Shown: piece by piece, positions 1 to 64,000 of the stretch | Position numbering within the stretch: position 1 is the stretch's first letter | Layout of the letters: every line of letters begins with the position of its first letter | NCBI GenBank assembly: GCA_944323785.1 | Contig: CALUTU010000005.1 | Location: forward strand, 39,319-103,318 | Source of the DNA: an uncultured Bacteroidales bacterium | GTDB lineage: Bacteria; Bacteroidota; Bacteroidia; Bacteroidales; UBA932 | Direction: 5' to 3' | Length of the DNA stretch: 64,000 bases | Program-made: the position numbers and the translations under genes | The notes under the pieces: generated by a model | Told to the model about the DNA's origin: nothing | The model's input: the letters and a program-made list of their open reading frames with translations, nothing else | Databases searched by the model: none

Positions 1-24
1 TGCAGATTAGGTTAAAGTATAGAT

Positions 25-792
25 ATGGGTAAAATTATTGCTGTAGCTAATCAGAAAGGAGGGGTCGGGAAGACCACGACAGCCATCAATCTGGCTGCAT
101 CGCTGGCTGTTTTGGAAAAAAGGACTCTGCTGATCGACGCTGATCCGCAAGCCAATACAACATCAGGACTGGATTTTGACCCTGATTCAGAGCAGGGCAA
201 TACTTTATACGAGGTCCTTATCGGCAAGAAAGAGATGAAAGACGTGATAATGGACACCGAGATAAAGGATCTCAAGATAATTCCGTCACACATCAACCTG
301 GTAGGCGCGGAGATTGAGCTTATCAACGTGAGCGACAAGGAACTGGCCATGAGAAAGGCACTTGACAAAGTGCTGGACCGGTTCGAGTACATCATCATCG
401 ACTGTCCTCCTTCCCTGGGCCTGATCACAGTCAACTGCCTGACGGCTTCCAATTCTGTAATAATCCCGGTTCAGACCGAGTACTTCGCCCTGGAAGGACT
501 GGGAAAGCTGCTCAACACCATCAAGCTGATACAGGTACGTCTCAATCCAGGGCTCCGGATAGAAGGATTCCTGCTTACTATGTATGACGGCCGGCTCAGA
601 CTGGCCAATCAGGTAGTGGAAGATGTCCGCCATCATTTCGGAAGCATGGTTTTCAACACCATTATCCAGCGCAATGTCCGTCTAAGCGAAGCACCTTCTC
701 ACGGAAAGCCGGTAATACTGTATGACGCCGTATCCGCAGGAACAAACAACTATCTCAATCTGGCCAAGGAAATAATATCTAAAAATTCATAA
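25..792 (+). CDS. parA: ParA/Soj chromosome-partitioning ATPase
   Basis: 255-aa ORF with the deviant Walker A KGGVGKTT near the N-terminus. Followed 4 nt later by parB. Confidence 0.95.
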
Positions 793-795
793 CGT

Positions 796-1725
796 ATGGC
801 AAACAAAAGAGACGCACTGGGCAAAGGGCTCGGAGCCCTGATATCCGGCATAGACAGTCTCGGCGTGACCCAGACGGTTCCAGCCGAAGACACTATTGGG
901 AATGATCCCGTCAGGAATCCCGCTTCCATATGTGAGATTCCCGTCGAGAAGATATCCGCCAACCCTTACCAGCCCAGGAGTAATTTTGACGAGGATGCTC
1001 TCGCCGAACTCACTGAGTCCATCAGGCAGCTCGGCATAATCCAGCCTATAACGGTACGCAAAATAGGTCTCCGATATCAGATTATAAGCGGGGAACGTCG
1101 GTTTAAAGCCGCCTCCGCCGCCGGACTGAGCACCATACCTGCATATATAAAGGAGACAGATAATCAGGGCATGCTTGAAATGGCCATCGTTGAGAACATC
1201 CAGAGAGAAGACCTGGATGCGATAGAAGTCGCGCTGAGTTTTCAAAGGCTCATTGACGAATGCAACCTGACACAGGATGCCATGGCCGATAAAGTCGGTA
1301 AGAAAAGGGCAACCGTGGCCAACTACCTCAGACTGCTCAAGCTTCCTGCAGAGATCCAGGTATGCATCAGAGACGGAAAGATATCCATGGGACATGCAAA
1401 GGCCATACTCTCGCTGAATGATCCGGTCGCTCAGCTGAGCCTGTGCGACGACATCATCAAACGCAATCTGTCGGTCAGACAGGCTGAGGCCAAAGCCCAG
1501 AACATGCTGAAGAGAGGTGACAGGAGCAGAGAAGCCGAGGATAAGAAAGCATCATCCGAACTGCCTGACAGCTACTACAGAGTACTGGAGATAGTCGGAA
1601 GGTATTTTGGAAACAATATAAGCATCAAAAGATCGGAGCAGGGTAAAGGCAGTTTCACTATCCAGTTCTCATCGGATGCAGAAGTGGAATCATTTTTGAG
1701 AGCGATTGAGAACATCAACCAATAA
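796..1725 (+). CDS. parB: ParB/Spo0J chromosome-partitioning protein
   Basis: 309-aa ORF with the ParB-box motif GERRFKAA and an HTH region. Adjacent to parA. Confidence 0.93.
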   Translation: MANKRDALGKGLGALISGIDSLGVTQTVPAEDTIGNDPVRNPASICEIPVEKISANPYQPRSNFDEDALAELTESIRQLGIIQPITVRKIGLRYQIISGERRFKAASAAGLSTIPAYIKETDNQGMLEMAIVENIQREDLDAIEVALSFQRLIDECNLTQDAMADKVGKKRATVANYLRLLKLPAEIQVCIRDGKISMGHAKAILSLNDPVAQLSLCDDIIKRNLSVRQAEAKAQNMLKRGDRSREAEDKKASSELPDSYYRVLEIVGRYFGNNISIKRSEQGKGSFTIQFSSDAEVESFLRAIENINQ

Positions 1726-2653
1726 AACGCCTAGAGACGTGCGCAAGACAGTCCTGATAGTACTTATATCACTGCTGCTTCCTTTACAAGCTTCTGCCCA
1801 GTTTATCAACAGTGGCGGAAGCGGGAGCATCCCGGGTTCAGGCATCTCGTCAGATTCATCTTCAAAAGAAGAATCATACACCTTGAAAAGATATTTCAAG
1901 TCTCTTGCTCACAGAGACTCGATGTCTATAGGCTGGGCCTTCGCAGGTTCATTTATTCTGCCCGGAACAGCCCAGATATACAATGAAGATTACTGGAAAC
2001 TGCCTATAATCTACGCCGGTATCGGCGGTATGCTCGGTGGAGGATTCTACTACAACTCTCAGTTCAAGAAGACAGGAAGTGAGTCTGACAAGCTGGCCAG
2101 GAACCTCTTTTTCATAGGCGCAGCCGCCTTCTACTGGGGGCAGCTGCTGGATGGAGCCGCAAGTTATAAATCCTACCGTCCGCATCTGCCGGGAAGGGCC
2201 ACCATATATTCCGCATTGCTTCCAGGACTGGGACAAATATACAACCGGGAATATTGGAAACTGCCGATATATTATGGGGGGCTGGCTGTCGCCGGATACT
2301 GCTGGTACTACAATGACCTACAGTACAAACGTTTCCAACATGATTACAATATGGCCACCCAGCCTGGAGGTAATTACACCGGCAACCTGTCCGTAGACAA
2401 TCTCCAATACTACAGAGACTACTACCGCCGTTACCGGGACTACTCAATAGTAGCGACGGTTCTGATATATATCATACAGATTATTGATGCCGATGTATTC
2501 GCCACTATGAGCGAATTCGATGTCAATCAGAACCTCAGTATGGATATAGAGCCGGCCATCATCGAACCCATCAACTACGATTTCACCACCAACTACACTC
2601 TTGCCATGCCTACCGGCAGCGCAATGGGTGTTAGAATGAATTTCAGATTTTAA
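1706..2653 (+). CDS. Membrane protein with duplicated PGxxQIYN-YWKLPIxY motif (DUF5683-like)
   Basis: 315-aa ORF with a signal peptide and two copies of LPG(T/L)xQIYNxxYWKLPI(I/Y)Y. The position after parB is as I recall for Bacteroidales DUF5683 proteins. Overlaps the parB end by 20 nt. Confidence 0.75.
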   Translation: MRTSTNKTPRDVRKTVLIVLISLLLPLQASAQFINSGGSGSIPGSGISSDSSSKEESYTLKRYFKSLAHRDSMSIGWAFAGSFILPGTAQIYNEDYWKLPIIYAGIGGMLGGGFYYNSQFKKTGSESDKLARNLFFIGAAAFYWGQLLDGAASYKSYRPHLPGRATIYSALLPGLGQIYNREYWKLPIYYGGLAVAGYCWYYNDLQYKRFQHDYNMATQPGGNYTGNLSVDNLQYYRDYYRRYRDYSIVATVLIYIIQIIDADVFATMSEFDVNQNLSMDIEPAIIEPINYDFTTNYTLAMPTGSAMGVRMNFRF

Positions 2654-2656
2654 TTA

Positions 2657-4309
2657 ATGAGACAAACGTTTATACTACTGTTGACAGCAGCTGTTCTCAT
2701 CAGCTTGCCCATCAATGTTTCAGGCAAACCGAAACACGATAAAGAAAAGAAAAAAATAACATTATTTGCATCCCAGGACAGAAAAAGTCTTATTCGGGAA
2801 CGAGACTCTCTTGTCCTGGCAAATGAAGCCCTCATGATGGAACTAGACAGTCTATACAGGAAATACGCTGATCTAGAAGTCTATGAGGAGCTTGCAGAAG
2901 CGGATTCTATCAATATGGGTGCTATGGACATGGACGGGATAGAGTCAATATCGGATACATCTTTCATCTCCAGAGACTCTCTCCTAAGTCTGTGGTACCA
3001 GCAACGCAATCTTAACCTTATGGAGATAGAGCCTTCCGACATAGATACCATAGAGATGGTCTCCGACATACCGGACTCGGTATACATCAGCCGGCTACAA
3101 AAACTTAATCCATATATATCCGTGCCCTACAACCGAATCATACGCAACCACATAGTCTACTACACCCAGAAGATGCCCGAGAAGATGGAAAGGATACTCG
3201 GACTCGCCACCTATTATATCCCCATCTTCGAAGAGATATTTGACCAATACGACATGCCTCTGGAGCTCACCGCCATGGCCGTCATAGAATCGGCACTGAA
3301 TACAAAAGCCGTCTCCAGAGCCAGGGCCAAAGGCATGTGGCAGTTCATGTATTCCACAGCCAAGAGGTATGGCCTGACCATTAATTCCTATGTGGACGAG
3401 AGATTCGACCCTATCGCTTCCGCTCATGCGGCTGCCAGATATCTGCGTGACTCATACCTTATCTTCGGAGACTGGTCTCTGGCCATTGCCTCCTACAACT
3501 GCGGAGCCGGCAACGTCAACAAGGCCATCCGCCGTTCCGGCGGTTCAAAGGACTTCTGGGAAATCTACCCGTACCTTCCCAGGGAGACCAGAGGATATGT
3601 GCCTTCGTTCTTCGCCGCTCTCTATGCGATGAAATACTACAAAGAGCACAATCTCACACCGGAATTCATCCCTATGCCGCCCCATACGGACACCATCAAG
3701 GTCAACAAAATGCTGCATTTCGAACAGATAGCCCACTACACCGGAGCCAGCATCGAGGAGTTGCGCACGCACAATCCGCAGTACCTGCATGACATCATCC
3801 CCGGTACGGAGAAAGAGTATATCCTCCAGTTGCCATACCAGTACACAGGTGCGTTCATTGACCACGAAAAAGAGATATACGCCTACAAGGATTCCGTATA
3901 TTTCAGTCCGGCGGCGATGAAACAGATACAGCAGTCCGCCGAGCCGTCCAAGATTACCCACCGGGTAAAGCGCGGAGAGACACTGAGTCACATCGCTCTC
4001 AGATACGGAGTCACGGTAAAGAATATCCAGAGATGGAACGGCATAGGCACACGCATACGGGAGGGCCAGAGACTGGCCATCTATACCAACGGCAGCGGTC
4101 CGTCCGCCAAATCATCCTCAGGCGGGAAGGTGAGCACGAGCGTATCCAACGGATATGTGATGTACACTGTCCGCTCCGGAGACAATCTCTGGAACATCGC
4201 CAAGAAATTCAGCGGAGTGAGCGTAAGCGACATCCAGCGTCTCAACGGGCTGAGCAAGAACAGCAAGATATATCCCGGCAAGAAGCTCAAAATCAAAAAG
4301 GCCAACTAA
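2657..4309 (+). CDS. Lytic transglycosylase (SLT domain) with two C-terminal LysM domains, MltD-like
   Basis: 550-aa ORF with a signal peptide. SLT catalytic region is ESALNTKAVSRARAKGMWQFM. Two LysM repeats are present (HRVKRGETLSHIALRYGV..., YTVRSGDNLWNIAKKFSGV...). Confidence 0.9.
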   Translation: MRQTFILLLTAAVLISLPINVSGKPKHDKEKKKITLFASQDRKSLIRERDSLVLANEALMMELDSLYRKYADLEVYEELAEADSINMGAMDMDGIESISDTSFISRDSLLSLWYQQRNLNLMEIEPSDIDTIEMVSDIPDSVYISRLQKLNPYISVPYNRIIRNHIVYYTQKMPEKMERILGLATYYIPIFEEIFDQYDMPLELTAMAVIESALNTKAVSRARAKGMWQFMYSTAKRYGLTINSYVDERFDPIASAHAAARYLRDSYLIFGDWSLAIASYNCGAGNVNKAIRRSGGSKDFWEIYPYLPRETRGYVPSFFAALYAMKYYKEHNLTPEFIPMPPHTDTIKVNKMLHFEQIAHYTGASIEELRTHNPQYLHDIIPGTEKEYILQLPYQYTGAFIDHEKEIYAYKDSVYFSPAAMKQIQQSAEPSKITHRVKRGETLSHIALRYGVTVKNIQRWNGIGTRIREGQRLAIYTNGSGPSAKSSSGGKVSTSVSNGYVMYTVRSGDNLWNIAKKFSGVSVSDIQRLNGLSKNSKIYPGKKLKIKKAN

Positions 4310-6218
4310 GCTGCAGCCTGAATCTCAGACAGTCTTTCTCCGAGTCCGCATACTTGGAGGCCGAGCATTTGAGACTCAGGTTGAACCACCTTACGGGCTT
4401 GTATGTCAGAAGCGCATACAGGCCCGCTCCTTTTCCGTAATACGCAGGGACTGAGAACGAACCGGGCACATCCCCCTCATAGCAGTACACTCTGGAGTCC
4501 CAGTCCTCAGTCCAGAATACAGTGGCACGGACCGAGCACCTGAAACGTCCCGACGGGGTGCGGTATCCCGCTTCCTGGAACAGCAGCCCGCCCATACTGC
4601 CGGCATAAGTGCCCTCAAAGCGCGTGGACAGCTCCAGCCCGCTGTTTCCGACGTAACTGTATTCCGCTCTCAATCTGAGCTGACGGGTTCCCCGCCCGTT
4701 GTCATATGTCCCGCTGATCTTGGCATACAGCGAATGTTCCTGTGTCACGCTCCAACCGCAGTCCAGCGATGCCCTCAAGGCATCCGAGGGCGTTCTCACA
4801 CCGAAGCGGGCATAGGGAAAATGAGTATATTCCACCGATGAGGACAGGGTAACATCCCGCACCGGAGTCCATCTCAGGGCAACCGAGACCCCATGCTCGT
4901 TGTTGACGTTGCTGCGGCAATAGGCTCCGGCGTGAGTCGCAATATAGTCCTTGGAATAATACCTGTACACCACGGATGTTTCCACCGAGGAGGAGAACGG
5001 ATATACCGCGCCCAGTATTCCAGCAAAGTCAAAGTCCTTGTCCAGGGCCGCCTCACCAAAGATCCTGGCACCTCTGAATGAAAGCAGAAAATCCACGGAG
5101 GCATTGCCCCACCAGCCGTCATACCGCAGGTGAGCATTGTAATAGGAAGTCCTCCTGCCGTCCAGCCTGTCATACCGGTAGGCGGCGACTGTCGCTCCCG
5201 CCTTCAGCCAGCTGTTCCTCCAGGAAACATTCGCCCCGGTCACCTGCTCCCGCAGAGCGTCTCTTGCGGCACGGTCCGCATCGCTGTCATGCAGTCCGTC
5301 TTCCGGCTTGGAGACGAAATACTCCCCCTCCACTTTCGCATCCTGACCGTTGTCCGAGTAAAATACGGTCGCCTCAATTCCCGCCGGAAAAGCGAGAGTC
5401 AAGCCGGCACCGTGAAAATAATTGTTCTCGTCCGTGGATGTGTAGGGACGGACTCCAGCCTGTCTCCTTACGAACGTGGAAGGCGAGGCCAGAGACGACA
5501 TAGAGAACCCGCTCCAGAGCACCAGGCCCTGGCCCAGACGCAGCGAGTAATTCCCGGCCACGGCACTGACAAGACGGTAACGGCCGTCCCTGGAGAGATT
5601 TATATCACCGGCCGAGACATAAAACGAATAAAAATCCGGGAATCCGTACTCACCGGCATCGCTTTCCATGGTAAAGCCCGCGCCATACTGCCCGTTCAAC
5701 TCCGCACTGAACTTGGTCAACAGCGGTACCGGCAGGCCGTCATTATCCTCCTTTTTCCGCTTCAGGTCCCATTTTGTCCGGAATACCAGCTTGCCCGACA
5801 CATCCAGCCGTCTGTCTTCCTTCACCTCACCGGGCAGGAATGTCACAAACGGCCTCAGGACTCTCACCTTCTCCGCATCGAAGCCGTCCACCAGCGACAG
5901 CTCCGCTTCCGAGGAGACTGCTCCGTATTCTGCCCTGTATTCGAGCAGACTGGCCACCATGAACGGGGTCATCAGCGGGAAGGCCTCCAAAGCCTCCCTG
6001 TCCGCCATATTGAGGTCCAGCGGCCTGGTCATAAGTCCCGCCAGGTATTCCGCCAGCTCTTCCGGATCTTCCCCGCCGGCTTCGCACTGCTCCTCGATCA
6101 TACGTACTATGGCATCCGGCAGTTCCTGAGCCTTCACCGGCACACTGCACAACAAAAAAGCCGCTCCGAGAAGGGCGGCTCCGTAAACTATCGTCTTCCC
6201 TTCAAATCTCCCCCACAT
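4293..6218 (-). CDS. Helix-hairpin-helix (ComEA-like) N-terminal domain protein with a large C-terminal, probably beta-barrel, domain
   Basis: 641-aa ORF with a signal peptide (…LLCSVPVKAQ). HhH-like region reads LNMADREALEAFPLMTPFMVASLLEYRAEYG. The C-terminal part is rich in alternating aromatic/polar strands and ends in ...LQLSWPF. The plus-strand ORFs across it are R/P/S-rich junk. Confidence 0.8.
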   Translation of the reverse strand: MWGRFEGKTIVYGAALLGAAFLLCSVPVKAQELPDAIVRMIEEQCEAGGEDPEELAEYLAGLMTRPLDLNMADREALEAFPLMTPFMVASLLEYRAEYGAVSSEAELSLVDGFDAEKVRVLRPFVTFLPGEVKEDRRLDVSGKLVFRTKWDLKRKKEDNDGLPVPLLTKFSAELNGQYGAGFTMESDAGEYGFPDFYSFYVSAGDINLSRDGRYRLVSAVAGNYSLRLGQGLVLWSGFSMSSLASPSTFVRRQAGVRPYTSTDENNYFHGAGLTLAFPAGIEATVFYSDNGQDAKVEGEYFVSKPEDGLHDSDADRAARDALREQVTGANVSWRNSWLKAGATVAAYRYDRLDGRRTSYYNAHLRYDGWWGNASVDFLLSFRGARIFGEAALDKDFDFAGILGAVYPFSSSVETSVVYRYYSKDYIATHAGAYCRSNVNNEHGVSVALRWTPVRDVTLSSSVEYTHFPYARFGVRTPSDALRASLDCGWSVTQEHSLYAKISGTYDNGRGTRQLRLRAEYSYVGNSGLELSTRFEGTYAGSMGGLLFQEAGYRTPSGRFRCSVRATVFWTEDWDSRVYCYEGDVPGSFSVPAYYGKGAGLYALLTYKPVRWFNLSLKCSASKYADSEKDCLRFRLQLSWPF

Positions 6219-6246
6219 ACCAGACTTATTTGAGTCTTCTACATCG

Positions 6247-6759
6247 TCAATCGACTTTAAACTTGTACTTTATCTCCTTGAGCTCCCTGTTGGCCTTCTC
6301 TATCTTCGAGGCCAGGTCGGTCTTGAAGGCCACGACTTTTTCCATCACGGCCGGATCCCCTGTTCCGATAATCTGAGCCGCAAGGATAGCCGCATTCTTG
6401 GCCCCGTCGAGGGCGACAGTCGCCACAGGTATGCCGGAAGGCATCTGTAGGATAGACAGTACCGAGTCCCAGCCGTCCATCGAGTTGGATGACTTGATGG
6501 GCACTCCTATCACAGGTACAGGTGTGTAGGCAGCTATCACTCCAGGCAGGTGAGCCGCACCTCCGGCGCCTGCGATTATCACCTTGATGCCCCTCTCCTT
6601 GGCTGCAGTGGCGAACTGCATCACCTGCACGGGCACCCTGTGAGCCGACAAGGCGTTGATCTCAAACGGTATTTCCATCGAATCGAGAAACTCCACAGCC
6701 TGTTTCATCACCGGCATGTCAGAAGTGCTTCCCATGATAATAGATACTATCGGTTTCAT
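6247..6759 (-). CDS. purE: 5-(carboxyamino)imidazole ribonucleotide mutase
   Basis: 170-aa ORF. Has the N-terminal IIMGSTSD motif and typical PurE length. Confidence 0.93.
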   Translation of the reverse strand: MKPIVSIIMGSTSDMPVMKQAVEFLDSMEIPFEINALSAHRVPVQVMQFATAAKERGIKVIIAGAGGAAHLPGVIAAYTPVPVIGVPIKSSNSMDGWDSVLSILQMPSGIPVATVALDGAKNAAILAAQIIGTGDPAVMEKVVAFKTDLASKIEKANRELKEIKYKFKVD

Positions 6760-6839
6760 CTTGTACTGATTTACATTGTTCAGTGCAAATTTAATCTAAA
6801 AAAACTTTATTTCTGCTTTTTTTGCCTTACTTTTGCGTT

Positions 6840-7376
6840 ATGGACAGGATAAAACTTCACGACAGGTATTTCAAGCTTTTCATTTCCAATGAGAAGATAG
6901 AGGAAGCTGTCAGAAAGACAGCGGAGCAGTTGAACCGGGACTACGCGGGCTCAGACACGCCGGTATTTCTGAGCGTACTCAACGGCTCGTTTATGTTCAC
7001 GGCCTCCCTGATGAAGTACATCAACTTCCTCTCCGAACTGTCTTTCGTCAAGATGGCCTCTTACTGCGGCACCTCGTCCACCGGTCAGGTCAAGCAGCTC
7101 ATAGGACTGTCTGACAGCCTCAGAGGCAGACGTGTCATCATCGTAGAGGACATAGTGGACACCGGCAAGACCATCACGGACATGTATGCCCTGCTGCAGG
7201 ATATGGGCGTGAGCGACATCAGAGTCTGCACCCTGTTCCTCAAGCCCGGCACCTACAAGGGCAATGTCAGGATAGACTACCACGCCATGGAGATAGGCAA
7301 CGAGTTCATAGTCGGTTACGGTCTGGACTACGACCAGCTCGGACGCCAGCTCCAGGACATCTACATCGTCGAATAA
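6840..7376 (+). CDS. hpt: Hypoxanthine phosphoribosyltransferase
   Basis: PRPP-binding motif VIIVEDIVDTGKT. Start moved to the internal ATG at 6840 (MDRIKL...) because a TAnnTTTG box lies at 6828-6835, inside the longer ORF. Confidence 0.9.
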   Translation: MDRIKLHDRYFKLFISNEKIEEAVRKTAEQLNRDYAGSDTPVFLSVLNGSFMFTASLMKYINFLSELSFVKMASYCGTSSTGQVKQLIGLSDSLRGRRVIIVEDIVDTGKTITDMYALLQDMGVSDIRVCTLFLKPGTYKGNVRIDYHAMEIGNEFIVGYGLDYDQLGRQLQDIYIVE

Positions 7377-7404
7377 CTAACTGTATTACAAACATATCAA
7401 CATC

Positions 7405-7974
7405 ATGAGATACTATATCCTATTCGGTCCTCCGGGCGCAGGCAAAGGCACCCAGGCCAAACAGATAGTGGACAGATACCATTACCTTCACATTTCCACC
7501 GGCGACCTTCTCCGTCATGAGATCGAGGCCGGCACCGAACTCGGAAAGAAAGCGGCTGAGCTTATCGAAAGGGGCGACCTCGTCCCGGATGAAGTGGTTG
7601 TCGGTATGATCCGCAGAAAGATTACCGACAATCCCCACATCAAGGGCTTCCTCTTCGACGGATTTCCCCGCACCATCGCCCAGGCCGAGACCCTGGACAG
7701 CATGCTGAATGAGTTCGGCGGAAAAGTAGACGCCGTCATCTCACTTACACTGGAGGACAAGCTGGTGTACGACCGCATCCTCCACAGGGCCATGATCGAG
7801 AACCGCAAGGACGACATGGACCGGGCCACCATCGAGCACCGCATCTCCACCTATCACCAGAAGACAGAGCCCCTTATCACCTACTACAAAGGTAAGGGCA
7901 ACTACCGCGAGATAGAGGGCAACGATACCATTGAGCACGTATTCGCCAACATTTCCCGCATCCTCGACGAATAA
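7405..7974 (+). CDS. adk: Adenylate kinase
   Basis: 189-aa ORF with the P-loop GPPGAGKGTQ. Short-lid form. Confidence 0.95.
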   Translation: MRYYILFGPPGAGKGTQAKQIVDRYHYLHISTGDLLRHEIEAGTELGKKAAELIERGDLVPDEVVVGMIRRKITDNPHIKGFLFDGFPRTIAQAETLDSMLNEFGGKVDAVISLTLEDKLVYDRILHRAMIENRKDDMDRATIEHRISTYHQKTEPLITYYKGKGNYREIEGNDTIEHVFANISRILDE

Positions 7975-7980
7975 CCATCC

Positions 7981-8982
7981 ATGCCAGGCAGCAATTTCAT
8001 AGACTACGTGAAGATATTCTGTGCTTCGGGAAACGGGGGCAACGGTTCCACGCATCTGAGACGCGAGAAGTACATTCCCAAGGGCGGGCCGGACGGAGGC
8101 GACGGAGGCCGTGGAGGCCACATCATCCTCCGGGGCGATCCGCAGTACTGGACTCTTATCCACCTCAAATACCGCAAGCACATCAAGGCCGAGCACGGAG
8201 GCGCCGGAAGCGGAGGCCTCAGGCACGGAGCCAACGGAGCGGACATCATACTGGACGTACCCCTGGGTACTGTCGCCAAGGATGCCGAGACCGGAGAGGT
8301 GCTCTGCGAGATCATGGAGGCCGGACAACAGGAAATCCTGGTGCGCGGAGGCCGGGGAGGCAAGGGCAACAACTTTTTCAAAACGGCCACCCTGCAGACA
8401 CCACGGTTCGCTCAGGAAGGAGAGCCTGGAAAAGAAGGCTGGTTCATCCTGGAGCTCAAGCTGCTTGCTGACGTAGGGCTGGTAGGCTTTCCCAATGCGG
8501 GCAAATCCACCCTGCTCTCAGCCGTATCAGCCGCCAAGCCCAAAATTGCCGATTATCCTTTCACCACTCTGGAACCCAACCTGGGCATCGTGTCATGCCG
8601 CGACGACCACTCCTTCGTGATGGCCGACATTCCGGGTATCATCGAGGGGGCCCATGAAGGCAAGGGGCTGGGGCTCAGATTCCTCAAGCACATCGAGCGC
8701 AACTCCATGCTGCTTTTCGTAATCCCGGCCGACTCGAAGGACATCAGGGCAGAATACCGCACACTGCTTGGAGAGTTGGAGCAGTTCAATCCCGAACTGC
8801 TGGACAAGGACCGGCTGCTGGGCATCTCCAAGACCGATATTCTGGATGAGGAACTGCGGGCCGGACTGCAGAAAGAACTGCCGGAAGGCATCCCGTCCAT
8901 ATTCTTCTCGTCCGTCAGCGGAGAGAATATCCCGCAGCTCAAGGACATGCTCTGGAACACCCTCAACACTGAAAGACCATGA
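7981..8982 (+). CDS. obgE: GTPase ObgE/CgtA
   Basis: 333-aa ORF with a Gly-rich Obg fold N-terminus and G1 motif GFPNAGKST. Confidence 0.95.
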
Positions 8983-9620
8983 TAGACTGGCTGATCAATC
9001 TAGACCACAGCATCACTCTCGGACTTAACGGGATGCATACTCCGTTCTGGAACGAAGTGATGCTCTTTCTGTCCGCCAAGACCGTATGGATTCCACTCTA
9101 CGCGGCCATAGCCATACTGTTTTTCGTACCAAGATGGTATGGGGAAAAGTCTCAGGCGCTCATATCCGGTTCCAGGATTCCACTCTGGCTGACCGGACTC
9201 ATCGGAGTACTTGCCGTACTGCTGTGCTTCGGTCTGACTGAACAAGTGACCAATATCGTCAAGAACATCATTGAACGGCCCAGGCCCGGTAATGAGCCGC
9301 TGCTCCAAGGGCTTCTGCTAAGTCTGCCGGAAGGGGCAGGAGGCGGCTACGGCTTTTTCTCGGCCCACGCCTCCAACACTTTCGGGATGGCCGTATTGAC
9401 GGCACTGATATTCCGACGCAAGTGGTATTCAGTATTTATCGTACTATGGGCAGCCTCCGTATCATTCAGCCGGATTTATCTGGCCAAACACTTTACCACC
9501 GATGTTCTGTGCGGAGCCGTTGCCGGCATACTCATAGGCCTGGCCGTATATTTTCTGTACAAATACATACTGTCCCTGATATCCCGCAAATACACCCGCA
9601 CAGATGATCTGCATAGTTGA
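8979..9620 (+). CDS. PAP2-family phosphatase (membrane)
   Basis: 213-aa ORF with the three acid-phosphatase motifs [14 protein letters not shown] and [16 protein letters not shown] overlap with the obg stop. Confidence 0.85.
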
Positions 9621-10596
9621 CGGGACTACAGATCCCTGTTGGAATCTGGCCGCCGAGGAATACCTTCTCACCGACGTGCATGAACCTGTATTCCGGCTCT
9701 GGCGGAATGCCCCGTCCGTCATCATCGGACGGTATCAGAACGCACTGGCCGAGATCAATACCGAATACATACAGACTCACAATATCCCGGTAGTCCGTCG
9801 TCTGACAGGAGGCGGAGCGGTCTTCCACGATCTGGGCAACATCAACTACACCTTCATCGACAAGAAAATCCCGGACGAGGATACCGGAGCGATGTTCCGC
9901 CGCTTCACAGCCCCTATAATCGAGGCCTTGAAAGGCCTTGGCATAAACGCATCCCTCCAGGGCCGCAACGACCTGGTCATAGAAGACCGGAAGTTCTCAG
10001 GCAATGCCGTCTGCGTACACAGCGGGAGAGTGCTGCAGCACGGCACGCTCCTATTCTCGGCCTCCGTAGCCGATCTTTCCGCAGCCCTGAACACCCGCCC
10101 CGAGAAATTCACAGGCAAGAGCGTCCAGTCTAACCGGGCCAGAGTCACAAACATCTCAGAGCACCTGACTGGCACACTGAGAGGAATGTCCGCAGAGGAT
10201 TTCCTCAACTACCTCCAGAGCCGCATCGCCGACAGCAACGGCTGCATCACCCGCAGCTACACTCAGACCGAAACAGCCGGGATAGACCGCTTGAGTGAAA
10301 GCAAGTACGCCACATGGCAATGGAATTTCGGCAACTCCCCGCACTACGGTCTCAACCGGATACGGAAATTCCCCTCCGGCCTCATTGAAGTATCCCTGGA
10401 TGTCTCCGGCGGCATCATACGCTCCTGCTCCATCAGAGGGGACTACTTCTTCACCCGTCCAACAGAAGAAGTGGAGCAGGCCCTGACCGGACTGCCCCAC
10501 TCCTACGGTTCTATCCTGACAGCACTTTCCGCACTGCCCCTGACCGACTATTTCGGTCTAGTCCAAGCATCAGAACTCACATCTCTGTTTTTCTAA
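9604..10596 (+). CDS. lplA: Lipoate-protein ligase A
   Basis: 330-aa ORF with motifs RRLTGGGAVFHD and KFSGNA, plus a C-terminal LplA accessory domain. Confidence 0.9.
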   Translation: MICIVDGTTDPCWNLAAEEYLLTDVHEPVFRLWRNAPSVIIGRYQNALAEINTEYIQTHNIPVVRRLTGGGAVFHDLGNINYTFIDKKIPDEDTGAMFRRFTAPIIEALKGLGINASLQGRNDLVIEDRKFSGNAVCVHSGRVLQHGTLLFSASVADLSAALNTRPEKFTGKSVQSNRARVTNISEHLTGTLRGMSAEDFLNYLQSRIADSNGCITRSYTQTETAGIDRLSESKYATWQWNFGNSPHYGLNRIRKFPSGLIEVSLDVSGGIIRSCSIRGDYFFTRPTEEVEQALTGLPHSYGSILTALSALPLTDYFGLVQASELTSLFF

Positions 10597-10600
10597 TACA

Positions 10601-10637
10601 GAAAAAACCGGAGCCGCAACAAGGGCGACTCCGGTTC
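10601..10637 (-). terminator. Rho-independent terminator (hpf; possibly bidirectional with lplA)
   Basis: Hairpin CCGGAGcCGC...GCGaCTCCGG. On the minus strand it is followed by TTTTTTCTG. Lies between convergent lplA and hpf. Confidence 0.65.
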
Positions 10638-10665
10638 CAATAAGTATGAGATTAATCTTATCCCG

Positions 10666-10956
10666 CTATTTACCGAATCTCTTCTCTTTTATCTTCTTGA
10701 TCTGGTCCTGGAGGACATCGACGCAGTCCACAACCGCGTCCTCGAATGTAGGTGCAGTCCTCTCGATGATGAGGTCATCTCCGGGAATGCCCAGTCTCAC
10801 CTTCACTGTCTTGCCATGGTCAGGCTGAACCGTGAGAGCGACATCACAGCTGATGATGTTGTCAAAAAACTTTTCCAGCTTGCCGACTTTCTTGTCGATG
10901 AAGTCCAGCAGTTTCTGATCTGCATCGAATTTGATCGATTGAACGTTAATCTTCAT
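10666..10956 (-). CDS. hpf: Ribosome hibernation-promoting factor / RaiA family
   Basis: 96-aa ORF. Sequence is typical of short HPF (MKINVQSIKFDADQKLLDFIDKKVGKLEKFFD...). Confidence 0.88.
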   Translation of the reverse strand: MKINVQSIKFDADQKLLDFIDKKVGKLEKFFDNIISCDVALTVQPDHGKTVKVRLGIPGDDLIIERTAPTFEDAVVDCVDVLQDQIKKIKEKRFGK

Positions 10957-11926
10957 GTTTACCTCCGTTTTTTGCTCTTGGATGAGCGGTTAAATATGTA
11001 TCTTTCAACTGTTCAAAAGAACTGTGGGTATACACCTGCGTGGTAGCCAGCGAGGCATGTCCCAGTATCTCCTTTATGGAATTAAGATCCGCTCCGTTGT
11101 TGAGCAGATGAGTTGCCAGAGAGTGGCGCAGCACGTGCGGAGACTTCTTCCCGCTGAATCCTTCCACTCCGTTCAGCTGCTCATGTACCGCCTCATTCAC
11201 CAACTCCGGATACAGCGGCTTGCCCGCGTCTGTCAGGAAAAACCTGCCGTCATCCGGACTTTCCGGGAACTCTTTCTTAATTCTCTCCAAATATAATAAA
11301 ATTTCCTGACAAACGGAAGCGGGAACGGGAATTTCTCTCATTTTATCCCCTTTTCCCAAAACCGTAAATACCATTCTGTCCAGGTCGAAGTTCCTACGTC
11401 CAAGTCCCACTATCTCCGAACGGCGCATTCCGGTGGCATACAACACCAACACCATCAGCACATTGCGGTAGTCATGCCAGCTCATCTCAGAGCAGGCCCT
11501 GCCGGAGCCGTCCAGTCCTTTGGTCTTAAAGAACTGTTCCAGGGATTTTTCAGTATAGAACTCCGGCAGACGGTGACTCTCCTTCGGTCTGGGGACCTTT
11601 CGCACCGGATTGGAAAGCAGTACGGACTTATGCACAAGCCAGGTACAGTAGCTGCTCAATGCCGAGAGATGCAGGTTGACTGTGCGCGGGCTCAGTCCAC
11701 TCCTCAATGACGAGGCTATGTATCCGCGTATACAACTGAATATCAATGCTTCTTTCTGCTGCTCAGGCGTAAGTACCCCTATCTGAAAGGAACCGTCCTC
11801 CTCACACAGATCCGGATACTGAACTCTGTAAAAATCCTCCAGCGCCGCCCTGTATATGGCACATGTTCGCGGAGAATACCTTTTCTCAGACGTGATATAT
11901 TGCAGAAACTCCTCTACCATTGTCAA
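10946..11926 (-). CDS. xerC: Tyrosine recombinase XerC/XerD family
   Basis: 326-aa ORF with the C-terminal catalytic region HVLRHSLATHLL...LGHASLATTQVYTH. Divergent from rpsU, a housekeeping arrangement I recall as common in Bacteroidales. Start could be 11920. Confidence 0.85.
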   Translation of the reverse strand: MTMVEEFLQYITSEKRYSPRTCAIYRAALEDFYRVQYPDLCEEDGSFQIGVLTPEQQKEALIFSCIRGYIASSLRSGLSPRTVNLHLSALSSYCTWLVHKSVLLSNPVRKVPRPKESHRLPEFYTEKSLEQFFKTKGLDGSGRACSEMSWHDYRNVLMVLVLYATGMRRSEIVGLGRRNFDLDRMVFTVLGKGDKMREIPVPASVCQEILLYLERIKKEFPESPDDGRFFLTDAGKPLYPELVNEAVHEQLNGVEGFSGKKSPHVLRHSLATHLLNNGADLNSIKEILGHASLATTQVYTHSSFEQLKDTYLTAHPRAKNGGKHED

Positions 11927-11954
11927 TTATTTTTGCAAATTTAATAAAATCCCC

Positions 11955-11962
11955 TATCTTTG
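11955..11962 (+). promoter_or_regulatory. Bacteroidetes -7 box TATCTTTG (rpsU)
   Basis: Matches the TAnnTTTG consensus 30 nt upstream of the ATG. A TTTG (-33-like) lies at 11932-11935, about 20 nt upstream. Confidence 0.6.
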
Positions 11963-11991
11963 CAGCCCTAATAAAAGGAGGTGGTAAAAGA

Positions 11992-12183
11992 ATGATTATA
12001 GTACCTATCAAAGAAGGCGAGAACATAGAGAAGGCTCTCAAGAAATTCAAACGTAAATTCGAGAAGACAGGAGTGGTACGCGAGCTCCGCAGCAGAAAGC
12101 AGTTCGAGAAACCTTCCGTAAAGAGAAGAAACGAGATCAAGAAGGCTATCTATGTACAGCACCTCAGACTGAACGAGGAGTAA
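11992..12183 (+). CDS. rpsU: 30S ribosomal protein S21
   Basis: 63-aa product MIIVPIKEGENIEKALKKFKRKFEKTG.... Internal start chosen downstream of the promoter box. Confidence 0.93.
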   Translation: MIIVPIKEGENIEKALKKFKRKFEKTGVVRELRSRKQFEKPSVKRRNEIKKAIYVQHLRLNEE

Positions 12184-12204
12184 TAACTCATTATTAAATA
12201 ATAT

Positions 12205-12236
12205 AACCGGCAAGATAATCTCTGCCGGTTTTTTTA
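12205..12236 (+). terminator. Rho-independent terminator (rpsU)
   Basis: AACCGGCA-N10-TGCCGGTT followed by TTTTTT. Confidence 0.8.
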
Positions 12237-12244
12237 TACTGTAG

Positions 12245-12291
12245 AATAACAAAAGAAGCCGACCTCAAAAATCCTCTTTTGGGTCGGCCTC
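12245..12291 (-). terminator. Rho-independent terminator (mutB)
   Basis: The minus strand reads GAGGCCGACC-loop-GGTCGGCTTC (one G-U pair) followed by TTTTGTTATT. Lies 28 nt after the mutB stop. Confidence 0.75.
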
Positions 12292-12318
12292 TTTGTTATT
12301 GACGCATCATAAAACCAA

Positions 12319-14448
12319 TTAGCGCATATTCAAGAGCTCGATCATCTTGATGACTGCGGTGGAGATACGGGTACCGGGGCCGAAGATGGCTGCGGCACCG
12401 GCCTTGTAGAGAGCATCGTAGTCCTGAGGAGGAATAACGCCGCCGACTACCACCATGATGTCCTCACGGCCGAGCTTCTTGAGCTCGTCGATGATCTGAG
12501 GCACGAGGGTCTTGTGACCGGCTGCAAGGGAGGATACACCGACGATGTGTACGTCGTTCTCCACAGCCTGCTTGGCTGCCTCTGCAGGAGTCTGGAAGAG
12601 AGGACCCATATCCACGTCGAAGCCGCAGTCGGCATAACCGGTAGCCACAACCTTGGCTCCGCGGTCGTGTCCGTCCTGACCGAGTTTGGCGATCATGATA
12701 CGGGGCTGACGGCCTTCCTTCTTGGCGAACTCGGCCACCATCTCCTTGGCCTTCTCGAACTCACTGTCGTTCTTGACCTCAGAAGAGTAAACACCTGTAT
12801 TCATACGTATAACTGCTTTATATCTTCCGACAACTTTCTCGCATGCATCCGAGATCTCACCGAGGGTGGCGCGGTTGCGTGCGGCCTCGACTGCGAGCTC
12901 GAGCAGATTGCCGCTCTTGGTCTCGACAGCCTTGGTGATGGCATCCAGAGAAGCCTGGACAGCGGCATTGTCACGTTTGGCGCGGAGCTCCTTCAGACGT
13001 GCGATCTGAGACTCACGTACCTTGGTGTTGTCGATGTCGAGAATCTCGATGGGATCCTCCTTGTCCAGACGGTACTCGTTGATACCGATAATCTTGTCCA
13101 CACCTGAGTCGATACGGGCCTGCTTGCGTGCGGCGGCCTCCTCGATACGGAGTTTGGGGATACCGGTCTCGATAGCCTTGGCCATACCGCCGAGCTTCTC
13201 GATCTCCTGGATGTGCTCCCATGCTCTGTGGGCGATCTGGTCGGTCAGGTACTCTACATAGTAGGAACCTGCCCAAGGATCTATGCCGCGGCATACGTTG
13301 GTCTCCTCCTGGATGTAGATCTGGGTGTTACGTGCGATACGGGCGGAGAAGTCGGTAGGCAGGGCGATAGCCTCGTCGAGAGCGTTGGTATGCAGGGACT
13401 GGGTGTGTCCGAGTGCGGCGCCCATGGCCTCGATACATGTCCTGGCCACGTTGTTGAAAGGATCCTGCTCGGTGAGGGACCAGCCGGATGTCTGGCAGTG
13501 GGTCCTCAGTGAGAGGGACTTGTTGCTCTTAGGATTGAACTGCTTTACAATCTTGGCCCAGAGCATACGGGCTGCACGCATCTTGGCGATCTCCATGAAG
13601 TGGTTCATGCCGATGGCCCAGAAGAAGGACAGACGGGGAGCGAAGGCATCCACGTCGATGCCGGCCTTGATACCTGTACGCAGGTACTCCAGACCGTCAG
13701 CCAGGGTATAGGCCATCTCGATGTCGCAGGTAGCGCCGGCCTCCTGCATGTGGTAGCCGGAGATGGATATCGAGTTGAACTTGGGCATGTACTTGGAGGT
13801 GTAGGCGAAGATGTCGCCGATAATCCTCATCGAGAACTCGGGAGGATAGATGTAGGTGTTGCGGACCATGAACTCCTTGAGGATATCGTTCTGGATGGTA
13901 CCCTGCATCTCCTCGAGCTTGGCACCCTGCTCCTGGGCTGCCACGATATAGAAGGCCAGGATAGGCAGAACGGCTCCGTTCATGGTCATGGACACTGACA
14001 TCTTGTTCAGAGGTATCTGGTCGAAGAGCACCTTCATGTCCTCTACGCTGCAGATAGACACACCGGCCTTTCCGACGTCACCGACTACGCGGGGATGGTC
14101 GGCATCATAGCCTCTGTGTGTAGCCAGGTCAAATGCCACGGACAGACCCTTCTGTCCTGCGGCGAGATTCCTGCGGTAGAAAGCATTGGACTCCTCTGCC
14201 GTGGAGAAGCCTGCATACTGACGTATGGTCCAGGGCCTCATCACGTACATGGTGCTGTAAGGTCCGCGGAGGAAAGGAGGAAGACCTGCTGCATAGTTCA
14301 GGTGCTCCATTCCCTCATTGTCCCCGGGAGTGTAGATCTCCTTCACGCCGATGTGCTCCGGAGTCTCCCAAATCTGCTGTGAAGCAGCTGCCTGCGCGCA
14401 TCCTGCGGCGGCATTGTCAAACTGTATGTCTTTAAAATTAGGACGCAT
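12319..14448 (-). CDS. mutB: Methylmalonyl-CoA mutase large (catalytic, B12-binding) subunit
   Basis: 709-aa ORF with a C-terminal cobalamin motif in ...[15 protein letters not shown].... TIM-barrel region is typical of MCM. Confidence 0.95.
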
Positions 14449-14459
14449 AACTTCTGAGA

Positions 14460-16352
14460 TTAAAGAGATTTGATTCCGAGCTTCTCCTGATAGCCGCGAA
14501 GGGTCTCGAGGACGTTGCTCTTGACACTGATAAAGTTCTGGATTCCTTTGGACTGGAGATCCTCCTTGCAGGCAGGCTCGCCTGCTACGACTACGATGGC
14601 CTTGTCACCGATAAGGCGTGCGATCTCAGGCACTGCCTCAGCGTACTCGTCGTCGGACGAGCAGGCAACCACGATCTCGGCTCCGGAAGCGAGGGCTGCC
14701 TTTACGCCCTCCTCGATGGAAGCGAAACGGTTGTTGTCGATGATGCGGATACCGGCCACTGCGAAGAAGTTCGAGGAGAACTGGGCGCGGGCGCGGCACA
14801 TGGCCAGGTTGCCGAATGTAAGCATGAATGCCTTGGGCTCCTTGCCGCTGCGGTCTGTAGCAAGACGGAGGGCCTCGAAGGCCTCAGCTGCGCGGTAGGG
14901 CTTCAGAGGCTCCACTGCATCCTCCTTCTGGCAACCGTGGGCGGGAACGACCTGACCCATGCGGGTGAGGATGTCGCGGGATACGATCTCGGGAGTAATC
15001 TCGTCTCCGGCCTTCTCGAGGAAGTTGGGATACTGGTTGCTGCCGAGGATGGTGTCGCGGCGGGTTGCGTAGTTCTTGTCCCTCTTGTCGGACACGGCCT
15101 TGATCTCGGACTGGATGAATCCGGCCTTGAACTGGGCCACATAGCCGCCGGCGGCCTCTACCTTGCGGAAGAGATCCCATGCGGCCTCGGCTATCTTCTC
15201 GGTAAGCATCTCCACATAGTAGGAACCGGCTGCGGGGTCGACGACCTTGTCGAAACGGGCCTCCTCCTTGAGGATGTTCTGCACGTTGCGTGCGATACGG
15301 CGGGAGAAGTCATTGGGAACCCTGAACGCGAAGTCATAAGGCAGCACCTCGAGGTAGTCCACGCCTGCGATAGCAGCGCTCATGGCCTCGGTGGTACCGC
15401 GGAGCATATTTACATAGGAATCGTAGACTGTAAGGTTGTACTCGGAGGTGGTGGCGAATACCAGCATCATCTCAGGGCAGCCCTTGGCGCAGCCGTAGTC
15501 CTCGACAACGTTGGCCCAGAGCATGCGGGCGGCGCGGAACTTGGCTATCTCCATGAAATAGGAGCTGCCTACCGCAAACTCGAAGAAAGTCTTGCGTGCG
15601 ATGGTCTCCACGTCGATACCCATATCGCTCAGGCGGGAGAGATACTCGCTGCCCTGGCTGAGGGCAAAAGCGAGCTCCTGGGTGGAGGAGGCGCCGCAGC
15701 TGTTGTAGATCACTGCATCCACGGCGATGACACGTATATTCTTATAGGGAGCGGCAGCCTTTACGCACTCTGCCAGGGCATTGAAAGCCTTCTCCTCGCA
15801 GAAGGAGCCCTTCTTGTTCAGAGGTCTCAGAGGCGAGAAGTCAAAGGTTGCGCGGACAGTGTCCTTGTCGATGCCGAGAGAGTCCACGTACTTGAGGAAA
15901 TTGTGCAGGCCGTCCACGTTCTTGGGGCAGCAGCCGCGGAAGTTCACGGGCACCTTCTCGAGGGAAATACCCTTCAGGAGAGCGGTGTAGTCAGCCACTT
16001 CCATGACCTTGCCCTCGGGAAGGTGGAAGGTGAATGACTCGACACCCTTGGTCAGGAGGGTAAGAGCCTGGCTGTTTGCCGCGGCAATGTCCCCGCAGCA
16101 TACGCTCTCGTTGATGAACCATCTGTTATTCTGCTTTGTTCCTCTTACAAAGGGGAACTCTCCGGGATTTTTCCCTACGTACTTCAGACCCTGCAGGTCC
16201 TCGGCACGGTAATAAGGACGCACGGAGAATCCGTCATAGGTCTTCCATACGAGCTTCTTCTCGTAGTCGGCACCCTTGAGGTCCTTCGTGATTACCTCTT
16301 CCCATGCTGTCGTAGAGACAGGAGGAAATTCAGTAAATAATTTTTCTGCCAT
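14460..16352 (-). CDS. mutA: Methylmalonyl-CoA mutase small subunit
   Basis: 630-aa MCM paralogue lacking the DxHxxG motif. Sits immediately upstream of mutB. Confidence 0.9.
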
Positions 16353-16387
16353 ATTTCAAATATTTGAAAGTTAATAGTTCCAATCTG

Positions 16388-18376
16388 TTACAGAAGGCTC
16401 TCGTCCACCAGGTAGGGCATGGTCACCTTCAGTTCCGGAGTACGCTCCATCTCCCGCTTAATGGCGAACATCGCGCCCTTGTTGCGGGCCCAGCTGCGGC
16501 GTGCGATGCCGTTGTTGACATCCCAGTGCAGCATCATTCTTATCCTGCGGTCAGCATCCTCGCTGCCGTCAATCACCATGCCGAAGCCTCCGTTGATGAC
16601 CTCGCCCCAGCCTACTCCGCCGCCGTTGTGCAAGGACACCCAGGTAGCGCCGCGGAAGGAGTCGCCTATGACGTTCTGCACGGCCATGTCGGCGGTGAAC
16701 TGCGATCCGTCGTAGATATTGGATGTCTCGCGGTAAGGCGAATCCGTGCCTGACACGTCGTGATGGTCACGTCCGAGCACGATGGGAGCTGAAATACGGC
16801 CCTCCCGGATAGCCCTGTTCATCTCAAGCGCTATCTTTATACGGCCCTCGGCATCAGCGTAGAGAATACGGGCCTGCGAGCCGACGACCAGCTTGTTCTT
16901 GCCGGCCTCGCGGATCCAGTGAATATTGTCCGCAAGCTGATTCTTTATCTCCTCAGGAGCTGTCCTGTATATGTCCTCAAGCACCTCGGCCGCTATGCGG
17001 TCTGTCTCCGCCAGGTCCTCAGGCTTGGATGATGTGCATACCCATCGGTACGGACCGAAACCGTAGTCGAAGAAGAGAGGTCCCATGATGTCCTGCACGT
17101 ATGAGGGATAGCGGAACGCTCCGCCCACTCCCATAATGTCGGCCTTCGCACGGGAAGCCTCCAGCAGGAAGGCATTGCCGTAGTCGAAGAAATACATGCC
17201 CTTCTCTGTGAGCTTGTTGATGGCGGCCACCTGACGGCGGAGCGACTTCTGCACCTCTCTCTTGAACTTCTCGGGGTCGGAAGCCATCATCTCGTTGGAC
17301 TCCTCAAATGTGAAACCTGCGGGATAGTAACCGCCGGCCCAGGGATTGTGCAGTGAGGTCTGGTCGGAACCGAGGTCCACATCCACTCCCCTCTTTGCCA
17401 GCCTCTCCCAGAGATCCACGATATTGCCCTGATATGCCAGAGCCACTGCCTCCTTGTTCTCCCTGGCCTTGAGAGCCCTGTCGATAAGCGGGTCGAGTTC
17501 GGTGTACACCTCGTCTACCCAACCCTGGGAATAGCGGGTACGGATGGCCTTGGGATTGATCTCCGCGATGATACCGACCACGCCGGCTATCACCGAAGCC
17601 TTGCCCTGAGCTCCGGACATTCCTCCGAGACCGGAACTTACGAAGAGCTTGCCGCGGTTCTCCGTCCCGGGACGGGTGTGCATCCTGGCGGCGTTCATCA
17701 CAGTGATGGTAGTGCCGTGAACGATACCCTGAGGACCTATATACATGAAGGAGCCCGCAGTCATCTGCCCGTACTGGGAGACGCCGAGGGCGTTGAACTT
17801 CTCCCAATGATCCTTGGAAGAGTAGTTGGGAATCACCATACCGTTTGTAATCACCAGACGCGGTGCATCCTTATGCGAGGGGAAGAGTCCCAGCGGATGA
17901 CCCGAGTACAGCACCAGGGTCTGCTCGTCCGTCATCTGCGAGAGATACTGCATGGTCAGACGGTACTGCGCCCAGTTCTGGAAAGCCGCTCCGTTGCCTC
18001 CGTAGACGATGAGCTCGTGGGGATGCTGAGCAACGGCCATGTCCAGGTTATTGGATATCATCAGCATGATGGCCGCAGCCTGACGGCTCTTGTATGGAAA
18101 ATCATCTATACTGCGGGCGTATATCTTGTAATCGGGCCGCAGACGGTACATATAGATACGTCCGTAAGTCTCAAGCTCTTCCTTGAACTCAGGAATGAGT
18201 TCCGCATGATGTTTGGGAGGAAAATACCGCAGTGCGTTTCTCAATGCCAGCTTCTTTTCCTCAGCGGTAAGTATCTGCTTTCTGTGCGGAGCATGATTGA
18301 CCGTCGGGTCAAATGGTTTGGGAGCCGGAAGCACATCCGGGATACCCTCGATAATTGATTTCTGGAAATCAGTCAT
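16388..18376 (-). CDS. hutU: Urocanate hydratase
   Basis: Long, highly conserved urocanase sequence (…GLGGMSGAQ…). Start set at MTDFQKS (18376) because a TAnnTTTG box at 18419-18426 lies inside the longer ORF. Confidence 0.92.
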   Translation of the reverse strand: MTDFQKSIIEGIPDVLPAPKPFDPTVNHAPHRKQILTAEEKKLALRNALRYFPPKHHAELIPEFKEELETYGRIYMYRLRPDYKIYARSIDDFPYKSRQAAAIMLMISNNLDMAVAQHPHELIVYGGNGAAFQNWAQYRLTMQYLSQMTDEQTLVLYSGHPLGLFPSHKDAPRLVITNGMVIPNYSSKDHWEKFNALGVSQYGQMTAGSFMYIGPQGIVHGTTITVMNAARMHTRPGTENRGKLFVSSGLGGMSGAQGKASVIAGVVGIIAEINPKAIRTRYSQGWVDEVYTELDPLIDRALKARENKEAVALAYQGNIVDLWERLAKRGVDVDLGSDQTSLHNPWAGGYYPAGFTFEESNEMMASDPEKFKREVQKSLRRQVAAINKLTEKGMYFFDYGNAFLLEASRAKADIMGVGGAFRYPSYVQDIMGPLFFDYGFGPYRWVCTSSKPEDLAETDRIAAEVLEDIYRTAPEEIKNQLADNIHWIREAGKNKLVVGSQARILYADAEGRIKIALEMNRAIREGRISAPIVLGRDHHDVSGTDSPYRETSNIYDGSQFTADMAVQNVIGDSFRGATWVSLHNGGGVGWGEVINGGFGMVIDGSEDADRRIRMMLHWDVNNGIARRSWARNKGAMFAIKREMERTPELKVTMPYLVDESLL

Positions 18377-18418
18377 ATAGTCTATATTTTGTCGAATTTG
18401 CAATCTACAAATAACATA

Positions 18419-18426
18419 CAAAAGTA
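18419..18426 (-). promoter_or_regulatory. -7 box TACTTTTG (hutU, possibly hutU-mutAB)
   Basis: TAnnTTTG on the minus strand, 43 nt upstream of the ATG at 18376. Confidence 0.5.
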
Positions 18427-18573
18427 GTAAAAAGTCCCGCAAAATCATCTTCCAATAGAAGAAAAGATATATCTTAGCGCCCCGTAATCTGAATAATGCA
18501 CTGTCATATACAGTTTGAATAGGCTAATTCTAGAATATTTTGCACTAACCATTTAAACCAAAACAAACTCATT

Positions 18574-19485
18574 ATGAGCAATTTATCATTAAAATACCTT
18601 CTACTTGCCGCCACAGTCGCCATCGCCGGCACATTCTCTTGCAGGCAAGCGGAAGAATTATCGTCGGAAGCCGAGGTCGTCTCATTCACCTTTGACGCCT
18701 CAGTCGATGCCAACAGCATCGTGACCTCACAGCCTGTCATCAACGGTGACAGCATCACATTCAGTGTCAGCTCCGACTCCGTTTCCGAGCGGCTCTCCGC
18801 CCTCGTTCCCACCATTACTGTCTCTGAAAACGCTACAGTCTCACCGGCATCAGGTTCGGCCGTGGACTTCTCACAAGGCACAGTGACATTCACTGTGACA
18901 GCACAGGACGGTGTAACAACAAGAGCCTATTTCGCGAAAGCAGTCACCGGCACTACTGACAATCCCGACATCACATACCCCATAGACGAGCAGCTGGCAG
19001 GCGAGTACAAGGGCCTGCTCAATATCACTTTGGGAGGTGAGCCCGTCGGTTCGGACATCGCCAGGAACATCACCGTCGCCAAAGTTGACGACGAGACCGT
19101 CAGCCTTACACTCGAGGACTTCTCGTTCATGGGCATAGAATTAGGCACCATCAAAGTTGACAGCTGCAAGATAGTCGGTTCCGACATACCGGAGTACGAC
19201 TACACCCTGTCCGGTGAACAGACTCTGACCCTCAATGTCATCGGCGAGCAGCACGTCACTGTCGACGGAGGATTCTTTGGCAACACCATAAGCCTCACGA
19301 TCAGTATCGACTTCAACGGCACACCCGTAGATGTAACGTTCGACGGTACCAAACTCACCGGCAGCGAGAGCAGCGAGGCACTCATCACCTCCTTCACCTT
19401 TGATGCCTCCTACCCCGCCAAGACCTACAAGCTGGCCGTAATCTTCGCAGCCAGCAAAGAAGGCAACCAGTACCGTGCCGCCTAG
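18574..19485 (+). CDS. Lipoprotein with calycin/lipocalin-like beta-barrel domain
   Basis: 303-aa ORF with lipobox ...AGTFSC. The segment LAGEYKGLLNITLGGEPVG...ITVAKVDDETVSLTLEDFSFMG resembles Bacteroidales calycin-like domains, from memory. Confidence 0.7.
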   Translation: MSNLSLKYLLLAATVAIAGTFSCRQAEELSSEAEVVSFTFDASVDANSIVTSQPVINGDSITFSVSSDSVSERLSALVPTITVSENATVSPASGSAVDFSQGTVTFTVTAQDGVTTRAYFAKAVTGTTDNPDITYPIDEQLAGEYKGLLNITLGGEPVGSDIARNITVAKVDDETVSLTLEDFSFMGIELGTIKVDSCKIVGSDIPEYDYTLSGEQTLTLNVIGEQHVTVDGGFFGNTISLTISIDFNGTPVDVTFDGTKLTGSESSEALITSFTFDASYPAKTYKLAVIFAASKEGNQYRAA

Positions 19486-19552
19486 GGCAGCATCATGGTC
19501 GTGGACAACGTAACCATCATCTGCGAGTAATTCAGCCGACCTTGATCCAATT

Positions 19553-19600
19553 AAGCCAGACAGGTTTTTCCAAAAAATCCATCTGGCTTTTATTTATTTT
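19553..19600 (+). terminator. Putative terminator
   Basis: AAGCCAGA-loop-TCTGGCTT followed by TTATTTATTTT. The loop is large (about 21 nt). Confidence 0.45.
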
Positions 19601-19602
19601 CG

Positions 19603-19610
19603 TACATTTG
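19603..19610 (+). promoter_or_regulatory. -7 box TACATTTG (fimbrillin-like gene)
   Basis: TAnnTTTG 27 nt upstream of the ATG at 19637. Confidence 0.55.
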
Positions 19611-19636
19611 CATGAATATATTTTAATTTTTGTTTT

Positions 19637-21229
19637 ATGAAAAGATTTATCATCGCCGCAGCAGTCTGTACAGTCATAATGGGCTGCGAGAAAAATACCG
19701 GCAAAGAAGAAGACTCCGTGGACATTCCCTTGACAATCACAGTCAGCGACAACGGATTTTCCATGGAAGACGGGACCTATTCTAACAACAGGGCATTCTC
19801 GGCAGGAGACCGTATCGGTCTGTTCGCCTTGATGAACGGAGAGATACTGGATGGCTTCAACAACATCTGCCTCACCGCATCAGGCACCGGCGACGCCATT
19901 GTATGGCAAGCCGCGGATCCGGAGATGCTGTTTCCCTCCGGAGCAGAGTACTATGCTTACTGGCCCTATCAGGAGACCTTGCCTGCATCCGTAGACCTTA
20001 CGGCCTCTGATGCCGCAGGCTTTTTCTCAATGATAAGCGAGGCCTGGCCTGTAGCGTCCGACCAGAGCGGAGACGGATTCGACTCCTCCGACCTGCTTAT
20101 AGGCATGGCAGCTCCGGCGGACAACAGTCTCAGTCTCGGCATGTCACATGCCATGGGACTTGTTGAGATAAGCCTTCCGGGGACATTCTACACATTCACC
20201 AACACGGACTACGACATCCCTGACTATTCGTTGAGCGGTCTCAGAATCTCTTTTGACTCAAAGATTCCCAAAAGTAAAAACGGGAGACTTCTTTTGGTCG
20301 TAGAACCGGGTGCCTTCTCCATCCCATGCACATACTCCGGTGAGTCCAAAACCTATGACGGCAATGCTGAAGCCGGAAAATGCACTTCCTTCTCCGAAGG
20401 CGAGCCGACTGTCATAGAGCACAATCTCCAGATAGGCGACTTCTTCCTCGCGGACGGAAACCTGCTCTCAAAGGACGCTCCGGCATCCGAAGTAGGCTCC
20501 GCCAATGTAATAGGGCTTGTATGCCAGATTGACCCGGAAAGAATCGGCAACGGTGAAAAAGAAGCACTCGGAGGGACAGCCCATGCTCTGGTTCTTGCTA
20601 CACGGGGAGCCGGATATGGCCAATACTACAGCTGGTACAACGACTACTCGACTGGCAATTTCGAGAGGGATGAGTCCGAAATAGGCTTTACCAGCATCCC
20701 CGAGCTTACGGATCCGCAAGAACTTTACAGCCTGGCCATAGCCGACATAGAAGGCTACGCGAACTACCACCTGCTCATCACTGAGAGAGCAGCCGATGTC
20801 GCAGCCGGAAATTATCGCGGCTTCCAGGCCATAACCCTCTTCAAAAATGAGGTCGGAGGTCCGGCAGAAGGCATGACAACAGGCTGGTTTATGCCGGCAG
20901 GAGGCCAGCTGCTGGACGCCATCAGCAATCTTACCGGTCTGCAGTTTGACGAGTCCAATGTACAGGCCAGTTCAGCAGTCGGAGGCTGGGACGGATGCCT
21001 GTCCTGGATGGAGATGGGCACTGTGGTGTCCTTGATGAACAGCGCCATGGAGAAGGTCAGCTTCACCAACAAGATACTGTTCGCTGACGCCGGCAACGGA
21101 ATACAGATAGCAGCACAGTCCTCTCCCACAAGGTATCGTTACATCGATTTCGCGGACGGCGGATGGATAGAATACCTGTGCTACGATAAAAACACCGGTG
21201 CGACGGTAAGACCCATGCTGGCTTTCTAA
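19637..21229 (+). CDS. Fimbrillin-family lipoprotein with a DUF1566-like C-terminal region
   Basis: 530-aa ORF with lipobox VIMGC. N-terminal region has F-S-A-G-D-R-I-G-L-F, typical of Bacteroidales fimbrillin-like proteins. C-terminal GWFMPAGGQLLDAISNL resembles the DUF1566 W-x-LP-x-x-x-EL motif. Confidence 0.7.
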   Translation: MKRFIIAAAVCTVIMGCEKNTGKEEDSVDIPLTITVSDNGFSMEDGTYSNNRAFSAGDRIGLFALMNGEILDGFNNICLTASGTGDAIVWQAADPEMLFPSGAEYYAYWPYQETLPASVDLTASDAAGFFSMISEAWPVASDQSGDGFDSSDLLIGMAAPADNSLSLGMSHAMGLVEISLPGTFYTFTNTDYDIPDYSLSGLRISFDSKIPKSKNGRLLLVVEPGAFSIPCTYSGESKTYDGNAEAGKCTSFSEGEPTVIEHNLQIGDFFLADGNLLSKDAPASEVGSANVIGLVCQIDPERIGNGEKEALGGTAHALVLATRGAGYGQYYSWYNDYSTGNFERDESEIGFTSIPELTDPQELYSLAIADIEGYANYHLLITERAADVAAGNYRGFQAITLFKNEVGGPAEGMTTGWFMPAGGQLLDAISNLTGLQFDESNVQASSAVGGWDGCLSWMEMGTVVSLMNSAMEKVSFTNKILFADAGNGIQIAAQSSPTRYRYIDFADGGWIEYLCYDKNTGATVRPMLAF

Positions 21230-21258
21230 AGGCATCCAACAAACTCAAACGACAATCT

Positions 21259-21291
21259 TAAGGGGCTGCGTCACAACAGCCCCTTTCTTTT
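21259..21291 (+). terminator. Rho-independent terminator (fimbrillin-like gene)
   Basis: AAGGGGCTG-N8-CAGCCCCTT followed by TCTTTT. Confidence 0.75.
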
Positions 21292-21363
21292 AACCCATCT
21301 TTCCCCATCTTTCCGCGAGCCATTTTGCAGGCCGTATCTGTTCCATTAGTTCATTCGCTGTCA

Positions 21364-21548
21364 CTTTTACAATGTCCAGCACACCATTTAAATATATTTC
21401 CCTAATTATCAAGCATATACATTTAGTAACTTGCTGGACTTCGTACATTTCGCCACAAAACCACCATATTACACCGAGTCCAGCAGACATCTTTTTTCTG
21501 GGCGCTTGATTATCGGCCACTTCTCTAATCTACTCCTGCTGGACTCCT
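21364..21548. repeat. R3 double-hairpin module, diverged solitary copy
   Basis: Aligns by eye with 36458-36645 and 36911-37098 at roughly two-thirds identity, with indels. Keeps all four GTCCAGCA / TGCTGGAC arms and the leading CTTTTACAATGTCCA. Confidence 0.8.
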
Positions 21549-21601
21549 CTAGACGGGCAAACTGAACACGAACGTTATGGACGGCTACTTCGCAGATGCC
21601 C

Positions 21602-21646
21602 ATAAAAAAAGCACAGCCCATTCGGGAAAACCGGAATGGACTGTGC
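21602..21646 (-). terminator. Rho-independent terminator (end of lipoprotein operon 1)
   Basis: The minus strand reads GCACAGTCCATTC-loop-GAATGGGCTGTGC (one G-U pair) followed by TTTTTTTATG. Lies 32 nt after the stop at 21678. Confidence 0.8.
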
Positions 21647-21677
21647 TGATTAATTCAGACTGGTCAGTAGCCTACCG

Positions 21678-23615
21678 TCATTTCGACAACAATACCGGTG
21701 CTGCGGATGGACCGTTCATAAGATCCACCAGATCCTGAATAGGACCCACGTTCGTAGTTACTGCCTGTACGAAAGTCCTGCTGACAGGTCCCCAGATACC
21801 TTCCGCGTCATTGGCCCACGTCACGAATGTGTAATCATAGTAGTCCGTATCATAATACTTATAAGGAACAATAATATGCGTGGTTGTATGATCTTCAACC
21901 TCTACCGTAAAAGGATTATCCGGCAGCCAACTCATAAGATCGTCGTCAGTCTTATACTCCTCCTCGGGATTAGAGTAGTTTCCGACAAGGTTGCTGTTAT
22001 AATAGCATTGTACGGCTTCCTCGGAAATCGTCACTTCGAATACGGCTAAGGCATTTCCGGAAACTGATGCGCTGCTTTCAGTGAAAAGTCCGGCCTCCAG
22101 AGCCTCATCTCCGTCGTAAATTCCCACCAGTTTATTGGAGAATATGGCTTTTGACTGCTCCTCAACCGTTGTGCTTGCTTCTTCAGTCACTTCAGCATTG
22201 CCTGGCTCCCCGTCATTGGATATAGCCACGACAGCTATCACATAGTCGGTCTCGGGAGTAAGGCCCGTAGCCTCAAAGTACTCGTATGTTCCCCTATAGC
22301 ATACCGAAGAGACTGCGTCTGTCATAGTATAACCGGGGTTGAAATCGATATTGAGATCATAATTGCTTTGAACGGCGGCTACTACTTCCTTCTGCGCCTT
22401 TTCCCAAGTGTACTCCGCTTTAGAAAGGACTACCGGCAGGTAGTAAATGGCACCGCATGAGTCCGTAGGATGGACCTCAAAGCCCAGTCTCTTTGCAGTA
22501 GCTACATTGACGATAATATCCGCTTTAAACTCATCAGGCTGCATACTGTGACCTGTATTAAAGGCCTCAAGCTCACAGCTGCTGGTAATGCCCATACCGG
22601 GAGTGTACCCGAATGCGAAAAGATAATACCTGCTGTCGGAATTAACCTCGAAATCCGGAATATCATAAGATCCGGTATAAAGCCCCATACCCTGATCAAG
22701 ATATGCGCCCTGATTGGTCACATACATCTTGGCAATTGCGTCCGCCTCATCCTCACTGATTCCAGGATAGTTTGTAGAAGGCTGGCACAGCCATACATAT
22801 GTTGCCTCATTGTCTGACGGCACCACCGACACATGCGCTGTTGTCGCGGTGATATCCGAGACAGACAGAGTGAAGGTCAGCTCAAATTCCTCTGCGGTGG
22901 TGGCATTGTCCTTAGCAATGCCTGTCTGAAGCGAGCCGTCTGAGGCTGAAAGTCCCATTACCGTCAGCAGATACTCTTTCTGCGGCTCAAGGCCTGTGAT
23001 ACTTCCTGTCCTCGTACCGGTAAACATATTTGCTGAAAGATAATCCTCCAGACTGCCTCCGGCCGCCTCGGTTATCTGCTCCAGTACAGCCGCATGCAGC
23101 TCCTCATCCGAAGATGACGCGTATGAGGCCGGAAGCGCGGCCACATAATAAGGCTGGGTATCCACACTCGGGACCACACGCCATGCGATGGCTTCCGATG
23201 TCGTACCTGTTACAGTAAGCTCAAAGGTACATTCTGCCTCCAAGGTACTGGCCTCGACGGTAGCTATCTCGGAATACAGGTCGCCATTGGCAGCCACTAC
23301 GGCAAAATAATAATCAGTAGACGGTTCCAGACCCGTAACCTCAACATCCCCGCCAGGTACCTCCACCTGCGTACCGGCACTCAGCAGTCCATTGGCAGAA
23401 GGCACTGACTGCAGGTCCTTTATCTGCATATACGCAAGTTCTGTCGCTCCCTCGGAGCTTATTCTTAAAGTTATGGATGAGGCATCAGACGACACCGCCT
23501 CCACCGATACGGTCGGAGCAGAGCCCTGCTCATCCTTGTTACAGGACGACAACAGCGCTGCCAGGACAACAGCTCCCGACAGCACGGACATTCTTAAAAA
23601 ATCTTTTCCTTTCAT
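21678..23615 (-). CDS. Surface lipoprotein with tandem FN3-like domains (operon 1, gene 7)
   Basis: 645-aa ORF with lipobox LLSSC followed by NKDEQ. Repeated segments end in TGLEPSTDYYFAVVA, TGLEPQKEYLLTVMG and TGLTPETDYVIAVVA. The N-terminal domain is paralogous to 40678-42210. Confidence 0.8.
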   Translation of the reverse strand: MKGKDFLRMSVLSGAVVLAALLSSCNKDEQGSAPTVSVEAVSSDASSITLRISSEGATELAYMQIKDLQSVPSANGLLSAGTQVEVPGGDVEVTGLEPSTDYYFAVVAANGDLYSEIATVEASTLEAECTFELTVTGTTSEAIAWRVVPSVDTQPYYVAALPASYASSSDEELHAAVLEQITEAAGGSLEDYLSANMFTGTRTGSITGLEPQKEYLLTVMGLSASDGSLQTGIAKDNATTAEEFELTFTLSVSDITATTAHVSVVPSDNEATYVWLCQPSTNYPGISEDEADAIAKMYVTNQGAYLDQGMGLYTGSYDIPDFEVNSDSRYYLFAFGYTPGMGITSSCELEAFNTGHSMQPDEFKADIIVNVATAKRLGFEVHPTDSCGAIYYLPVVLSKAEYTWEKAQKEVVAAVQSNYDLNIDFNPGYTMTDAVSSVCYRGTYEYFEATGLTPETDYVIAVVAISNDGEPGNAEVTEEASTTVEEQSKAIFSNKLVGIYDGDEALEAGLFTESSASVSGNALAVFEVTISEEAVQCYYNSNLVGNYSNPEEEYKTDDDLMSWLPDNPFTVEVEDHTTTHIIVPYKYYDTDYYDYTFVTWANDAEGIWGPVSRTFVQAVTTNVGPIQDLVDLMNGPSAAPVLLSK

Positions 23616-23629
23616 AATATAGGCTAATT

Positions 23630-24616
23630 TTATAGTTGTTCTTCATCGGAGTACGGCCCCATGTACCTGAGGTAATACCTAAGTTTTCCATGAGGGATAT
23701 AACACTTCGAACCGTCATAATTGGCCAGCACGAATCCCAACCGGTCTGAGGTGCCGAAATAGTCAGTCAGATAATCCGGATGCCACATGTAGACGACATC
23801 ATAGACCATCTCCTCATTTTCTTTAGAGAACTGAATCCTCACTTCCCTGTCATAAAGAGTATTGCATGTGTCAGAGACGGTCATGATACCTGTCTCCTCA
23901 TCAAATGTGAACTTTCCGGCAATACGTATGACAGTAGCGGCTCCGGCCACAGTCTCCATGCCGTCCACGACCTCAATGCATCCGTCATTGAACGTCACCG
24001 TGAAGAAAGTCCTCATTTCGGGATTGACAGCCTCCGGATCCGTGAACTCGAATCCCAACGCATCCTCAGACGATATCAGATCGTCCGGATGCTCCATGTT
24101 CCAGTCATGCGCATACTGGTCCGCATACTCTCCAGCCGTGACATACGAGTCCCAAAGTTCGGACTGACGCTCGGGATTCACTTCCTGGAATATAGTCTCC
24201 TCCCTGTCGAACTTGCATATCCTTGCTGTCCAGACAGCATTTTCCAGGTCGTACATATAAACCTTTGAAGCATCACCCTGCTCGACTGTGAAGAACACAT
24301 CCTCAGCCAGTCTGTCGCTGACAAGATGCACTACGGCAGTCCTGGCCGCCCCCCTATTGGTGTCTACCTGAAAGGTCAGCACACCGTCCACACTGAAATC
24401 CCAGCCTCCGATCCATGTCTCTCCGCATACCGGTTCCAGTTCGACATTCTCATTTCCATCAACTAAGTATTTGATCGAAAAAGTACCTCCTGCCGACGGG
24501 ACTGTCAAAGTATTGGGAGCGATACTTACGGCAACATCCGAAGACGAACCGGAATCCCTTTCGCACGATACGGACACTGCAAGAATCACTACTGCAAATA
24601 AAAAAATTAAACGTTT
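23630..24616 (-). CDS. Lipoprotein with BACON-like N-terminal domain (operon 1, gene 6)
   Basis: Lipobox VSVSC followed by ERDSGSSSD. BACON-like segment reads LTVPSAGGTFSIKYLV...TAVVHLVSD...FTVEQ. Start could be 24643. Confidence 0.75.
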   Translation of the reverse strand, partial: KRLIFLFAVVILAVSVSCERDSGSSSDVAVSIAPNTLTVPSAGGTFSIKYLVDGNENVELEPVCGETWIGGWDFSVDGVLTFQVDTNRGAARTAVVHLVSDRLAEDVFFTVEQGDASKVYMYDLENAVWTARICKFDREETIFQEVNPERQSELWDSYVTAGEYADQYAHDWNMEHPDDLISSEDALGFEFTDPEAVNPEMRTFFTVTFNDGCIEVVDGMETVAGAATVIRIAGKFTFDEETGIMTVSDTCNTLYDREVRIQFSKENEEMVYDVVYMWHPDYLTDYFGTSDRLGFVLANYDGSKCYIPHGKLRYYLRYMGPYSDEEQL

Positions 24617-24788
24617 CATAATATAAATAATTAAAACTTTCATTTATCCGAAATCACCGTTGCCGGCATCAATTCACCATGAACAGCCAGAGACGTGATG
24701 TCAATTGCAAAGAAGAACGTATGAATGTCTCAAACTCACATTAATATAATCAAGTTAAACATCAAACAAAGCATGCGCTTATCGGCAG

Positions 24789-24796
24789 CAAAGTTA
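24789..24796 (-). promoter_or_regulatory. Possible internal -7 box TAACTTTG in the 211-bp AT-rich gap of operon 1
   Basis: TAnnTTTG on the minus strand. It lies more than 145 nt upstream of the next start, so this is weak. Confidence 0.25.
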
Positions 24797-24854
24797 CCGA
24801 CATATTTCAAGATAAGCAAATTTTTATAACCAATTCTTATATTGTCGTCCTCTA

Positions 24855-26477
24855 TTAAGACTCAGGCTCCTCCCAGACCGGCTCCCCGTCGTATTCGAAG
24901 GCAAACTCATCCACGTACATCAGACTGCCGATGCCCCCGGTGAAAAAGTCCGCATACTTGCTGGCCACGGCAACCACGGCGCAGTATGTCGGCTTACGAT
25001 GGTCGCGGTACTTGATGTCTATCGAGAACTGCTTGTACTGACCGCCCGTACCCGTGCTGTCCACCAGTTCCCCGTAACCGATTACGTCCGGGTCATTGAC
25101 GTCGAGATACACGTGCTCATTGGTATTGACCCTGCAAGGTCCGTCCCATGCCGTCACGTAGACGAAGATATGACACCGGTCCATCCGTCCGCCGATAGTA
25201 TTGCGGTCAAAGGGAAGATCCACTCCCGACGGAGGATTGACATTGTCAATGGGCACGGGCTCGTAACTGTACCATCCCGTCATCCTCAACGGTCTGGTCT
25301 CGAAGGGGCGTCCGAAGAACACCTCGGCTCCGAGTCCCTGCACGCTTCCGAAATGCCCCGAGAACACATTGCCGCCGGCCATGGCTATCACGACCTTGAC
25401 AGTCTCCAGTCTTGCGGCCATCTTGCCGTCACCGGACACCGCCAGAAAACTCTCCTCCGGAGAAGTCGGATTGGCCTCCCCGATGATATTCGCGCCTATA
25501 TTACCCGAGTCCCACCAGTAACCCGCGTCCAGGTCAGGATTGGCAAACCAGCTCTTGCCGTCCTTTATCCACTGGTCAAAACCCATATTGGGCATCTGTG
25601 CGGCAGCCTCCGTAGTGAAGGTCTCCTCGCTGCCCTCCGCATCTCCGGAATATATCCTGTAGACATAGTCCGTTTCAGGCTCAAGGCCTGTCAGACGGGC
25701 GTTCACGTTCATGCCTGACACCTCCACTCCGGATACTTCCGTCCACTCGGTGTCCGACGCCTTCCGGTACCTGAAACCAGGAGCCTCAGAGCCTTCGGGA
25801 ACCATACCGTAAAGATAGGCCGAGTACGCCCACGCATCAGCCGGCTCGGTAGTCAGCGTCACTTCCCGCGGTATGACAGCCATGGTCCACTCCTCCACGA
25901 CATCCCTGTATGACACTGTAAACACCTGCGGTGAGGTAAAATCCCTGACCGACTCCGGAGCCGGAGTAATGACAGAGTTGGAAGGACCGAGTTTCATGTC
26001 CGTAATCTCAATGGAGTCCAAAGGAGTATCCAAAGTCACATAGACCACGGCCTCATGCTCGTCGGGATTGATGGAAGCCTCACCTATCTGGTTGCGTACC
26101 CGGACATATCTCTCAATCGTCTGGGTGGCGGTCACAGTCCAGCGGTACACCTGCCCGGGCCATGTGGTCAATTCATAGTACAATGGAGCCGACAGGTCGA
26201 CAAAGGCAGTGTCGAGGGCCGGAGACACTGTCGTATTGGAAGACGTCTCGAATCTGAGCAGGCGGACATGGCTCATAGTCACCGTATCAGCCATATCCAC
26301 GGACACCGTCAACGCGGATGAGTCGATCACAGCCGCGGACAGCTGCCCCTGAACCTCAAAGGCGGTTATAGTCCCCAGTCTCCTGGGATAAGGGATGTCA
26401 TTCTTTATACATCCGGAAGCCGCAAGCAGAATTGCCGCGGACATCAGGGCGCAAATGATATTTTTCCTGGACGACAT
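24855..26477 (-). CDS. Lipoprotein: FN3-like + PCMD-like C-terminal domain (operon 1, gene 5)
   Basis: 540-aa ORF with lipobox AASGC. FN3-like segment ARLTGLEPETDYVYRIY. C-terminal module MPNMGFDQWIKDGKSWFANPD...WWDSGNIGAN...LMYVDEFAFEY is shared with genes at 27281 and 30248. The 'putative carbohydrate metabolism domain' assignment is from memory. Confidence 0.75.
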   Translation of the reverse strand: MSSRKNIICALMSAAILLAASGCIKNDIPYPRRLGTITAFEVQGQLSAAVIDSSALTVSVDMADTVTMSHVRLLRFETSSNTTVSPALDTAFVDLSAPLYYELTTWPGQVYRWTVTATQTIERYVRVRNQIGEASINPDEHEAVVYVTLDTPLDSIEITDMKLGPSNSVITPAPESVRDFTSPQVFTVSYRDVVEEWTMAVIPREVTLTTEPADAWAYSAYLYGMVPEGSEAPGFRYRKASDTEWTEVSGVEVSGMNVNARLTGLEPETDYVYRIYSGDAEGSEETFTTEAAAQMPNMGFDQWIKDGKSWFANPDLDAGYWWDSGNIGANIIGEANPTSPEESFLAVSGDGKMAARLETVKVVIAMAGGNVFSGHFGSVQGLGAEVFFGRPFETRPLRMTGWYSYEPVPIDNVNPPSGVDLPFDRNTIGGRMDRCHIFVYVTAWDGPCRVNTNEHVYLDVNDPDVIGYGELVDSTGTGGQYKQFSIDIKYRDHRKPTYCAVVAVASKYADFFTGGIGSLMYVDEFAFEYDGEPVWEEPES

Positions 26478-26483
26478 GACTCA

Positions 26484-27284
26484 TCAGTTTTTTGACGCTG
26501 ACGGCTTTTCGTTGAGCACCGGCAGCACGAAATTGATTCCTATGTTGATTGACAGCAGGTTGAGCTTGAAATTGGCCTTCGATGTCTCATAACTGCCCTC
26601 GTAGACCTGATTGGTTGTCTGCGATATCCGCTTCCACTCCAGACCGAGTATGCCCACCGAGGCCTCCACACACATGTCATTGGTCACAAAAACCGATACT
26701 CCCGGTATAACATCTATGCCTATGTCCAGAATTTTCTGGTAAGTTCCGGTAAGATTGTCGCCCGTCCCGGAAAGAGACTTGCCCTGTCCGGCTCCGAAGT
26801 TCAGGGATATGTCGCTGAATATTCCGAACACCCTGCTCTTTCCTATCGGTATATAATAACGGTAGGACACGGAACCGTAGTATGTGTGCTGCAGGGTATA
26901 GAAATCAGATATTCCGAAGGAAAGGTCGTCAGACAGAGAAATATCGGTCTGGTCTATCCTTCCGAGCGTTCTCTTATAGGAAAATTTTACGCCCACTGCC
27001 ATATTCTTCGCAAAAGAGTAATATATACTGGGAGTGACAGAAAGAGTGTAGGCATTGATATTCATGTCATCAAGTATCAGGAACGTGTAGTCATAGAAAC
27101 TGTAGTCCCTGTACGACACTGTGCCTCCGAACATCAACTGTCCTTTGGGCATAAACACAGGCGCGTCCCTATGATCCAGACCACGGTCAAACTTTTCCGC
27201 TCCCGTGGATGAGAACGGAAAAGCCGCAAGAAGCACTGTCAGCAGACATAACCCCGCAAAACTGATATTAGCCTTTTTTATCAT
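26484..27284 (-). CDS. Small outer-membrane beta-barrel protein (operon 1, gene 4)
   Basis: 266-aa ORF with a signal peptide and no lipobox. Shows an alternating hydrophobic/aromatic strand pattern with many Y/F/G. ATGA overlap with the upstream gene. Confidence 0.75.
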   Translation of the reverse strand: MIKKANISFAGLCLLTVLLAAFPFSSTGAEKFDRGLDHRDAPVFMPKGQLMFGGTVSYRDYSFYDYTFLILDDMNINAYTLSVTPSIYYSFAKNMAVGVKFSYKRTLGRIDQTDISLSDDLSFGISDFYTLQHTYYGSVSYRYYIPIGKSRVFGIFSDISLNFGAGQGKSLSGTGDNLTGTYQKILDIGIDVIPGVSVFVTNDMCVEASVGILGLEWKRISQTTNQVYEGSYETSKANFKLNLLSINIGINFVLPVLNEKPSASKN

Positions 27285-29011
27285 TCAAACAAGAATTCAA
27301 ATTCGTCTATATACATGGTACTGCCCACTCCGCCGGTAAAATAGTCGGCATACTTGCTGGCAGTGGCCACTACGAGCACATGAGTAGGTATGCGCTCCAG
27401 GTCGCGGTACTCCAGATCGATGGTAAACTCCTTATACTCTCCGTTTGAGTTTTCGGGAATCTCCAGTTCTCCATAGGCTATCACTGCCGGATCTTCGTCA
27501 GGAACGAAGAATGTTCCGGTATTGGTGTTCACATTGAACGGAGAGCTCCAGTCCGTCAGAGCAACATATATCTTGCCGACATCCATAGTTCCCTTCAGAT
27601 CCTCATAAGGAGCCTTCACCTTGTCTATTGCTTTAGGTGCATACGAATACCATCCGTGCAGGGCGGTCGGACGGCAGGTGTACGGGCGGCCGAAGTTAAT
27701 CGAAGCTCCCAGACCGGACACCGAACCGAACGAGCCGGAATAGATATTGCCCCCTGCAAAGGCCAGTATCACATATTTGGACTCCATCCTTACAGCCTTT
27801 CCGGAGACCACAAATGTCTCTTCCGGAGATGTCGGGTTCACCTCGCTCAGTGTGTTGGCTCCCTTATTTCCGGAATCCCAGAAATAATTGTCCCCCATAT
27901 CGGCATTGGCATACCAGTTCTTTCCATCCTTGTACCACGAGTCAAAGTTGAAGTTGGGGAGCTGGTCCGCCGCCTCGGTCGTAAACTGCACTACATTGTC
28001 ATCCTTCCTGTCCTGAGCCGTCACAGCCCTGAACTCATACTCCGTCTCAGGCTCCAGGCCCGTGATACGGGCCGAGAATGTCTTGCCTTCGTAGGAGATC
28101 TCACCTGCGAAATCCGTCCACTCAGCCTCCGAGGCCTTTCTGTACTGGAATCCAAGGCCCTCGGGAGCCGAATCCGTAGTATACTTTCCGTTTACGTATG
28201 CGAACATGGCCCATGGATTGGCATCTCCAGTAATCACCTCCTGATTAAGAACCGGCAGATCTATGATGTCTATGACATGCTCCTTGTCGTTAAGCGTACC
28301 GTCCACAGTGACTTTCAGGGACAGACCTCCGCCTGTCGAAGTGCCGCCCTCCACATCGAAACTGAACTTATAGTGATCCCTTGGCTCAACATCGGAGACC
28401 TCCCCTGACTGGGAGAATCTGTCCCCGTCAGTATTGACCAAATCGATAGTCCACTTCAGAGTACCTGTACACCTGAAATAGCCCTCAGAGGCCAGAGTCT
28501 CACCGGCATAGACCAGCGAACCGCCCTCATTGCCGTTGGACACAGTCACAGAGTACTCCGTAAAATTGATCCGGACATTCTCCGAGACCGTCACCGTAGC
28601 CTTCACATTGGCCAGAGTGCAGACAATATCCGCATAGGCGCTTTCCCCGGCCACGACATCCACTGTGTCAGCACCTTTATAATAAGGTGCCTCAAAGGCG
28701 GCCTCCACATCCTCACCGTTGGTGGCCTCCACTATATACTTGCCCTCCGTAAGAGAGACAGGCTCGTCCATTATAGTGTGATGATCCTCAATTGTCTTCA
28801 CTATCACTCCGTTCTCGTAATTCTTGATTACCACCTTAAATGTCGGGTCATCCTCCTGCGCCTTGACCTCCGTCACCGTCAGGTCTGAGGAGATATTGAG
28901 TCTGAGAAAGCCCTCACCTCCATTGCCCGGCACCAGTTCGTCTTGACGGGAGCACGATATTGCCGCAATAACGGCCATCAGTGCAACAATAACTGCATTT
29001 TTCATATCCAA
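27281..29011 (-). CDS. Lipoprotein: DUF4493-like N-terminal module + FN3-like + PCMD-like domain (operon 1, gene 3)
   Basis: 576-aa ORF with lipobox AAISC followed by SRQDE. FN3-like segment ARITGLEPETEYEFRAV. C-terminal module LPNFNFDSWYKDGKNWYANAD...FWDSGNKGAN...MYIDEFEFLFE. Confidence 0.75.
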   Translation of the reverse strand: MDMKNAVIVALMAVIAAISCSRQDELVPGNGGEGFLRLNISSDLTVTEVKAQEDDPTFKVVIKNYENGVIVKTIEDHHTIMDEPVSLTEGKYIVEATNGEDVEAAFEAPYYKGADTVDVVAGESAYADIVCTLANVKATVTVSENVRINFTEYSVTVSNGNEGGSLVYAGETLASEGYFRCTGTLKWTIDLVNTDGDRFSQSGEVSDVEPRDHYKFSFDVEGGTSTGGGLSLKVTVDGTLNDKEHVIDIIDLPVLNQEVITGDANPWAMFAYVNGKYTTDSAPEGLGFQYRKASEAEWTDFAGEISYEGKTFSARITGLEPETEYEFRAVTAQDRKDDNVVQFTTEAADQLPNFNFDSWYKDGKNWYANADMGDNYFWDSGNKGANTLSEVNPTSPEETFVVSGKAVRMESKYVILAFAGGNIYSGSFGSVSGLGASINFGRPYTCRPTALHGWYSYAPKAIDKVKAPYEDLKGTMDVGKIYVALTDWSSPFNVNTNTGTFFVPDEDPAVIAYGELEIPENSNGEYKEFTIDLEYRDLERIPTHVLVVATASKYADYFTGGVGSTMYIDEFEFLFE

Positions 29012-29021
29012 GTCCTCCCAT

Positions 29022-30221
29022 TTATGCTTCCATGATGATGGTCAGTGTCCTGGTAACGGAGGCCCCGTCATTGTCGGTAATGACTATTTCCAGTTCATTG
29101 GTCTCCTCAGGCATAGCACTGAGGAATGCCGCGATCTGGAAGACTACCTCTGTCTTGCCCTTCACATCGGCCGATGTTATGCCGAACAGAGTACCCCAGA
29201 AACCCTCCTCTGCCGCATTCATGTTGGCTAAATCCACAGAATAAGACATCTGCATCATATCCAAAAGTCCCCTGAGTCCTGTTGACTTGACATTGACCAC
29301 ATACTTTTCAATACCTGCGGGCGCACTTACCGTCAGATTGAACTCAGAAGGCAGGGCGGACTTGCTGTAGGTGACAGGTTCGTCAATACCGGCTGTGGCC
29401 GAGATGGTGATTGCATCTGTATCAGGAACTTCAGGCTCATCCGGATCTACCGGATTCTCTTCCATACCGTCAATGATGATATGCTCCTCTTTCTCGTTGC
29501 AGGTATAGTCGATGCTTATTCCGTCGGAGAAATCGGCATATCCGGTGCCTCCCGCATCCAGTGTGAAGATATGGTGATCCCTTGCCGCCACCTCGGATAT
29601 CTCCATATGATGAGTGACCGTACCTCCGTTCTTTCTGACGGCATACAGGTCCATGGTCAGAGGCGCCACGTCGAAATAACCGGCGTCACCGGCGTCAATC
29701 CTGTCCTTCGTAAAGATAAGCGGGCCGTCCTCCGTCGTCACTGTTACAGTAAAGTCTGTCTCCACCTCTGCAAGGAACGAGTCGGTACACCGTACTGACA
29801 CTTTCATATTGGCTATAGTGCAGACCACAGATACCTGGGCAGTGCTTCCGGCCTCAACAGTCACCTCCTGGGAACCGAAGAAGACAGGCTGATTCCACGC
29901 TACAGGCTGCTTCTCGCCGGAACCTGCCTCGACTCTGTACACTGCGGGATCCAGAGAGACCGTACCGGGCATATCCGCGTACCTGTCCCACGAATACACC
30001 GTCCTGCCGCTGGCCACATCCACGATATTGATTGCAAATTCATTGACATCTGCTGTCTCTTCTGACTTGGAAACAGGGCTCACTTCTACAAAACTGCCCG
30101 TTGCTGTCAGGGAAAGTGTCAGCTGAGCCTTGTCTCCGCTGTATGACACTCCTTCTTTGTTGCATCCAGTGGCCAATAAGGCTGACACAGCCACTGTCAA
30201 TGCCAAAACTGTCTTCTTCAT
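29022..30221 (-). CDS. Lipoprotein: DUF4493-like N-terminal module + unknown C-terminal domain (operon 1, gene 2)
   Basis: 399-aa ORF with lipobox LATGC. The N-terminal ~230 aa are alignable by eye with the N-termini of the 27281 and 30248 products (…VVCTIANMKVSV…GYF…). Confidence 0.7.
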   Translation of the reverse strand: MKKTVLALTVAVSALLATGCNKEGVSYSGDKAQLTLSLTATGSFVEVSPVSKSEETADVNEFAINIVDVASGRTVYSWDRYADMPGTVSLDPAVYRVEAGSGEKQPVAWNQPVFFGSQEVTVEAGSTAQVSVVCTIANMKVSVRCTDSFLAEVETDFTVTVTTEDGPLIFTKDRIDAGDAGYFDVAPLTMDLYAVRKNGGTVTHHMEISEVAARDHHIFTLDAGGTGYADFSDGISIDYTCNEKEEHIIIDGMEENPVDPDEPEVPDTDAITISATAGIDEPVTYSKSALPSEFNLTVSAPAGIEKYVVNVKSTGLRGLLDMMQMSYSVDLANMNAAEEGFWGTLFGITSADVKGKTEVVFQIAAFLSAMPEETNELEIVITDNDGASVTRTLTIIMEA

Positions 30222-30247
30222 TTTTGTTTTTTTAAAGGTTTTAGTTT

Positions 30248-31990
30248 TTATTCATACATAAGTTCTATATCGTCCACTGCCAGGATACTGCCGCCATGTA
30301 CATTGGCCGACAGGCCGCCGCCGTAGATGATATCCATACCGTACTGCCATTTATCCTTTCCTGAACCGCAGACAAACTCCACATATATAGTATCTGCCTT
30401 CAGGTCTGTCACGGTATAATTTATATCCACATAGACCTGCGTCCACGAGGAGACTGAGGACGAAGATGTGAGCGTGCCCTCTCCTATCACCGTTTCTCCG
30501 CTCTTTACCGAGATATAGGCCTTGAAACTGTCCGAATCATACGGTGAGTATTTGTACCAGAAGCTCATCCGGGTCGGACGGGAGGCGAAAGGACGGCCCT
30601 GCTCCCCGCCGTACACACCTGTGAATATGCGGCCGAAACCGACCGTTGGGAAAGGCGCCGTCCCGCTGGTCGCTGAATTGCTTACAGCAATGGTCATCAT
30701 CTGAGCTGCCCTGTTGCTTTCATGCCCCTCAACATAAGAGACCATCGGGAAACTCTTATAGGATGCACCGGTGTTGGTCCTGTTTCCGGGAGTTGTCTCA
30801 GAATTGTTGCAGTCCCACCACCTGGATTCCTCGTTCAGATAAGGAGCATAATTGGTCTGATATACATCATCCCCCCAGAACAATCCTGTCTTGTTCACAT
30901 AGTATGTCCATTCGCTCCACTCCTCAAAGCCGGCATTCTCCACCTGCTGTGCTGTTTCGGTAGTGAACTCCTGCACGGACGAGACGGCAGACTTGTACCT
31001 GGCACGTATCTCATATCTGGTGGCAGGCTCCAGCCCGGTAAGCGTCACACTGTTGACGCTGCCGGACACCGATGAGGTAAAGGACGGACGGCTCCATTCC
31101 GAAGCACCGTAGGCACGTACCTCCGGGTAGAGCTCCGCCGGATCTCCGTCAGTCGTCATATCCACATACACCCTGGTGGCCCAGACATCTCCGGCAGGAA
31201 TAGCGGATATATCCGCACCGGCCTTGTCGGGCAGCATGTCCGACGGCAGCTCGATATTGACCTGATGGTCATTTGTCGCGGGATCTATCGAGACTGTCAG
31301 AGAGACATCCGAATCGGGAACCTCGCCGGTATCTATCTTCAGGGTGATAAAGTCTCCAGGCTCGCCGACTATCTCCTTTGAGTTAGTGAAGCCTGAAGTT
31401 TCCCCGTCAGGACCGGTCAGTTCCACGTAGACAGAGATATCGCCGCAGGGCAGATATCCCGCTTCCTTACAGTCCTTATCAAAGACCAGTGAGCCGCGCG
31501 AAGTGCTTACAGTCGCCGTATATTCGGTATATTGCTTCCGAATATTGTCTCCGAACTCCACAGCTACCTTCACATTGCCCATACGGCAAGTAACGCTTAC
31601 ATCGGTCACCTGCTGAGGCTGCACGGTAAACTCCTGTTCTCCGATAAAGAAAAATGCATTGAATCCGCTCGCGGCAGAGTCACCGTAAGAAGCCCTCAAT
31701 GTATAGGGTCCTCCGGCGTTCATCGCGAATACGGTACTCTCCTGCGCCAGATATTCGGCATAGGTGTCCCATCTTTTGAAAATAACTCCCTGCGGATTGA
31801 TAATCTCAATCTTGAAGTCTTCCGGACTGAGCTGTCCCTCCGCATCGGCCCTGGTAGCAGTCAGGTCCGTCAGCAGTTCCAGGCGGATACCGCCCATTCC
31901 GGTCTCAAAAGGCACTTCTTCCCTGACAGAACAGGAAACAAGCGACACCAGGAGCAGGAGATACATTGGAAAAAATTTCGCTTTTCTCAT
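30248..31990 (-). CDS. Lipoprotein: DUF4493-like N-terminal module + FN3-like + PCMD-like domain (operon 1, gene 1)
   Basis: 580-aa ORF with lipobox SLVSC followed by SVREE. FN3-like segment VTLTGLEPATRYEIRARY. C-terminal module VENAGFEEWSEW...WWDCNNSETTPGN...LAVDDIELMYE. Confidence 0.75.
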   Translation of the reverse strand: MRKAKFFPMYLLLLVSLVSCSVREEVPFETGMGGIRLELLTDLTATRADAEGQLSPEDFKIEIINPQGVIFKRWDTYAEYLAQESTVFAMNAGGPYTLRASYGDSAASGFNAFFFIGEQEFTVQPQQVTDVSVTCRMGNVKVAVEFGDNIRKQYTEYTATVSTSRGSLVFDKDCKEAGYLPCGDISVYVELTGPDGETSGFTNSKEIVGEPGDFITLKIDTGEVPDSDVSLTVSIDPATNDHQVNIELPSDMLPDKAGADISAIPAGDVWATRVYVDMTTDGDPAELYPEVRAYGASEWSRPSFTSSVSGSVNSVTLTGLEPATRYEIRARYKSAVSSVQEFTTETAQQVENAGFEEWSEWTYYVNKTGLFWGDDVYQTNYAPYLNEESRWWDCNNSETTPGNRTNTGASYKSFPMVSYVEGHESNRAAQMMTIAVSNSATSGTAPFPTVGFGRIFTGVYGGEQGRPFASRPTRMSFWYKYSPYDSDSFKAYISVKSGETVIGEGTLTSSSSVSSWTQVYVDINYTVTDLKADTIYVEFVCGSGKDKWQYGMDIIYGGGLSANVHGGSILAVDDIELMYE

Positions 31991-32027
31991 TCGCTTCCAA
32001 TTAGGTTTAGTACTCCGTTACATCCGA

Positions 32028-32035
32028 CAAAAGTA
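32028..32035 (-). promoter_or_regulatory. -7 box TACTTTTG (lipoprotein operon 1)
   Basis: TAnnTTTG on the minus strand, 38 nt upstream of the ATG at 31990. Confidence 0.55.
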
Positions 32036-32078
32036 ACATTTTTTTCTCCCGCAGGACATTTCTTCCCGAAAAACTTCA

Positions 32079-32086
32079 TAAATTTG
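32079..32086 (+). promoter_or_regulatory. -7 box TAAATTTG (parE)
   Basis: TAnnTTTG 31 nt upstream of the ATG at 32117. Confidence 0.55.
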
Positions 32087-32116
32087 CAGGAGTCCAAATT
32101 TGGCTTTATAAAGATA

Positions 32117-33961
32117 ATGAGCGAAGAATTAAGAAATTACGACAGCAGTGCGATAGAGACCCTGGACTGGTACACCCACATCCGCACCAGACCGGGCATG
32201 TACATAGGCAGTACCGGAGACGGCTCGATGCCTGATGACGGCCTGTATGTACTGGTCAAGGAGGTGATAGACAATTCCATAGACGAATACGCGTCAGGTT
32301 TCGGAAAAGAGATAATCATAACAGTGGAGGGCCGTCAGGTAACTGTCCGCGACTTCGGCAGAGGTGTCCCCCTGGAAAAGGTGGTGGACGTATCCAGCAA
32401 GCTGATGACGGGCGGCAAGTTCGACAGCGGAGTATTCAAGAAGAGTGTAGGCCTAAACGGCATAGGTATCAAGGCCGTCAATGCCACATCTGTTTATTTT
32501 CAGATCACATCCTACCGTAACGGGAAATTCCGCAGCGCGACTTATTCAAAGGGTATACAGAAAAGCGACGAGAGCGGCGACAGCACCGAGAAGAACGGTA
32601 CGCTCGTAAGTTTCATCGCCGATGACGAGGTCTTCCACAACTACTCCTACAACATGGAGTTTATCGAGACCATGGTGCGCAACTACGCCTACCTCAACAC
32701 CGGACTCACCCTCAGGCTCAACGGTACCGTTTATCACTCGGCAAACGGCCTGCTCGACCTGGTCAACGAGACCATGGCGGCAGAACCGCTGTACCCTCCC
32801 ATCCATCTTAAAGGAGAGGACATCGAGTGCGTCATAACCCACGGAGAGAGCAACGGGGAGAATATCGCATCCTTTGTCAACGGCCAGAACACGACTCAGG
32901 GCGGTACACATCTCGCCGCTTTCCGCGAGGCGGTAGCCAAAACCGTCAAGGAGCATTTCAAGAAAGACTTCGAGCCGGCCGATGTCCGCCAGTCGATAGT
33001 CGGAGCCATCAGCATCCGCGTCAATGAGCCCGGCTTCGGCAACCAGACCAAGACCAAGCTCAGCTCGAAGGACGTGCGTCCAGGTCTGTCAGTCCGCTCA
33101 TTCATAGGCGATTTCGTGGAGGAGGAGCTGGACAACTACCTCCACAAGCATCCCGAGACCGCCTCCGTCATGCTGAAGAAAATACAGGCTTCGGAAAAGG
33201 AGCGGAAAGCCATATCCGGCCTGCAGAAGAACCTGAAGGAGAAGGTCAAGAAAGCCAGTCTCTGCAACAAGAAGCTAAGGGACTGCCGCGTACACTATAC
33301 CGACTCGCGCAACGAGCTCGCCGAGCTTTCGTCCATCTTTATCACCGAGGGAGACTCCGCCAGCGGCTCGATCACCAAGATCCGCGACGTGAATACCCAG
33401 GCCGTGTTCAGCCTCAGGGGCAAGCCGCTGAACTGCGTGCAGAAAAGCGAGAAGGAGGTCCGCGAGAACGAGGAACTGCTCCTGCTCAAGGCCGCCCTCA
33501 ACGTGGACGAGGATATGGACAACCTCCGCTACAACAAGATAATCATCGCGACCGATGCCGATGTGGACGGAATGCATATCCGCCTGCTGATGGTCAGCTT
33601 CTTCCTCAAGTACTACCCCGAACTGGTGCGGCAGGGACATGTCCATATCCTCCAGACACCCCTGTTCAGGGTCTGCAACAAGAAGCGGAGCATATACTGC
33701 TACAGTGAGGAGGAAAAGGAGGCCGCCGTCAAGGAGATAGGTTCCGGGGCCGAGATCACCCGCTTCAAAGGTCTCGGAGAGATCTCGCCCGATGAGTTCA
33801 AGGACTTCATCGGTGAGAATATGAGACTGGACCCGGTCCGTCTGGACTCGGATGACAGCATCCCTACTCTGCTTCAGTTCTATATGGGGAAAAATACCAT
33901 TGACAGACAGGCGTTCATCCGTCAGAATCTGAGGTCAGAGCTAATTCTGGAAATCGTATAA
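32117..33961 (+). CDS. parE: Type IIA topoisomerase subunit B, probably topoisomerase IV ParE
   Basis: Motifs PGMYIG, EGDSASGS and LRGKPLN, plus a TOPRIM domain, in a 614-aa product. The 195-codon N-terminal extension of the raw ORF overlaps the divergent operon and promoter, so it was trimmed. ParE versus GyrB is judged only from the short length. Confidence 0.8.
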   Translation: MSEELRNYDSSAIETLDWYTHIRTRPGMYIGSTGDGSMPDDGLYVLVKEVIDNSIDEYASGFGKEIIITVEGRQVTVRDFGRGVPLEKVVDVSSKLMTGGKFDSGVFKKSVGLNGIGIKAVNATSVYFQITSYRNGKFRSATYSKGIQKSDESGDSTEKNGTLVSFIADDEVFHNYSYNMEFIETMVRNYAYLNTGLTLRLNGTVYHSANGLLDLVNETMAAEPLYPPIHLKGEDIECVITHGESNGENIASFVNGQNTTQGGTHLAAFREAVAKTVKEHFKKDFEPADVRQSIVGAISIRVNEPGFGNQTKTKLSSKDVRPGLSVRSFIGDFVEEELDNYLHKHPETASVMLKKIQASEKERKAISGLQKNLKEKVKKASLCNKKLRDCRVHYTDSRNELAELSSIFITEGDSASGSITKIRDVNTQAVFSLRGKPLNCVQKSEKEVRENEELLLLKAALNVDEDMDNLRYNKIIIATDADVDGMHIRLLMVSFFLKYYPELVRQGHVHILQTPLFRVCNKKRSIYCYSEEEKEAAVKEIGSGAEITRFKGLGEISPDEFKDFIGENMRLDPVRLDSDDSIPTLLQFYMGKNTIDRQAFIRQNLRSELILEIV

Positions 33962-33973
33962 CACTCCCCGCTT

Positions 33974-34552
33974 ATGAGAATCATCAGTCCCAATACCGCC
34001 AAGCGCATACTCCATCTTATGGGATGGAAAGGAATGGACGAGGCCATCCCCGCTCCGAAATGCATCATTCTGGGAGCCCCTCACACATCCATCTGGGACT
34101 TCGTAATATCCTGGCTTTATTACCGTTCAGTCGGCGGCAACGCCAAGGTCATGATCAAGAAAGGCTTTTTCAAATGGCCCCTCGGTCCCATACTGCGGCA
34201 TCTGGGCGGTATCCCGGTAGACCGCAGCAGCGGAGGCGGAGCGCATCTGGTCCGCCAGATGATCGCCGAGTTTGAGAAAGACGAGTACTTCCAGCTGGCC
34301 ATTGCCCCTGAAGGGACCCGCAGGCCGGTAAAGAGATGGAAGGGAGGATTCCACACCATCGCGAAAGCCACAGGAGTGCCGGTGTTTCTCGGTTACTTTG
34401 ACTGGGGGACTAAAACTGTAGGAGCCAAGGAAGAGTTCCACATCACCGATAATGTAGAGGCTGACCTAAAGCGCATACGGCAATGGTACAAGGATAAAGG
34501 CGTAGTAGGAAAATATCCTGAGAAATTCACTACCGGGGACGACCTGGATTAA
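33974..34552 (+). CDS. 1-acyl-sn-glycerol-3-phosphate acyltransferase family
   Basis: 192-aa ORF with the HxxxxD motif (APHTSIWDF) and PEGTR motif (APEGTRRP). Confidence 0.85.
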   Translation: MRIISPNTAKRILHLMGWKGMDEAIPAPKCIILGAPHTSIWDFVISWLYYRSVGGNAKVMIKKGFFKWPLGPILRHLGGIPVDRSSGGGAHLVRQMIAEFEKDEYFQLAIAPEGTRRPVKRWKGGFHTIAKATGVPVFLGYFDWGTKTVGAKEEFHITDNVEADLKRIRQWYKDKGVVGKYPEKFTTGDDLD

Positions 34553-34564
34553 AAGGAAAGCATT

Positions 34565-36256
34565 ATGGACAACACACATCAGCGGTCACTTCGGGCACTG
34601 CTCGAGTTCGCCTTTACACGATATGCCGACAAGCCGTTCCTGCATTTCATCGACGGGCCCGGCTACAGCTACGGAGAGTTCCACGCCAAGGTCTATGAGA
34701 CCGCCGGACTGCTGGCCCGCTACGGTATGGGCAGAGGCGACCTCGTGGGGCTGCTCTCGCAGAATATGCCCAACTGGGGCGTAGCGTATTTCGCCACAGC
34801 CGCCTTCGGCATGATTACAGTGCCGATGCTTCCGGATTTTTCCGAGAGCGAGATCAAGCACATACTCAAGCACTCGGAGGCCAGAGCCCTGTTCGTATCC
34901 AGGAAACTGCTGCCGAAAGTCCTGCCGAAAGCCATTGACCGACTGGAGCTGATTATCTGCCTCGACGATTTTTCCATCATCAAGGGAGCTCCGTGCAGTG
35001 AGCCGGCAGAGCTGCCCTCCGAAGCGGACATACAGCCGGACGATCTGGCCGCCATCATCTACACATCAGGCACTACCGGCAGTTCCAAGGGCGTGATGCT
35101 CAGCCACCGCAACCTGTGCGCCAACCTCTGGTCCACCGAGGATGTCCGCCCGAGCTTCGACTGGGACGTGTGGCTGTCCCTGCTGCCCCTGTCCCACACC
35201 CTAGAGTGCAGCATGTGTCTCCTCCTTCCGATGCAGGCCGGAGCCAGCGTCAACTACATCGAAAAGGCACCGACACCGACCATTCTTATGAATGCCCTGG
35301 CACGGGTAAGGCCCACGACCATCCTCTCCGTGCCCCTTATTATAGAAAAGGTATACCGCAGCGCGGTGCTGCCGAAACTCACCGCATCACCTCTGCTCCG
35401 GTTCTTGCACCGCATCCCTCCTTTCAGGAAAATGATGCACCGCAAGGCCGGCCGGATGCTGATGGAAAAATTCGGAGGCCGCATCCGTTTCTTCGGCATC
35501 GGCGGGGCAAGGCTTGACCCCGAGGTGGAACGTTTCCTGCTTGAGGCCCGTTTCCCCTACGCCATAGGCTACGGACTCACCGAGACCTCGCCGCTCATCG
35601 CAGCAGCCACCCCGGACATGGTCCGGCTCGGATCCACCGGCCCGGTAGTCAAAGGCGTGGAGCTGCGTCTGCTCAACAAAGACCCCAGGACAGGCGTAGG
35701 CGAGATAGCCGTCAAGGGAGACAACGTCACACGTGGCTATTTCAAGAACCCCGAGGCCACTTCCGCAGCCTTCACCGAGGACGGCTGGTTCCTGACAAAG
35801 GATCTCGGCAAGCTGGACAAGGACGGCTGGCTCTACATCAAAGGCCGCTCCTCGACTACCATTATCGGCCCGAGCGGAGAGAACATCTATCCCGAAGAAG
35901 TGGAGAGCGTCATCAACAGCCACGATATGGTGTCCGAGTCCCTGGTCACCAACCGCAAGGGCAGGCTTACAGCCTTGGTTCATTTCGATTCCGATAAGCT
36001 CAAGGCCTTTCTCGAGTCCACTGACGAGCTGAAACGCACTGCTCAGGAGAAGCTGGAGAACCTCAAGAAAGAGATTCTGGACTACGTCAACCAGAAAGTC
36101 AGCAAATTCTCCCGCATCAGCGAGATAGACCCTCAGGAGGAGGAGTTCGAGAAGACTGCCACCCACAAGATCAAGCGCTACCTCTACGACGGCTCCAAAT
36201 CCAAAGACTCCAAATCCAAAGACCCCAAATCCAGCAAGCCCTCACACAGCAGGTGA
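34565..36256 (+). CDS. AMP-dependent long-chain acyl-CoA synthetase/ligase
   Basis: 563-aa ORF with the AMP-binding signature IIYTSGTTGSSKGV and GYGLTET. The K/S-rich C-terminal tail and stop codon lie inside the repeat-element tail. Confidence 0.9.
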   Translation: MDNTHQRSLRALLEFAFTRYADKPFLHFIDGPGYSYGEFHAKVYETAGLLARYGMGRGDLVGLLSQNMPNWGVAYFATAAFGMITVPMLPDFSESEIKHILKHSEARALFVSRKLLPKVLPKAIDRLELIICLDDFSIIKGAPCSEPAELPSEADIQPDDLAAIIYTSGTTGSSKGVMLSHRNLCANLWSTEDVRPSFDWDVWLSLLPLSHTLECSMCLLLPMQAGASVNYIEKAPTPTILMNALARVRPTTILSVPLIIEKVYRSAVLPKLTASPLLRFLHRIPPFRKMMHRKAGRMLMEKFGGRIRFFGIGGARLDPEVERFLLEARFPYAIGYGLTETSPLIAAATPDMVRLGSTGPVVKGVELRLLNKDPRTGVGEIAVKGDNVTRGYFKNPEATSAAFTEDGWFLTKDLGKLDKDGWLYIKGRSSTTIIGPSGENIYPEEVESVINSHDMVSESLVTNRKGRLTALVHFDSDKLKAFLESTDELKRTAQEKLENLKKEILDYVNQKVSKFSRISEIDPQEEEFEKTATHKIKRYLYDGSKSKDSKSKDPKSSKPSHSR

Positions 36257-36296
36257 ACCGAAACTCCGCCCAACCGGTATACCAGCACTCACTTTT

Positions 36297-36404
36297 ATGA
36301 AAATTCCAGCAGTCGAAAAGACCAGGCCCTCCCACCGCTTCGCGGCGGGCCCCTCCCTCTAGAGCCGAGGGCGGCTAGTCTTTTCTCGTTGCTGGAATTT
36401 CATA
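36297..36404. repeat. R2 long imperfect palindrome (~108 nt), copy 1
   Basis: ATGAAAATTCCAGCAG...GAAAAGACCAGGCCCTC...GAGGGCGGCTAGTCTTTTC...TGCTGGAATTTCAT. The arms pair over about 35 bp with small bulges. Confidence 0.9.
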
Positions 36405-36457
36405 AGAACACCATACGGAGGAAAGTGTAGTTTCCCCAAAGGCTGGCTTAATAAGAA

Positions 36458-36645
36458 CTTTTACAATGTCCAACACACCGCTCAAATGTATTGTGCTGAT
36501 TATTAAACGCATACATTTTGGCGATTTGCTGGACTGCCCGCTTTTTGCCATAAAACAACCATTTCACCCCAGGTCCAGCAGATGCTCTTTTTCAGAGTGC
36601 CTGTATACTAGGCACTTTCCCAAGCAGGCCCTGCTGGACCTCCCC
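36458..36645. repeat. R3 double-hairpin module, copy 1
   Basis: GTCCAACA...TGCTGGAC and AGGTCCAGCAG...CTGCTGGACCT stems. Nested perfect hairpin AGTGCCT-N7-AGGCACT at 36596-36616. Confidence 0.9.
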
Positions 36646-36661
36646 TGAAGTCTCATGCCAT

Positions 36662-36706
36662 GGGGGAAAGTGAACCGTTTTCGCGGAAAAACCCGGCACT
36701 TTCCCC
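36662..36706. repeat. R1 45-nt hairpin, solitary copy
   Basis: GGGGGAAAGTG-AACCGTTTTCGCGGAAAAACCCGG-CACTTTCCCC. Confidence 0.9.
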
Positions 36707-36749
36707 GCACTCCATTCACCCCCTTTAAGAACCTGACAGCATAGACTCT

Positions 36750-36857
36750 ATGAAAATTCCAGCAGTCGAAAAGACCAGGCCCTCCCACCGCTTCGCGGCG
36801 GGCCCCTCCCTCTAGAGCCGAGGGCGGCTAGTCTTTTCTCGTTGCCGGAATTTCATA
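36750..36857. repeat. R2 long imperfect palindrome, copy 2
   Basis: Same as copy 1 with one arm substitution (TGCCGGAATTTCAT). Confidence 0.9.
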
Positions 36858-36910
36858 AGAACACCATACGGAGGAAAGTGTAGTTTCCCCAAAGGCTGGC
36901 TTAATAAGAA

Positions 36911-37098
36911 CTTTTACAATGTCCAACACACCGCTCAAATGTATTGTGCTGATTATTAAACGCATACATTTTGGCGATTTGCTGGACTGCCCGCTTTTTG
37001 CCATAAAACCGCCATTTCACCCCATGTCCAGCAGATGCTCTTTTTCAGAGTGCCTGTATACTAGGCACTTTCCCAAGTAGGCCCTGCTGGACCTCCCC
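36911..37098. repeat. R3 double-hairpin module, copy 2
   Basis: About 98 percent identical to copy 1 by eye. Confidence 0.9.
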
Positions 37099-37114
37099 TG
37101 AAGTCTCATGCCGC

Positions 37115-37477
37115 GGGGGAAAGTGAACCGTTTTCGCCGAAAAACCCGGCACTTTCCCTGGAGGTGGAAATGCCAAGTGCGGCGAGAGAGGCCTGTGGAG
37201 CCAGTGCCCCGGCCGGCCACGGGGGAAAGTGAACCGTTTTCGCCGAAAAACCCGGCACTTTCCCCGGAGGTGGAAATGCCAAGTGCGGCCAGAGAGGCCT
37301 GTAGAGCCGGTACCCCGGCCGGCCATGGGGGAAAGTGAACCGTTTTCGCCGAAAAACCCGGCACTTTCCCCGGGGGTGGAAATGGCAGGTGCCGCCAGAG
37401 AGGCATGTGGAGCCGGTACCCCTGCGAGCCACGGGGGAAAGTGAACCGTTTTCGCGGAAATTCCCGGCACTTTCCCC
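37115..37477 (+). repeat. 106-bp tandem repeat array (3 full periods, 4 R1 hairpins)
   Basis: R1 hairpins start at 37115, 37221, 37327 and 37433, an exact 106-bp period. The ~61-nt inter-hairpin segments are also about 85-90 percent identical to each other. Confidence 0.95.
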
Positions 37478-37537
37478 GAGGGTCTAGGACAAGGGGAGAA
37501 AAAACGCAAAGGTGGGACGAAATGTTGAATGAAATGA

Positions 37538-37833
37538 AAAGGTAAAAGGGCATGTGACTGGAGGGCTGACGAGGATGATGTGGGACGGAAAGGTAAAAGG
37601 GTATGTGACTGGGGGCTGACGAGGATGATGTGGGACGGAATGGCACAAGGGCGTGTGACTGGAGGGGCTGACGAGGATGATGTGGGACGGAAAGGTAAAA
37701 GGGTATGTGACTGGGGGGCTGACGAGGATGATGTGGGACGGAAAGGTAAAAGGGCGTGTGACTGGAGGGGTTGACGAGGATGATGTGGGACGGAAAGGCA
37801 CAAGGGCGTGTGACTGGAGGGGCTGACGGGACA
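37538..37833 (+). repeat. ~52-bp G-rich, C-poor tandem repeat array (~5.7 units)
   Basis: Unit is AAAGGTAAAAGGGYRTGTGACTGGRGGGCTGACGAGGATGATGTGGGACGG. Units start near 37538, 37589, 37640, 37692, 37744 and 37796. Confidence 0.9.
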
Positions 37834-37849
37834 AGAATGAGACGGGATG

Positions 37850-37899
37850 GGAGGAAAGAGAAGGAGCGCATTCGCCGTCTGTCCGGTCGAATGCGCTCC
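37850..37899 (-). terminator. Rho-independent terminator (end of lipoprotein operon 2)
   Basis: Perfect 12-bp stem GGAGCGCATTCG-N13-CGAATGCGCTCC. On the minus strand it is followed by TTCTCTTTCC. Lies 33 nt after the stop at 37932. Confidence 0.75.
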
Positions 37900-37931
37900 C
37901 TATCAGATTAAACTGGTACTACCCTTATGCT

Positions 37932-39227
37932 CTACTTGGTAACAGTTGACGACATGCTTGTCGGAGCCGCCTTTACCACAGTCATTACTTTACTGTCCTG
38001 CGCAGCGTAACTTGTAGAGGTCTTAGTGAACGTTAAAGTTCCGGCAGGAATATAAGTAGGGTAATCACCGTAATATACACCCACACCGTTATCAAATGAG
38101 AAAATATCTGCAGCCACAACGGTATACTGTACATTGGAACTGCTCATGAGCTCGCGAGAAATGCTCGTCTTGGTATCAGGGTCTATGAGAAATGCGTACT
38201 CAGTACCGCTAAAGATAGTGACAACATCATCTTCCTCATTCCAGCATATAGGTGCACATAGCATATCATTGCCATTTAGGTCCTGAGCTACGGCCATATC
38301 ACCGGTCACGATGCCAAGACACGGCTTTCCATCCTCGCTCTCGATTATGGTAGCCCAAAGAGAATACTCTGACAGAGGAGACAATCCGCTTATCCACACA
38401 TAGTTCTCGTTGGTGGACGGCTGTATGGTAACTGGAATTTCGTCGGCATAGCCAGTTTTGTCAAATTCGAACACTATCTGATCGTTCGAATTGTAGTCAA
38501 CGACAACCCTCGCCGTACATCCTACAGTGTAGGTTCCCAACCACGATCTGAGTTCCTCTACCGGCTCCACGACTTCGTGCTGAACAGTGAACGAGCACTC
38601 TCCAGGAAGTGATTCGCGATATTCGGCTGAGCCTTCTTCAGGCTGGGCGATTACACTCACAGTATGAGTGGTGGCAGTAAGGTCGGAAGTCTGGTATGTG
38701 ACAGACGTCTCCGTGGTAGTCTCCCATTCGCCTGAATCGAGGGAGTAAATGTAAGATGCGGCATGCTCAATGCTGGACCAGCTGACAACAACCCCTCCTT
38801 TACCGTCAGGATTAGCGGTCACTTCCGGAGTCTCCAGTCTTTGAGGCTCTACCTGAGCGGTCACTGTGAAAGTGTATGAGCCGGGTTGCGAGGCAGTGTA
38901 CTGATCAGCGGCATCCAGGGCCGGATTGGCAATGACATAGACCGTATGCTCGCCTTCAGCCAGATCAGAGGTGCTGACGGTTACCGATGTCTGGTCTGTG
39001 GTTCTCGCAGCGTTGCTGTCAATGTTCCAGCTGTAAGTCGCCGCATTGGGGATTTCTGTCCAAGATACCGTAACATTGTCTCCATTGACGGTGGCCGACA
39101 CCTCCGGAGTAGCAAGAGCCACTGCCTCGGCAGGGCCATTCTGTTCCTGGCATGAGAGCGCTACGGCAGCAGCCGCTGACACAGCAAAGAGACGCAGATA
39201 AAAATAGTTCATTTTAAAATATTGCAA
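37932..39227 (-). CDS. Surface lipoprotein with two FN3-like domains + C-terminal domain (operon 2, gene 4)
   Basis: 431-aa ORF with lipobox VALSC followed by QEQ. Two internal repeats are present (TPEVSATVNGDNVTVSWTEIPNAATYSW... and TPEVTANPDGKGGVVVSWSSIEHAASYIY...). Confidence 0.75.
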   Translation of the reverse strand: MQYFKMNYFYLRLFAVSAAAAVALSCQEQNGPAEAVALATPEVSATVNGDNVTVSWTEIPNAATYSWNIDSNAARTTDQTSVTVSTSDLAEGEHTVYVIANPALDAADQYTASQPGSYTFTVTAQVEPQRLETPEVTANPDGKGGVVVSWSSIEHAASYIYSLDSGEWETTTETSVTYQTSDLTATTHTVSVIAQPEEGSAEYRESLPGECSFTVQHEVVEPVEELRSWLGTYTVGCTARVVVDYNSNDQIVFEFDKTGYADEIPVTIQPSTNENYVWISGLSPLSEYSLWATIIESEDGKPCLGIVTGDMAVAQDLNGNDMLCAPICWNEEDDVVTIFSGTEYAFLIDPDTKTSISRELMSSSNVQYTVVAADIFSFDNGVGVYYGDYPTYIPAGTLTFTKTSTSYAAQDSKVMTVVKAAPTSMSSTVTK

Positions 39228-39252
39228 TGTAAATTCTTAAATTAAATTATAC

Positions 39253-40659
39253 TTAGTCCTCGTATGCGTAATTGACAAGGGTGTTGATCGGAATGTTGAC
39301 AGCATTGTCCACAACCGCACCGAAATCCCCGTAGAGGACATTCGCAACGCTACCGGTGTAAGTTCCATTGTAGGTTGTGTAGACTACTACGTGCAGATTG
39401 TCGGTATTCTCAACTGAAGACGGAACGCGTACTTTCAGCTGGGTCACGTAAGTGCCGTTGGCCTCCAGCGAGACATTGTCTCCCATAAGGTTGTCGGTCA
39501 TCTCTATACGAATCACGTTATTGTGGACATAATCCTCGCTGCCTCCCAGCTGGTAGTACACCAGGCCGTCCTCAAGCAGGAAGGCGTGCAGCGCATACAG
39601 ACCCGCCTCCTTCGAGGCTATGCTGATGTCCGCATAGACAGTGTCATTCTCCAATCTGGTCACTCCGCCTATAACGGTATTGGAAGGCAACTCACGGACA
39701 GCCTCCTCGGCCAATCCGCTAAACTCATCAGTCATAATGGTCGGATTGGTGTTGTTGGCTATTTCTCCGTAATAGTTGACAAATCCCCTCGGATAGCTGG
39801 CTACTCCAAACATGGCAATGAAGGCATTGCAGTTAGAGTACGCGAGGCTTGTATTCCCGTTGAGGGCGAAAGTGTGCATATTCATGGGAATGATATGATC
39901 GGCCACATTTCTCTCAGCTTCCTCAAGAGCCTGGTTCATAGTAGGACAGTTCACACACCCCGTACTTGTGAAACGGATAGCAAGGGAGCGTCTCACGAAA
40001 GTGCGGCTGTAGTCAGCGACAAGCGAGCCTATCTGCTCCACGGTAATGGTCGCGGTAGTCACGCCGTCCTCGCCCGTAAGGGTGATGTGGCCTTCTCTGA
40101 TCTCGCCGTCATTGCCCTGTATGGACAGATTGACTACGGATGTCATGTACTTGGAGTAAGTATGGTTGTCCTCCAGAAGCGTGGAGTCATACTGGATACC
40201 GGTAACCGTCAGCCAGTCCACGTCCGGTACGGCCTCGTACTTCACATTTCCCTCCACGGGGAAGGCAAAAGTCTGCTCCGTAGATGTTACGGTATAGCTG
40301 TCAGGGGATATGCTAAAGCCGGGGGTACCGTCCTGGAACACGTAGTACAGGGTCTCGGTGCCGTTGACTGTCACGGCGAAATTTCCGGCTCTTTCCTTTA
40401 GTCCGGAATTTGTTTCCAGAATGGAGATAGTCAGATTGGCCGTCCCCGCGCTGCCTCTCATCGGTGTCACTACAAACCATGACGCCCGGTTCTCCAGAGT
40501 CCAGTCGGAGTCAAACTCGAGCGAGGTCTGGACTGTTGTCACCTCGTTCGGAACTGAAATGGAATTGCCTATGATGGCATCAGGCCCGTCCTCTCCCGGT
40601 TTGCAGGAGAGGATGAAAGCCATACCAAGAACTATAAATAATATTTTTGAGAATTTCAT
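39253..40659 (-). CDS. Lipoprotein: BACON-like domains + Omp28-related thioredoxin-fold domain with CxxC (operon 2, gene 3)
   Basis: 468-aa ORF with lipobox FILSC. BACON-like segment ASWFVVTPMRGSAGTANLTISI. RFTSTGCVNCP resembles the FTxxxCxxCP motif of Omp28-related proteins, from memory. Confidence 0.7.
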   Translation of the reverse strand: MKFSKILFIVLGMAFILSCKPGEDGPDAIIGNSISVPNEVTTVQTSLEFDSDWTLENRASWFVVTPMRGSAGTANLTISILETNSGLKERAGNFAVTVNGTETLYYVFQDGTPGFSISPDSYTVTSTEQTFAFPVEGNVKYEAVPDVDWLTVTGIQYDSTLLEDNHTYSKYMTSVVNLSIQGNDGEIREGHITLTGEDGVTTATITVEQIGSLVADYSRTFVRRSLAIRFTSTGCVNCPTMNQALEEAERNVADHIIPMNMHTFALNGNTSLAYSNCNAFIAMFGVASYPRGFVNYYGEIANNTNPTIMTDEFSGLAEEAVRELPSNTVIGGVTRLENDTVYADISIASKEAGLYALHAFLLEDGLVYYQLGGSEDYVHNNVIRIEMTDNLMGDNVSLEANGTYVTQLKVRVPSSVENTDNLHVVVYTTYNGTYTGSVANVLYGDFGAVVDNAVNIPINTLVNYAYED

Positions 40660-40677
40660 ACTACAATATATGATTGA

Positions 40678-42210
40678 TTATTGCAACTGACCAGTATATG
40701 ATCCAGTAAATCTATGTCCCATATCGTCATACAATTCGAAGGAGACAGTACGGTCTCCGTTCTCCTCAGTGGAAACCGTTACTTTACCGCTCGCGGCCGG
40801 AGCATTGATATGTTCTGAACTCGAAGCACCGGGTTCCTTTATTATAAGATACGTTCCTTGTGCGTAGTCAATAAAAGTGCCAGACGCTAATTTATCACCT
40901 ACGGTATAGGTTCCGTCAGGGAGCACTCCGTTATTGTTATCAATGAAGAACGTAGCACGGAACTCATTACCTTTTTTGAAACCAGCATTATCTCCCTTTT
41001 CTGCTATGTTTATTCTCATCTCCGGATCGTTAGCCCAGGTTGAAAGCGTGAAAGTCGTCCCGAATTCAGTAGTATTGAATGCGACATCGAGGATATCTTC
41101 GGTCATGTTAGAGCCAATGGTGGAAGAAGGCACAGTGATATTTCCCGCATATGAGCCGGAGAGAGTGTAGTACTGGTTGATGACGAAGTCGAAAGAGATG
41201 TTGTCTGCGGCTATCTCCATGGAACCGCCTACCACGGCACCCAGATTGGAGTCATCAACTTTCACAAAGGTGTTATAGCCACTGCCCCCGGAAAGCTCAC
41301 CTTCTATAATGCTGAAAGCATCGGTGATGCCGGTAGACACTACGTTGTAAGTTCCTGCCTCCGGACTTCCGTCTACAACGTTGGCGTAGAATAAGACAGT
41401 CAACTCGGCTCCCTCATTGGTTGTGAAAGTTGTAACGAACCTGTTCACACCATTGTCACTCTCCGAGACGCCATCTATACTGACAGAGGTAAATGTGAGC
41501 TCGATATCCTCGTCTATCTGATACTCGAACAGCGTAGTGGGGAATTCGGACTGTACCTCGCTGTATGCCGTCCCGTTCTGGGCGGCCACGGCGAGAGTAT
41601 AAGAGGTATTGGAAGCCAGGCCTTCCACTGTCACTTCGCTCTGGCTCAGGTCAACCTGAGTTCCGGTCTGCAGTATCTCATCGGCATGAGGTATGGCCTC
41701 GCTTCTGCCGACTACCACGTAGGCGATAGCCTCAGCATCCCCCTGGGTATATGTGAAAGTGAGACCGTCTCTCTTGGGCCTTACACTTTCGATGGCTACC
41801 GTGGGGATAATCACCTCGTCACCGCCCTCTGCCAGAGTTGTGACCTCAAGCGTAGCCACGCTGCTGTAGAGGTCGCCATTGGCGGCTGCAGCAGCCAGAA
41901 CATACGATGTCTCAGGCGTGAGACCGTCAGCGGTATAGGTTGCAGACTCCGTTCCGGCCGAATGTCCGGAAGCCAGTATCTCCTCAGCTGTGGGAACTGT
42001 CTCTCCGGTCTCCACGATCTGCCATGCCACGCTCTCGGCATTGGCAGGAGTCAGAGTGAAGTCGACGGAGGTTGTCTTTGCCTCGCCGAGGGATATCGAG
42101 ACAGTGGGCTCTACCGGTGTGTCGGGAGTTTCCGGCTCCTTATCCTCGCAGGAGAACAGCGACAGGCATGCAAGACCTGCCATAATCGCTGGTATATAAT
42201 AAGTCTTCAT
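40678..42210 (-). CDS. Surface lipoprotein with two FN3-like domains + C-terminal domain (operon 2, gene 2)
   Basis: 510-aa ORF with lipobox SLFSC followed by EDKEPE. Repeats end in DGLTPETSYVLAAAAANGDLYS and EGLASNTSYTLAVAAQNGTAYS. Paralogous to the N-terminus of 21678-23615. Confidence 0.78.
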   Translation of the reverse strand: MKTYYIPAIMAGLACLSLFSCEDKEPETPDTPVEPTVSISLGEAKTTSVDFTLTPANAESVAWQIVETGETVPTAEEILASGHSAGTESATYTADGLTPETSYVLAAAAANGDLYSSVATLEVTTLAEGGDEVIIPTVAIESVRPKRDGLTFTYTQGDAEAIAYVVVGRSEAIPHADEILQTGTQVDLSQSEVTVEGLASNTSYTLAVAAQNGTAYSEVQSEFPTTLFEYQIDEDIELTFTSVSIDGVSESDNGVNRFVTTFTTNEGAELTVLFYANVVDGSPEAGTYNVVSTGITDAFSIIEGELSGGSGYNTFVKVDDSNLGAVVGGSMEIAADNISFDFVINQYYTLSGSYAGNITVPSSTIGSNMTEDILDVAFNTTEFGTTFTLSTWANDPEMRINIAEKGDNAGFKKGNEFRATFFIDNNNGVLPDGTYTVGDKLASGTFIDYAQGTYLIIKEPGASSSEHINAPAASGKVTVSTEENGDRTVSFELYDDMGHRFTGSYTGQLQ

Positions 42211-42237
42211 GTTTGAATATTCTAAGTATTAAATTGT

Positions 42238-43074
42238 TTATCCATTTATGTACATATAGTTCTCAATGCTGCCGGAGAAGAACAGTCCATAGCTCCGACC
42301 GTCCGAGCATGTCACCTCGGCTTCCAACTGTATCTCGTTGTTGCCGAGATCGGTGATGATGACAGTACCGTCAGTGATAGCATAGCGGGGATTGTAACCG
42401 TAATTCTCCGCAGCGATACCGTAGAAAGAGGTCTGGCAGAATGTACCCGGCTCCATAGTGGCCTGAGGATCGTAGGTGTAAGTACCCGCAGGCAGGGTGA
42501 CAAGTCTCCTGTAAGTGTTGCCGTTCTGCTGGAACTCCTCTGTAACAGGCTCCTCGCTTGAGTAGAAGTTGATATTGAGACCTTCGGAGCCTACCACCCA
42601 AAGTCCATTCGTGGATACCCATGTATAATAGGACTTATCGGATGTATAGTACTCGCCAGTGCAGGACTTGGCATCGATGAACACATCTGTGTTCTGGCCG
42701 TCCTGATGCACGAAGGCTGTGTCGAGCAGGAATCCGGTACTGTAGTCATATCTGATGACGACAGTATCCGTGCGTTCATGCGACGGGTTGGCCTCTATGT
42801 CGAACGACAGGGTGTTGGTGGCAATGTCATCACCAGTGAAAGTAATCCAGTCCGAAGAAGTTATAAAGAAGTCTCCGTCGTTTTCGGGGCGGTTAACGAA
42901 CTGGTAGGTCATGGAAATAGTACCACCGTCCTGAGGGACGTCGAAGTAATCGGTGTTCAGCTGGAATGCGGAGTCTCCGTTGCCATTGCCGTTGCCTCCG
43001 CCTGTCTGCTGTTCACAAGCAGCCGCCAGTATCATGACTACAGCTGCTGAAAATAGAATAAACTTGCTCTTCAT
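42238..43074 (-). CDS. Lipoprotein with BACON-like N-terminal domain (operon 2, gene 1)
   Basis: Start set at MKSKFILF (43074), downstream of the -7 box. Lipobox ILAAC followed by EQQTGGGNGNGNG. BACON-like segment reads VPQDGGTISMTYQF...DTVVIRYD. Confidence 0.72.
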   Translation of the reverse strand: MKSKFILFSAAVVMILAAACEQQTGGGNGNGNGDSAFQLNTDYFDVPQDGGTISMTYQFVNRPENDGDFFITSSDWITFTGDDIATNTLSFDIEANPSHERTDTVVIRYDYSTGFLLDTAFVHQDGQNTDVFIDAKSCTGEYYTSDKSYYTWVSTNGLWVVGSEGLNINFYSSEEPVTEEFQQNGNTYRRLVTLPAGTYTYDPQATMEPGTFCQTSFYGIAAENYGYNPRYAITDGTVIITDLGNNEIQLEAEVTCSDGRSYGLFFSGSIENYMYING

Positions 43075-43097
43075 CTTGATTGATTTAATAGTACGTT

Positions 43098-43105
43098 TAA
43101 AACGG
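43098..43105 (-). promoter_or_regulatory. -7 box TAAATTTG (lipoprotein operon 2)
   Basis: TAnnTTTG on the minus strand, 24 nt upstream of the ATG at 43074. Confidence 0.55.
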
Positions 43106-43266
43106 TGCAAATTTAATGCAAAAAAATCAGATTGTGACAAGTGTGTGACAAAAAAACGTATGGCAAAATAAACGTAGGTTTAAATTGCTGTTCCATCCAG
43201 AGATACACAGCAACTGGGTAATTGCATGACCTGCATGTAGGTAACTGCGCTGTCAGTGACTGAATG

Positions 43267-44103
43267 TCAGTCCCGGCGCATGTACAGAGACAGTCTTCTG
43301 GCCTGCATTCCGGACAGTATGCCGTTCTCGACTATGGCCTGCAATGAGAAAACGCTGTCAGGGACAGTGCGGCGGAAGCGGTCTATGCCTTTTGCGGCAT
43401 ACGGGCCTATATAAGGGTGTGACGCCATGGAGTCAACGGACATGGTGCGCAGGTCCAGTCTCCGGACGGATGCCGGCTCTATAAACACATAGTCGTAAAG
43501 ACGATTGAGACGTGCAGTGTCGAATCCGCGGATATCCAGCAGCTGACTGACGTCCGCGTAACTCCCGAGGCGCTCGCGGTAACTCAATATCTGCTTTGCG
43601 TACCACGGTCCTATTCCAGGCAGCGCATCCAGAGCCGCGCTGTCGGCGGAGTTAAGTTCCACCATATCCCATTTCCATCCGTCGTAATCGTATTCATACC
43701 GCCGGCTCTCTGTCCCAGTTGCGGACACATCTCCGACAGATGCCGCGGCTCCGGTTCCAGCAGCATCCGCAGGTCCGTCTTGCGGCACTTTGTTCTTATC
43801 CACGGAGCCTGTGCTTCCGTACTGTCCCGTAGCTGCCACTGCATTCCGGCCGCCTGGCTCAGCACCTTGCCGCTCATTAACAGACGGATAACGGACGATG
43901 CCGGCAGTGTCGGATGAAGGCGGCCTGCCCTGGGTGGAAACTGTCCCTGATGCTGTGCCTGTCTCGGCACGCCTGCTATTAATAATAAGGTGTCTGGTGA
44001 AAAATACAGCCTGGGCCGTCAGAATCAGGAACACCAGGATGATGACTCCGTTGGAGAAAAGACGCTCAGTCCTCCCTTTCCTCTTTTTCTCTTCTTCCCA
44101 CAT
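43267..44103 (-). CDS. ComEA-like helix-hairpin-helix DNA-binding membrane protein
   Basis: 278-aa ORF with an N-terminal TM helix. HhH region reads ELNSADSAALDALPGIGPWYAKQILSYRERLG, with a second HhH-like repeat. Low-complexity G/A/T-rich linker. Overlaps the rsmI 3' end by 38 nt. Confidence 0.8.
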   Translation of the reverse strand: MWEEEKKRKGRTERLFSNGVIILVFLILTAQAVFFTRHLIINSRRAETGTASGTVSTQGRPPSSDTAGIVRYPSVNERQGAEPGGRNAVAATGQYGSTGSVDKNKVPQDGPADAAGTGAAASVGDVSATGTESRRYEYDYDGWKWDMVELNSADSAALDALPGIGPWYAKQILSYRERLGSYADVSQLLDIRGFDTARLNRLYDYVFIEPASVRRLDLRTMSVDSMASHPYIGPYAAKGIDRFRRTVPDSVFSLQAIVENGILSGMQARRLSLYMRRD

Positions 44104-44776
44104 ATGCTTTCCCTTCTACTGTTAGTACTATCTCCCCTTTGGGCGGGTTGTCCGTGAACCACGAGGCCAGCTCTGAGAGCGTCCCCCTGCGGGTCTCCTC
44201 GTGGACCTTGCTGATCTCGCGGGAGACCGACGCCCTGCGCTCCGGCCCGAAATACCCGCACATCTGCGACAGGGTCCTGGCCAGCCGGTAGGGCGACTCG
44301 TAGAATATCATGGTGCGGCCTTCGGAGGCGAGCTCTGTCAGGCGGGTCTGACGGCCCTTCTTTACCGGCAGGAAACCCTCGAACGAGAACCTGTCGGCCG
44401 GTAGTCCCGAGTCTATAAGAGCCGGTACGAAGGCCGTGGCTCCGGGCAGAGTAATGACATCTATACCTTCTTCAGCGCATGCACGGGCCAGCATGAATCC
44501 AGGATCGGAAATGCCCGGGGTACCGGCGTCCGACACCAATGCTATGTCCATACCTGAGAGGAGCTTTTCGCAGACTGGGCGGACACGGGCGTGCTCGTTG
44601 AACTTGTGGTGCGCCTCCGTAGGCTTTGATATCCCGTAGTGCTTCAGAAGTACGGATGTGGTCCTGGTGTCCTCGGCCAGGATGAGGTCCACCTGTTTCA
44701 GAACCGCGATGGCTCTGAAAGTCATGTCTTCCAGATTGCCCACAGGAGTGGGTACGATATAAAGCTTGCCGGCCAT
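44066..44776 (-). CDS. rsmI: 16S rRNA (cytidine1402-2'-O)-methyltransferase
   Basis: Start set at MAGKLYIVPTPVGNLEDMTFRA, the typical RsmI N-terminus. Tetrapyrrole-methylase fold. Confidence 0.9.
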   Translation of the reverse strand: MAGKLYIVPTPVGNLEDMTFRAIAVLKQVDLILAEDTRTTSVLLKHYGISKPTEAHHKFNEHARVRPVCEKLLSGMDIALVSDAGTPGISDPGFMLARACAEEGIDVITLPGATAFVPALIDSGLPADRFSFEGFLPVKKGRQTRLTELASEGRTMIFYESPYRLARTLSQMCGYFGPERRASVSREISKVHEETRRGTLSELASWFTDNPPKGEIVLTVEGKAYVGRREKEERED

Positions 44777-44799
44777 GACGGTAAAATGGTATAAAATGT

Positions 44800-44807
44800 T
44801 AATTTTG
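44800..44807 (+). promoter_or_regulatory. -7 box TAATTTTG (tdk)
   Basis: TAnnTTTG 50 nt upstream of the ATG at 44857. Confidence 0.45.
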
Positions 44808-44843
44808 CACTCCGGATGCCGGGACGACTGCATCCGCAAAGAA

Positions 44844-44851
44844 CAAAAGTA
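44844..44851 (-). promoter_or_regulatory. -7 box TACTTTTG (rsmI)
   Basis: TAnnTTTG on the minus strand, 68 nt upstream of the ATG at 44776. Face-to-face with the tdk promoter. Confidence 0.4.
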
Positions 44852-44856
44852 AGAAA

Positions 44857-45429
44857 ATGTTTTCAGAATACGCAAAAAAACCGGGATGGATAGAAGTAAT
44901 CTGCGGCTCGATGTTCTCGGGCAAGACCGAGGAGCTTATACGCCGTCTGAAGCGGGCCAAGTTCGCCAATCAGCGGGTAGAGATATTCAAGCCCGGCATA
45001 GATACCAGATACTCAGTGCAGGAAGTAGTCTCACACGATGCCACTGCCATACTTTCCACACCGGTGGAGTCTTCGGCCAGTATCCTGCTGCTCTCCGGAG
45101 ACGTGGACGTGGTGGGCATAGATGAGGCCCAGTTCTTCGACGACGGCATAGTGGACGTGTGCCGCCAGCTTGCATCCTCGGGCATAAGAGTCATAGCCGC
45201 CGGCCTGGACATGGACTACCAGGGAAAACCGTTCGGCCCCATGCCGGCTCTTATGGCCGTGGCCGAATACGTGGACAAGGTACATGCCATCTGTGTCAGA
45301 TGCGGTGATCCCGCACTGCATTCCCACCGGCTGAGCACAAGCGACCGCCTGGTGGAACTCGGGGAGAAGGATATCTACGAGCCTCTCTGCCGCCATTGCT
45401 TCAATAAATGCATGGAGAATTCTGATTAA
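44857..45429 (+). CDS. tdk: Thymidine kinase
   Basis: 190-aa ORF with the P-loop [12 protein letters not shown] and a C-terminal Zn ribbon (CVRCG...CRHC). Confidence 0.93.
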
Positions 45430-45454
45430 CCCTATGCTAATTCCGAATTTTCAT

Positions 45455-45462
45455 TATTTTTG
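45455..45462 (+). promoter_or_regulatory. -7 box TATTTTTG (CNNM-family gene)
   Basis: TAnnTTTG 26 nt upstream of the ATG at 45488. A second match, TACATTTG at 45479-45486, is too close to the ATG. Confidence 0.45.
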
Positions 45463-45487
45463 CATTCGTGACTATTCTTACATTTGA

Positions 45488-46792
45488 ATGGAAATTTTTA
45501 TAATTCTACTTCTTATTCTACTCAACGGCCTCTTCTCCATGAGTGAGGTTGCTCTGATAAGCGCAAGAAAATCAAGTCTTACAGCCGATGCCAAAAGGGG
45601 CAGCCGCTCCGCCAAAAATGTTCTCAATCTTACTGAAAGACCCAATAAGTTCCTGTCTACAGTGCAGATAGGGATAACTCTCATCGGTATTCTCACCGGT
45701 ATCTATTCGGGAGCTTCGATAGCGGACAAGTTCTCCGACATACTCGAGGGCTGGGGGCTGGCGGAAAGTGTGGCCCAGCCTCTTGCGCAGGTATCCATAG
45801 TTATCATCGTGACATATCTGACCATTGTTCTCGGCGAGCTGGTTCCCAAACGTCTGGGTATGGGCTCTCCGGAGAGTATCGCCAAGGTAATGTCCGGCCC
45901 CATGCTGGTACTCTCGTGGATAGCCACCCCTTTCGTGTGGATACTGGACAAGAGCACATCCCTGTTTGTCAAGGCTTTCCATGTAGAGGAGAAAGAAGCC
46001 AAGGTGACTGAGGAGGAGATCAAGTCGATGGTGGCCGAGGGCAAGGAGGACGGAGAGGTACAGGATGTGGAGCAGGATATCGTAGAAAGAGTATTCTCTT
46101 TAGGCGACAGAAAAATAGAGTCCATCATGACCAGCCGCAACGAGATAGTGTGGATAGACAAGGAGATGACACGGGAGGAAATCAATACTACTGTGCAGGA
46201 GAATCTCTTTGAGGTATATCCCGTGGGCGACGGCAGTCTTGATGAGATAGTCGGGGTTGTCTACCTGAAGGATCTCTTCGGCAAGCTGGACAACGAGAAA
46301 TTCTCTATAGATGACATCATACGCCCCGTGCAGTATTTCCACGAGTATACGGACGTATATAAGGTGCTGGAGCAGATGAAGAAGGCTCACGTGACCTACG
46401 GTCTGGTCTGCGACGAGTTCGGAGTATGCCAGGGTATCGTGACATACAAGGACATACTGGAAGGTCTGGTCGGCTCCATAGATGACGAGGAGGACGAGCC
46501 GGATATCATCGAGCGCCAGAACGGAGGCGGCTGGCTGGTGGACGGTCAGTGCCCTTTCTACGACTTCCTGGCCCATTTTGACATGGAGGAACTGGCATCG
46601 GAAAACGATTACAATACGGTCGGTGGCCTGATTCTTGAATTACTTGAGCACATACCCAAGTCCGGGGAGTATGTGGAGTGGAACGGCTTCCGCCTTGAGG
46701 TTGTGGACATGGACGGAGCGAGAATAGACAAAGTGCTTGTCAACAGAACGGTCTCTGAGCCCGAAGATGTTAAGGACGATAAAGAAAAATAG
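45488..46792 (+). CDS. CNNM/TlyC-family membrane protein (DUF21 + CBS pair + CorC_HlyC)
   Basis: 434-aa ORF with N-terminal TM helices. Has the CBS pair region and C-terminal transporter-associated domain typical of 'hemolysin family protein'. Confidence 0.85.
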   Translation: MEIFIILLLILLNGLFSMSEVALISARKSSLTADAKRGSRSAKNVLNLTERPNKFLSTVQIGITLIGILTGIYSGASIADKFSDILEGWGLAESVAQPLAQVSIVIIVTYLTIVLGELVPKRLGMGSPESIAKVMSGPMLVLSWIATPFVWILDKSTSLFVKAFHVEEKEAKVTEEEIKSMVAEGKEDGEVQDVEQDIVERVFSLGDRKIESIMTSRNEIVWIDKEMTREEINTTVQENLFEVYPVGDGSLDEIVGVVYLKDLFGKLDNEKFSIDDIIRPVQYFHEYTDVYKVLEQMKKAHVTYGLVCDEFGVCQGIVTYKDILEGLVGSIDDEEDEPDIIERQNGGGWLVDGQCPFYDFLAHFDMEELASENDYNTVGGLILELLEHIPKSGEYVEWNGFRLEVVDMDGARIDKVLVNRTVSEPEDVKDDKEK

Positions 46793-46799
46793 AACAAGT

Positions 46800-47507
46800 A
46801 TGGGAAATACAGCATTTTTACTTTCCATGATGTCCGCCGCTGTCATGATAACAGCCGGCGGATATTCTGTATCAGCACAGGATTATGACAAATCGGGATT
46901 CTGTCCCATAACCAAGGGTATGACTCTGGAGTATGCCAATTATGACGCGGACGGACATAAGACCGGGTCTTATGTAATGACTGTCAAGGCCGTATCGGGC
47001 ACTTTGGAGAAGGGGACCGTGACTTTTGACCAGTATTTTTACGATGAGGACGGCCGACCGCTTTTCGATGACAACGGCGGCAATCTTCCGATGGAGGTCA
47101 CGGTCGGAGGCCCCGACGGCACTGTCTCGCGCATGAGCGACGTGGGGAAAGTAATGAAGGTGCAGGACATCATGTCCAAAGGAGATGCCAGCAGTGTGCC
47201 CTCGGGCCTGAAGGCCGGAATGACTATCCCTGATGGAAAGATAAAGGTCCAGATAGGCATGGTCTCCGCCAACATCCTTACTCAGAGCCGTCAGGTGGTG
47301 GAGCAGAAGAGCATCACCGTGCCGGCAGGAACATTCGACTGCTTCCTGCTCAAGGAGAATCAGGTGACAAAACAGCCCATAGGCTCCAGAACAGAGCGGA
47401 TAGAGACATGGTATGCTCCTGGCATCGGCTGTGTCAAGCAGGCAGTCTACGACAAGAAAGGACGTCTGGACCATACCCAGGAGCTGGTATCCCTCCAATT
47501 TGAATAA
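46800..47507 (+). CDS. Secreted hypothetical protein
   Basis: Start set at MGNTAFLLSMMSAAVMITAG (signal peptide). No recognised motif. Confidence 0.6.
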   Translation: MGNTAFLLSMMSAAVMITAGGYSVSAQDYDKSGFCPITKGMTLEYANYDADGHKTGSYVMTVKAVSGTLEKGTVTFDQYFYDEDGRPLFDDNGGNLPMEVTVGGPDGTVSRMSDVGKVMKVQDIMSKGDASSVPSGLKAGMTIPDGKIKVQIGMVSANILTQSRQVVEQKSITVPAGTFDCFLLKENQVTKQPIGSRTERIETWYAPGIGCVKQAVYDKKGRLDHTQELVSLQFE

Positions 47508-47521
47508 TTTTCCTGAAAAAT

Positions 47522-48445
47522 ATGAATACTATTGCCTGTAGGGACATCGTGAAAGTGTTCGGGACTTATACGGCCCTGAACCATGTCTCCATAGAAGTTC
47601 CGAAAGGAACTATCTTCGGTCTGCTCGGGCCCAACGGGGCAGGCAAGACCACTCTAATCAGAATCATCAACCAGATTACAGTGCCTAATTCCGGCATTGT
47701 GCTTTTCAATGACAATCCGGTAGTCCCCGATGATGTCTACCGCATCGGCTATCTTCCCGAGGAGCGCGGTCTCTATAAGAAGATGAAAGTCGGGGAGCAG
47801 GCCATGTATCTGGCCCGTCTAAAGGGACTTAGCCGTCAGCAGGCCATGACAGAACTGAAGAAGTGGTTCGTGAAGTTCGGCATCGAGAGCTGGTGGAACA
47901 AGAAAGTGGAGGAGCTGTCCAAGGGAATGGCCCAGAAAGTGCAGTTCATCACCACTGTTCTACACAGGCCGGAGCTGCTGATCCTGGACGAGCCGTTCTC
48001 AGGATTCGACCCGGTGAACGTGCAGCTTATCCGCAATGAGATCCTGCGTATGAAAGACGAGGGCACGACCATTATCCTCTCCACTCACAATATGGCGTCC
48101 GTAGAGGAGCTTTGCGACAATATCGCCCTCATCAACAAGTCCAATCTCGTGGTCACCGGAGGTGTGGAGCAGATCCGCCGCGACCACGGCAAGAGCCAGG
48201 TGGAAGTGCTTTACCGACCCTCCGGCGCATCAGTGGAGATGTCTGACCGGCAGGTTCTCAAGCTCGTCTCGGACGGAGCGCACAAGGATATCCGCAGGGC
48301 CGTATACGACGTGCCCAAAGGAACGCCTTCGGCTCAGATACTCTCGGAACTGGCCGGCAGCGGCATTGACGTGGTGTCCTACCGCGAGCTGATACCGAGC
48401 ATGAACGATATATTCATCCAATTAGTAAAAGGGGAGGGCAAGTAA
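47522..48445 (+). CDS. ABC transporter ATP-binding protein
   Basis: 307-aa ORF with Walker A GPNGAGKTT, signature LSKGMAQKV and Walker B LILDEP. Confidence 0.92.
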   Translation: MNTIACRDIVKVFGTYTALNHVSIEVPKGTIFGLLGPNGAGKTTLIRIINQITVPNSGIVLFNDNPVVPDDVYRIGYLPEERGLYKKMKVGEQAMYLARLKGLSRQQAMTELKKWFVKFGIESWWNKKVEELSKGMAQKVQFITTVLHRPELLILDEPFSGFDPVNVQLIRNEILRMKDEGTTIILSTHNMASVEELCDNIALINKSNLVVTGGVEQIRRDHGKSQVEVLYRPSGASVEMSDRQVLKLVSDGAHKDIRRAVYDVPKGTPSAQILSELAGSGIDVVSYRELIPSMNDIFIQLVKGEGK

Positions 48446-48446
48446 T

Positions 48447-49799
48447 ATGGACTTCAAGAAGATAAAACTCGTACTCGGACGTGAATTCTCCATCCGCGTC
48501 AAGAAGAAATCATTTATAATCACGACCATCGTCACCCCCATACTTTTCGCGGCCCTGATGATAGTGCCATCGCTCATAATGATGGCCGACCTGGACAAGG
48601 ATGTCAACAGGGTGATGGTGCTGGACGACTCAGGTGTTGTGGCCCAGGCACTGGAAAGCGGCGCGGAGATAGAGTATGTCATACCCGAGAACATAGACCT
48701 GGAGTTCGCCAAGAATCATCTGGACAGCCTGGGTGTATATGCCGTGATGTATGTCTCGCCTCTGGACACCGCCAACAACGTGACTGTGGATGCATACGCG
48801 GTCAAGCAGATCAACGCGAAAGTGAGCGACGCTATAAAGGCCGATGTCAACGATGTCATAGAGCGCTACAAGCTCCAGCAGTACAATATCGAGAATTACG
48901 ACCGGATACAGGCGGATCTCAATCACGAGGTGGACCTGAACACCTACATAGTCGGTGAGGACGGTCAGGAGCGGGAGTCCATACTCGGAATCAGCATGGC
49001 CATCTCCTTCATCATGGGCTTTATCATCTACATGTTCGTGACCATGTTCGGCAACATGGTCATGACCAGCGTCATCAACGAGAAGTCCAACAAGATAGTG
49101 GAGGTCATCGTCTCCTCCGTCAAGCCTTTCGACCTGATGATAGGCAAGATTCTCGGCGTGGCCAGCGTGGCCCTTACCCAGTTCTTCATCTGGGTGGTCC
49201 TGACCCTGGCCATCGTATTCGGCTTCCAGCTTGCCATGGGACCGGAACTGATGAGCGATCCCGAGGCCATGGAGCAGATGACCCAGATGGCCGGCATGGA
49301 CTCTGAGCAGATGGCACAGATAGCCTCCGCTTCCGACAGCGAGACCGCACAGGTGTTCACGGCACTCAAGGAGGTCAACTTCGGTCTCATCATCGGCTGC
49401 TTCCTGATATATTTCGTCCTCGGCTATCTTTTGTATGCCTCCCTTTTCGCCGCCATCGGCTCAGCCGTGGACAACGAGGCCGACACCCAGCAGCTGGTAC
49501 TGCCCGTGACCATTCCTCTTATTATCGGACTGCTGCTTATGCTTCAGACATTCCAGAATCCAGACGGTCAGCTGGCCTTCTGGGGCTCTATTATTCCATT
49601 CACCTCTCCGATGGTGATGCTGGCACGTGTGCCCTTCGAGGGCTGCGTGCAGACATGGGAGCTGCTGCTGTCCATCGGCCTGCTGCTGGTGACTTTCCTG
49701 ATTGCCGTGTATTTTTCCGGCAAGATATACCGTATCGGCATCCTGATGCACGGTACAAAGTACTCCTGGAAGGACATCTGGAAATGGCTTAAATATTAG
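48447..49799 (+). CDS. ABC-2 type transporter permease (NatB-like)
   Basis: 450-aa ORF with an N-terminal TM helix, a large extracytoplasmic loop and 5 C-terminal TM helices. Starts 2 nt after the ATPase gene. Confidence 0.85.
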   Translation: MDFKKIKLVLGREFSIRVKKKSFIITTIVTPILFAALMIVPSLIMMADLDKDVNRVMVLDDSGVVAQALESGAEIEYVIPENIDLEFAKNHLDSLGVYAVMYVSPLDTANNVTVDAYAVKQINAKVSDAIKADVNDVIERYKLQQYNIENYDRIQADLNHEVDLNTYIVGEDGQERESILGISMAISFIMGFIIYMFVTMFGNMVMTSVINEKSNKIVEVIVSSVKPFDLMIGKILGVASVALTQFFIWVVLTLAIVFGFQLAMGPELMSDPEAMEQMTQMAGMDSEQMAQIASASDSETAQVFTALKEVNFGLIIGCFLIYFVLGYLLYASLFAAIGSAVDNEADTQQLVLPVTIPLIIGLLLMLQTFQNPDGQLAFWGSIIPFTSPMVMLARVPFEGCVQTWELLLSIGLLLVTFLIAVYFSGKIYRIGILMHGTKYSWKDIWKWLKY

Positions 49800-49848
49800 T
49801 CTTGGTGTATTTTACCCACTCTGACGCAATTCTGAAATAGGTTTTGAT

Positions 49849-50592
49849 ATGCGAAAGTGCGTTATTTTAATTTTTGCAGTGCTTGTTGGCCAGATGCTGA
49901 GTGCTCAGGACTTTGAGTACAGCTGGCAGCGTGTCAGGATGGACTCCGCCTATGAGAGCGATACCGTCTATGGCGTGGACAGCATAGTCGCCGCACATCA
50001 GGAGCAGATGACTCCACTCATGGAAGTGGTGATATATTCCTCGGAGGAGATAAAGGAAGGTAGACCCGAGAGCGCCCTGTCCAATCTGGCTGCCGACATG
50101 CTGCTATATGCCGTTTCCGACCGTCTGAACAACGGCTATCCGTCCATGTCCCTTACCAATTTCGGCGGCATACGCAGTAATTTCCCCAAGGGAGCAGTCA
50201 GGGTGTATGACATATATTCCACTTTCCCGTTTGACAACACTGTCGTGGTCGCGGTAATGGAAGGAGAGGACATCCGCCGTATTCTGGAGCGTTTCGCTTC
50301 CGGTAAGTTCGAAGCTTTAGGCGGGGTGGAGATAGTAGTGCGTGACGGAGAACTGGAGAAATGCCTGATAGGCGGCCGGCCGTTGGAGGATGACGCTCTG
50401 TACAATCTGGTGACCATCGATTTTCTGCTGGACGGGGGAGACCGTTTCGATATCGGAGACGACGCCGTGTCCATAGACCGTACTGGCATCGTACTGCGGG
50501 ATGCCGCCGTACGGTATCTGCGTGACCTTTCCGAGTCAGGCATAGTCCTGGAGAACAAGGGTGACGGACGTGTAATCATAGAAAAGGACTGA
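49849..50592 (+). CDS. 5'-nucleotidase C-terminal (substrate-binding) domain protein
   Basis: 247-aa ORF with a signal peptide. UshA C-domain-like sequence (…NFGGIRSNFPKGAV…DFLLDGGDRF…). Confidence 0.8.
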   Translation: MRKCVILIFAVLVGQMLSAQDFEYSWQRVRMDSAYESDTVYGVDSIVAAHQEQMTPLMEVVIYSSEEIKEGRPESALSNLAADMLLYAVSDRLNNGYPSMSLTNFGGIRSNFPKGAVRVYDIYSTFPFDNTVVVAVMEGEDIRRILERFASGKFEALGGVEIVVRDGELEKCLIGGRPLEDDALYNLVTIDFLLDGGDRFDIGDDAVSIDRTGIVLRDAAVRYLRDLSESGIVLENKGDGRVIIEKD

Positions 50593-50596
50593 CATT

Positions 50597-51442
50597 ATGA
50601 AGATAAGAAGCAAATCCATATCGGCAGCGTTCGTGCTGCTTCTGCTTGTCTCCGTTCCCGCCCTTACGGCTCAGGATCTGGTGATACTCCATACCAATGA
50701 CACCCATTCCCAGATAGAGGAGATACGAGTCGGCCGTGGTGCGGGTGCAGGAGGCGTACACCGCCGCGCCGAGTATTTTCACCAGGTGATATCGCAGTAT
50801 GGCCGGGACCGCGTCCTGCTGCTTGATGCCGGAGACTACAACCAGGGCACACCGTATTTTACGGTCTTCAAGGGAGACCTGGAGATGGAACTGATGAATG
50901 CCCTCGGATACGAGGTAGTGGCCATCGGCAACCATGAGTTTGACAACGGAGTGAACGAGTTTGCCAGACGGCTTTCAAAGGCGGAGTTCCAGACAGTCTG
51001 CGCCAACTATGACTTCTCAGGTACTGCTCTGGAGCCTTATGTAAAACCGTATACTATCGTGTATAAGAACGGCCGCAAGATAGGCGTCTTCGGCCTGTTG
51101 GCCAACATTAAGTCGCTTGTTGCCAAACAGAACCGGGAAGGATTGGTCTATATTGACGCTTATGAGGCCGCTCAGAGATGGGCTGACTATCTCAAGAACG
51201 AGGAGCACTGCGACCTGGTAATCGCCCTGTCACATCTGGGTTATTCGGGCTATCCCAATCAGCGCACGGACATCAACCTGGCCAGGAACACCCGCAACAT
51301 AGACGTCATCATCGGCGGCCACAGTCACACATTCCTGAAATCCGAGAAGATCTACCCCAATCTAGACGGTGAGGACGTGATCATCGTCCAGGCCGGAGCT
51401 CAGGGCGAATACGTCGGCCGCCTCGACATCACATTCGACTGA
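50597..51442 (+). CDS. Metallophosphoesterase (5'-nucleotidase N-terminal catalytic domain)
   Basis: 281-aa ORF with a signal peptide. Motifs HTNDTHS, DAGD, GNHEFD and GGHSH. Confidence 0.85.
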   Translation: MKIRSKSISAAFVLLLLVSVPALTAQDLVILHTNDTHSQIEEIRVGRGAGAGGVHRRAEYFHQVISQYGRDRVLLLDAGDYNQGTPYFTVFKGDLEMELMNALGYEVVAIGNHEFDNGVNEFARRLSKAEFQTVCANYDFSGTALEPYVKPYTIVYKNGRKIGVFGLLANIKSLVAKQNREGLVYIDAYEAAQRWADYLKNEEHCDLVIALSHLGYSGYPNQRTDINLARNTRNIDVIIGGHSHTFLKSEKIYPNLDGEDVIIVQAGAQGEYVGRLDITFD

Positions 51443-51508
51443 CCCCCTCCACCCTCCTCACATCCCCTACCTCCCCCCACAGAAAGACTCACAGTCTCCA
51501 CCCCCGGT

Positions 51509-51553
51509 GGGGAAAGTGCCGGGAATTTCCGCGAAAACGGTGCACTTTCCCCC
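51509..51553. repeat. R1 45-nt hairpin, inverted copy
   Basis: GGGGAAAGTGCCGGGAATTTCCGCGAAAACGGTGCACTTTCCCCC. This is the reverse complement of the 37433 copy with 1 mismatch. Confidence 0.9.
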
Positions 51554-51564
51554 GTGTGGTGAAA

Positions 51565-51670
51565 ATGAAAATCCGGCAACGAGAAAAGACTAGCCGCCCT
51601 CGGCTCTAGAGGGAGGGGCCCGCCGCAAAGCGGTGGGAGGGCCTGGTCTTTTCGACTGCTGGATTTTCAT
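51565..51670. repeat. R2 long imperfect palindrome, inverted copy 3
   Basis: Reverse complement of the 36297-36404 family with a few substitutions. It is followed (51671-51722) by the inverted 'tail' homologous to 36247-36296. Confidence 0.9.
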
Positions 51671-51855
51671 TAAAATGGGCGCAGGTGTACCGGTGTGGCT
51701 GGATTTCGGTTCACCTGCGGTGTGCCTGTGGCGTGTGTTAATTCCAGACAGGGATAGGGCGTGTCCAGGGATCAGGAGGTTACGCTGCCAGTAGGCATAG
51801 TGTATGTACACGGCAGCAGATAAGAGGGCAGATACGCCTGAGCCGGAAGACCTGA

Positions 51856-53019
51856 CTAGGCGTAGTGTATGTCCACGACCTTGCCGATGGCCTTGAGACT
51901 GGACGCAAGACGCTCAATCAGTTTAAGCTTCAGTGTGGTGTCTATGGGCAGCCCCTCATGGGCCTTGTTGACACCCTGGCCTACGAAGAAGGTGATGTGG
52001 GTGGCATTCTCAAGCAGCATCTGAGCCAGGAGCGAGGCTCCGTCCTGTTTTGTGAACATCTTGGGGGTCAAATCATTGGGCGAAATGTACTTTTCAGTAA
52101 GCTCCAACAGGCGGCGCAGTGTTATCACTCCCTCGGTCGTCAGGTCTATCCCGTCGATGTGACCGATGGGCGGAACTTCCTTGTCAGGAAAGTCCAGGCT
52201 CGTCGTGACCTTCTTGCCCAGATAACGGGCGACAATCTGGGAGCTGGTGCCTCCGCAGACCACTTTCTTGCTGTCGCCCTCCATGAACTTGGCCACGTAG
52301 TAGTCGTCGTTCTCCTTGTTGACCGGCGGGCCCACCATCAGGTTGACGTGCAGGGCCTCGCGCATCTTCAGGGCAGCCACCGTGGTGTCATCGCCCGGCT
52401 TGTCCATGTACAGGTCATTGCAGGCGGCAGCCAGCAGCCAGGCCACGCAGCGGGCCGACATCTCCGGCCGGATATTGCGGTCCATATGCTCCATGATGTC
52501 CTTGCGGTCCCAGCCGAAATTGAGCACACGGCCTATACCGGCGTGTATCGTACCGTCCGACATCACCAGCACGATATCCCCGTCGCACAGATTGATTTCC
52601 GAATGATACACCTTCTTGCCCAGGACATCCAAAGGCTTGCGGTCAAAATCCACACAGTGTCCCTCATGGTAATATACTGCCTGAGGATTGTCGAATTCAA
52701 AAAGATATCCATGACCGGAAGCATCCACGTGTATGACAGAAAATGTCGAATACGCCACCCCACGCACCTTGCACACCGGCAAAGTCTGGATCATGGTCTC
52801 GATGCAGTCCTCGATGGGGATGTTGTTGGCCACCATCGTACACAGTATCTTCGAGGAAAGCGTAGACAGAATGTTGGCCTTTACGCCGCTGCCCAGCCCG
52901 TCAGCCAGCACCAGGGTCGTATAGCCGTCCACAGTGACGCTCTCCACCTTGTCTCCGCAGAGCTCTTCCCCGAACTTGTTCAGGGACACATAGCCGTACT
53001 CTATAAACAACTCTTTCAT
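51856..53019 (-). CDS. SpoIIE/PP2C-family serine phosphatase
   Basis: 387-aa ORF. N-terminal PP2C-like core has GDKVESV...LVLADGLGSGVKANILS and ...MSDGTIHAG. The longer antisense ORF (51865-53073) is H/L/V/G-rich junk. Confidence 0.85.
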   Translation of the reverse strand: MKELFIEYGYVSLNKFGEELCGDKVESVTVDGYTTLVLADGLGSGVKANILSTLSSKILCTMVANNIPIEDCIETMIQTLPVCKVRGVAYSTFSVIHVDASGHGYLFEFDNPQAVYYHEGHCVDFDRKPLDVLGKKVYHSEINLCDGDIVLVMSDGTIHAGIGRVLNFGWDRKDIMEHMDRNIRPEMSARCVAWLLAAACNDLYMDKPGDDTTVAALKMREALHVNLMVGPPVNKENDDYYVAKFMEGDSKKVVCGGTSSQIVARYLGKKVTTSLDFPDKEVPPIGHIDGIDLTTEGVITLRRLLELTEKYISPNDLTPKMFTKQDGASLLAQMLLENATHITFFVGQGVNKAHEGLPIDTTLKLKLIERLASSLKAIGKVVDIHYA

Positions 53020-53029
53020 AGGCCGCGGA

Positions 53030-54784
53030 TTATGACTTTTCTGAGCGTTCCCTCTCCTCTTCCTCCTGCATGAGAGTCTTCTTCAGTTTCAGCAAGGCGA
53101 CTTTCGTCTCGGCCGTGGTCTCACCGAGAAGCGAGGCTATCTCCTGCGCCACTCTCATCTGCTTCTTGATTACATCATCTGTAGTGGCCAAAGTCTCCAT
53201 CCTCATCTTTCCGAACTTCTCGTTGTAGTGAACCTCGTCAGTGATATCCTTGAGGATGCCGAACAGCGCATGGTTCCCTTTCAGGATGCTGATGGACATC
53301 TCTATGTGGCGTTTCGTCTCAGCCACGTATATCTTCTTGCGCACGTACTGGCGGCCGGAATTCTGAGCGATAAGGAACTCGGTAGGGTTGAAAAAGTCTA
53401 TGGCCGGAAGCCCCTTGAGATTGACAGCAGTAATGCCCAGCAGTTCCTTGGCCTTACTGTTGATATCCACCACATTCATATCACTGTCCAGCACCACGAT
53501 GCCCTCCGGACTGTTATGGATGATCTCATAGGACATGGACTCGGCCCTCTCACGCATATACGGCAGACAGATGTCTATGTCCGCATAACCGTTGAACACA
53601 GCCCAGGCCTTCTCCCTGCAGGTAGGATAACCGCAAGAGCCGCAGTTGAGCTCATCCTCCGGCTTGAACTTGCCGGTACGGTGGAGAATCTCCTCTATCT
53701 GCTCCTGCGTAGGAGTCATGCTCCTGCCCTCTATCCTGGGATAGGCCGCCGAGATATCCACATCGTAAGACCTGTCCCCCTCCTGCTCACGCGGCAGCGC
53801 GGCACACTCCTCCCTGACATACCTCTTCACCTCTACTGCCGCCCGGACCTCCTCTCCGTCATCCACCATGCTGCACGGTCCGCTCACACAGGCATTCTCG
53901 CACATATTCATCTCAAAGAACACCCCGGTGACCTTGTCGATGTTCTCCAGCGTGTTCACACAGTTCTGCGGCCCGTCCACCGCGACGTAATCGTATCCCG
54001 ACGGGCGGCTCTCGAACGAATGGATGATGCCGCGGCGTATCGGATAGGACTTGCTCCTGTTGGCTACCCCGTCACCGGTAATACCCGTGCATGAGAATGC
54101 CTCGAACTCGTCCACCGCATCCGGCAGAGGGAATGTCACGCCCCGCTCAATCATAAAGCGCCGCAGGTCTTCGAAAGTCAGCACACCGCTGATAAGACCG
54201 CTTTCACGGGCTTCGCGCTTCTTCGCTATACACGGCCCGATGAAAACCACCTTGCATCCTGGAAAACGCTGCCGGAGTATCTTCGCATGGGCGATCATAG
54301 GAGAATCCACCGGAGCCAGATACTTCAAGGCATTGGGATGATACTCCTGTATAAGACGGCACAAAGCCGGACAGGCGGAGGTAATGAAGTTGGGGAAATC
54401 CCCTGAAGCCATGCACCTGGCATACTCCTTCGTCACCGCATTTGCCCCCACCGCCGTCTCCTCCGCATACGCGAAACCCAGCTTGTACAGGACCGTCTCC
54501 ATCTGGGCGAAATTCTTCAGGCGGAAAGACGATATGAACGAAGGCGCCACGCTGGCCACGACCTTGTCATTGTCCAGAAGCAGACTGTCCACCTCGTCCT
54601 TCTCACTGTGAACAATCTTGGCGTTCTGAGGGCATACTACTGTGCAGCGACCGCAGAGGATACACCGTTCCTTGATGATCTGCGCCTGATGGTTCTTGAC
54701 TTCAATCGCCTTTACAGGACACTCTCTCAAGCATTTATAACAATCCTTGCAACGGGCTTTCTTAAACTCGAGGTACTCTTTCAT
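53030..54784 (-). CDS. Sensory-type [FeFe]-hydrogenase-like protein (2x[4Fe-4S] + H-cluster domain + Cys4 + PAS)
   Basis: 584-aa ORF. Ferredoxin motifs CKDCYKCLRECP and CILCGRCTVVCP. H-domain motifs TSACP, GPCIAKKRE and MCENACVSGP. Extra Cys cluster CGSCGYPTC...C. C-terminal PAS (SPEGIVVLDSDMNVVDINSKAKELLG). Confidence 0.85.
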   Translation of the reverse strand: MKEYLEFKKARCKDCYKCLRECPVKAIEVKNHQAQIIKERCILCGRCTVVCPQNAKIVHSEKDEVDSLLLDNDKVVASVAPSFISSFRLKNFAQMETVLYKLGFAYAEETAVGANAVTKEYARCMASGDFPNFITSACPALCRLIQEYHPNALKYLAPVDSPMIAHAKILRQRFPGCKVVFIGPCIAKKREARESGLISGVLTFEDLRRFMIERGVTFPLPDAVDEFEAFSCTGITGDGVANRSKSYPIRRGIIHSFESRPSGYDYVAVDGPQNCVNTLENIDKVTGVFFEMNMCENACVSGPCSMVDDGEEVRAAVEVKRYVREECAALPREQEGDRSYDVDISAAYPRIEGRSMTPTQEQIEEILHRTGKFKPEDELNCGSCGYPTCREKAWAVFNGYADIDICLPYMRERAESMSYEIIHNSPEGIVVLDSDMNVVDINSKAKELLGITAVNLKGLPAIDFFNPTEFLIAQNSGRQYVRKKIYVAETKRHIEMSISILKGNHALFGILKDITDEVHYNEKFGKMRMETLATTDDVIKKQMRVAQEIASLLGETTAETKVALLKLKKTLMQEEEERERSEKS

Positions 54785-54806
54785 AAGTCTGGTTTATGTT
54801 GTCACA

Positions 54807-55091
54807 TCACTTTTCAGGAGCAGGAAGTCCCAGTTTGGGATACACCTCGCTGAGGAACTTCTGCTCCACATTGTCCTTGTTGACTCCCCTTATAAACACG
54901 TCCTCGGAACCGTCCAGAGACTCCTCGGCACGCATCACCACTCCGTCCGCGCACTGTCCGAAACAGAAACTTGCCTGAAGCTCCACCAGTTCCTCCACAT
55001 CGTACTTCTTGAGGATATCCCTCATACCCTGCACCACATCGTAGGAGCCCTTCAGATGGCATGAGCTGCCTATGCATATCTTCACTATCAT
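54807..55091 (-). CDS. Thioredoxin-like [2Fe-2S] ferredoxin domain protein (NuoE/HydC-like)
   Basis: 94-aa ORF with a Cx4C...Cx3C pattern (CIGSSC ... CFGQC). ATGA overlap with the pepP stop. Confidence 0.75.
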   Translation of the reverse strand: MIVKICIGSSCHLKGSYDVVQGMRDILKKYDVEELVELQASFCFGQCADGVVMRAEESLDGSEDVFIRGVNKDNVEQKFLSEVYPKLGLPAPEK

Positions 55092-56476
55092 CGCATCGCC
55101 TCCACCTCGTCAGCCGTAATAGGCAGATATTTGCCCAGACGGCGGTTGCCATTGTCCAGTATCATGTAATCCCGCTCTATCCTGAAGCCGCCGAAATCCC
55201 TGAACTTCTCTATCTCGTCGTAATTCAGGAAATCCTTGAACTTGCCGGTACTCCTCCACAAGTCTATCAACTCGGGGATAAAATAGATACCCGGCTCAAT
55301 GGTCAGCACGTAACCGGGCTCCAGTTCTCTGGCCAGACGCAGGGACTTGAGACCGAACTTTGTACTTCTCGGATGACCGTCATATCCTACCCAGGCCTCT
55401 CCGAGAGCCTCCATGTCATGCACGTCAAGGCCCAGCATATGACCGAGGCCGTTGGGGAAGAACAGGGCATGGGCTCCCTCCTGTACAGCCTCGTGTACAT
55501 TGCCTTTCATAAGACCCACACTCTTGAGATCTTCTGCCATCACCTCACATGCCCTCATATGCACATCCAGGAAAGGCACTCCGGGCCTGAGGGCCTCCAC
55601 TGCGGCCGTATGGGCGTGAAGCACTATGTCGTATATCATCCTCTGCCTATCGGTAAACCGCTTGCCTACAGGCGCAGTGGCTGATATGTCACCGGAATAG
55701 TGCATCCTGTTCTCAGCACCGGCGTTAAGAAGGAAAAGGTCGCCCTCCTGCATGATATTGCCGTACCAGTGATTGTTCAGTATCTGACCGTCAACCGTGG
55801 CTATTACCGGAAACGCCAGACCTATACCTTTTCTCAGCGCGATACCGGTAACCACGGAGACCACCTCCTTCTCCGACATGCCAGGATGTATCATGCTGAT
55901 CATGGCCAGATTCATGTCTGAGGATATGTTGACCGCATCCTCTATCTCCATTATCTCCTCGGGGGACTTGTGGCTCCTGAGGCTGATCACCGCCTTGATA
56001 AACGGTATCGACACACTGTCGTCAAATGCCCCGCCCGGCAGCCCTGCCAGATTGAACATCTTGACATAATGCCGTCCCCTGTAAGGAGGCAGGAAATGCA
56101 CCATCCGGCCCTTGTGCTCAGCCTTCATGAGCAGGGACCTGAGCTCGTCCATGGACCCCGTATGCTCCACGCCTGCCCTACTGCACAGTTCCCTTACAGG
56201 CAGGCTTCCCTTCCATACGATATTGTCTATGGTCAATTCATCTGTATATACGGACACCTTGCCGTCCTCCATGTCGATAAGGGCCGCAAGACCCGGAAAA
56301 TCAAGGCCGAAGAAATACAGGAACGTAGAATCCTGACGAAAAGGATAGGGATTGCCCGCATAATTCATACCGGACTCGTCATTGCCAAGGAACAGCAGAA
56401 GCCCGGACTGGTGGAGCCTCCTCATCTCTTCCACGAGAGCGGCTCTCCTTTCTATATAAGTCTCTTTTGAAAACAT
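55088..56476 (-). CDS. pepP: Xaa-Pro aminopeptidase (M24B)
   Basis: M24 metal-ligand region HGLGHMLGLDVHD and an N-terminal creatinase-like domain. Start set at MFSKETY (56476) because the upstream ATG falls in the -7 box. Confidence 0.88.
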   Translation of the reverse strand: MFSKETYIERRAALVEEMRRLHQSGLLLFLGNDESGMNYAGNPYPFRQDSTFLYFFGLDFPGLAALIDMEDGKVSVYTDELTIDNIVWKGSLPVRELCSRAGVEHTGSMDELRSLLMKAEHKGRMVHFLPPYRGRHYVKMFNLAGLPGGAFDDSVSIPFIKAVISLRSHKSPEEIMEIEDAVNISSDMNLAMISMIHPGMSEKEVVSVVTGIALRKGIGLAFPVIATVDGQILNNHWYGNIMQEGDLFLLNAGAENRMHYSGDISATAPVGKRFTDRQRMIYDIVLHAHTAAVEALRPGVPFLDVHMRACEVMAEDLKSVGLMKGNVHEAVQEGAHALFFPNGLGHMLGLDVHDMEALGEAWVGYDGHPRSTKFGLKSLRLARELEPGYVLTIEPGIYFIPELIDLWRSTGKFKDFLNYDEIEKFRDFGGFRIERDYMILDNGNRRLGKYLPITADEVEAMR

Positions 56477-56503
56477 GGCTAAGGTTTTATCAGGTTTTGA
56501 CTT

Positions 56504-56511
56504 CAAATTTA
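56504..56511 (-). promoter_or_regulatory. -7 box TAAATTTG (pepP / hydrogenase-like sensor operon)
   Basis: TAnnTTTG on the minus strand, 28 nt upstream of the ATG at 56476. Confidence 0.55.
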
Positions 56512-56576
56512 AACAATTTTATTCAAAAAGGCCAACAATTATTTATCTCTTCCATACTGCGAGACTTATTATCGCC

Positions 56577-56584
56577 TATATTTG
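56577..56584 (+). promoter_or_regulatory. -7 box TATATTTG (DPP-IV)
   Basis: TAnnTTTG 24 nt upstream of the ATG at 56608. Confidence 0.55.
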
Positions 56585-56607
56585 CGACATTTTAAGAATC
56601 ATTTCAT

Positions 56608-58845
56608 ATGAGACATATTACTGCATTCACACTGTTCTTCACGCTGGCGGCCATGGCGGCATACACTACTACGGCCCAGAGCGGCAGGCTCACACTGGAA
56701 GACATATACAAAAACCACGAATACGCGGCAAAAGGCATCACAGCCTTCAGATGGACCGATGACGGCCACTCGTTCCTGACCCTGGAGAAAGACTCAGCGA
56801 CAAACGGACAGAATCTGGTCCTCAACGACATCAGAACCGGAGAGAAGACTATCGCCGTAGCTGCGTCAAGTCTCATTCCAGAAGGATGCGGAAATCCATT
56901 GCCAATAGACGGATACAGTTGGTCGGCAGACCACTCCATGCTGCTGATATACACCAACTCCCAACGTGTGTGGAGGACAGCCAAAAGAGGCGACTACTGG
57001 CTCTACATACCCGCTTCCGGAGAGTTGCGCCAACTGGGACGGTCTGACTTCGAGCCTGCATCGATGCAGTTCGCCAAGTTCTCTCCCGACGGGACAATGA
57101 TCGCCTACGTATATAAGAACAACCTGTTCGTGGAAAGCCTGGCCGACGGTTCCGTGCGCCAGCTTACCTTCGACGGCAGCGATGAGATCATCAACGGACA
57201 GTTCGACTGGGTCTATGAGGAGGAGCTGCACCAGCAGGACGGCTGGCGCTGGAGTCCCGACAGCCGCAGCATCGCATACTGGCAGTTCGACACCCGCGGT
57301 ACGGGCACATTCTATATGATAGACAACATCGACTCGGTATATTCCACTGTCATTCCACTGCCCTATCCCAAAGCCGGCACCACCAACTCCGCTGCCCGTA
57401 TCGGCGTAGTGGACGTGGACATTGACGGGCCTCAGACCCGCTGGCTGGCCATTCCCGGAGATCCAAGAGACAATTACCTGGCCCGGATGGAGTTCGTTCC
57501 GGGTACTGACAGACTGATGATCCAGCAGCTCAACCGCCTGCAGAACACAGACAAAGTCTACTACGCTGACATAAGAACCATGGAGCTTGACAATTTCATG
57601 ACCGAGACCGACGAGGCATTTCTCGACGTCCACGACGACATAGTCTGGCTGAACAACGGAAAACACTTCACCTGGACCAGCGAACGGGACGGATGGAGAC
57701 ACCTCTACAGAATATCCAGTGACGGCAGCGAAGTCTCCCTCATCACCAAAGGAGACTTTGATGTCATAGATGTGGTGAGAATCGACCCTGAGAGCGGATG
57801 GGTGTACTACATCGCATCTCCGGACAGCCCGGTAGACAGATATCTCTACCGCAGTCGCCTGGACGGCCGTGGCAAGACCGAGCGGATTACTCCAGCCGAC
57901 GCGCCCGCAGGCCATCACGGTTACATGATATCCCCCGATGCCAAGTACGCCATGCACACCTTCAGCAACAGCGAGACCCCTACCGTCTACGAGATAGTCA
58001 CGCTGCCCGGACACAAGACTGTCCGCACCCTGGAGGACAACCATGAACTGGCAGAGAGATTCGCCGCCGTCAACCCCGGGGCCAAGGAATTTTTCCGGGT
58101 GGACATCGGCGACGTGGTACTGGACGGATGGATGATCAAGCCAACCGGATTCGACTCCACCGCAAAATACCCGGTCATCTTCTACATCTACGGCGAGCCC
58201 TGGCAGTCCACAGTCCAGAACTCTTGGAGCGGAGGCGATCTGTGGAGCCGCTTCCTGGCACAGGAAGGCTACATCGTCATGAGCATCGACCCGCGCGGAG
58301 TGGCCACACCGAGAGGCCGCGAGTGGCGCAAATGCGTCTACGGCAAAGTCGGCATCATACCGCCGGCGGACCATGCGGCAGCCGTGACCAAACTCCTTCA
58401 GACCTACAGCTTCATGGACCCGGACCGTATCGGCATCTGGGGCTGGAGCGGAGGAGGCTCGTCCACCGCACATCTGATGTTCAAATACCCCTCTATCTAC
58501 TCAACAGGGATAGCCGTGGCCGGAGTATATTCCCAGTACCTCTACGACACCATTTACCAGGAAAGGTACATGGGGCTGCCCTCCACCAATCCGCAGGGAT
58601 TCCATGACGGCTCTCCCATCAATTTCGCATCCGGACTGAAAGGCGACCTGCTGCTGATTCACGGCACGGGAGACGACAATGTCCACTACCAGAGCTGCGA
58701 GATGCTGGTCAACGAGCTCATCCGCCAGAACAAGATGTTCGACATGCTCTCCTACCCCATGCGCTCGCACAGCATCAACGAGAGGGAGAACACCACATAC
58801 CACCTCTATCAGTATATGTTCAGATACTGGGAGGAACACTTATAA
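56608..58845 (+). CDS. Dipeptidyl-peptidase IV (S9B prolyl peptidase)
   Basis: 745-aa ORF with a signal peptide and N-terminal beta-propeller. Catalytic Ser motif GIWGWSGGG, followed by GTGDDNVH. Confidence 0.92.
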   Translation: MRHITAFTLFFTLAAMAAYTTTAQSGRLTLEDIYKNHEYAAKGITAFRWTDDGHSFLTLEKDSATNGQNLVLNDIRTGEKTIAVAASSLIPEGCGNPLPIDGYSWSADHSMLLIYTNSQRVWRTAKRGDYWLYIPASGELRQLGRSDFEPASMQFAKFSPDGTMIAYVYKNNLFVESLADGSVRQLTFDGSDEIINGQFDWVYEEELHQQDGWRWSPDSRSIAYWQFDTRGTGTFYMIDNIDSVYSTVIPLPYPKAGTTNSAARIGVVDVDIDGPQTRWLAIPGDPRDNYLARMEFVPGTDRLMIQQLNRLQNTDKVYYADIRTMELDNFMTETDEAFLDVHDDIVWLNNGKHFTWTSERDGWRHLYRISSDGSEVSLITKGDFDVIDVVRIDPESGWVYYIASPDSPVDRYLYRSRLDGRGKTERITPADAPAGHHGYMISPDAKYAMHTFSNSETPTVYEIVTLPGHKTVRTLEDNHELAERFAAVNPGAKEFFRVDIGDVVLDGWMIKPTGFDSTAKYPVIFYIYGEPWQSTVQNSWSGGDLWSRFLAQEGYIVMSIDPRGVATPRGREWRKCVYGKVGIIPPADHAAAVTKLLQTYSFMDPDRIGIWGWSGGGSSTAHLMFKYPSIYSTGIAVAGVYSQYLYDTIYQERYMGLPSTNPQGFHDGSPINFASGLKGDLLLIHGTGDDNVHYQSCEMLVNELIRQNKMFDMLSYPMRSHSINERENTTYHLYQYMFRYWEEHL

Positions 58846-58872
58846 CAGTCACTCTCCACCAGACATCAGATT

Positions 58873-59211
58873 ATGGAAGATTACTTTAAGAATGTGGAAT
58901 GCGCCGTTACTGTGTGCGACACCGAGTGCGTAATCGTATACCAGAACGAGAAGTCCGTGGCAGTGAACGGAGACATGCGGGGCCGCTGCATGCTCGGCTG
59001 CCACAATGACCGCTCCCGCGGCATAATCGCCCGCATCCTCACCGAAGGCATCACCAACTCGTACACCATCAGCAAGAAGGGACAGCGCAAGCTGATACAT
59101 CAGACTCCCTGGTACAAGGACGCAGCCGACGGCTCCGGCAAGACTGTTGCCGGCATCATCGAGCTTTCCATCGTCATCCCCGAGCGGATGCCCCACTACG
59201 ACCGCGGCTGA
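58873..59211 (+). CDS. Small Cys-rich PAS-like protein
   Basis: 112-aa ORF. The segment VTVCDTECVIVYQNEKSVAVNG... resembles a single PAS fold, from memory. Contains 6 Cys. Confidence 0.55.
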   Translation: MEDYFKNVECAVTVCDTECVIVYQNEKSVAVNGDMRGRCMLGCHNDRSRGIIARILTEGITNSYTISKKGQRKLIHQTPWYKDAADGSGKTVAGIIELSIVIPERMPHYDRG

Positions 59212-59342
59212 GCAAAGTGATTGTCCTGTAGAATATTCAGTCCACAGTGCGTTCTATGCCTGTTTTTATATTTGGACAATGAGGATAAATTCTCTACCTT
59301 CGTATAGAATTTTACTTTATTAACATAAATAACCAAGGTATT

Positions 59343-60215
59343 ATGAACGACAGATATGAGTTGAACAAGAACCTGGCCCAGATGCTCAAAGGCGGCGTCA
59401 TCATGGACGTCACCACTCCCGAGCAGGCCAAGATTGCAGAACAAGCAGGAGCAGCCGCAGTAATGGCTCTCGAGCGGATACCCGCGGACATCCGTGCCGC
59501 CGGCGGAGTATCCCGCATGAGCGACCCGAAAATGATCCGCGGCATCCAGAATGCAGTCAGCATCCCCGTCATGGCCAAGGTCCGCATCGGACATTTCGTA
59601 GAGGCCCAGATACTCCAGGCCCTGGAGATCGACTACATCGACGAGAGCGAGGTGCTCTCCCCCGCCGACGGTGTATACCACATCGACAAGACCAAGTTCC
59701 GCGTACCCTTCGTCTGTGGAGCCAAGAACCTGGGCGAGGCCCTGCGCCGTATCGCCGAGGGAGCCTCGATGATCCGCACCAAGGGCGAACCCGGCACCGG
59801 TGACGTGATACAGGCCGTGACCCACATGCGCAGCATGATGCGTGACATCCGCCGTCTCCAGGCCCTGCCCGAGGACGAGCTGTACAACGAGGCCAAAGAA
59901 CTGGAAGTACCCTACGACCTGGTCAAGTACGTACACGAGAACGGCAAGCTGCCAGTGGTAAACTTCGCAGCCGGCGGAGTGGCAACCCCTGCTGACGCCG
60001 CCCTGATGATGCAGCTCGGCGCAGAGGGAGTCTTCGTAGGCTCCGGTATCTTCAAGTCCGGCAATCCGGAGAAGAGGGCCCGCGCCATCGTCAACGCTGT
60101 GACCAACTACAACGACGCAGCCCTGCTGGCAGAGGTATCCACCGACCTGGGCGAAGCCATGGTCGGCATCAACGAGGAGGAGATCACCATCCTGATGGCC
60201 GAAAGAGGCAAGTAA
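59343..60215 (+). CDS. pdxS: Pyridoxal 5'-phosphate synthase lyase subunit
   Basis: 290-aa ORF with the highly conserved PdxS sequence ([13 protein letters not shown]...). Confidence 0.96.
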
Positions 60216-60233
60216 TCCCGAATCCACACGACA

Positions 60234-60815
60234 ATGCACACAATAGGCATTCTCGCTCTACAGGGGGCCTTCCTCGAGCACGGACAGATGCTGGAAGGCC
60301 TCGGTGTGGAGCACTTCGAAATCCGTCAGTCGGATGATCTGAACCGGCCGATGGACGGGCTCATCCTGCCCGGCGGCGAGAGCACCGCAATGGGCAAGTT
60401 GATGGATTGCCTGGACATGCTGCAGCCGCTCAGGGAACGCATCACCGGAGGACTACCCGTCTTCGGTACCTGCGCCGGCATGATACTGCTGGCCAAGGAC
60501 CTGGGTGACGAACCCCGCCGCTTCCTGCAGACCATGGACATCCGCGTGCTGCGCAACGCCTACGGCCGGCAGCTCGGCAGCTTCTTCACACGCAGTACCT
60601 TCGCCGGAATGGAGGACGTGCCCATGACATTTATCCGCGCCCCTTACATCGAACAGGTAACCGCTCCGGACGTAGAAGTGCTGGCCACGGTAGACAGCCA
60701 CATCGTCGCCGCCCGCCAGCGCAACATGCTCGCCACCTCTTTCCATCCCGAACTGAACGACGACCCACGCATCCACCGCTGGTTCATCGAGCACCTTATA
60801 GAGAAGCCGGAATAA
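60234..60815 (+). CDS. pdxT: Pyridoxal 5'-phosphate synthase glutaminase subunit
   Basis: 193-aa ORF with the class I amidotransferase motif GTCAGMILL and C-terminal FHPE. Confidence 0.95.
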   Translation: MHTIGILALQGAFLEHGQMLEGLGVEHFEIRQSDDLNRPMDGLILPGGESTAMGKLMDCLDMLQPLRERITGGLPVFGTCAGMILLAKDLGDEPRRFLQTMDIRVLRNAYGRQLGSFFTRSTFAGMEDVPMTFIRAPYIEQVTAPDVEVLATVDSHIVAARQRNMLATSFHPELNDDPRIHRWFIEHLIEKPE

Positions 60816-60830
60816 ACTCCGGCTTTTTTA
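60805..60830 (+). terminator. Rho-independent terminator (pdxT)
   Basis: AGCCGGA-N6-TCCGGCT followed by TTTTTATTT. The stem overlaps the stop codon. Confidence 0.75.
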
Positions 60831-60881
60831 TTTCGGGATTATAGATTAACTTTGTGCTGATAACATCAACCGATAGGAGGA

Positions 60882-62132
60882 TTGGCTATGATGAAATACC
60901 CGATAGGAGTTCAGAGTTTTGAGCAGATAATTCAGGACGGCTACGTCTATGTGGACAAGACGGCCATGATTTACGATTTAGTGAAAAAGGGAAAGATATA
61001 CTTCCTGAGCCGCCCGCGCAGATTCGGAAAGAGCCTGCTGATGTCCACTCTCGAAAACTATTTCCTCGGAAGAAAGGAACTGTTCAGAGGACTGGCCATA
61101 GATACGCTGGAGAAAGAGTGGCTGGAATATCCGGTGTTCCATATAGACTTCAATGGAGGCAATTTCAAGGAAGCCGGTATTCTGGAGGGCATTCTGGAAG
61201 ATACAGTCTCGGCCTGGGAGAGGAATTATCCGCCAACGGACAGATACACAGGTGTGGGAAGGCGTTTTCAGGAAGTGCTGCGGACAGCGCACGAACGCAC
61301 GGGCCGCAGGTGCGTGGTGCTCATCGACGAGTACGACAAACCCCTGCTGGACGTGCTGGAGACGGGCCTCACCACTGTCATTGACGGACAGGAGAGGCTT
61401 CTGGAGGATTGGCATAAAGATGTACTGCGAGGCTTCTACTCGGTATTCAAGGCCGCAGACGCCGACCTCCAGTTCGTGCTCCTCACCGGAGTGACAAAGT
61501 TCGCACAAGTGAGCGTCTTCAGCGGGTTCAACCAGCCGAAGGATATCAGCATGGACAGCCGGTACGACACCCTGTGCGGAATAACACAGCAGGAACTGGA
61601 AAGCTGTTTCGCAGAGCCTATCAAGGACTTGGCGGCAAAGTACGGAGTCAGCGTACCGGAGATTACAGACAGCCTCAAACGCCGCTATGACGGATACCAT
61701 TTCAGCGAGGAGATGACGGATGTCTACAACCCTTTCAGTCTGCTCAATGTATTCGATTCTCTAAAAATGAGGGACTACTGGATGACGACAGGCACCTCGG
61801 ACTACCTGGTCAGGCTGCTCTCCAAAGGCGACGAGAACATGGAGGAGATGCTGAGAGGCGAGTACACCCCGTCAGCTTTCGCGGACTACAAGGCCACGGT
61901 AGAGATGCCCCTGCCCATGATATACCAGAGCGGATACCTGACCATCAAGGGATATGACCGGGAGACGGAACTTTTCAGGCTGGACTTTCCCAACGAGGAG
62001 GTCCGCCGGGGATTCCTCTCCATGCTGGCATCAGGCTACATCAGCAAGTCCGATGCCCGGATGGAAAGTTGGGCTGCAAATGTCCGCAATGCTCTGAACA
62101 AGGGCAATATCGACGACTGGCAGACCGCATAA
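60882..62132 (+). CDS. AAA-ATPase-like domain protein, apparently lacking the usual C-terminal PD-(D/E)XK domain
   Basis: N-terminus MKYPIGVQSFEQIIQDGYVYVDKTAMIYDL...RPRRFGKSL is typical of the Bacteroidales AAA-ATPase_like/PDDEXK_9 family. The product ends at 416 aa, where full-length members (about 500+ aa, from memory) begin the nuclease domain. Start may be 60891. Confidence 0.75.
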   Translation: MAMMKYPIGVQSFEQIIQDGYVYVDKTAMIYDLVKKGKIYFLSRPRRFGKSLLMSTLENYFLGRKELFRGLAIDTLEKEWLEYPVFHIDFNGGNFKEAGILEGILEDTVSAWERNYPPTDRYTGVGRRFQEVLRTAHERTGRRCVVLIDEYDKPLLDVLETGLTTVIDGQERLLEDWHKDVLRGFYSVFKAADADLQFVLLTGVTKFAQVSVFSGFNQPKDISMDSRYDTLCGITQQELESCFAEPIKDLAAKYGVSVPEITDSLKRRYDGYHFSEEMTDVYNPFSLLNVFDSLKMRDYWMTTGTSDYLVRLLSKGDENMEEMLRGEYTPSAFADYKATVEMPLPMIYQSGYLTIKGYDRETELFRLDFPNEEVRRGFLSMLASGYISKSDARMESWAANVRNALNKGNIDDWQTA

Positions 62133-62138
62133 ATTGTA

Positions 62139-62146
62139 TATCTTTG
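62139..62146 (+). promoter_or_regulatory. -7 box TATCTTTG (Cof-type HAD gene)
   Basis: TAnnTTTG 20 nt upstream of the ATG at 62166. Confidence 0.5.
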
Positions 62147-62165
62147 CGGACTGAAATTTCAAGAA

Positions 62166-62951
62166 ATGATAAAAGCACTGTTTTTCGACATAGACGGGAC
62201 ACTGGTAAGTTTCAGGACGCATTCGGTTCCGAAGCCGACCGTAGAGGCTCTTGCCGAAGCCAGAAGGCGTGGAGTGAGGATATTTATCTCCACCGGCAGA
62301 CCGAAGCCGCTGATCAACAACCTTGACCCCATAGAAAGTCTGATAGACGGCTATATCACTGTAAACGGAGCGATATGCACTGTCGGATCAGAGACCGTAT
62401 CCCGCAATCCCATAGACCCCAAAGACGTGGAGGTCATCCTCCACGCTGCTGACCGGATGGACGTGCCATCCTTGATAGTCGGTGAGGCCAGGGCCATCGT
62501 ACACAACCACAAGCCCATAGTAGACCGTATCTTCGGCGGGATGCTGGCCATAACCGGGATCGACCGGGCCACCACTACGGAACGGATGCTGACGGAGCCT
62601 ATATACCAGATGACCCCGTTCTTCGACACAGATCAGGAAGCGGAGGTGGCCAGGCTGCTCAGGCACTCCGAATCCACCCGCTGGTGCGAGTACTTCTCTG
62701 ACGTTATCTCAGCCGACGCCGACAAGGGACGCGGCATGGAGATCATAGCCGGACATGAAGGCATCGCCTTGGACGAATGCATGGCGTTCGGAGACGGGGG
62801 CAACGACATATCCATCCTGAAAAAGGCCGGCACCGGTGTGGCTATGGGCAACGCCGGGGATGAGGTAAAGGCCGCAGCAGACTACGTCACCGAGCACATA
62901 GACAACGAAGGGGTCGCCAAGGCCCTAAGACACTTCGGGGTCATCGCATAA
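62166..62951 (+). CDS. Cof-type HAD-IIB phosphatase
   Basis: 261-aa ORF with motif I FFDIDGTL and motif IV GDGGNDISIL. Confidence 0.88.
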   Translation: MIKALFFDIDGTLVSFRTHSVPKPTVEALAEARRRGVRIFISTGRPKPLINNLDPIESLIDGYITVNGAICTVGSETVSRNPIDPKDVEVILHAADRMDVPSLIVGEARAIVHNHKPIVDRIFGGMLAITGIDRATTTERMLTEPIYQMTPFFDTDQEAEVARLLRHSESTRWCEYFSDVISADADKGRGMEIIAGHEGIALDECMAFGDGGNDISILKKAGTGVAMGNAGDEVKAAADYVTEHIDNEGVAKALRHFGVIA

Positions 62952-62988
62952 CATACATTTTTCCACATTCATCTAAGCAGACACAGCA

Positions 62989-63834
62989 ATGGACAATAAA
63001 AGAGATTTCGCAAAAGTATTCATGATAGCCGGCAGCGAACCCCTCGGGTGCTGCGGCATACAGGCTGACATCAAGGCCGTATCGGCATGCGGAGGATTCG
63101 CAGCCGGAGCCACTACACTTCTGGTAGACATGAACACCACCCAGGTCAAGGGCATCCATACCATGCCCGTGGACATCATCCTGAAACAGAGCCGGGACTT
63201 TCTGGACGATGTCGGAGCCGACTGCATCAAGACAGGTATGCTCTACGAGAAGCAGATAGTCGAGGCCGTGGCGGGCCTGCTGCGCGAATATCCGGACGTA
63301 CCCAAGGTCATCGACCCGGTCATGGTGGACTCGGGCGGCAGGGCCCTCATCCTGCAGGAGTCGATAGACGCTTACCGCGAGCTGCTCTTCCCCCAGGCTG
63401 AGATCATCACCCCCAACATACACGAGGCCCGCGTCCTGGCCGATGAGACCGTCACTCTGGACAACGTGGACAGACTCATCAGAAAGATAGCCGAGACCGG
63501 CTGCTCCGTAATCATCAAGTCCATACCCGACGGCGAGAATCTGGTGGACGTGCTGTACAACCGCCGTAACGACACCGTCAGACGTTTCTACAAACGTCAC
63601 ATAGACACCCGCAACGTCAACGGCACCGGCGACACATTCGGCTCGGCCATAGCCACCTACATCGCCAGAAAATACGACCTTGAGGCTGCGGTCGAGAGAG
63701 CGGAGATATTCATCAACGAGTCCATAGCCTACGGCTCCGGCTTCCGCTTCGGTCCCGGCTACGGCCCGGTACATCCGTTCTACCGCACGATTGACTTCTT
63801 CGAGAGGGAAGACAGAAGCTACTCCTTGAAATAG
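62989..63834 (+). CDS. thiD: Hydroxymethylpyrimidine/phosphomethylpyrimidine kinase or pyridoxal kinase (ThiD/PdxK, PfkB family)
   Basis: 281-aa ORF with N-terminal IAGSEPLGCCGIQADIKA, KTGML, and C-terminal GTGDTFGSAIA. Confidence 0.8.
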   Translation: MDNKRDFAKVFMIAGSEPLGCCGIQADIKAVSACGGFAAGATTLLVDMNTTQVKGIHTMPVDIILKQSRDFLDDVGADCIKTGMLYEKQIVEAVAGLLREYPDVPKVIDPVMVDSGGRALILQESIDAYRELLFPQAEIITPNIHEARVLADETVTLDNVDRLIRKIAETGCSVIIKSIPDGENLVDVLYNRRNDTVRRFYKRHIDTRNVNGTGDTFGSAIATYIARKYDLEAAVERAEIFINESIAYGSGFRFGPGYGPVHPFYRTIDFFEREDRSYSLK

Positions 63835-64000
63835 ACACGCTTGACACGGCGGGAGACGCTGGTCAGCACCTCGTAGGGAATGGTTCCGAGCTTGTCGGCA
63901 ATCTCGGTCACGGGAATATTGTACCCGAAAATCTCCACCTCATCCCCTACCTGCGCTCCTGAGCCGGTCACATCCAGCATACAGGCATCCATGCAGATAT
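63819..64000 (-). CDS. alr: Alanine racemase, C-terminal fragment (continues beyond the window)
   Basis: Minus-strand translation reads ...ICMDACMLDVTGSGAQVGDEVEIFGYNIPVTEIADKLGTIPYEVLTSVSRRVKRVYFKE*. This matches the conserved Alr C-terminus (MD..M.DV...GD.V..FG...ELA...GTI.YE.LT...RV.R.Y). Overlaps the thiD 3' end by 16 nt. Not in the ORF track because it is truncated. Confidence 0.75.
   Translation of the reverse strand, partial: ICMDACMLDVTGSGAQVGDEVEIFGYNIPVTEIADKLGTIPYEVLTSVSRRVKRVYFKE

Follow-up and report, generated by a model that had tools for sequence, protein, structure and literature searches.

Repeats of the REP/BIME, BOX and MITE kinds are well studied in Proteobacteria and Firmicutes but, to our knowledge, almost undescribed in gut Bacteroidales. 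HUH/Y1 transposases, such as TnpA of IS200/IS605 elements and the RAYT proteins, bind hairpins and make use of the sequence just 5' of the foot, and their activity creates no target duplication. In this work we analyzed a stretch of 64,000 nucleotides (the window) from an uncultured Bacteroidales bacterium (GenBank assembly GCA_944323785.1, contig CALUTU010000005.1, positions 39,319 to 103,318), which contains three copies of a hairpin-rich module called R3. On present evidence, R3 reveals neither a new RNA class nor a new mechanism. It represents a previously undescribed version, confined to one lineage, of something known in general terms: a palindromic intergenic repeat arranged in mosaics, or a small mobile element. 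The family provides a concrete, sequence-defined example of such repeats in an uncultured Rikenellaceae lineage. Its modules are of several types, one of them an invertible hairpin; one site is polymorphic by seamless insertion or excision, and repeat clusters are found at the breakpoints of a ~14-15-kb inversion.

The REP/BIME sequences associated with RAYT are extragenic palindromic units present in multiple copies, with a narrow, lineage-specific distribution, and form mosaic clusters that have conserved inter-unit motifs and vary in the number and orientation of their units; no target duplication is expected. R3 resembles them in all these respects and is itself extragenic, multi-copy and clustered in mosaics. 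However, REP/BIME units are simple stems of 20-65 nt present in hundreds of copies, whereas R3 forms 67-nt hairpins with large structured interiors and was seen in tens of copies at most. The GTAG or CGTC foot of REP/BIME is absent in R3, in which the feet, with a slash marking their start, read ..ACAAT/GTCC and ..CCCAG/GTCC in the A type and ..CACCGA/GTCC in the C type (both types are described below). No cognate RAYT gene is present within the ~290 kb of retrieved loci and the window.

The ends of IS200/IS605 elements and PATEs share with R3 the presence of two hairpins on the same strand with the same foot, repeats that are direct and not terminal inverted, and conserved sequence immediately 5' of each foot. 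They also share seamless presence or absence without target duplication, observed for R3 in a single case (allele L041). The hairpins of IS200/IS605 have 20-25 nt and those of R3 are about three times larger; moreover, the R3 unit ends differ between the A and C types, and there is no tnpA or tnpB nearby. As for the IS608 rule, the tetranucleotides 5' of the R3 feet (CAAT, CACC) are by inspection unrelated to the tetranucleotides at the flank and end (TGTT, ACAC).

The pneumococcal BOX (boxA-boxB(n)-boxC) and enterobacterial ERIC/IRU elements are, like R3, intergenic repeats built of modules, the internal ones varying in number; they are predicted to form stable stem-loops, lie near gene ends and have no assigned mobilising enzyme. 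R3 has no sequence relationship with them, its mosaic comprises more module types (K, LK, P, H1, R3, S106 and T52), and two hairpins lie within R3 alone. MITEs of the DDE type (Correia/NEMIS, Porphyromonas MITEs) resemble R3 in being dispersed, small, non-coding, able to form hairpins and polymorphic for insertion, but R3 lacks a terminal inverted repeat (TIR) and showed no target-site duplication at the one polymorphic site, and we rejected it as a member of this class. Integron attC sites likewise have a short conserved pair of inverted boxes around a variable, imperfectly palindromic interior, and recognition of a folded single strand as in attC would give the pattern of fixed boxes and free interior seen in R3. 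However, the attC boxes (RYYYAAC/GTTRRRY) are not matched by those of R3 (GTCCAGCA/TGCTGGAC), the R3 hairpins lie 38 nt apart instead of being separated by cassettes, and there is neither an integrase (IntI) nor a cassette array.

R3 copies and their mosaic context

The three R3 copies of the window are all on the + strand. Copy A (36457-36650) is an A-type 194-nt core and served as the reference for the family alignment. Copy B (36910-37103) belongs to the second unit of a 453-nt tandem duplication (36296-37158, units 98% identical) that contains both A and B. Copy C (21363-21556) is of the C type, stands solo without a K hairpin and is identical to A at 134 of 194 positions (69%). Each R3 copy has four boxes in the order GTCCA(G/A)CA, TGCTGGAC, GTCCAGCAG and CTGCTGGAC, located in copy A at 36468-36475 (as GTCCAACA), 36527-36534, 36573-36581 and 36631-36639, and in copy C at 21374-21381, 21432-21439, 21478-21486 and 21536-21544. 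The box sequence GTCCAGCA occurs 19 times in the window where 2.6 would be expected, a number attained in 0 of 100 shuffles. In copy A, boxes 1 (GTCCAACA) and 2 (TGCTGGAC) form hairpin 1 (36468-36534, +), the 51-nt interior of which is the hypervariable part of the family. Boxes 3 and 4 are contained in the 11-bp stem AGGTCCAGCAG/CTGCTGGACCT of hairpin 2 (36571-36641, +), which encloses a nested hairpin at 36596-36616. Both hairpins measure exactly 67 nt (8 + 51 + 8) with the foot GTCCAGCA/TGCTGGAC, and the distance between them is 38 nt.

When comparing A with C, we found 67% identity in loop 1, 69% in the spacer and 53% in loop 2, while the four boxes together with the 11-nt 5' block were identical at 42 of 43 positions, compared with 61% elsewhere (Fisher p = 3e-7). 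The initial annotation of this DNA had described three copies with four boxes each, forming two hairpins; we recovered this arrangement in A, B and C, and the boxes are indeed conserved far above background, with 5 of 32 box columns variable in an alignment of 32 copies compared with 129 of the 162 other columns. The compensatory change that it had noted in the outer two pairs of stem 3:4 is real (AG..CT in A, GA..TC in C). Two further features need qualification: the perfect 11-bp stem 3:4 ascribed to both copies at 36.5 kb is perfect only in A, being interrupted in B by one T-C mismatch (ATGTCC.. against ..GGACCT), and the nested hairpin, which is present at 36596-36616, is broken in many copies of the family, pair 151:161 being unpaired in 18 of 32. 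Contrary to the several frame-destroying indels reported between copies, A and C differ by one 1-nt indel, and the 32 copies, including 13 retrieved by the 5' seed alone, are essentially free of indels, with the +0 frame open in most.

To collect the family we searched contigs of one genome per species with a 20-mer from the 5' block (ACTTTTACAATGTCCARCAC) as seed, resulting in 14 loci, of which 13 were true and one (L008) was a chance match. Eight of these loci are in the Candidatus Coprenecus pullicola MAG DVHR01, which carries nine R3 copies at them, and the others are in MAGs of uncultured Bacteroidales and of an 'Alistipes sp.'; Coprenecus is placed in the Rikenellaceae. A pattern search that fixed boxes 2 and 3 and their spacing gave 18 metagenome loci. 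The pattern scan of viral contigs gave zero R3, plasmid and phage collections gave zero matches, and an nhmmer profile search for more diverged R3 across the retrieved loci returned self-palindromic matches only. Removal of duplicates left 32 distinct full-length copies from at least 15 loci or genomic contexts, all of them in Ca. Coprenecus-like Bacteroidales MAGs and gut metagenomes. The homologues elsewhere on which the initial annotation had made its reading depend do exist, within a Coprenecus-like lineage. The copies fall into three subfamilies, the A type, which is the majority, the C type (the 21.4-kb window copy and its orthologues) and a third type represented by L003:4623-4827.

Variation in the family is concentrated inside hairpin 1, in the 51 nt of alignment columns 26-76 (mean pairwise identity 74%, minimum 47%). 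Along with the boxes, the spacer, the 5' block ACTTTTACAATG and a large part of hairpin 2 are conserved at the sequence level, also at positions outside the stems. Neither search pattern constrained box 4, which varies in a single sequence. All four boxes read alike in the A and C subfamilies, and the third type has two changes only, in boxes 3 and 4. We identified three compensatory pair changes, namely the two linked outer pairs of the C type and an inner pair that changed from G:C to A:T in L003:4623-4827. The constancy of the boxes is explained more easily by sequence-specific recognition, or by interchangeable pairing between boxes, than by two independent RNA stems. We also considered two other explanations for the pattern of variation. 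Purifying selection appeared to be suggested by orthologues, as R3 is 98% identical between genomes compared with 69-76% at third codon positions of the neighboring gene, but this gene is a recombination mosaic with 90-97% identity at its 3' end, and the argument was dropped. DGR-like adenine-specific variation was not seen in loop 1 by inspection.

R3 is part of a mosaic with the recurrent module order K-P-H1-LK-R3-K-(S106-K)n-T52n. H1 (36296-36405; second copy 36749-36858) is a 110-nt, GC-rich long hairpin. The linker LK (36406-36456, +; second copy 36859-36909) is located directly upstream of R3, has a short GGAGGAAAGTG..TTTCCCC hairpin and includes a shorter version of K. The K hairpin GGGGGAAAGTG...CACTTTCCCC (36649-36707) and the P spacer (36708-36748) together occupy 36649-36748 on the + strand; K directly follows every A-type R3, and the C type is solo. 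Further downstream are a K-S106 tandem array with a 106-nt period and ~3.5 units (37102-37478, +) and T52, a 52-nt tandem array of ~5.7 units that ends the mosaic (37538-37828, +). A solitary K-H1 pair lies in the opposite orientation between convergent genes (51509-51671, -). It marks the other end of a ~14-15-kb segment that is inverted relative to sister species, with repeat clusters at both breakpoints.

At other loci the H1 interior (~80 nt) is found facing either way, while the P and LK flanks on its two sides are identical. The joints of this inversion fall inside the inverted repeats ATGAAAATTCCAGCA/TGCTGGAATTTCAT, which have the heptamer TCCAGCA in common with the R3 boxes. Bacteroidales invertons are promoter-bearing segments that lie between inverted repeats and occur in either orientation; in contrast, 32 of 32 R3 copies are collinear, and the invertible H1 has no TAnnTTTG motif. 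Strains differ in their numbers of modules: at the place where the window has two H1-LK-R3 units, the reference C. pullicola MAG has a single one. Between the window and its orthologous locus L001, the segment from the right arm of H1 through LK to loop 1 is only 75-78% identical, whereas the flanks are 97-100% identical, and loop 1 of L001 resembles loop 1 of the unlinked copy L010. This replacement of H1-LK-loop 1 by a paralogous variant between near-identical flanks indicates recombination among R3 copies. In sister species the repeat cluster is missing downstream of the same AMP-binding gene: L046 and L047 have no intergenic DNA there, and L045 has a different but analogous hairpin array. 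R3-family modules have been gained, lost, tandemly duplicated and, in the case of H1, inverted, and the family could serve as a strain-typing marker.

The intergenic regions with R3 are convergent, tandem or divergent. Both window sites are between convergent genes, but the idea that copies always lie at convergent gene ends did not survive the larger set: L003, L006 and L007 have R3 between tandem genes, and L009, L010, L018 and L019 have it upstream of a co-directional gene in divergent regions.

Presence and absence of R3 at 21.4 kb

We retrieved nine further alleles of the Fn3/Mfa-like intergenic region around copy C via homologues of the Fn3 protein. R3-C is present in L035, L036, L037, L038, L042, L043 and L044, as well as in L012 and the window. 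L039 and L040, in which the homologue is 59% identical and the genes are arranged differently, say nothing about the presence of R3-C. The orthologous metagenome allele L041 exactly lacks a 227-nt unit that contains copy C (21343-21569, +) and consists of the 194-nt core with 20 nt on its 5' side and 13 nt on its 3' side. These 20 and 13 nt are not common to A-type copies, so the ends of the element differ between types. If the unit were circular, its junction would read ...CTGAACAC followed by CCATTAGTTC....

At the empty junction of L041, ...GTATCTGTT is joined directly to GAACGTTATGG..., with otherwise near-identical flanks and with neither a target duplication nor microhomology. The 227-nt unit has no terminal inverted repeat at its ends. 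A palindromic target site was considered and discarded, the hairpin of the empty site being no better than shuffles (z ~0). Copy C is flanked by terminators at 21262-21291 (+) and 21604-21647 (-), both of which are kept in L041. As the more divergent alleles carry R3-C, this one empty site is slightly more likely to reflect excision or deletion in L041 than insertion in the others. Whichever the direction of change, R3-C behaves as a discrete DNA unit, and the seamless presence or absence of the 21.4-kb copy speaks for mobile DNA and not for an RNA gene.

Proposed recognition of R3 hairpins and alternative roles

The R3 family is dispersed, lineage-restricted, non-coding and recombining, and has a seamless indel polymorphism. 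With moderate confidence, we regard R3 as a 194-nt non-coding module of the dispersed, hairpin-rich intergenic repeats of Candidatus Coprenecus-like Rikenellaceae, and as non-autonomous mobile DNA in which the hairpins are the recognition structures. We infer that this DNA is recognised in the form of folded single strands. A trans-acting enzyme would recognise the two same-strand hairpins of equal length (67 nt) on single-stranded DNA by their common 8-bp foot GTCCAGCA/TGCTGGAC and the conserved sequence just 5' of each foot. Recognition specific for sequence and structure, together with hairpin-templated DNA correction, would keep the boxes and would explain why they never drift apart like independent RNA stems. 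The 51-nt interior of hairpin 1 would be free to vary and be shuffled among copies by recombination, and effects on neighboring genes, such as hairpins at transcript ends or inversion breakpoints, would be a by-product.

The most plausible enzyme class would be that of the HUH/Y1 transposases (RAYT or IS200/IS605-like). This class is favored by insertion or excision without target duplication, by the recognition of hairpins instead of terminal inverted repeats and by a Bacteroidetes subclass with recurring atypical structures: members of Y1 subclass 2.6/RAYT group 5, mostly from Bacteroidetes, are reported to have on their flanks 'atypical secondary structures' with further copies in the genome (PMC6006769). 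R3 is a candidate substrate for this poorly understood Bacteroidetes-specific subclass. ORFs with an HUH...Y motif were absent from the ~290 kb of retrieved loci and the window. R3 would thus work like the HUH/Y1-linked families and is not filed as a member of them, because of its hairpin size, the lack of a GTAG/CGTC foot, the lack of an evident IS608-type relationship and the lack of a Y1 gene in these sequences. A bridge RNA as in IS110 was also considered and rejected, as loop 1 of copy C has by inspection no match to the CTGTT/GAACG target and the flanks of A-type copies are modules and not unique DNA.

R3 could instead be a structured non-coding RNA, either a set of paralogous sRNAs or cis elements, with the hairpins or an alternative 2:3 pairing maintained by selection on the RNA and the interior of hairpin 1 acting as a variable targeting or seed segment, a reading that we consider doubtful. 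Folding of copies A and C beats shuffles on both strands (z -3.7 to -6.9), and several features described above, the conserved boxes (42/43 compared with 61% elsewhere), the three compensatory pairs within a heterogeneous conservation that fits a functional RNA too, the scaffold-like conserved blocks outside the stems and the lack of indels, which implies a length constraint, are in line with it. We examined the 32 copies for covariation in a nested structure of six helix segments and 44 pairs (counted as four helices), made up of the two main stems (1:2 and 3:4), the nested hairpin within hairpin 2 and three helices in the interior of hairpin 1. Paired cells amounted to 86.9% on the + strand, compared with 86.6 +/- 0.2% in shuffles (69 of 500 as high), and to 86.3% on the - strand, compared with 86.2% (186 of 500 as high). 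The covariation term of RNAalifold was tiny, -0.85 kcal/mol (+) and -1.6 (-) of totals of -23 and -26.5, and hairpin 1 was not recovered on the - strand. Inner helices are often broken, with 16 of 32 copies unpaired at 45:58, 18 at 151:161 and 23 at 144:168. The box cores are invariant and, as they never vary, give no covariation information either way. Selection on RNA structure, the central proposal of the initial annotation, had been made to depend on covariation in a larger alignment, and with 32 copies covariation is at the level of shuffles on both strands, which refutes the proposal by its own yardstick. Compensatory changes are possible without RNA selection, since template-switch correction inside DNA inverted repeats, an established mutational route, can yield them. 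These data argue only weakly for the RNA-structure reading.

Strand and transcription signals also fail to agree with an RNA gene. A minus-strand transcript had been suggested by a G-U versus A-C asymmetry, but the signals are mixed and we abandoned this means of assigning a strand: helix 29-32:70-73 favors the + strand and positions 23, 122 and 161 favor the - strand, and among single-sided changes in the two main stems ~4 are wobble-compatible on + only, ~4 on - only and ~4 disrupt pairing on both strands. Copy C has an intrinsic terminator on either side, an arrangement compatible with an independent gene, but the family has no consistent promoter or terminator. The + strand of R3 has no Bacteroidetes promoter motif. 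On the minus strand, 23 of 32 copies have a TAnnTTTG -7-like box within loop 1; it is at most suggestive of a promoter and would drive transcription out of R3 instead of through it. The Rfam 15 covariance models had zero matches in the whole window at the gathering score and, at E <= 10 over 36250-37950, gave only chance miRNA-like matches; ARAGORN found nothing. The orientation of R3 relative to neighboring genes is arbitrary, its presence or absence as a DNA unit argues against an RNA gene, and the sharing of one box sequence by the A and C subfamilies, with two changes in L003:4623-4827, is needless for independent stems. A special form of the RNA reading, in which R3 is transcribed as a protein-bound two-hairpin scaffold and the copy-specific, exchanged 51-nt loop is a programmable guide (a guide or antisense RNA, or the guide of the mobilising enzyme), is very unlikely.

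The GTCCAGCA boxes could also be double-stranded DNA sites for a host recombinase or regulator, making R3 a recombination or architectural cluster related to H1. The H1 inverted repeats have the heptamer TCCAGCA at their inner edge, which fits this idea, as do the two orientations of the ~80-nt H1 interior, the invariant box sequence, the fixed 51-nt spacing in both hairpins and the repeat clusters at the ~14-15-kb inversion breakpoints. However, loop inversion and deletion between direct boxes are seen in none of the 32 R3 copies, and the flip of H1 is explicable by recombination between its 15-bp arms with no dedicated enzyme. Half-sites of 8 bp with a spacing of 51 bp are unlike known recombinase core sites, and there is no linked recombinase, the only tyrosine recombinase of the window (10946-11920) being at least 10 kb away. 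We consider a role as double-stranded sites unlikely.

It is quite unlikely that the host keeps R3 for a function at transcript ends, for example terminating transcription in both directions or stabilising mRNA with a hairpin where genes converge, roles that have been proposed for some REP/BIME. Stable hairpins on both strands and the location of both window sites between convergent genes would suit such a function, but the genes at 21.4 kb have their own canonical terminators (21262-21291 and 21604-21647) with R3 between them, and the allele without R3 keeps both. Moreover, many copies are upstream of genes or between tandem genes, and the R3 hairpins are not followed by a U-tract.

That R3 encodes a small protein (60 aa from 36466 to 36648, up to ~139 aa in other copies) is hardly credible, even though the tandem unit lengths of 453 and 348 nt are multiples of three and the +0 frame (ATG at 36466) is open across most copies and often runs on into downstream modules. 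The 111 distinct substitution events among A-type copies comprise 33 synonymous, 76 non-synonymous and 2 stop changes, compared with a neutral expectation of 33.7/75.9/1.4, and the other five frames give the same neutral picture. Variability by codon phase is 142/169/140, with no third-position excess. The neutral substitution split and the lack of three-periodicity identify the ORF as an accident of composition and the absence of indels, and the non-coding status assigned to R3 at the outset stands. A frameshift affects the ORF in copy C, stops end it in the window copies and L007, and the C-terminal parts are mere read-through of whichever module comes next. Public gene callers have nevertheless derived 55 ORF clusters from the R3 frame, none with a Pfam domain; the family explains these spurious database ORFs as well as breaks in assemblies.

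Gene order and hairpin arrays around the AMP-binding gene

We compared the window with loci L045–L047 of sister species, in which the AMP-binding gene is followed immediately, on its downstream side, by the Metallophos, 5'-nucleotidase and ABC2 genes on the opposite strand. In the window, these genes are located ∼14 kb from the AMP-binding gene and have the opposite orientation to that in L045–L047. The differences in gene order and orientation imply an inversion of ∼14–15 kb. The putative inverted segment spans window positions ∼37.9–51.5 kb, and its ends coincide with repeat modules in opposite orientations, namely the repeat cluster at 36296–37870 and a pair of the hairpins K and H1 at 51509–51671 (minus strand).

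The region 3' of the AMP-binding gene seems to be a hotspot at which individual species carry their own hairpin arrays. A different repeat family occupies this position in a related Coprenecus species (L045:4681–5200), where it forms arrays of CACCTTCCGAAGGTGG palindromes with K-like loop sequence (GACGATTTCGCAGGAAAAC..) between them. The AMP-binding gene itself (window 34565–36256) is a recombination mosaic among close genomes, with blocks of 53–80% identity alternating with blocks of 95–100% identity, and its 3' end contains a 15-nt tandem repeat (36193–36233) encoding SKSKD repeats.

Orientation of the H1 hairpin

H1 is a GC-rich hairpin of 110 nt, present in the window at 36296–36405 and 36749–36858. 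Comparison of these copies with those in related loci (L006:868–977, L013:3678–3787 and L025:768–877) revealed that the orientation of H1 varies among loci and genomes, while the flanking spacer P and linker LK remain unchanged. The inverted part is the ∼80-nt interior, which is bounded by the 15-bp inverted repeats ATGAAAATTCCAGCA/TGCTGGAATTTCAT. This inversion could act as a switch similar to invertons, or reflect flip-flopping of the hairpin; the H1 interior contains no Bacteroidetes promoter motif. A 34-nt stretch of the interior (window 36327–36360; GCCCTCCCACCGCTTCGCGGCGGGCCCCTCCCTC) is 94–100% identical to multi-copy sequences on Azospirillum replicons (E down to 4e-7), an unexpected cross-phylum match for a short GC-rich hairpin.

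A promoter-like box and open reading frames in R3

Within the hypervariable loop 1 of the double-hairpin module R3, 23 of the 32 aligned copies carry a perfect Bacteroidetes −7 box, TAnnTTTG, on the minus strand (here TACATTTG; window 36483–36490, alignment columns 33–40), forming a conserved island. Transcription from this box would proceed outward, in the direction of LK and H1. Open reading frames of 60–215 aa run through R3, K and S106, both in the window (36466–36648) and as homologues in L002, L005, L009, L015, L016, L024, L025, L027 and L028. Such read-through frames account for 55 protein clusters in public collections, many of 139 aa, and are spurious, repeat-derived database contaminants.

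Minor observations elsewhere in the window

Just outside the presence/absence unit that contains R3 copy C, a 10-nt tandem duplication (GGAAAGATGG, minus strand; 21300–21319) is polymorphic: the window and L038 have it, and L041, L035, L036 and L043 lack it. A solitary GTCCAGCA box (10903–10910) lies 36 nt past the 3' end of a gene for a 324-aa tyrosine recombinase (Phage_integrase, XerC/D-like; 10946–11920, minus strand), and its location beside this gene is probably a coincidence.

Follow-up and report, generated by a model that had tools for sequence, protein, structure and literature searches.

A 106-bp tandem hairpin array in an uncultured Bacteroidales genome is probably a non-coding, REP-like cluster cognate to a RAYT-like transposase clade

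We analyzed a 64,000-nt stretch of DNA from an uncultured Bacteroidales bacterium (hereafter, the window), which carries a tandem array in which a 45-nt hairpin (H) alternates with a 61-nt linker (S) at a period of 106 bp. The array is most probably a non-coding, head-to-tail cluster of REP-like hairpins, one locus of a mosaic family comparable to BIMEs, with H as the hairpin cognate to a single clade of RAYT-like HUH/Y1 transposases. The modules found here are building blocks of a mosaic family of intergenic repeats in Candidatus Coprenecus, an uncultured genus of Bacteroidales. The array is non-coding, and the 20-codon frames that recur in it are not conserved genes.

The window belongs to a draft genome of 1.97 Mb in 36 contigs (53% G+C, 87% complete). 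A gene-free region of 1.7 kb (36257-37931) contains the whole array block. It is bordered by two convergent genes, one for an AMP-binding enzyme (34565-36256, +) and one of unknown function encoding 431 aa (37932-39227, -), and the array is downstream of both. Tandem Repeats Finder (TRF) divided the 1.5-kb block into three adjoining arrays with the 106-bp array in the middle. These arrays and the modules within and beyond them are as follows.

36296-37158: 453-bp array, 1.9 copies (TRF)
37110-37478: 106-bp array, 3.5 copies, 92% matches, no indels (TRF)
37538-37828: 52-bp array, 5.7 copies (TRF)
36296..36406 (+): module A, copy 1, an imperfect palindrome of ~110 nt (ATGAAAATTCCAGCAG...TGCTGGAATTTCAT) and a dispersed brick of the mosaic family (BLAST module map)
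36407..36661 (+): module B, copy 1, with H-arm-like inverted repeats (ACGGAGGAAAGTG ... GGCACTTTCCC) around an insert of ~190 nt and an S-like tail ending GCCATG (local alignment, module map)
36662..36706 (+): hairpin H0, a fifth H, with 1 mismatch; closes the first 453-bp unit
36707..36748 (+): linker X (GCACTCCATTCACCCC...), which recurs elsewhere as H-X-A (module map)
36749..37112 (+): second copy of A and B, belonging to the tandem duplication of 453 bp (98% identity)
37115..37159 (+): hairpin H1 (pattern scan)
37160..37220 (+): linker S1, 61 nt, bearing the first micro-ORF
37221..37265 (+): hairpin H2 (pattern scan, folding)
37266..37326 (+): linker S2 (sequence, folding)
37327..37371 (+): hairpin H3 (pattern scan)
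37372..37432 (+): linker S3 (sequence)
37433..37477 (+): hairpin H4, the terminal copy, with loop variant GGAAATTCCC
37478..37537 (+): linker Y, joining the hairpin array to the 52-bp array and conserved at the orthologous locus in three related species
37538..37828 (+): array T, 5.7 copies of a 52-bp G-rich unit
51509..51553 (-): a single inverted H, the sixth; module A, likewise inverted, adjoins it at about 51565-51670, within the intergenic region between the Metallophos and SpoIIE genes

In module notation the region reads A-[H*-S']-H-X-A-[H*-S']-H-S-H-S-H-S-H-Y-T5, where module B is written as [H*-S'] because H-arm-like inverted repeats flank its interior of ~190 nt. The likeness of the ends of B to H+S was supported by local alignment, with 0 of 300 and 3 of 300 shuffles reaching the score. 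The initial annotation had described the 106-bp array as exact. Its period is indeed exact, but the units differ by 8-10%, and the array is not isolated, given the further H at 36662-36706 and the inverted one at 51509-51553. Minus-strand ORFs of 284 aa and 252 aa run across the arrays. They had no Pfam hit and were rejected as genes, and no frame could be conserved in them since the units of 106 and 52 bp are not multiples of 3 and the copy numbers differ between species. The GC skew across the window had no origin- or terminus-like switch at the array locus.

The 45 nt of H (GGGGGAAAGTG-24 nt-CACTTTCCCC) form a perfect stem of 10-11 bp around a 24-nt loop. Hairpins were confirmed at all four starts initially reported (37115, 37221, 37327 and 37433), with 0-3 mismatches and none expected from 100 shuffles. 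The 5' flank of H reads ..C(A/G)CGG followed by GGGAAAGTG, and at array edges just ..CGG. When folded as single-stranded DNA, H reached -13.8 kcal/mol (z -3.4) and none of 200 shuffles was as good, while linker S folded no better than its shuffles (z -1.1). Consensus folding of 39 units revealed invariant arms and no informative covariation. Covariation is neutral on the fold because the hairpin arms never vary. The same consensus paired the 3' arm with the 5' arm of the following unit, which is an equivalent alternative in a tandem array. Within the window array the linkers are 90-92% alike. As first described, each opens with GG(A/G)GGTGGAAATG and leads into a frame of 20 codons, closed by the TGA in the next hairpin arm (GTGAAC). 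The array was also rightly set apart from CRISPR arrays, as linker sequences are shared at 85-100% both inside one genome and across genomes, which leaves no unique spacers.

An exact-pattern scan of 185,579 species genomes detected H only in seven MAGs, all of uncultured Bacteroidales. The H-bearing set includes Candidatus Coprenecus pullicola, "uncultured Alistipes sp. UMGS654", two BRZ bins, and the long-read chromosome OZ006987.1, together with more distant variants in Candidatus Merdivivens and UBA3382. Viral contigs had no H. The window's genome holds 8-10 copies of H, further ones being on contigs C1, C7 and C21, and five relatives have 26, 39, 19, 10, and 14 copies with exact arms (control pattern, 0); these copy numbers (8-10 and 10-39) are at the low end for REPs, although repeats are undercounted in draft assemblies. 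Module A is present in 21 of 24 genomes of the same genus, with core identity of up to 100%. The sole match in the plasmid collection was to Azospirillum replicons, with which module A has 34 nt in common.

The spacing between consecutive hairpins is 106 bp in 32 cases, with the others at 107 (n = 10), 105 (n = 4), 84-85 (n = 6), and 65 bp (n = 1). Arrays contain 1-6 hairpins in the loci examined, and up to 8-9 were counted in ENA scaffolds and the long-read genome. They occur in both orientations relative to the flanking genes, in convergent and tandem contexts.

By BLAST mapping, more than 30 intergenic loci from five species were seen to combine modules A, B, H, S, X, Y, and T in differing ways, for example as A-B-(H-S)n-H-Y-Tn, H-X-A-B-H, A-(H-S)n-H, (H-S)n-H alone, and A-H. 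All mapped clusters are extragenic, and the long ORFs overlapping them are only stop-poor read-throughs of the repeats without Pfam hits. One intergenic region, between genes for 191-aa and 167-aa proteins, contains H-X-A-B-H in two species, whereas a third has (H-S)4-H between the same outer flanks. The cluster at the locus of the window is found in four species, where the window's genome and G008 each have 4 hairpins, G042 has 5, and G022 has at least 4 before its contig breaks off. For G018 the contig stops at the gene. Array T at the orthologous locus has 7.7 copies in G008 (TRF), and one unit was mapped at the G042 locus in the part examined. No empty site for comparison emerged at the AMP-binding locus, the 18 other species of the genus that were examined having neither the cluster nor synteny.

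Only 11 of 42 units had their nearest relative inside the same array, and most matched orthologous units of sister species. Given also that the units are 8-10% apart, the arrays are old and at present change slowly, and their present-day activity is low or absent. No transposition event with precise ends was caught, and no target-site duplications were visible at the H borders.

In the long-read chromosome OZ006987.1, a 288-aa gene lies between an 8-hairpin and a 4-hairpin H array, and the order across two contiguous loci is SpoIIE gene - A - (H-S)7-H - 288-aa gene - IS1634-family transposase - (H-S)3-H - Metallophos gene. Clustered at 90% identity, the 288-aa protein falls in a group of 89 members, and six ENA scaffolds with a member of this cluster carry direct H arrays with a 106-bp period on both sides of the gene (4-6 hairpins upstream, 1-9 downstream). 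In other assemblies, homologues that are 70-73% identical also lie between hairpins with these arms, and one set comprises 6-7 hairpins at a 106-107-bp period. A 69% homologue in G014, of the same genus, has one same-arm hairpin per side in inverted orientation. Altogether, this REPtron arrangement was observed in OZ006987.1, G014, and 17 metagenome scaffolds or contigs (L072-L082, L109-L114). The H-S arrays of the window's type are always head to tail. An H inverted relative to the upstream hairpins was seen only downstream of some RAYT genes (G014, P0004, P0007), and some inverted linkers occur in the array downstream of a paralogue on contig C13 of the window's genome.

The assembly of the window's genome, at 87% completeness, has no RAYT of the H clade, and neither do four other H-bearing short-read MAGs. 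The only RAYT paralogues in the window's assembly are one at 63% identity on C13 and a remote one on C8. Drop-out of the RAYT gene from short-read assemblies is plausible, since for a near-identical protein (P0038) 84 of 108 index blocks had contigs <2 kb, and one contig of 1093 bp starts and finishes inside H. At the SpoIIE/Metallophos site of the window (51443-51855) there is a single inverted H with A, and relatives hold at this position a RAYT gene flanked by H arrays. A deletion between the flanking arrays, or an assembler shortcut, would leave such a remnant.

RAYT paralogues were detected in 22 of 27 genomes of the genus, with up to six per genome. They form at least eight clades, each with a distinct flanking hairpin family. 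The hairpins are GAGAGTGTACC.. in the clade at 63% identity, GAAGGAGT.. or GAAGGTGCCG.. in those at 48-52%, CCACAACGGCAG.. in that at 39%, and AAGGATAGGGG.. or AAAATGTTAGAAGG.. in those at 32-34%. For the C13 paralogue (1737-2735), the GAGAGTGTACC...GGTACACTCTC hairpins are spaced by 106/94/106 bp; the remote paralogue on C8 has no obvious flanking hairpins.

The 288-aa protein is a divergent relative of RAYTs that scores below the curated family thresholds. It matched the whole NCBIfam profile REP_Tyr_transpos (NF047646; E 2.8e-10) with 40.3 bits, below the 80-bit cut-off, and this profile matched 12 of 13 paralogues. The match to Pfam PF01797 (Y1_Tnp) was weak (21.6 bits versus the 23-bit threshold). 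A phmmer search of the PDB with the single protein gave spurious matches only. A profile of the 13 paralogues had E. coli TnpA-REP (4ER8) as its sole match in the PDB, with the HUH motif tHvH aligned to HMH and the tyrosine motif YvlrNPvhH to YIYINPVKH. Across 28 homologues, HVH and YVMRNPWHH are (nearly) invariant. An AlphaFold model based on these 28 homologues had a mean pLDDT of 73 (about 89 over residues 1-110), and a Foldseek search with it returned 4ER8_A at the top (E 1.1e-6, target TM 0.70), with the transposases of IS200, IS608, and ISDra2 ranking next.

Given that H arrays flank the RAYT gene and that its paralogues carry hairpin families of their own, we conclude that this is a REPtron/BIME-like system. 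It works like a REP/BIME-RAYT system and is a divergent variant of it. It was not filed as a canonical member on account of the lack of a GT[AG]G foot and of inverted doublets, the seemingly low copy number, and the sub-threshold protein scores. Among the functions first offered for the array, that of protein-binding hairpins comes closest to the evidence, as H is probably the cognate hairpin of a RAYT-like transposase.

Alternatively, the array could be a plain minisatellite produced by slippage and unequal recombination only, its proximity to a transposase elsewhere being incidental. The strict period, the differing hairpin counts at one locus among species, the age and largely vertical inheritance of the units, and the lack of an H-clade RAYT in the window's assembly all agree with this. 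We nevertheless consider it unlikely, as slippage leaves unexplained the spread of H or H-S to 10-39 unlinked intergenic sites per genome and the swapping of bricks between identical outer hairpins, and every examined member of the RAYT clade is flanked by H while other clades are flanked by other hairpins. The proposal of a purely structural satellite falls short, as it misses the dispersal of H and the transposase link.

That the array acts mainly as RNA, in the 3' UTRs of the convergent genes, as a terminator, an mRNA-stabilizing hairpin, or a small RNA, is very unlikely. Its position downstream of both genes and the stability of the hairpin would fit, and E. coli REPs have such secondary roles (PMC3333891). 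Against this, an Rfam scan of 35500-38500 had no match at E<=1, the units lack covariation, and the arrays are found in either orientation and in tandem as well as convergent gene contexts. The scan for terminators and promoters was not above chance (4 terminator-like sites versus 3.1 expected), and there is no T-run after the stem, which leaves the terminator suggested at first unsupported.

The initial annotation also raised the possibility that each unit encodes a translated 20-residue peptide, starting from an SD-like GGAGGT-N4-ATG and stopping in the next hairpin. We regard this as extremely improbable. It was evaluated with 42 distinct H+S units from the window and its relatives (five related species), gathered by profile search. 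The three frames are present in the window, and the frame is open in 41 of the 42 units, unbroken by indels. However, each of the six frames of S is stop-free in 35-42 of the 42 units, so that an open frame is uninformative. The start codon is not conserved in homologous arrays, being ATG in 24 units, ACG in 13, ACT in 3, and ATT and GTG in 1 each, and an intact ATG plus 20 codons remains in only 20. As to constraint, the statement that about half of the substitutions are synonymous is arithmetically correct for the three window copies but is lost in the larger sample. The raw synonymous-to-nonsynonymous ratio is slightly higher in this frame (0.60 versus 0.48 and 0.46), yet the Nei-Gojobori pN/pS of 0.68 in the proposed frame is equaled by one antisense frame (0.68; the other four, 0.79-0.94).

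Bacteroidota are not known to use Shine-Dalgarno sequences. SD 5-mers were found at -20..-4 of 4.7% of 1000 long ORFs and in 3.6-5.0% for three control windows further upstream. This lack of enrichment means that the genome has no sign of Shine-Dalgarno use and deprives the SD-like motif of its proposed meaning. The motif GGRGGTGGAAAYG (the first 9-17 nt of S) usually stays after terminal hairpins that abut unique DNA, with no frame behind it, and the "GGAGGTGGAAAYG" motif is likewise retained at array ends beside unique DNA. The apparent SD and ATG thus seem to be a conserved 3' extension of the hairpin module (GGRGGTGGAAAYG), and the TGA stop appears to be merely part of the invariant arm GTGAAC, which forces a stop codon there. 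A frame running from ATG to TGA is present in an unrelated linker type as well, which could be counted in favor of peptides; the occurrence of arrays in both orientations relative to the flanking genes counts against them. Copy number varies freely, with 1-9 hairpins per array. Repeated small peptides are therefore rejected by refutation criteria that the initial annotation itself had named.

It is barely conceivable that H is a collapsed MITE whose arms are the terminal inverted repeats of an interior-deleted DDE transposon, as module B, with the same arm-like inverted repeats around its interior of ~190 nt, and an IS1634-family transposase beside one array might suggest, given that no DDE transposase bounded by H arms (GGGGAAAGTG terminal repeats) was found, that the IS1634 copy interrupts a REPtron which is intact in six other scaffolds, that target-site duplications were not seen at H borders, and that the gene consistently located between the hairpins encodes a Y1/HUH enzyme. 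The arms of H would in themselves be acceptable as terminal repeats.

Returning to the REP-like reading, REPs and BIMEs are characterized by a palindromic unit of about 20-65 nt, a GT[AG]G 5' of the foot, and tens to hundreds of copies per genome. The basic unit of a BIME is two REPs, inverted, with a linker between them. The system described here shares with E. coli REP/BIME-2 and TnpA-REP the short extragenic hairpins, the mosaic with conserved linker motifs, and the variable tandem number, and with the E. coli REPtron a Y1/HUH gene flanked by cognate hairpins, 4ER8 being the best structural match. In contrast to the E. coli elements, H is arranged directly rather than in alternating inversion, has no GTAG or GTGG at its foot, combines a perfect 10-11-bp stem and 24-nt loop with a fixed period of 105-107 bp, and has about 10-40 copies versus about 600. 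The protein also differs from TnpA-REP in being 288-317 aa long, of which about 150 aa form an additional C-terminal half. In E. coli, tandem copies of BIME-2 vary in number by locus and strain (PMC3333891), and the REPtron pattern is described for RAYTs (PMC6006769, PMC3333891).

The Pseudomonas REPIN-RAYT system (Bertels and Rainey) is similar in having several RAYT paralogues per genome with their own repeat families, flanking repeats, and largely vertical inheritance. A REPIN is an inverted REP doublet, unlike the single hairpin and 61-nt linker repeated head to tail here, and REPIN populations are far larger. In Bacteroidetes, atypical secondary structures on either side of Y1 genes have been described (Quentin et al. 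2018, PMC6006769). Among them, TnpA-Y1 subclass 2.6 (Bertels group 5; PMC6006769) shares the phylum and non-canonical flanking hairpins that recur elsewhere in the genome. When compared by published motifs, this subclass has NH[LIV]H, WQ, YIH[QN]NP and a mean of 179 aa (PMC6006769), versus S[TN]H[VAY]H, Y[VI]xRNPxHH and 288-330 aa here. With the IS200/IS605 family (IS608, ISDra2), the proteins share the catalytic fold and would share the recognition of subterminal hairpins on single-stranded DNA. The gene here, unlike in that family, is not multicopy with its ends, and the hairpins have spread without it. The BOX elements of Streptococcus pneumoniae have an A-B(n)-C organization with a 45-nt unit in variable number. 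They are alike in their modular build and, as far as we are aware, have no sequence relation to H. We know of no transposase for BOX.

By the chemistry of TnpA-REP and IS608-type enzymes, the transposase would bind folded H on single-stranded DNA, cleave at a fixed offset through a 5'-phosphotyrosine intermediate, and then carry out strand transfer. Cutting at two neighboring sites and rejoining would add or remove exactly one 106-nt unit, and cutting at hairpins that enclose another brick would swap that brick. Homologous (RecA-type) recombination between copies presumably contributes too. For E. coli, Ton-Hoang et al. propose that strand transfer by TnpA-REP assembles tandem BIME copies (PMC3333891). 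The three units of the window have counterparts in the long-read genome in reversed order, and the hairpin loops, identical among the window units, differ there. Thus, the order, copy number, and uniformity of the copies in the array may partly reflect short-read assembly.

All H sub-families retain the period of 105-107 bp, or about ten helical turns, including those with strongly diverged loops and linkers, and so do hairpin families of other RAYT paralogues. It is a tentative and rather doubtful idea that this period is itself under selection and defines a distinct, phased head-to-tail REP organization. If so, the 106-nt unit would be the single-stranded product that the transposase excises and re-inserts, with arrays growing unit by unit beside an existing hairpin, or else the array would be a scaffold retained by the host to place hairpin-binding proteins on one face of the DNA.

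These findings remove a false lead, in that the tidy units of SD, ATG, 20 codons, and stop are a by-product of the repeat. They would also account for contig breaks at these sites in short-read metagenome assemblies and for the transposase gene missing from MAGs. Nearly all that is known of REP/RAYT biology comes from Proteobacteria. The uncultured genus of gut Bacteroidales studied here has a rich REP/RAYT-type system with at least eight transposase clades, their own hairpin families, and an unusual direct, phased tandem architecture. Its larger protein, the absence of a GTAG guide, and the strict 106-bp arrays provide a contrasting case for substrate choice and amplification.

The main array of 45-nt REP-like hairpins (H), separated by 61-nt linkers (S), is adjoined in the window by a second array, T (37538-37828), built of a 52-bp G-rich unit. 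The number of T units at the orthologous locus is variable, with 5.7 copies in the window vs 7.7 in the related genome G008 (TRF); one unit was mapped in the portion of the G042 locus that was covered. A second contig of G022 carries an H array followed by T and by linker Y, the segment that joins the hairpin and T arrays. Two open reading frames run through both arrays:

Window 37017-37871, minus strand: two overlapping ORFs of 284 and 252 aa, spanning both arrays

No family match was found for either ORF, and lacking also a conservable frame they were rejected as genes; they are artefacts of stop-poor repeats.

Two further features of the window were observed. The 3' end of the AMP-binding gene (36193-36256) contains 2.7 copies of a 15-bp repeat, CTCCAAATCCAAAGA, which encodes a Ser/Lys-rich tail. 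Among the species of the genus examined by tblastn, the last ~20 residues of the protein aligned in G042 only, and in all others the match stopped near residue 541-543. The core of module A, a ~110-nt imperfect palindrome, lies at 36308-36393; many species of the genus share this core, over 65-86 nt, at 94-100% identity, a level that greatly exceeds the identity of their genomes as a whole, and a 34-nt piece exactly matches Azospirillum replicons.

Hairpins were also detected outside the window, including those around a paralogue of the REP-associated tyrosine transposase (RAYT) type in the same genome:

Contig C13, 1588-3105 (L045): RAYT-like paralogue (1737-2735) and flanking hairpins

This paralogue shares 63% identity with the H-clade protein, the RAYT-like protein flanked by H arrays in relatives, and its own hairpins belong to a family different from H (GAGAGTGTACC..GGTACACTCTC), with two upstream and four downstream, spacings of 106/94/106 bp, and some linkers inverted. 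On contig C21 (7667-7812) of the same genome, two hairpins with H arms and a different loop (AACCGTTTTCCGGCTTTTTCGGTA) are 106 bp apart, joined by an S-like linker; this sub-variant is also present in G022 and G018. In ENA/Logan scaffolds (L073-L076), hairpin arrays downstream of a RAYT with 72% identity keep the H arms at a period of 107 bp. Their linker (CTATGGTCCACACACTACAAGG...) aligns poorly with S and carries, by chance, a 24-codon ATG...TGA frame.

The intergenic region between the Metallophos and SpoIIE genes (window 51443-51855) contains a single H and module A, both inverted. At the orthologous site of the long-read chromosome OZ006987.1 and of four ENA scaffolds, the RAYT gene is flanked on either side by a direct H array; the window's site is thus a 'solo hairpin' state, produced either by a between-array deletion or by an assembly shortcut.

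Follow-up and report, generated by a model that had tools for sequence, protein, structure and literature searches.

HBP35 of Porphyromonas gingivalis (PDB 5y1a) has been shown to possess cysteine-dependent thioredoxin activity and to bind hemin through the part that follows the thioredoxin motif, residues 135-344; hemin shortage impairs the growth of an hbp35 mutant (PMC2907840). Omp28 of the same species (PG2173, PDB 2r2c) carries the Omp28 domain (PF11551) and a YxHNxVxR motif. In Paraprevotella clara, the surface proteins 00502 and 00509 recruit trypsin (PMC9477747). Operons in which every product is a hypothetical lipoprotein are abundant in Bacteroidales genomes and come without a functional handle. 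The operon described here, operon 2, offers one: a putative thioredoxin/Omp28 head that is related to HBP35 and linked by genomic context to a reducing module fed by DsbD. The protein in question, LP3, is a thioredoxin-type member related to HBP35, and the operon probably encodes a binding complex whose head is redox-active, not a purely structural set.

Reading of the open reading frames in the window (the whole 64-kb stretch of DNA that was analysed, from an uncultured gut bacterium of the Rikenellaceae) identified four co-directional lipoprotein genes on the minus strand between positions 37932 and 43074. The features of the operon are the following, in the order of transcription:

43108..43115, minus strand: predicted promoter box TAAATTTG of the Bacteroidota -7 type, a match to the TAnnTTTG consensus whose end is separated from the LP1 ATG downstream by 33 nt.
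42238..43074, minus strand: LP1, lipoprotein of 278 aa (lipobox AAAC-EQQ) containing a BACON domain of divergent sequence and, at the C-terminus, an unnamed beta domain with an LPxGTY motif.
40678..42210, minus strand: LP2, lipoprotein of 510 aa (FSC-EDKE) in which two FN3 domains are followed by an unnamed beta domain that is present twice.
39253..40659, minus strand: LP3, lipoprotein of 468 aa (LSC-KPGEDGPD) made up of two BACON domains, a thioredoxin fold and an Omp28 domain.
37932..39212 (alternative start 39227), minus strand: LP4, lipoprotein of 426 aa (LSC-QEQ) consisting of two FN3-like domains, an all-beta C-terminal domain of 185 aa and a tail that is disordered but conserved.
37851..37901, minus strand: intrinsic-terminator-like hairpin (37861-37901) followed by UUCUCUUUCC, evaluated by folding against shuffled sequences.

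Each of the four proteins has a signal peptide and a lipobox cysteine followed by acidic residues, and the acidic residues are kept in all members and their orthologues. Acidic residues after the lipidated cysteine fit the Bacteroidota lipoprotein export signal. The intergenic gaps are 27 nt (LP1/LP2), 18 nt (LP2/LP3) and, if LP4 starts at 39227, 25 nt (LP3/LP4); the LP4 start at ATG 39212, which is favoured because the orthologues are 425-428 aa long, widens the last gap to 40 nt. The proposal of the first-pass annotation that this is a separate all-lipoprotein operon of four co-directional genes with short gaps is borne out by the signal peptides, the lipoboxes and the gaps of 18-40 nt. The terminator that it had placed at 37850-37899 corresponds to a strong hairpin (14+3 bp, -36.4 kcal/mol, z=-3.92; 0 of 200 shuffles folded as well), and the repeat-rich spacer named as immediate neighbour does lie directly downstream. 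A TAnnTTTG box is also present, but its claimed position, 43098-43105, was 10 nt off. No other minus-strand TAnnTTTG lies inside the operon or immediately before it; TAAATTTG is unchanged in two genomes of the same genus, and in two other lineages the motif is also present 40-120 nt upstream of LP1. Because the motif is commoner in the window than expected (32 observed, 17.9 expected), a single match is only suggestive of a promoter. Operon 2 probably forms a single transcription unit, and its products would be outer-membrane lipoproteins exposed at the surface.

BACON and FN3 domains are frequent in Bacteroidota glycan-binding lipoproteins and glycosidases, and both are found in operon 2 (Pfam). 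The operon might accordingly be pictured as the SusC/D-less remnant of a polysaccharide-utilisation system whose BACON and FN3 domains serve as carbohydrate-binding or spacer modules. We consider this very unlikely: operon 2 contains no SusC-like, SusD-like, CAZyme or sensor ORF, no SusC/SusD genes lie beside it, its conserved thioredoxin/Omp28 partner is atypical of polysaccharide-utilisation loci, and the flanking genes, which are retained in two same-genus genomes, encode an acyl-CoA ligase, a ComEA-like HHH protein, RsmI (rsmI), Tdk (tdk) and a CNNM-type protein.

The member that gives the operon its identity is LP3. It matches the Omp28 family with 67.4 bits (curated Pfam cut-off 34.9) and BACON (PF13004) with 35.7 bits (cut-off 25), and scores 47.3 bits, below the cut-off of 150, against the NCBIfam model for Omp28 outer membrane lipoproteins (NF033782). 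A redox-type motif, C235-V-N-C238-P, is followed by the probable cis-Pro P290 and by an Omp28 domain with a DYVHN motif. Both cysteines are invariant in 22 LP3 homologues, down to 26% identity, and P239 and P290, the latter in a GYP(T) loop, are at least 90% conserved in the same set; P290 is the probable counterpart of the thioredoxin cis-Pro. When the LP3 family profile was compared with solved structures, it matched HBP35 (5y1a) with E=1.8e-7 over 211 positions, Omp28 (2r2c) with E=2.8e-7, and dozens of thioredoxins at the CxxC, which aligns with FTAEWCGYCP of HBP35 and with the thioredoxins. The motif Y-x-H-N-x-V-x-R is common to the LP3 homologues, HBP35 and Omp28. These relationships contradict the statement of the first-pass annotation that the operon contains no enzymes, since the thioredoxin fold of LP3 combines an invariant CxxC with a conserved probable cis-Pro and LP3 is homologous to HBP35, whose thioredoxin activity has been measured. 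The two inner CxxC residues vary widely (STGCVNCP in LP3 of the window, TWCGYCP as family consensus), and among close homologues no part of LP3 varies more than the thioredoxin region; this variability would be as compatible with a site that is tuned or relaxed as with one that is catalytic and conserved. No type IX C-terminal sorting domain was found in LP3, which ends in ...NYAYED, and no fimbrillin (type V pilus FimA/Mfa) match in LP1-LP4, using Pfam and NCBIfam models; the structural models are FN3-type sandwiches.

At five loci from several lineages, LP3 homologues with 36-42% identity are flanked by DsbD on one side and by a TlpA-like redoxin plus DUF6029 on the other. The genome that carries operon 2 (G000) has one copy of this DsbD/TlpA-like/DUF6029 operon (C12:42487-48047), with the LP3 paralogue at C12:44582-46006. 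Genes for DsbD, TlpA or a DUF6029 barrel are missing from operon 2 according to the ORF and domain scan, so its electron supply is purely something that we infer. Omp28 genes were found in 31 of 151 Rikenellaceae genomes and DUF6029 in 29, all of them inside the 31, a co-distribution that is confounded by shared ancestry; the genomes with Omp28 and no detected DUF6029 are G064, where a contig end explains it, and G048 (87% complete, 360 contigs). Of the 74 Omp28 genes in the Rikenellaceae genomes, 36 lie no more than 8 kb from the single DUF6029 gene, and the other 38 are satellites. The genome with operon 2 has four satellite Omp28 cassettes, operon 2 included (one relative has 13), and every satellite Omp28 gene of this genome is preceded by a large BACON/FN3 lipoprotein gene. 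In another genus (genome G005), co-directional clusters of Omp28 with other large ORFs were seen at five of the seven fetched loci, three of these five with lipoprotein signals, the remaining two of the seven loci being solitary. Because LP3 is a paralogue of the lipoprotein in the DsbD/TlpA-like/DUF6029 operon, operon 2 is best read, on present sequence comparisons, as a satellite of an envelope thiol-redox system and not as its core module.

The kinship with HBP35 raises the possibility that LP3 is an HBP35-like hemin binder acting through the conserved Tyr/His motif DYVHN of its Omp28 domain, with a secondary role for the CxxC and with LP1, LP2 and LP4 as accessory hemophore-like or hemoprotein-binding proteins. 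HBP35 is the best solved-structure match of the LP3 family profile, its hemin binding maps to the part behind the thioredoxin motif and matters for growth at scarce hemin, and the Y-x-H-N-x-V-x-R motif extends over all these proteins. The match is remote, however (E of about 1e-7, with a profile), operon 2 has no gene for a TonB-dependent heme receptor or for an HmuY-type or Hus-type protein, and the five Omp28 paralogues per genome together with the DsbD/TlpA tie favour thiol chemistry over heme. We therefore regard heme capture as unlikely.

The partners of LP3 are built of beta domains. The BACON match of LP1 reaches 22.2 bits, below the Pfam cut-off of 25, and that of more distant LP1 relatives 28-32 bits. 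Clustering of 1.84 billion proteins at 50% identity leaves the LP1 family with only about 10 clusters, a tiny number. LP2 has a Pfam fn3 match, and its AlphaFold model, with pLDDT of about 90 at residues 30-228, retrieved fibronectin FN3 with Foldseek. The C-terminal domains of LP2, C1 (229-362) and C2 (363-510), are poorly modelled; hhalign relates them to each other (probability 89%, E=2.5e-6) and C2 to the C-terminal domain of LP1 (49%, E=1.7e-4). C2 is also the C-terminal domain of at least eight paralogous lipoproteins in the same genome. LP4 has no Pfam family above threshold in the Pfam scan; its model (mean pLDDT 82, about 90 in the C domain, below 50 in the tail, 404-426) matched FN3 arrays only.

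Operon 1 (21678-31990) resembles operon 2 in being all-lipoprotein and in having a BACON-type gene before an FN3 gene, and the two had been taken for copies of a surface module duplicated within 20 kb. Statistical support for homology was obtained: the first FN3 of LP2 matched the 645-aa operon-1 protein with E=1e-12 (30% identity over 127 aa), domain-by-domain comparison gave E=6e-13 and 2e-13, and in a search of 5.8 billion proteins the 645-aa family came next after the LP2 orthologues. The similarity of the tandem FN3 parts is thus significant but strong for the first FN3 only; the later parts of the 645-aa protein had no strong match to LP2. Likewise, the BACON-type gene does precede the FN3 gene in both operons, but the likeness of the BACON proteins is generic (E=0.002 between mature LP1 and the mature 337-aa operon-1 protein, which with 17.8 bits is, like LP1, below the Pfam cut-off). 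Apart from one FN3 and these BACON parts, the proteins of the two operons are unrelated, and operon 1 encodes PCMD-domain proteins and a small barrel and has no Omp28/thioredoxin gene. Other proteins, encoded in other Rikenellaceae genomes, are nearer to the tandem-FN3 module of LP2 (36-40% identity, E 1e-23 to 1e-26) than operon 1 is, and these domains turn up again in at least 10 further lipoprotein genes of the same 2-Mb genome. A local duplication is not supported by these data; domain shuffling in a large, genome-wide family of modular lipoproteins appears to be the better frame. The defining feature of operon 2 is the Omp28/thioredoxin protein.

The order LP1-LP2-LP3 is kept, at 35-48% identity and with unrelated flanks, in two other lineages, genus g16 and L028/L029, and the LP3 proteins of these loci form one supported clade (99/98). 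LP4 is genus-specific and missing from the g16 and L028 versions. LP1-LP2-LP3 is the conserved core, to which LP4 would be a later, genus-specific addition. LP2 and LP4, with between-strain dN/dS of about 0.35-0.45 (LP2 about 0.35, LP4 about 0.4), show faster evolution than LP3, whose values are 0.02-0.16; most flanking genes do not exceed 0.12. Hypervariable patches occur in LP2 (294-315) and LP4 (238-270). Synonymous divergence is mosaic over the locus, which suggests recombination. Such features might be expected of a passive surface coat or adhesin set, made of structural or adhesive, antigenically variable lipoproteins in which the LP3 CxxC is a non-catalytic structural disulfide: divergence is fast in LP1, LP2 and LP4, their families have a narrow, lineage-specific distribution, and all domains except the thioredoxin fold are non-catalytic beta sandwiches. 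We find this doubtful, though it deserves serious consideration. The dN/dS values are well below 1, with no sign of strong positive selection; a structural cysteine pair is unlikely to keep the thioredoxin spacing, the adjacent proline and the probable cis-Pro loop at 26-88% identity; and DsbD and TlpA genes adjoining LP3 paralogues would be unexpected for it.

The reading that we prefer, to which we assign a probability of roughly 40 per cent, is that operon 2 encodes a stalked surface lipoprotein for thiol redox or ligand binding together with variable adaptor lipoproteins, as a satellite of the envelope redox system. LP3 would be the functional head, its two BACON domains forming a stalk that holds the thioredoxin fold and the Omp28 beta-sandwich, the same pair of domains as in HBP35, off the membrane; LP3 may also be oriented toward the periplasm instead of the surface. 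LP1, LP2 and LP4 would be fast-evolving, non-catalytic beta-sandwich subunits (BACON, FN3, the unnamed LPxGTY domain) for binding or as adaptors, and would set which target the predicted complex captures; no ligand-binding site was identified in these three proteins. The module is envisaged to bind an external ligand and to act on it via the CxxC, the ligand being perhaps a disulfide-bonded protein or, as second guess, heme as with HBP35. Reducing power would be supplied in trans, which needs a core module in the same genome, and G000 carries one on C12. It is conceivable, but improbable, that the satellite Omp28/thioredoxin cassettes serve a trans-envelope reducing pathway as exchangeable heads for substrate capture, with the fast-evolving FN3/BACON partners choosing extracellular disulfide targets. 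Electrons would then pass from DsbD to the TlpA-like redoxin, cross the outer membrane at the DUF6029 barrel with its Cys pair, or through it, and reach surface thioredoxin lipoproteins, and host proteases, IgA, mucins, defensins or cystine could be reduced. If so, a Gram-negative surface would reduce extracellular disulfides and diversify its specificity by cassette expansion; if the redox reading is wrong, operon 2 is an ordinary lineage-specific set of surface proteins of limited interest. The locus raises the questions whether thiol-disulfide chemistry takes place on the outer surface of gut Bacteroidota, whether variable BACON/FN3 lipoproteins act as specificity adaptors, and why the cassettes have expanded in some lineages.

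Compared with the known systems, LP3 is like HBP35 in having an N-terminal thioredoxin fold (FTxxWCxxCP in HBP35) followed by an Omp28-type beta domain. HBP35 reaches the cell surface by the type IX system via its C-terminal domain and is anchored to A-LPS, whereas LP3 is a lipoprotein lacking a C-terminal sorting domain, has two N-terminal BACON domains and partner lipoprotein genes, and has activities that are predicted from sequence. With Omp28, LP3 shares the domain and the YxHNxVxR motif; the chain solved in 2r2c consists of the beta domain only, to which LP3 adds BACON stalks. The DsbD/TlpA-like/DUF6029 operon contains a lipoprotein 36-42% identical to LP3, and operon 2 has LP1, LP2 and LP4 in place of the redox-supply genes. 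The P. clara proteins 00502 and 00509 resemble the predicted complex in their Omp28-related annotation, Ig-like domains, surface anchor, partner protein and capture of a host protein; 00502 differs in being a type IX substrate with WD40 and five Ig-like domains, and the paper mentions no thioredoxin motif (PMC9477747). This last parallel, drawn from the descriptions, is an analogy only.

Operon 2 lies on contig C5 of a 1.97 Mb genome that is 87% complete; close homologues of its products bear the name Candidatus Coprenecus, an uncultured Rikenellaceae genus from the gut. It consists of the following genes.

Genes of operon 2 (window coordinates)
42238-43074, minus strand, LP1: 278 aa, lipobox AAAC-EQQ
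40678-42210, minus strand, LP2: 510 aa, lipobox FSC-EDKE
39253-40659, minus strand, LP3: 468 aa, lipobox LSC-KPGEDGPD
37932-39212, minus strand, LP4: 426 aa, lipobox LSC-QEQ

The description of these as four co-directional lipoprotein genes was confirmed: all four products begin with a signal peptide, and acidic residues come after the lipobox Cys, a pattern also seen in the orthologues. Gaps of 18-27 nt had been reported in the first-pass annotation. This holds for the first two (27 and 18 nt) and, if LP4 is read from TTG 39227, for the third (25 nt), which becomes 40 nt from ATG 39212, the start that we favour because the orthologues are 425-428 aa long. The TAnnTTTG box is real (TAAATTTG) but was found at 43108-43115 (minus strand), 10 nt off its earlier placement at 43098-43105. 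This -7 box ends 33 nt ahead of the LP1 ATG, is the sole minus-strand TAnnTTTG within operon 2 or just upstream, and is kept upstream of LP1 in relatives; across the window the motif is enriched (32 observed vs 17.9 expected). The predicted terminator was recovered as a 14+3-bp hairpin (37861-37901, -36.4 kcal/mol, z=-3.9) with a run of pyrimidines after it.

An invertible promoter was considered and rejected. One imperfect 17-nt inverted repeat (43083-43099 / 43169-43185, 82% complementary) brackets the -7 box, but it is probably due to chance, because the enclosed segment is only 69 nt long, has no recombinase in its vicinity and is oriented alike in two relatives. Horizontal transfer of the operon was also rejected, its GC content (46-54% vs 50-60% in the flanks) not being distinctive.

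The best-supported reading is that operon 2 encodes a set of surface lipoproteins, of which the conserved head, LP3, would be a stalked thioredoxin/Omp28 protein. In LP3 two BACON domains are followed by a thioredoxin fold and an Omp28 domain (Pfam, 67 bits). Both cysteines of the FT(A/G)TWCxxCP motif are invariant across 22 homologues with identities as low as 26%, and a GYP(T) loop, at least 90% conserved in the same set, probably represents the thioredoxin cis-Pro. Solved structures were matched by the family profile only, single-sequence searches with LP2 and LP3 having yielded nothing useful; the LP3 profile matched HBP35 of P. gingivalis (5y1a, E=1.8e-7, 211 positions), Omp28 (2r2c, 2.8e-7) and, at the CxxC, many thioredoxins. 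The earlier statement that the operon contains no enzymes therefore fails, because LP3, with its thioredoxin fold and invariant CxxC, is related to HBP35, and HBP35 has Cys-dependent thioredoxin activity (PMC2907840). The same homologue underlies a rival reading, HBP35-like heme capture: hemin is bound via the post-thioredoxin part of HBP35, and growth at low hemin requires the protein (PMC2907840).

LP3 has an unexpected variable patch, located in its thioredoxin region immediately past the CxxC. Residues 236-320 (window 39760-39960) are the most variable part among close homologues (78% identity vs 92-98% in the BACON domains). The inner CxxC residues also vary widely across the family (VN, KN, PN, QY, GY, TN, GW and others).

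The other three proteins consist largely of beta domains. LP1 combines a divergent BACON domain, whose Pfam match of 22 bits is below threshold and rises to 28-32 bits in more distant relatives, with an unnamed C-terminal beta domain. It belongs to a very small family, with only about 10 clusters (50% identity) in a set of 1.84 billion representatives. The idea that C257 of LP1 is a conserved free-cysteine redox partner of LP3 was dropped, as Gly replaces it in four of the nine members of the family. LP2 has two FN3 domains, supported by Pfam, by a model with pLDDT of about 90 and by Foldseek matches to fibronectin, and then two copies of an unnamed beta domain, C1 and C2, which hhalign relates to each other (probability 89%, E=2.5e-6) and which belong to a poorly modelled half (pLDDT 30-60). 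The LP1 C-terminus is perhaps related to C2 (hhalign 49%, E=1.7e-4); in the whole-protein profile comparison of LP1 with LP2, signal peptides alone aligned. LP4 comprises two FN3-like domains, a confidently modelled all-beta domain of 185 aa and a conserved disordered tail, which may serve as a docking or donor peptide. Glycan binding is another rival reading of the operon. In Foldseek searches with the LP2 and LP4 models FN3 domains dominated, and no fold match was obtained for C1/C2 or for the C-terminal domain of LP4.

The LP4 tail (residues 404-426, window 37932-38003) has pLDDT below 50, surpasses the folded C domain in conservation (mean identity 97% vs 88%) and ends in K or R even at 27-33% identity. 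A solitary LP2-like gene (65% identity), unaccompanied by LP1, LP3 or LP4, was seen in two loci of the same genus, L020 (genome G101) and L021 (G139); it stops at TAG after about 365 aa and therefore lacks domain C2. A 356-aa LP2-like form (cluster P0086) is common in metagenomes, with 83 member sequences.

The similarity of operon 2 to operon 1, the other all-lipoprotein operon of the window, had been taken to suggest a surface module duplicated within 20 kb. The FN3 homology on which this rested was upheld: LP2 matches the 645-aa FN3 protein of operon 1 at E=1e-12 (30% identity over 127 aa), each of its FN3 domains matches the first FN3 of that protein (about 34%, E about 1e-13), and in a search of 5.8 billion proteins the 645-aa family ranked next after LP2's own orthologues. 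The BACON + FN3 pairing held in part. Both operons have a BACON-type gene followed by an FN3-type gene, with one homologous FN3 domain shared, but the match between the two mature BACON proteins is no better than E=0.002. An Omp28 gene is absent from operon 1. Because of the weak BACON match, and because the FN3 pair of LP2 is more closely related to different proteins encoded by other genomes than to operon 1, a local tandem duplication was rejected, and on these alignments the two operons are attributed to a shuffling of modules among members of a large lipoprotein family.

The genomic neighbourhoods of seven LP3 homologues were examined. Downstream of four (36-42% identity to LP3) lie a TlpA/AhpC-type redoxin gene and then a DUF6029 barrel gene, often followed by a second BACON-Omp28 gene; a full-length DsbD gene is upstream in both of these loci that reach far enough, and a DsbD_N fragment in a third. 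Two homologues sit after BACON/FN3 lipoprotein genes, as LP3 does, and one (P0176) has neither kind of partner. The present genome has its own DsbD / BACON-Omp28 / TlpA-like / DUF6029 operon (contig C12:42487-48047, Pfam-confirmed), the barrel of which ends with a CSGGVC cysteine pair. Of 151 Rikenellaceae genomes, 31 encode the Omp28 domain, and 29 of these 31, but none of the others, have DUF6029, always as a single copy. In the remaining two of the 31, G064 and G048, DUF6029 was not detected: G064 has the operon and is no counter-example, as its contig ends about 800 nt after DsbD, and the G048 assembly (360 contigs) is 87% complete. Of the 74 Omp28 genes in these genomes, 36 have DUF6029 at a distance of no more than 8 kb; the other 38 are called satellites here. 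The present genome carries five Omp28 genes in all, the core copy and four satellites. The gene before every satellite encodes a large lipoprotein composed of BACON, FN3 or 645-like domains; one of these lipoproteins (C9_531) also contains the C2 domain. G005, from another genus, has 13 satellites. In five of its seven fetched loci Omp28 genes form co-directional clusters with other large ORFs, partner lipoprotein signals being detected in three of the five, and two satellites are solitary. Partner lipoproteins upstream of G005 satellites carry a Cys/His-rich motif directly after the lipidated Cys.

Cys/His-rich motifs in G005 partner lipoproteins
L043 3134-4927: C-TQD-C-PH
L047 5916-7688: C-EK-C-EH
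L047 7716-9341: C-QKE-C-EH

Two same-genus genomes have all four genes of the operon between the same flanks, and the LP1-LP2-LP3 order is kept at 35-48% identity, with unrelated flanks, in another genus (g16) and a further lineage (L028/L029), both versions lacking LP4. In the tree, LP3 proteins from operon-2 loci form one supported clade, and DsbD-linked copies are scattered over deeper parts (midpoint rooting), which suggests that satellites derive from the core copy. In strain comparisons dN/dS falls from about 0.4 in LP4 to 0.35 in LP2, 0.25 in LP1 and 0.02-0.16 in LP3, and it is at most 0.12 in most flanking genes (the short HHH gene is noisy); variable patches are LP2 294-315 and LP4 238-270. 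A further rival reading sees the proteins as a passive, variable coat or a set of adhesins.

Along the locus dS ranges from 0 to 0.6. Comparison of three same-genus genomes (window 34565-46792) gave values of 0 in tdk and 0.12-0.2 in the CNNM-type gene, and in one pair the acyl-CoA ligase gene reached 0.6; this strong mosaicism indicates frequent recombination across the locus. Length also varies in the repeat-rich spacer that separates LP4 from the acyl-CoA ligase gene, which suggests repeat copy-number variation.

Repeat-rich spacer in three same-genus genomes (lengths from coordinates)
window 36257-37931: about 1675 bp
L018 12039-13158: about 1120 bp
L019 4391-5725: about 1335 bp

In the preferred reading, for which we infer surface exposure, complex formation, activity, electron supply and a ligand, operon 2 would be a satellite of a DsbD/TlpA/DUF6029 envelope thiol-redox system, and the fast-evolving beta-sandwich partners of LP3 would act as adaptors. 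In the literature on Omp28-related proteins, PF11551 and DUF6029 no study of such operons was found; the present analysis adds the satellite arrangement with dedicated partner lipoproteins. In Paraprevotella (00502/00509), trypsin is recruited by a protein annotated as Omp28-related together with a partner; in the authors' model the former combines a WD40 domain and Ig-like domains (PMC9477747). This pair, which uses the type IX system (PMC9477747), is comparable to operon 2 by analogy only.

Follow-up and report, generated by a model that had tools for sequence, protein, structure and literature searches.

In gut and rumen communities the course of fermentation is set by the partial pressure of hydrogen, and the putative sensory [FeFe]-hydrogenases are believed to act as the switch (PMC13104023, PMC12578642). 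The substrate of the phosphatase linked to such sensors has so far not been identified by anyone, in any organism (PMC13104023, PMC12578642). A hydrogenase-like gene in the Bacteroidales DNA analyzed here (a stretch of 64,000 nucleotides, which we call the window) raises the questions of whether its product is a sensor of this kind and where its signal would go. The first-pass annotation had read it as a group C, HydS-type putative sensor flanked by a 2Fe-2S protein and a SpoIIE/PP2C phosphatase. We confirmed all three open reading frames, which lie on the minus strand, as does every feature given with coordinates below: the 2Fe-2S protein at 54807-55091, HydS at 53030-54784 and the phosphatase at 51856-53019, with only 11 nt between HydS and the phosphatase.

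On its motifs, its Pfam and NCBIfam matches and its position in our tree, the 584-aa HydS protein (53030..54784) is a HydS/HfsB-type putative sensory [FeFe]-hydrogenase of group C (M2f). Its N-terminus (residues 8-55; 54620..54763; Fer4 families) carries two ferredoxin-type [4Fe-4S] motifs, each of the form CxxCxxCxxxCP (C12/15/18/22 and C41/44/47/51). The H-cluster domain follows at residues 74-303 (53876..54565; Fe_hyd_lg_C PF02906, 4.6e-38), where the translation holds the altered motifs FITSACPALC, FIGPCIAKKRE and, as the third motif (EMNMCENAC), FFEMNMCENACVSGPC. The four cysteine ligands of the H-cluster–C138, C185, C295 and C299–are conserved without exception in 14 homologs. The extra Cys4 cluster and the C-terminal PAS domain described in the first-pass annotation are both present: a [4Fe-4S]-type motif reading CGSCGYPTC...C (C381, C384, C389 and C406) at residues 379-408 (53561..53650; FeS PF04060, 5e-10), and a PAS domain at residues 419-523 (53216..53530; PF00989, 4.4e-07, with matches to PAS_8, PAS_9, PAS_4 and the NCBIfam sensory_box model TIGR00229). 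The Cys4 region is among the most conserved parts of HydS (11 of its 30 positions are invariant) and the PAS domain is the least conserved. Beyond the PAS domain, the alignment reveals a conserved helical tail (residues 530-572; 53069..53197; …QEIASLLGETTAETKVALLKLKK) in which V538, Q547, I549, L552, L553, G554, E555 and L564 show no variation across 14 sequences with identities down to 26%, making it a candidate contact or signal-output element. By tblastn, the PAS/tail region has no paralogs elsewhere in the genome. Judged by its sequence, HydS should still be able to hold the H-cluster and three accessory [4Fe-4S] clusters, every residue for this being kept.

What has changed is the second sphere of the H-cluster. 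A137, G183 and N293 replace C299, M353 and M497 of CpI, so the proton-relay cysteine and the two methionines of fast catalytic enzymes are gone. The first-pass annotation was right that the relay cysteine of TSCCP is lost but wrong in calling it the second of the pair: in the L1 motif TSACP (residues 135-139; 54368..54382, from the translation) it is the first cysteine (CpI C299) that has become alanine, and the second (C138) is kept as a cluster ligand. HydS fails the NCBIfam models for group A (TIGR02512, 57.8 bits against a cut-off of 406) and group B1 (TIGR04105, 163.6 bits against a cut-off of 450), which the HydA and group B paralogs from the same genome pass. A maximum likelihood tree places it among PAS-bearing HydS proteins, those of Ruminococcus included, in a clade (support 100/98) that lies apart from the A+B clade (99/96) and from a group D-like clade; the groups in this tree are labelled by domain architecture and NCBIfam scores, not by named HydDB references. 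HydS thus falls outside the catalytic groups A and B, and its C-terminal PAS domain is the feature that distinguishes group C from group D. Architecture, failed models, tree and TmHydS-like substitutions all support the sensor reading, and we have little doubt that the locus is a group C sensor module.

The same substitutions bear on another reading, which is also how the hfs operon was initially interpreted: HydS would be a hydrogenase subunit whose catalysis, though slow, matters physiologically, and the phosphatase would be an unrelated or accessory regulator. With the relay cysteine and both methionines replaced, no hfsD after the phosphatase and separate catalytic hydrogenases in the genome, we regard this as very improbable, even though TmHydS retains measurable activity (PMC10055695) and hfs was at first singled out as the principal locus for H2 evolution in Thermoanaerobacterium (PMC11837493). 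In hfs genetics, hydrogenase activity goes up when hfsB is deleted, and it is hfsD that has the catalytic role (PMC5707799, PMC11837493).

That no hydrogenase, maturase or kinase accompanies the module, as first noted, is true of the window but not of the genome, where catalytic hydrogenases, maturases and a candidate kinase turned up. The maturases HydE, HydF and HydG are encoded elsewhere, as are a bifurcating HydABC and an orphan, unlinked group B hydrogenase on contig C10. The latter is the only group B enzyme of the genome, and in the tree it belongs to a different group B subclade from the hydrogenases that form the fourth gene of related loci.

Directly upstream of HydS, in the HfsA position, lies the gene for a 94-aa thioredoxin-like [2Fe-2S] ferredoxin (54807..55091) with the cysteine pattern C6-x4-C11-x31-C43-x3-C47; its match to Pfam PF01257 is weak (6.7e-05) and at 23.2 bits just misses the cut-off of 24.8. 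A homolog occupies this place in 77 of the 80 loci we compared, and such a dedicated partner would also suit a sensor of redox state in which the hydrogenase-like domain, four Fe-S clusters and small ferredoxin report how reduced the ferredoxin or NAD(H) pool is, the phosphatase relays this state and the PAS domain perhaps binds a ligand. The hfs literature calls the PAS domain possibly redox-responsive (PMC11837493), and the module here is under strong selection though its linked hydrogenase gene is gone. An H-cluster is required only for reacting with H2, however, and its four cysteine ligands are all invariant in the clade, the genome carries the costly HydE, HydF and HydG, and TmHydS binds and turns over H2 (PMC10055695). 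We therefore consider the redox sensor unlikely, and lean towards H2, rather than general redox state, as the signal.

The third gene encodes a phosphatase of 387 aa. Its residues 1-221 (52357..53019) form a SpoIIE/RsbU-type PP2C domain (SpoIIE PF07228, 2.7e-12, residues 31-219) in which the metal-binding motifs CGD23, D40-G-x-G-S-G, SDG156 and DD211 are all present, with D23, D40 and D211 invariant in the alignment. The structural model of this domain (pLDDT 92) has Foldseek matches to 3pu9 (4e-15) and to SpoIIE 5mqh (4e-14). The remaining residues (222-387; 51859..52356) form a conserved alpha/beta domain with the motifs CGGTS, PP, GIDLTTEG and VG..N.AH, found in 416 representatives at E<=1e-30, almost all of them 380-400 aa long. 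Its model is equally confident (pLDDT 92.8), and it has no match in Pfam and no structural match in PDB at E<=0.001; the best resemblance is a weak one, to methylglyoxal-synthase-like or flavodoxin-like folds (TM<=0.53). We considered whether this domain might be a STAS-like or DRTGG-like substrate mimic and rejected the idea, given the lack of Pfam and PDB matches and a profile-profile probability of 0.3% for its alignment with DRTGG. Neither domain of the phosphatase has a paralog elsewhere in the genome by tblastn.

The PAS/PP2C association is conserved in related genomes. A PP2C gene directly follows HydS in all 76 informative species-level loci, which span Bacteroidales, Clostridia, Selenomonadales and Anaerolineae, and the pairing is found in 27 of 29 loci anchored on the phosphatase. 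Homologs number in the thousands, and in comparisons with three congeneric orthologs dN/dS is 0.03-0.05 for all three genes (0.04-0.05 for the 2Fe-2S gene), which puts the module far beyond chance. Across phyla the three genes stay together as a nearly invariant unit, and the purifying selection on them is strong.

Most relatives (58 related loci) have a fourth, hfsD-like gene encoding a group B (monomeric ferredoxin-type) hydrogenase, which is absent after the phosphatase both here and in the congeners. Here the phosphatase is followed by 410 nt of non-coding DNA, at the place where relatives carry the hydrogenase gene, and then by a convergent phosphoesterase gene. This stretch contains a weak terminator-like hairpin (51592..51605), about 250 nt past the phosphatase stop, and no Rfam family below E = 0.1. 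A tblastn search of 51300-52000 with two group B hydrogenases gave chance matches (E above 3) and no remnant of the gene. The missing gene and the non-coding stretch could be taken to mean that the module is a decaying, functionless leftover of an hfsABCD operon, but the selection analysis contradicts this, the low dN/dS values having been obtained against congeners that also lack the fourth gene, and the ligand and catalytic residues are all intact; we give the idea almost no credence. Even with its dedicated hydrogenase gene gone from the operon, the sensor–phosphatase pair is kept under strong selection, which argues that its target extends beyond that hydrogenase.

At the other end, the stop codon of an Xaa-Pro aminopeptidase gene (M24, pepP-like; 55088..56476) overlaps the start of the 2Fe-2S gene (ATGA), so in this lineage the aminopeptidase is probably co-transcribed with the module. 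The only Bacteroidetes-type -7 promoter box on the minus strand for this cluster, TAAATTTG, is at 56504..56511; this box includes the TTG at which the list of open reading frames begins pepP. We do not count the aminopeptidase as a conserved module member: only 3 of 80 loci, all from close relatives, have an M24 gene upstream (the arrangement also occurs in loci L014-L017), and we treat it as a lineage-specific fusion of the operon. The locus therefore has two unusual traits, the loss of the gene in the hfsD position in this lineage and the joining of the operon to an aminopeptidase gene.

Where might the signal go? In partner switching of the RsbU/V/W type, the phospho-substrate is a STAS-domain antagonist. 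The first-pass annotation had proposed looking through the genome for maturases, catalytic hydrogenases and STAS-type substrates; the first two were found, as described above, and the last were not, with no STAS (PF01740) or STAS_2 (PF13466) protein, and no Hanks kinase, found in this genome, whose completeness of 87% means that the absence of STAS proteins is not proven. The genome has one SpoIIE PP2C and one RsbW-like HATPase_c_2 kinase (136 aa), on different contigs. The kinase gene adjoins that of a 451-aa group D-like sensor, which has a Cys4 tail but no PAS domain, on contig C6, in the order DRTGG–kinase–group D-like sensor–DRTGG–PHP–GHKL ATPase–HydABC. Both DRTGG proteins of the genome are in this cluster, and they have the invariant motif SDL[ML]SDV in common. 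The group D-like sensor is distinct from HydS and is probably the second half of the signalling system. Neither this cluster nor the HydS module contains a transcription factor, STAS protein or other recognized output, and the 2026 literature bears out the first-pass annotation in its statement that the output of the phosphatase has yet to be identified (PMC13104023).

The HydS module and the kinase/group D-like cluster are adjacent in three genomes, and the kinase and group D-like sensor genes adjoin the HydS module in two of the loci. Among 145 genomes bearing an [FeFe]-hydrogenase (an order-level sample), 56 have both phosphatase and kinase, 26 the phosphatase only, 7 the kinase only and 56 neither. 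Because 26 of the 82 phosphatase-bearing genomes have no close kinase homolog, an obligatory pairing is out of the question; the genomes, being related, are also not independent samples, and the co-occurrence may simply reflect a shared hydrogen-based lifestyle. We put the chance that the RsbW-like kinase pairs with the phosphatase at about even.

The best overall explanation, which we think probable, is an hfsABC-type module in which a putative H2-sensing hydrogenase signals through an HfsC-type PP2C phosphatase. From the biochemistry of TmHydS and the genetics of hfs and R. albus, H2 would bind and slowly turn over at the H-cluster, with the small ferredoxin as a possible redox partner. The redox or conformational state could then be relayed to the phosphatase by way of the Cys4 module, PAS domain and helical tail, and the phosphatase would in turn alter how a regulator that governs hydrogen-producing enzymes and fermentation flux is phosphorylated on Ser/Thr. 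In this genome the opposing kinase may be the single RsbW-like GHKL kinase of the other contig, and the controlled enzymes may be the bifurcating HydABC, the orphan group B hydrogenase or both. A more daring and rather doubtful proposal is that the module and the kinase/group D sensor/DRTGG cluster make up one STAS-less phospho-switch: the kinase and PP2C would act on the two DRTGG proteins, the two hydrogenase-derived sensors would set their opposing activities, and DRTGG phosphorylation would tune HydABC and/or the group B hydrogenase post-translationally. None of the papers searched links DRTGG proteins with hydrogen sensing. If the proposal were true, this small genome would amount to a minimal system, and the output that has long been sought for sensory [FeFe]-hydrogenases would have a name. 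For this question the genome is unusually simple: it has a single PP2C and a single RsbW-like kinase, two DRTGG proteins and three hydrogenase loci, and no STAS protein or Hanks kinase was found in it. This leaves only a handful of proteins as candidate substrates or partners.

The phosphatase has the PP2C fold (SpoIIE/RsbU/RsbX) of the RsbU/RsbV/RsbW and SpoIIE/SpoIIAA/SpoIIAB systems, and the one candidate partner kinase resembles RsbW, but here no STAS antagonist was found, the kinase and phosphatase are on different contigs, and the C-terminal domain of the phosphatase is absent from those systems. The C6 sensor resembles the group D (M2e) TamHydS of Thermoanaerobacter mathranii, which likewise lies upstream of a bifurcating HydABC beside a histidine-kinase-like ATPase (PMC8163306); in a group D enzyme the C-terminal cluster gave no response to H2 (PMC13104023). 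HydS itself has the same order of two [4Fe-4S] motifs, H-domain, C-terminal Cys4 and PAS as the group C/M2f TmHydS of Thermotoga maritima (PMC10055695, PMC13104023), and H2 sensing is still called putative even for TmHydS. The two have the second-sphere Ala and Gly in common (A131 and G177 in TmHydS), with Asn here instead of S267 at the M497 position (PMC10055695), and the TmHydS gene lies inside a HydABC operon, whereas the HydS gene here is unlinked to any hydrogenase. The HydS cluster of Ruminococcus albus 7 also combines an H-cluster and PAS sensor with a Ser/Thr phosphatase subunit (PMC6776011), but it includes adhE and a ferredoxin-only hydrogenase, the presumed object of its control, and nothing similar is beside the copy here. 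Ruminococcus homologs (about 40% identity) fall in the same clade as our HydS and have the same 2Fe2S–HydS–PP2C–hydrogenase order.

A close counterpart of the whole module is the hfsA-hfsB-hfsC(-hfsD) operon of Thermoanaerobacterium saccharolyticum and T. thermosaccharolyticum, with its small protein, PAS-bearing hydrogenase-like protein and serine phosphatase in the same order (PMC5707799, PMC11837493); this likeness is one of gene order and description, the Thermoanaerobacterium proteins themselves lying outside the set of loci compared. HfsA has been described as unlike known proteins, whereas the 94-aa protein here is a thioredoxin-like 2Fe-2S ferredoxin, and in place of a gene in the hfsD position, absent here and in the congeners, there is an aminopeptidase gene upstream. 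By gene order and domain content, the module is the hfsABC part of this well-known four-gene operon with the fourth gene missing. The locus thus belongs to a gene set that has been described before, in an ordinary and well-conserved version that involves no new principle.

The window covers G000:C5:39319-103318 of the source genome (1.97 Mb in 36 contigs, 87% complete), which has as its closest named relatives 'Candidatus Coprenecus' and other uncultured Bacteroidales. The module and the peptidase gene upstream of it form four closely packed minus-strand ORFs, coding in order for an M24 Xaa-Pro aminopeptidase (pepP; about 56476 to 55088), a 94-aa 2Fe-2S protein (55091-54807), the 584-aa putative H2 sensor HydS (54784-53030) and a 387-aa SpoIIE phosphatase (53019-51856). 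The stop codon of pepP overlaps the start of the 2Fe-2S gene in an ATGA, pointing to translational coupling, and the single Bacteroidetes-type -7 box (TAnnTTTG) on the minus strand of the cluster lies 5' of the peptidase gene, at 56504-56511. The automatically called aminopeptidase start, a TTG at 56506, sits within this box, so translation probably begins at the ATG at 56476. Divergent from the aminopeptidase gene is one for DPP-IV (56608-58845). At the other end, 410 nt of non-coding sequence separate the phosphatase gene from a convergent phosphoesterase gene; the interval 49849-51442 codes for a calcineurin-like phosphoesterase and a protein with a 5'-nucleotidase C-terminal domain, both genes being convergent to that of the phosphatase. 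In congeners their place is taken by HHH_3 and TP_methylase genes, which shows that the DNA 3' of the module has undergone rearrangement.

Pfam and NCBIfam upheld the domain calls of the first-pass annotation: two ferredoxin [4Fe-4S] motifs, an H-cluster domain (Fe_hyd_lg_C, 4.6e-38), a Cys4 motif (PF04060) and a PAS domain in HydS, and a SpoIIE domain in its neighbor. Every HydS motif that it quoted is found in the translation. The 94-aa protein has a thioredoxin-like 2Fe-2S match near the Pfam threshold, with the pattern C-x4-C-x31-C-x3-C. We correct one point: the TSACP motif had been read as having lost the second Cys of the CC pair, but the replaced residue is the first, the proton relay (C299 in the catalytic reference enzyme CpI), and the second, a cluster ligand (C138 in HydS), is kept and invariant. 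At the positions of CpI C299, M353 and M497, which define the 'sensory' pocket, HydS has Ala, Gly and Asn where TmHydS has Ala, Gly and Ser (PMC10055695). Within HydS, conservation is highest in the Cys4 module and the C-terminal helix (QEIASLLGE...) and lowest in the PAS domain.

Against curated models HydS scores only 57.8 bits for group A (cut-off 406) and 163.6 bits for group B1 (cut-off 450). Control proteins did far better: HydA from the source genome reaches 526 (group A) and 907 (A6), and on the B1 model the 493-aa enzyme encoded on contig C10 reaches 508 and one taken from the fourth-gene (hfsD) position in a relative 529. We also aligned 34 H-domain proteins (385 columns) and made a maximum likelihood tree, with group labels taken from domain content and NCBIfam scores rather than from HydDB references. 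In this tree HydS falls within a PAS-bearing clade (100/98) that includes Ruminococcus homologs and stands apart from both the catalytic A+B clade (99/96) and a PAS-less, group D-like clade (100/100). By these labels, the placement of HydS outside the catalytic groups, as first proposed, survived the phylogenetic check. There is no group C or D structure in the PDB, where the best sequence match to HydS is a Desulfovibrio enzyme (59 bits). The Bacteroidales HydS sequences, including the query, are nested among Clostridia sequences (97/97), and some Clostridia copies (L061, L075, L081, L099 and L103 among the fetched loci) are 55-58% identical to the query, on a par with many Bacteroidales copies. 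Such nesting and identity suggest that the module has been transferred between the two phyla.

Scanning with a HydS alignment, at one genome per species, we found 596 relatives, and we compared neighborhoods in the best 80 loci. These span Bacteroidales, many Clostridia (including Ruminococcus and Christensenella), Selenomonadales and Anaerolineae. The expected association of HydS with a phosphatase is kept: a phosphatase homolog lies immediately 3' of HydS in 76 of the 80 loci, and the contigs of the other four stop ≤360 nt from HydS. The 2Fe-2S gene is immediately 5' in 77, and the peptidase adjoins the module only in close relatives (3/80). Anchoring on the phosphatase, we found a full-length homolog in 82 of 201 sampled Bacteroidales genomes; the picture was the same, with a HydS-like gene just 5' of it in 27 of the 29 loci that were fetched. 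Following the phosphatase there is a group B-type hydrogenase gene in 58 of the 80 loci and HydCBA in at least two. This fourth gene is absent from the source genome and its congeners (L057-L059, L016-L018), with no hydrogenase-gene remnant left 3' of the phosphatase. Its loss raises the possibility that the module is a decaying relic. All three module genes nevertheless have dN/dS values of 0.03-0.05, which are rough because dS is near saturation. Many Bacteroidales also have a second, paralogous HydS-phosphatase pair (L054:13855-15774, L055:15519-17408 and most of L027-L053), only 24-30% (HydS) and 30-35% (phosphatase) identical to the pair here. In the paralogous HydS the L1 motif is ISSKCP, so that Lys takes the place of the proton relay, and a coiled coil of about 35 residues is inserted ahead of the PAS domain. 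Downstream of this pair there is often a hydrogenase of the group B subtype that includes the orphan C10 enzyme of the source genome.

The phosphatase belongs to a full-length family of 416 representatives (E ≤ 1e-30), nearly all 380-400 aa long, and is about 70% identical in the same relatives in which HydS is about 60% identical. In its predicted structure (pLDDT 92), residues 1-221 have the SpoIIE/RsbU/RsbX fold, with all the metal-binding Asp residues invariant. Residues 222-387 are modeled as an alpha/beta domain (pLDDT 92.8) that matches no Pfam family and no PDB entry at E ≤ 0.001; comparison with DRTGG domains shows no relation. Any contact between the two proteins would most obviously be made by the C-terminal helix of HydS and this domain of the phosphatase.

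Searching the rest of the genome, as the first-pass annotation had advised, we found all three maturases, HydE and HydF on contig C2 and HydG on C17, and catalytic hydrogenases. Besides HydS on C5, the Fe_hyd_lg_C proteins, four in all, are two encoded on C6 (a bifurcating-type HydA alongside HydB and HydC, and a 451-aa sensor-like protein with no PAS domain) and the isolated 493-aa group B enzyme (G000:C10:20650-22131). The last is monocistronic, with motifs TSCCP, GPCIAKRKE and EMMVCPDGC; its neighbors are unrelated genes of the cell envelope (patatin/BamA-like, flippase, MurF, glycosyltransferase), and no regulator is encoded close to it. HydABC belongs to a ten-gene minus-strand cluster outside the window (G000:C6:58416-66716), in the order DRTGG (114 aa), RsbW-like HATPase_c_2 kinase (136 aa; G000:C6:65960-66370), group D-like sensor (PAS-less, with an SSFCP motif and a Cys4 tail), DRTGG (111 aa), PHP, GHKL ATPase, small 2Fe-2S-like protein, HydB, HydA and HydC. 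The genome encodes exactly one SpoIIE-type PP2C, the module phosphatase; a single HATPase_c_2 protein that passes the cut-off, the C6 kinase; and exactly two DRTGG proteins, both in the C6 cluster, paralogs with the common invariant motif SDL[ML]SDV. Neither a Hanks kinase nor a STAS or STAS_2 protein, the substrate class suggested earlier for the PP2C, was found in this 87%-complete genome. Any STAS substrate would have to be encoded in the missing 13%.

In the source genome the phosphatase is probably opposed by the RsbW-like kinase in the C6 cluster. Among the 145 of 201 sampled genomes with [FeFe]-hydrogenase domains, counted by hand, phosphatase and kinase are both present in 56 and both absent in 56, with only the phosphatase in 26 and only the kinase in 7, a co-occurrence inflated by shared lifestyle and shared ancestry. 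In three genomes (G170, G159 and G077) the cluster of kinase, group D-like sensor and HydABC directly adjoins the HydS-phosphatase genes, on one strand in G170; in loci L089 and L090 the kinase and group D-like sensor genes adjoin the module. Together, co-occurrence and adjacency support, short of proof, a kinase-phosphatase pair; the 26 genomes with a phosphatase and no kinase indicate that pairing is not obligatory. The fullest all-together version among the loci examined is L055 (G159:C1:64000-83000), where two HydCBA sets and the kinase / group D / DRTGG / PHP cluster share 17 kb with a 2Fe2S-HydS-PP2C module in convergent orientation. We hypothesize that the two DRTGG proteins, with their SDL[ML]SDV motif, are the most economical candidates for the phosphatase substrate; we found no paper proposing this role for them.

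The best-supported model is the one published for group C enzymes. The H-cluster would be tuned to slow, biased turnover and so report H2; the signal would exit through the C-terminal modules of HydS to the PP2C phosphatase, which would shift the phosphorylation of a regulator of hydrogenases and fermentation. Less probable rivals make HydS a redox sensor or a slow catalytic enzyme, or the module a decaying relic. The class, architecture, substitutions and phosphatase partner have all been published already; particular to this copy are the loss of the hfsD-position gene, the pepP fusion and a very small signaling inventory. The HydS loci with a fourth, hydrogenase gene have the same arrangement as hfsABCD of Thermoanaerobacterium (PMC5707799, PMC11837493), and the module also corresponds to the 'sensor plus phosphatase subunit' of R. 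albus (PMC6776011).
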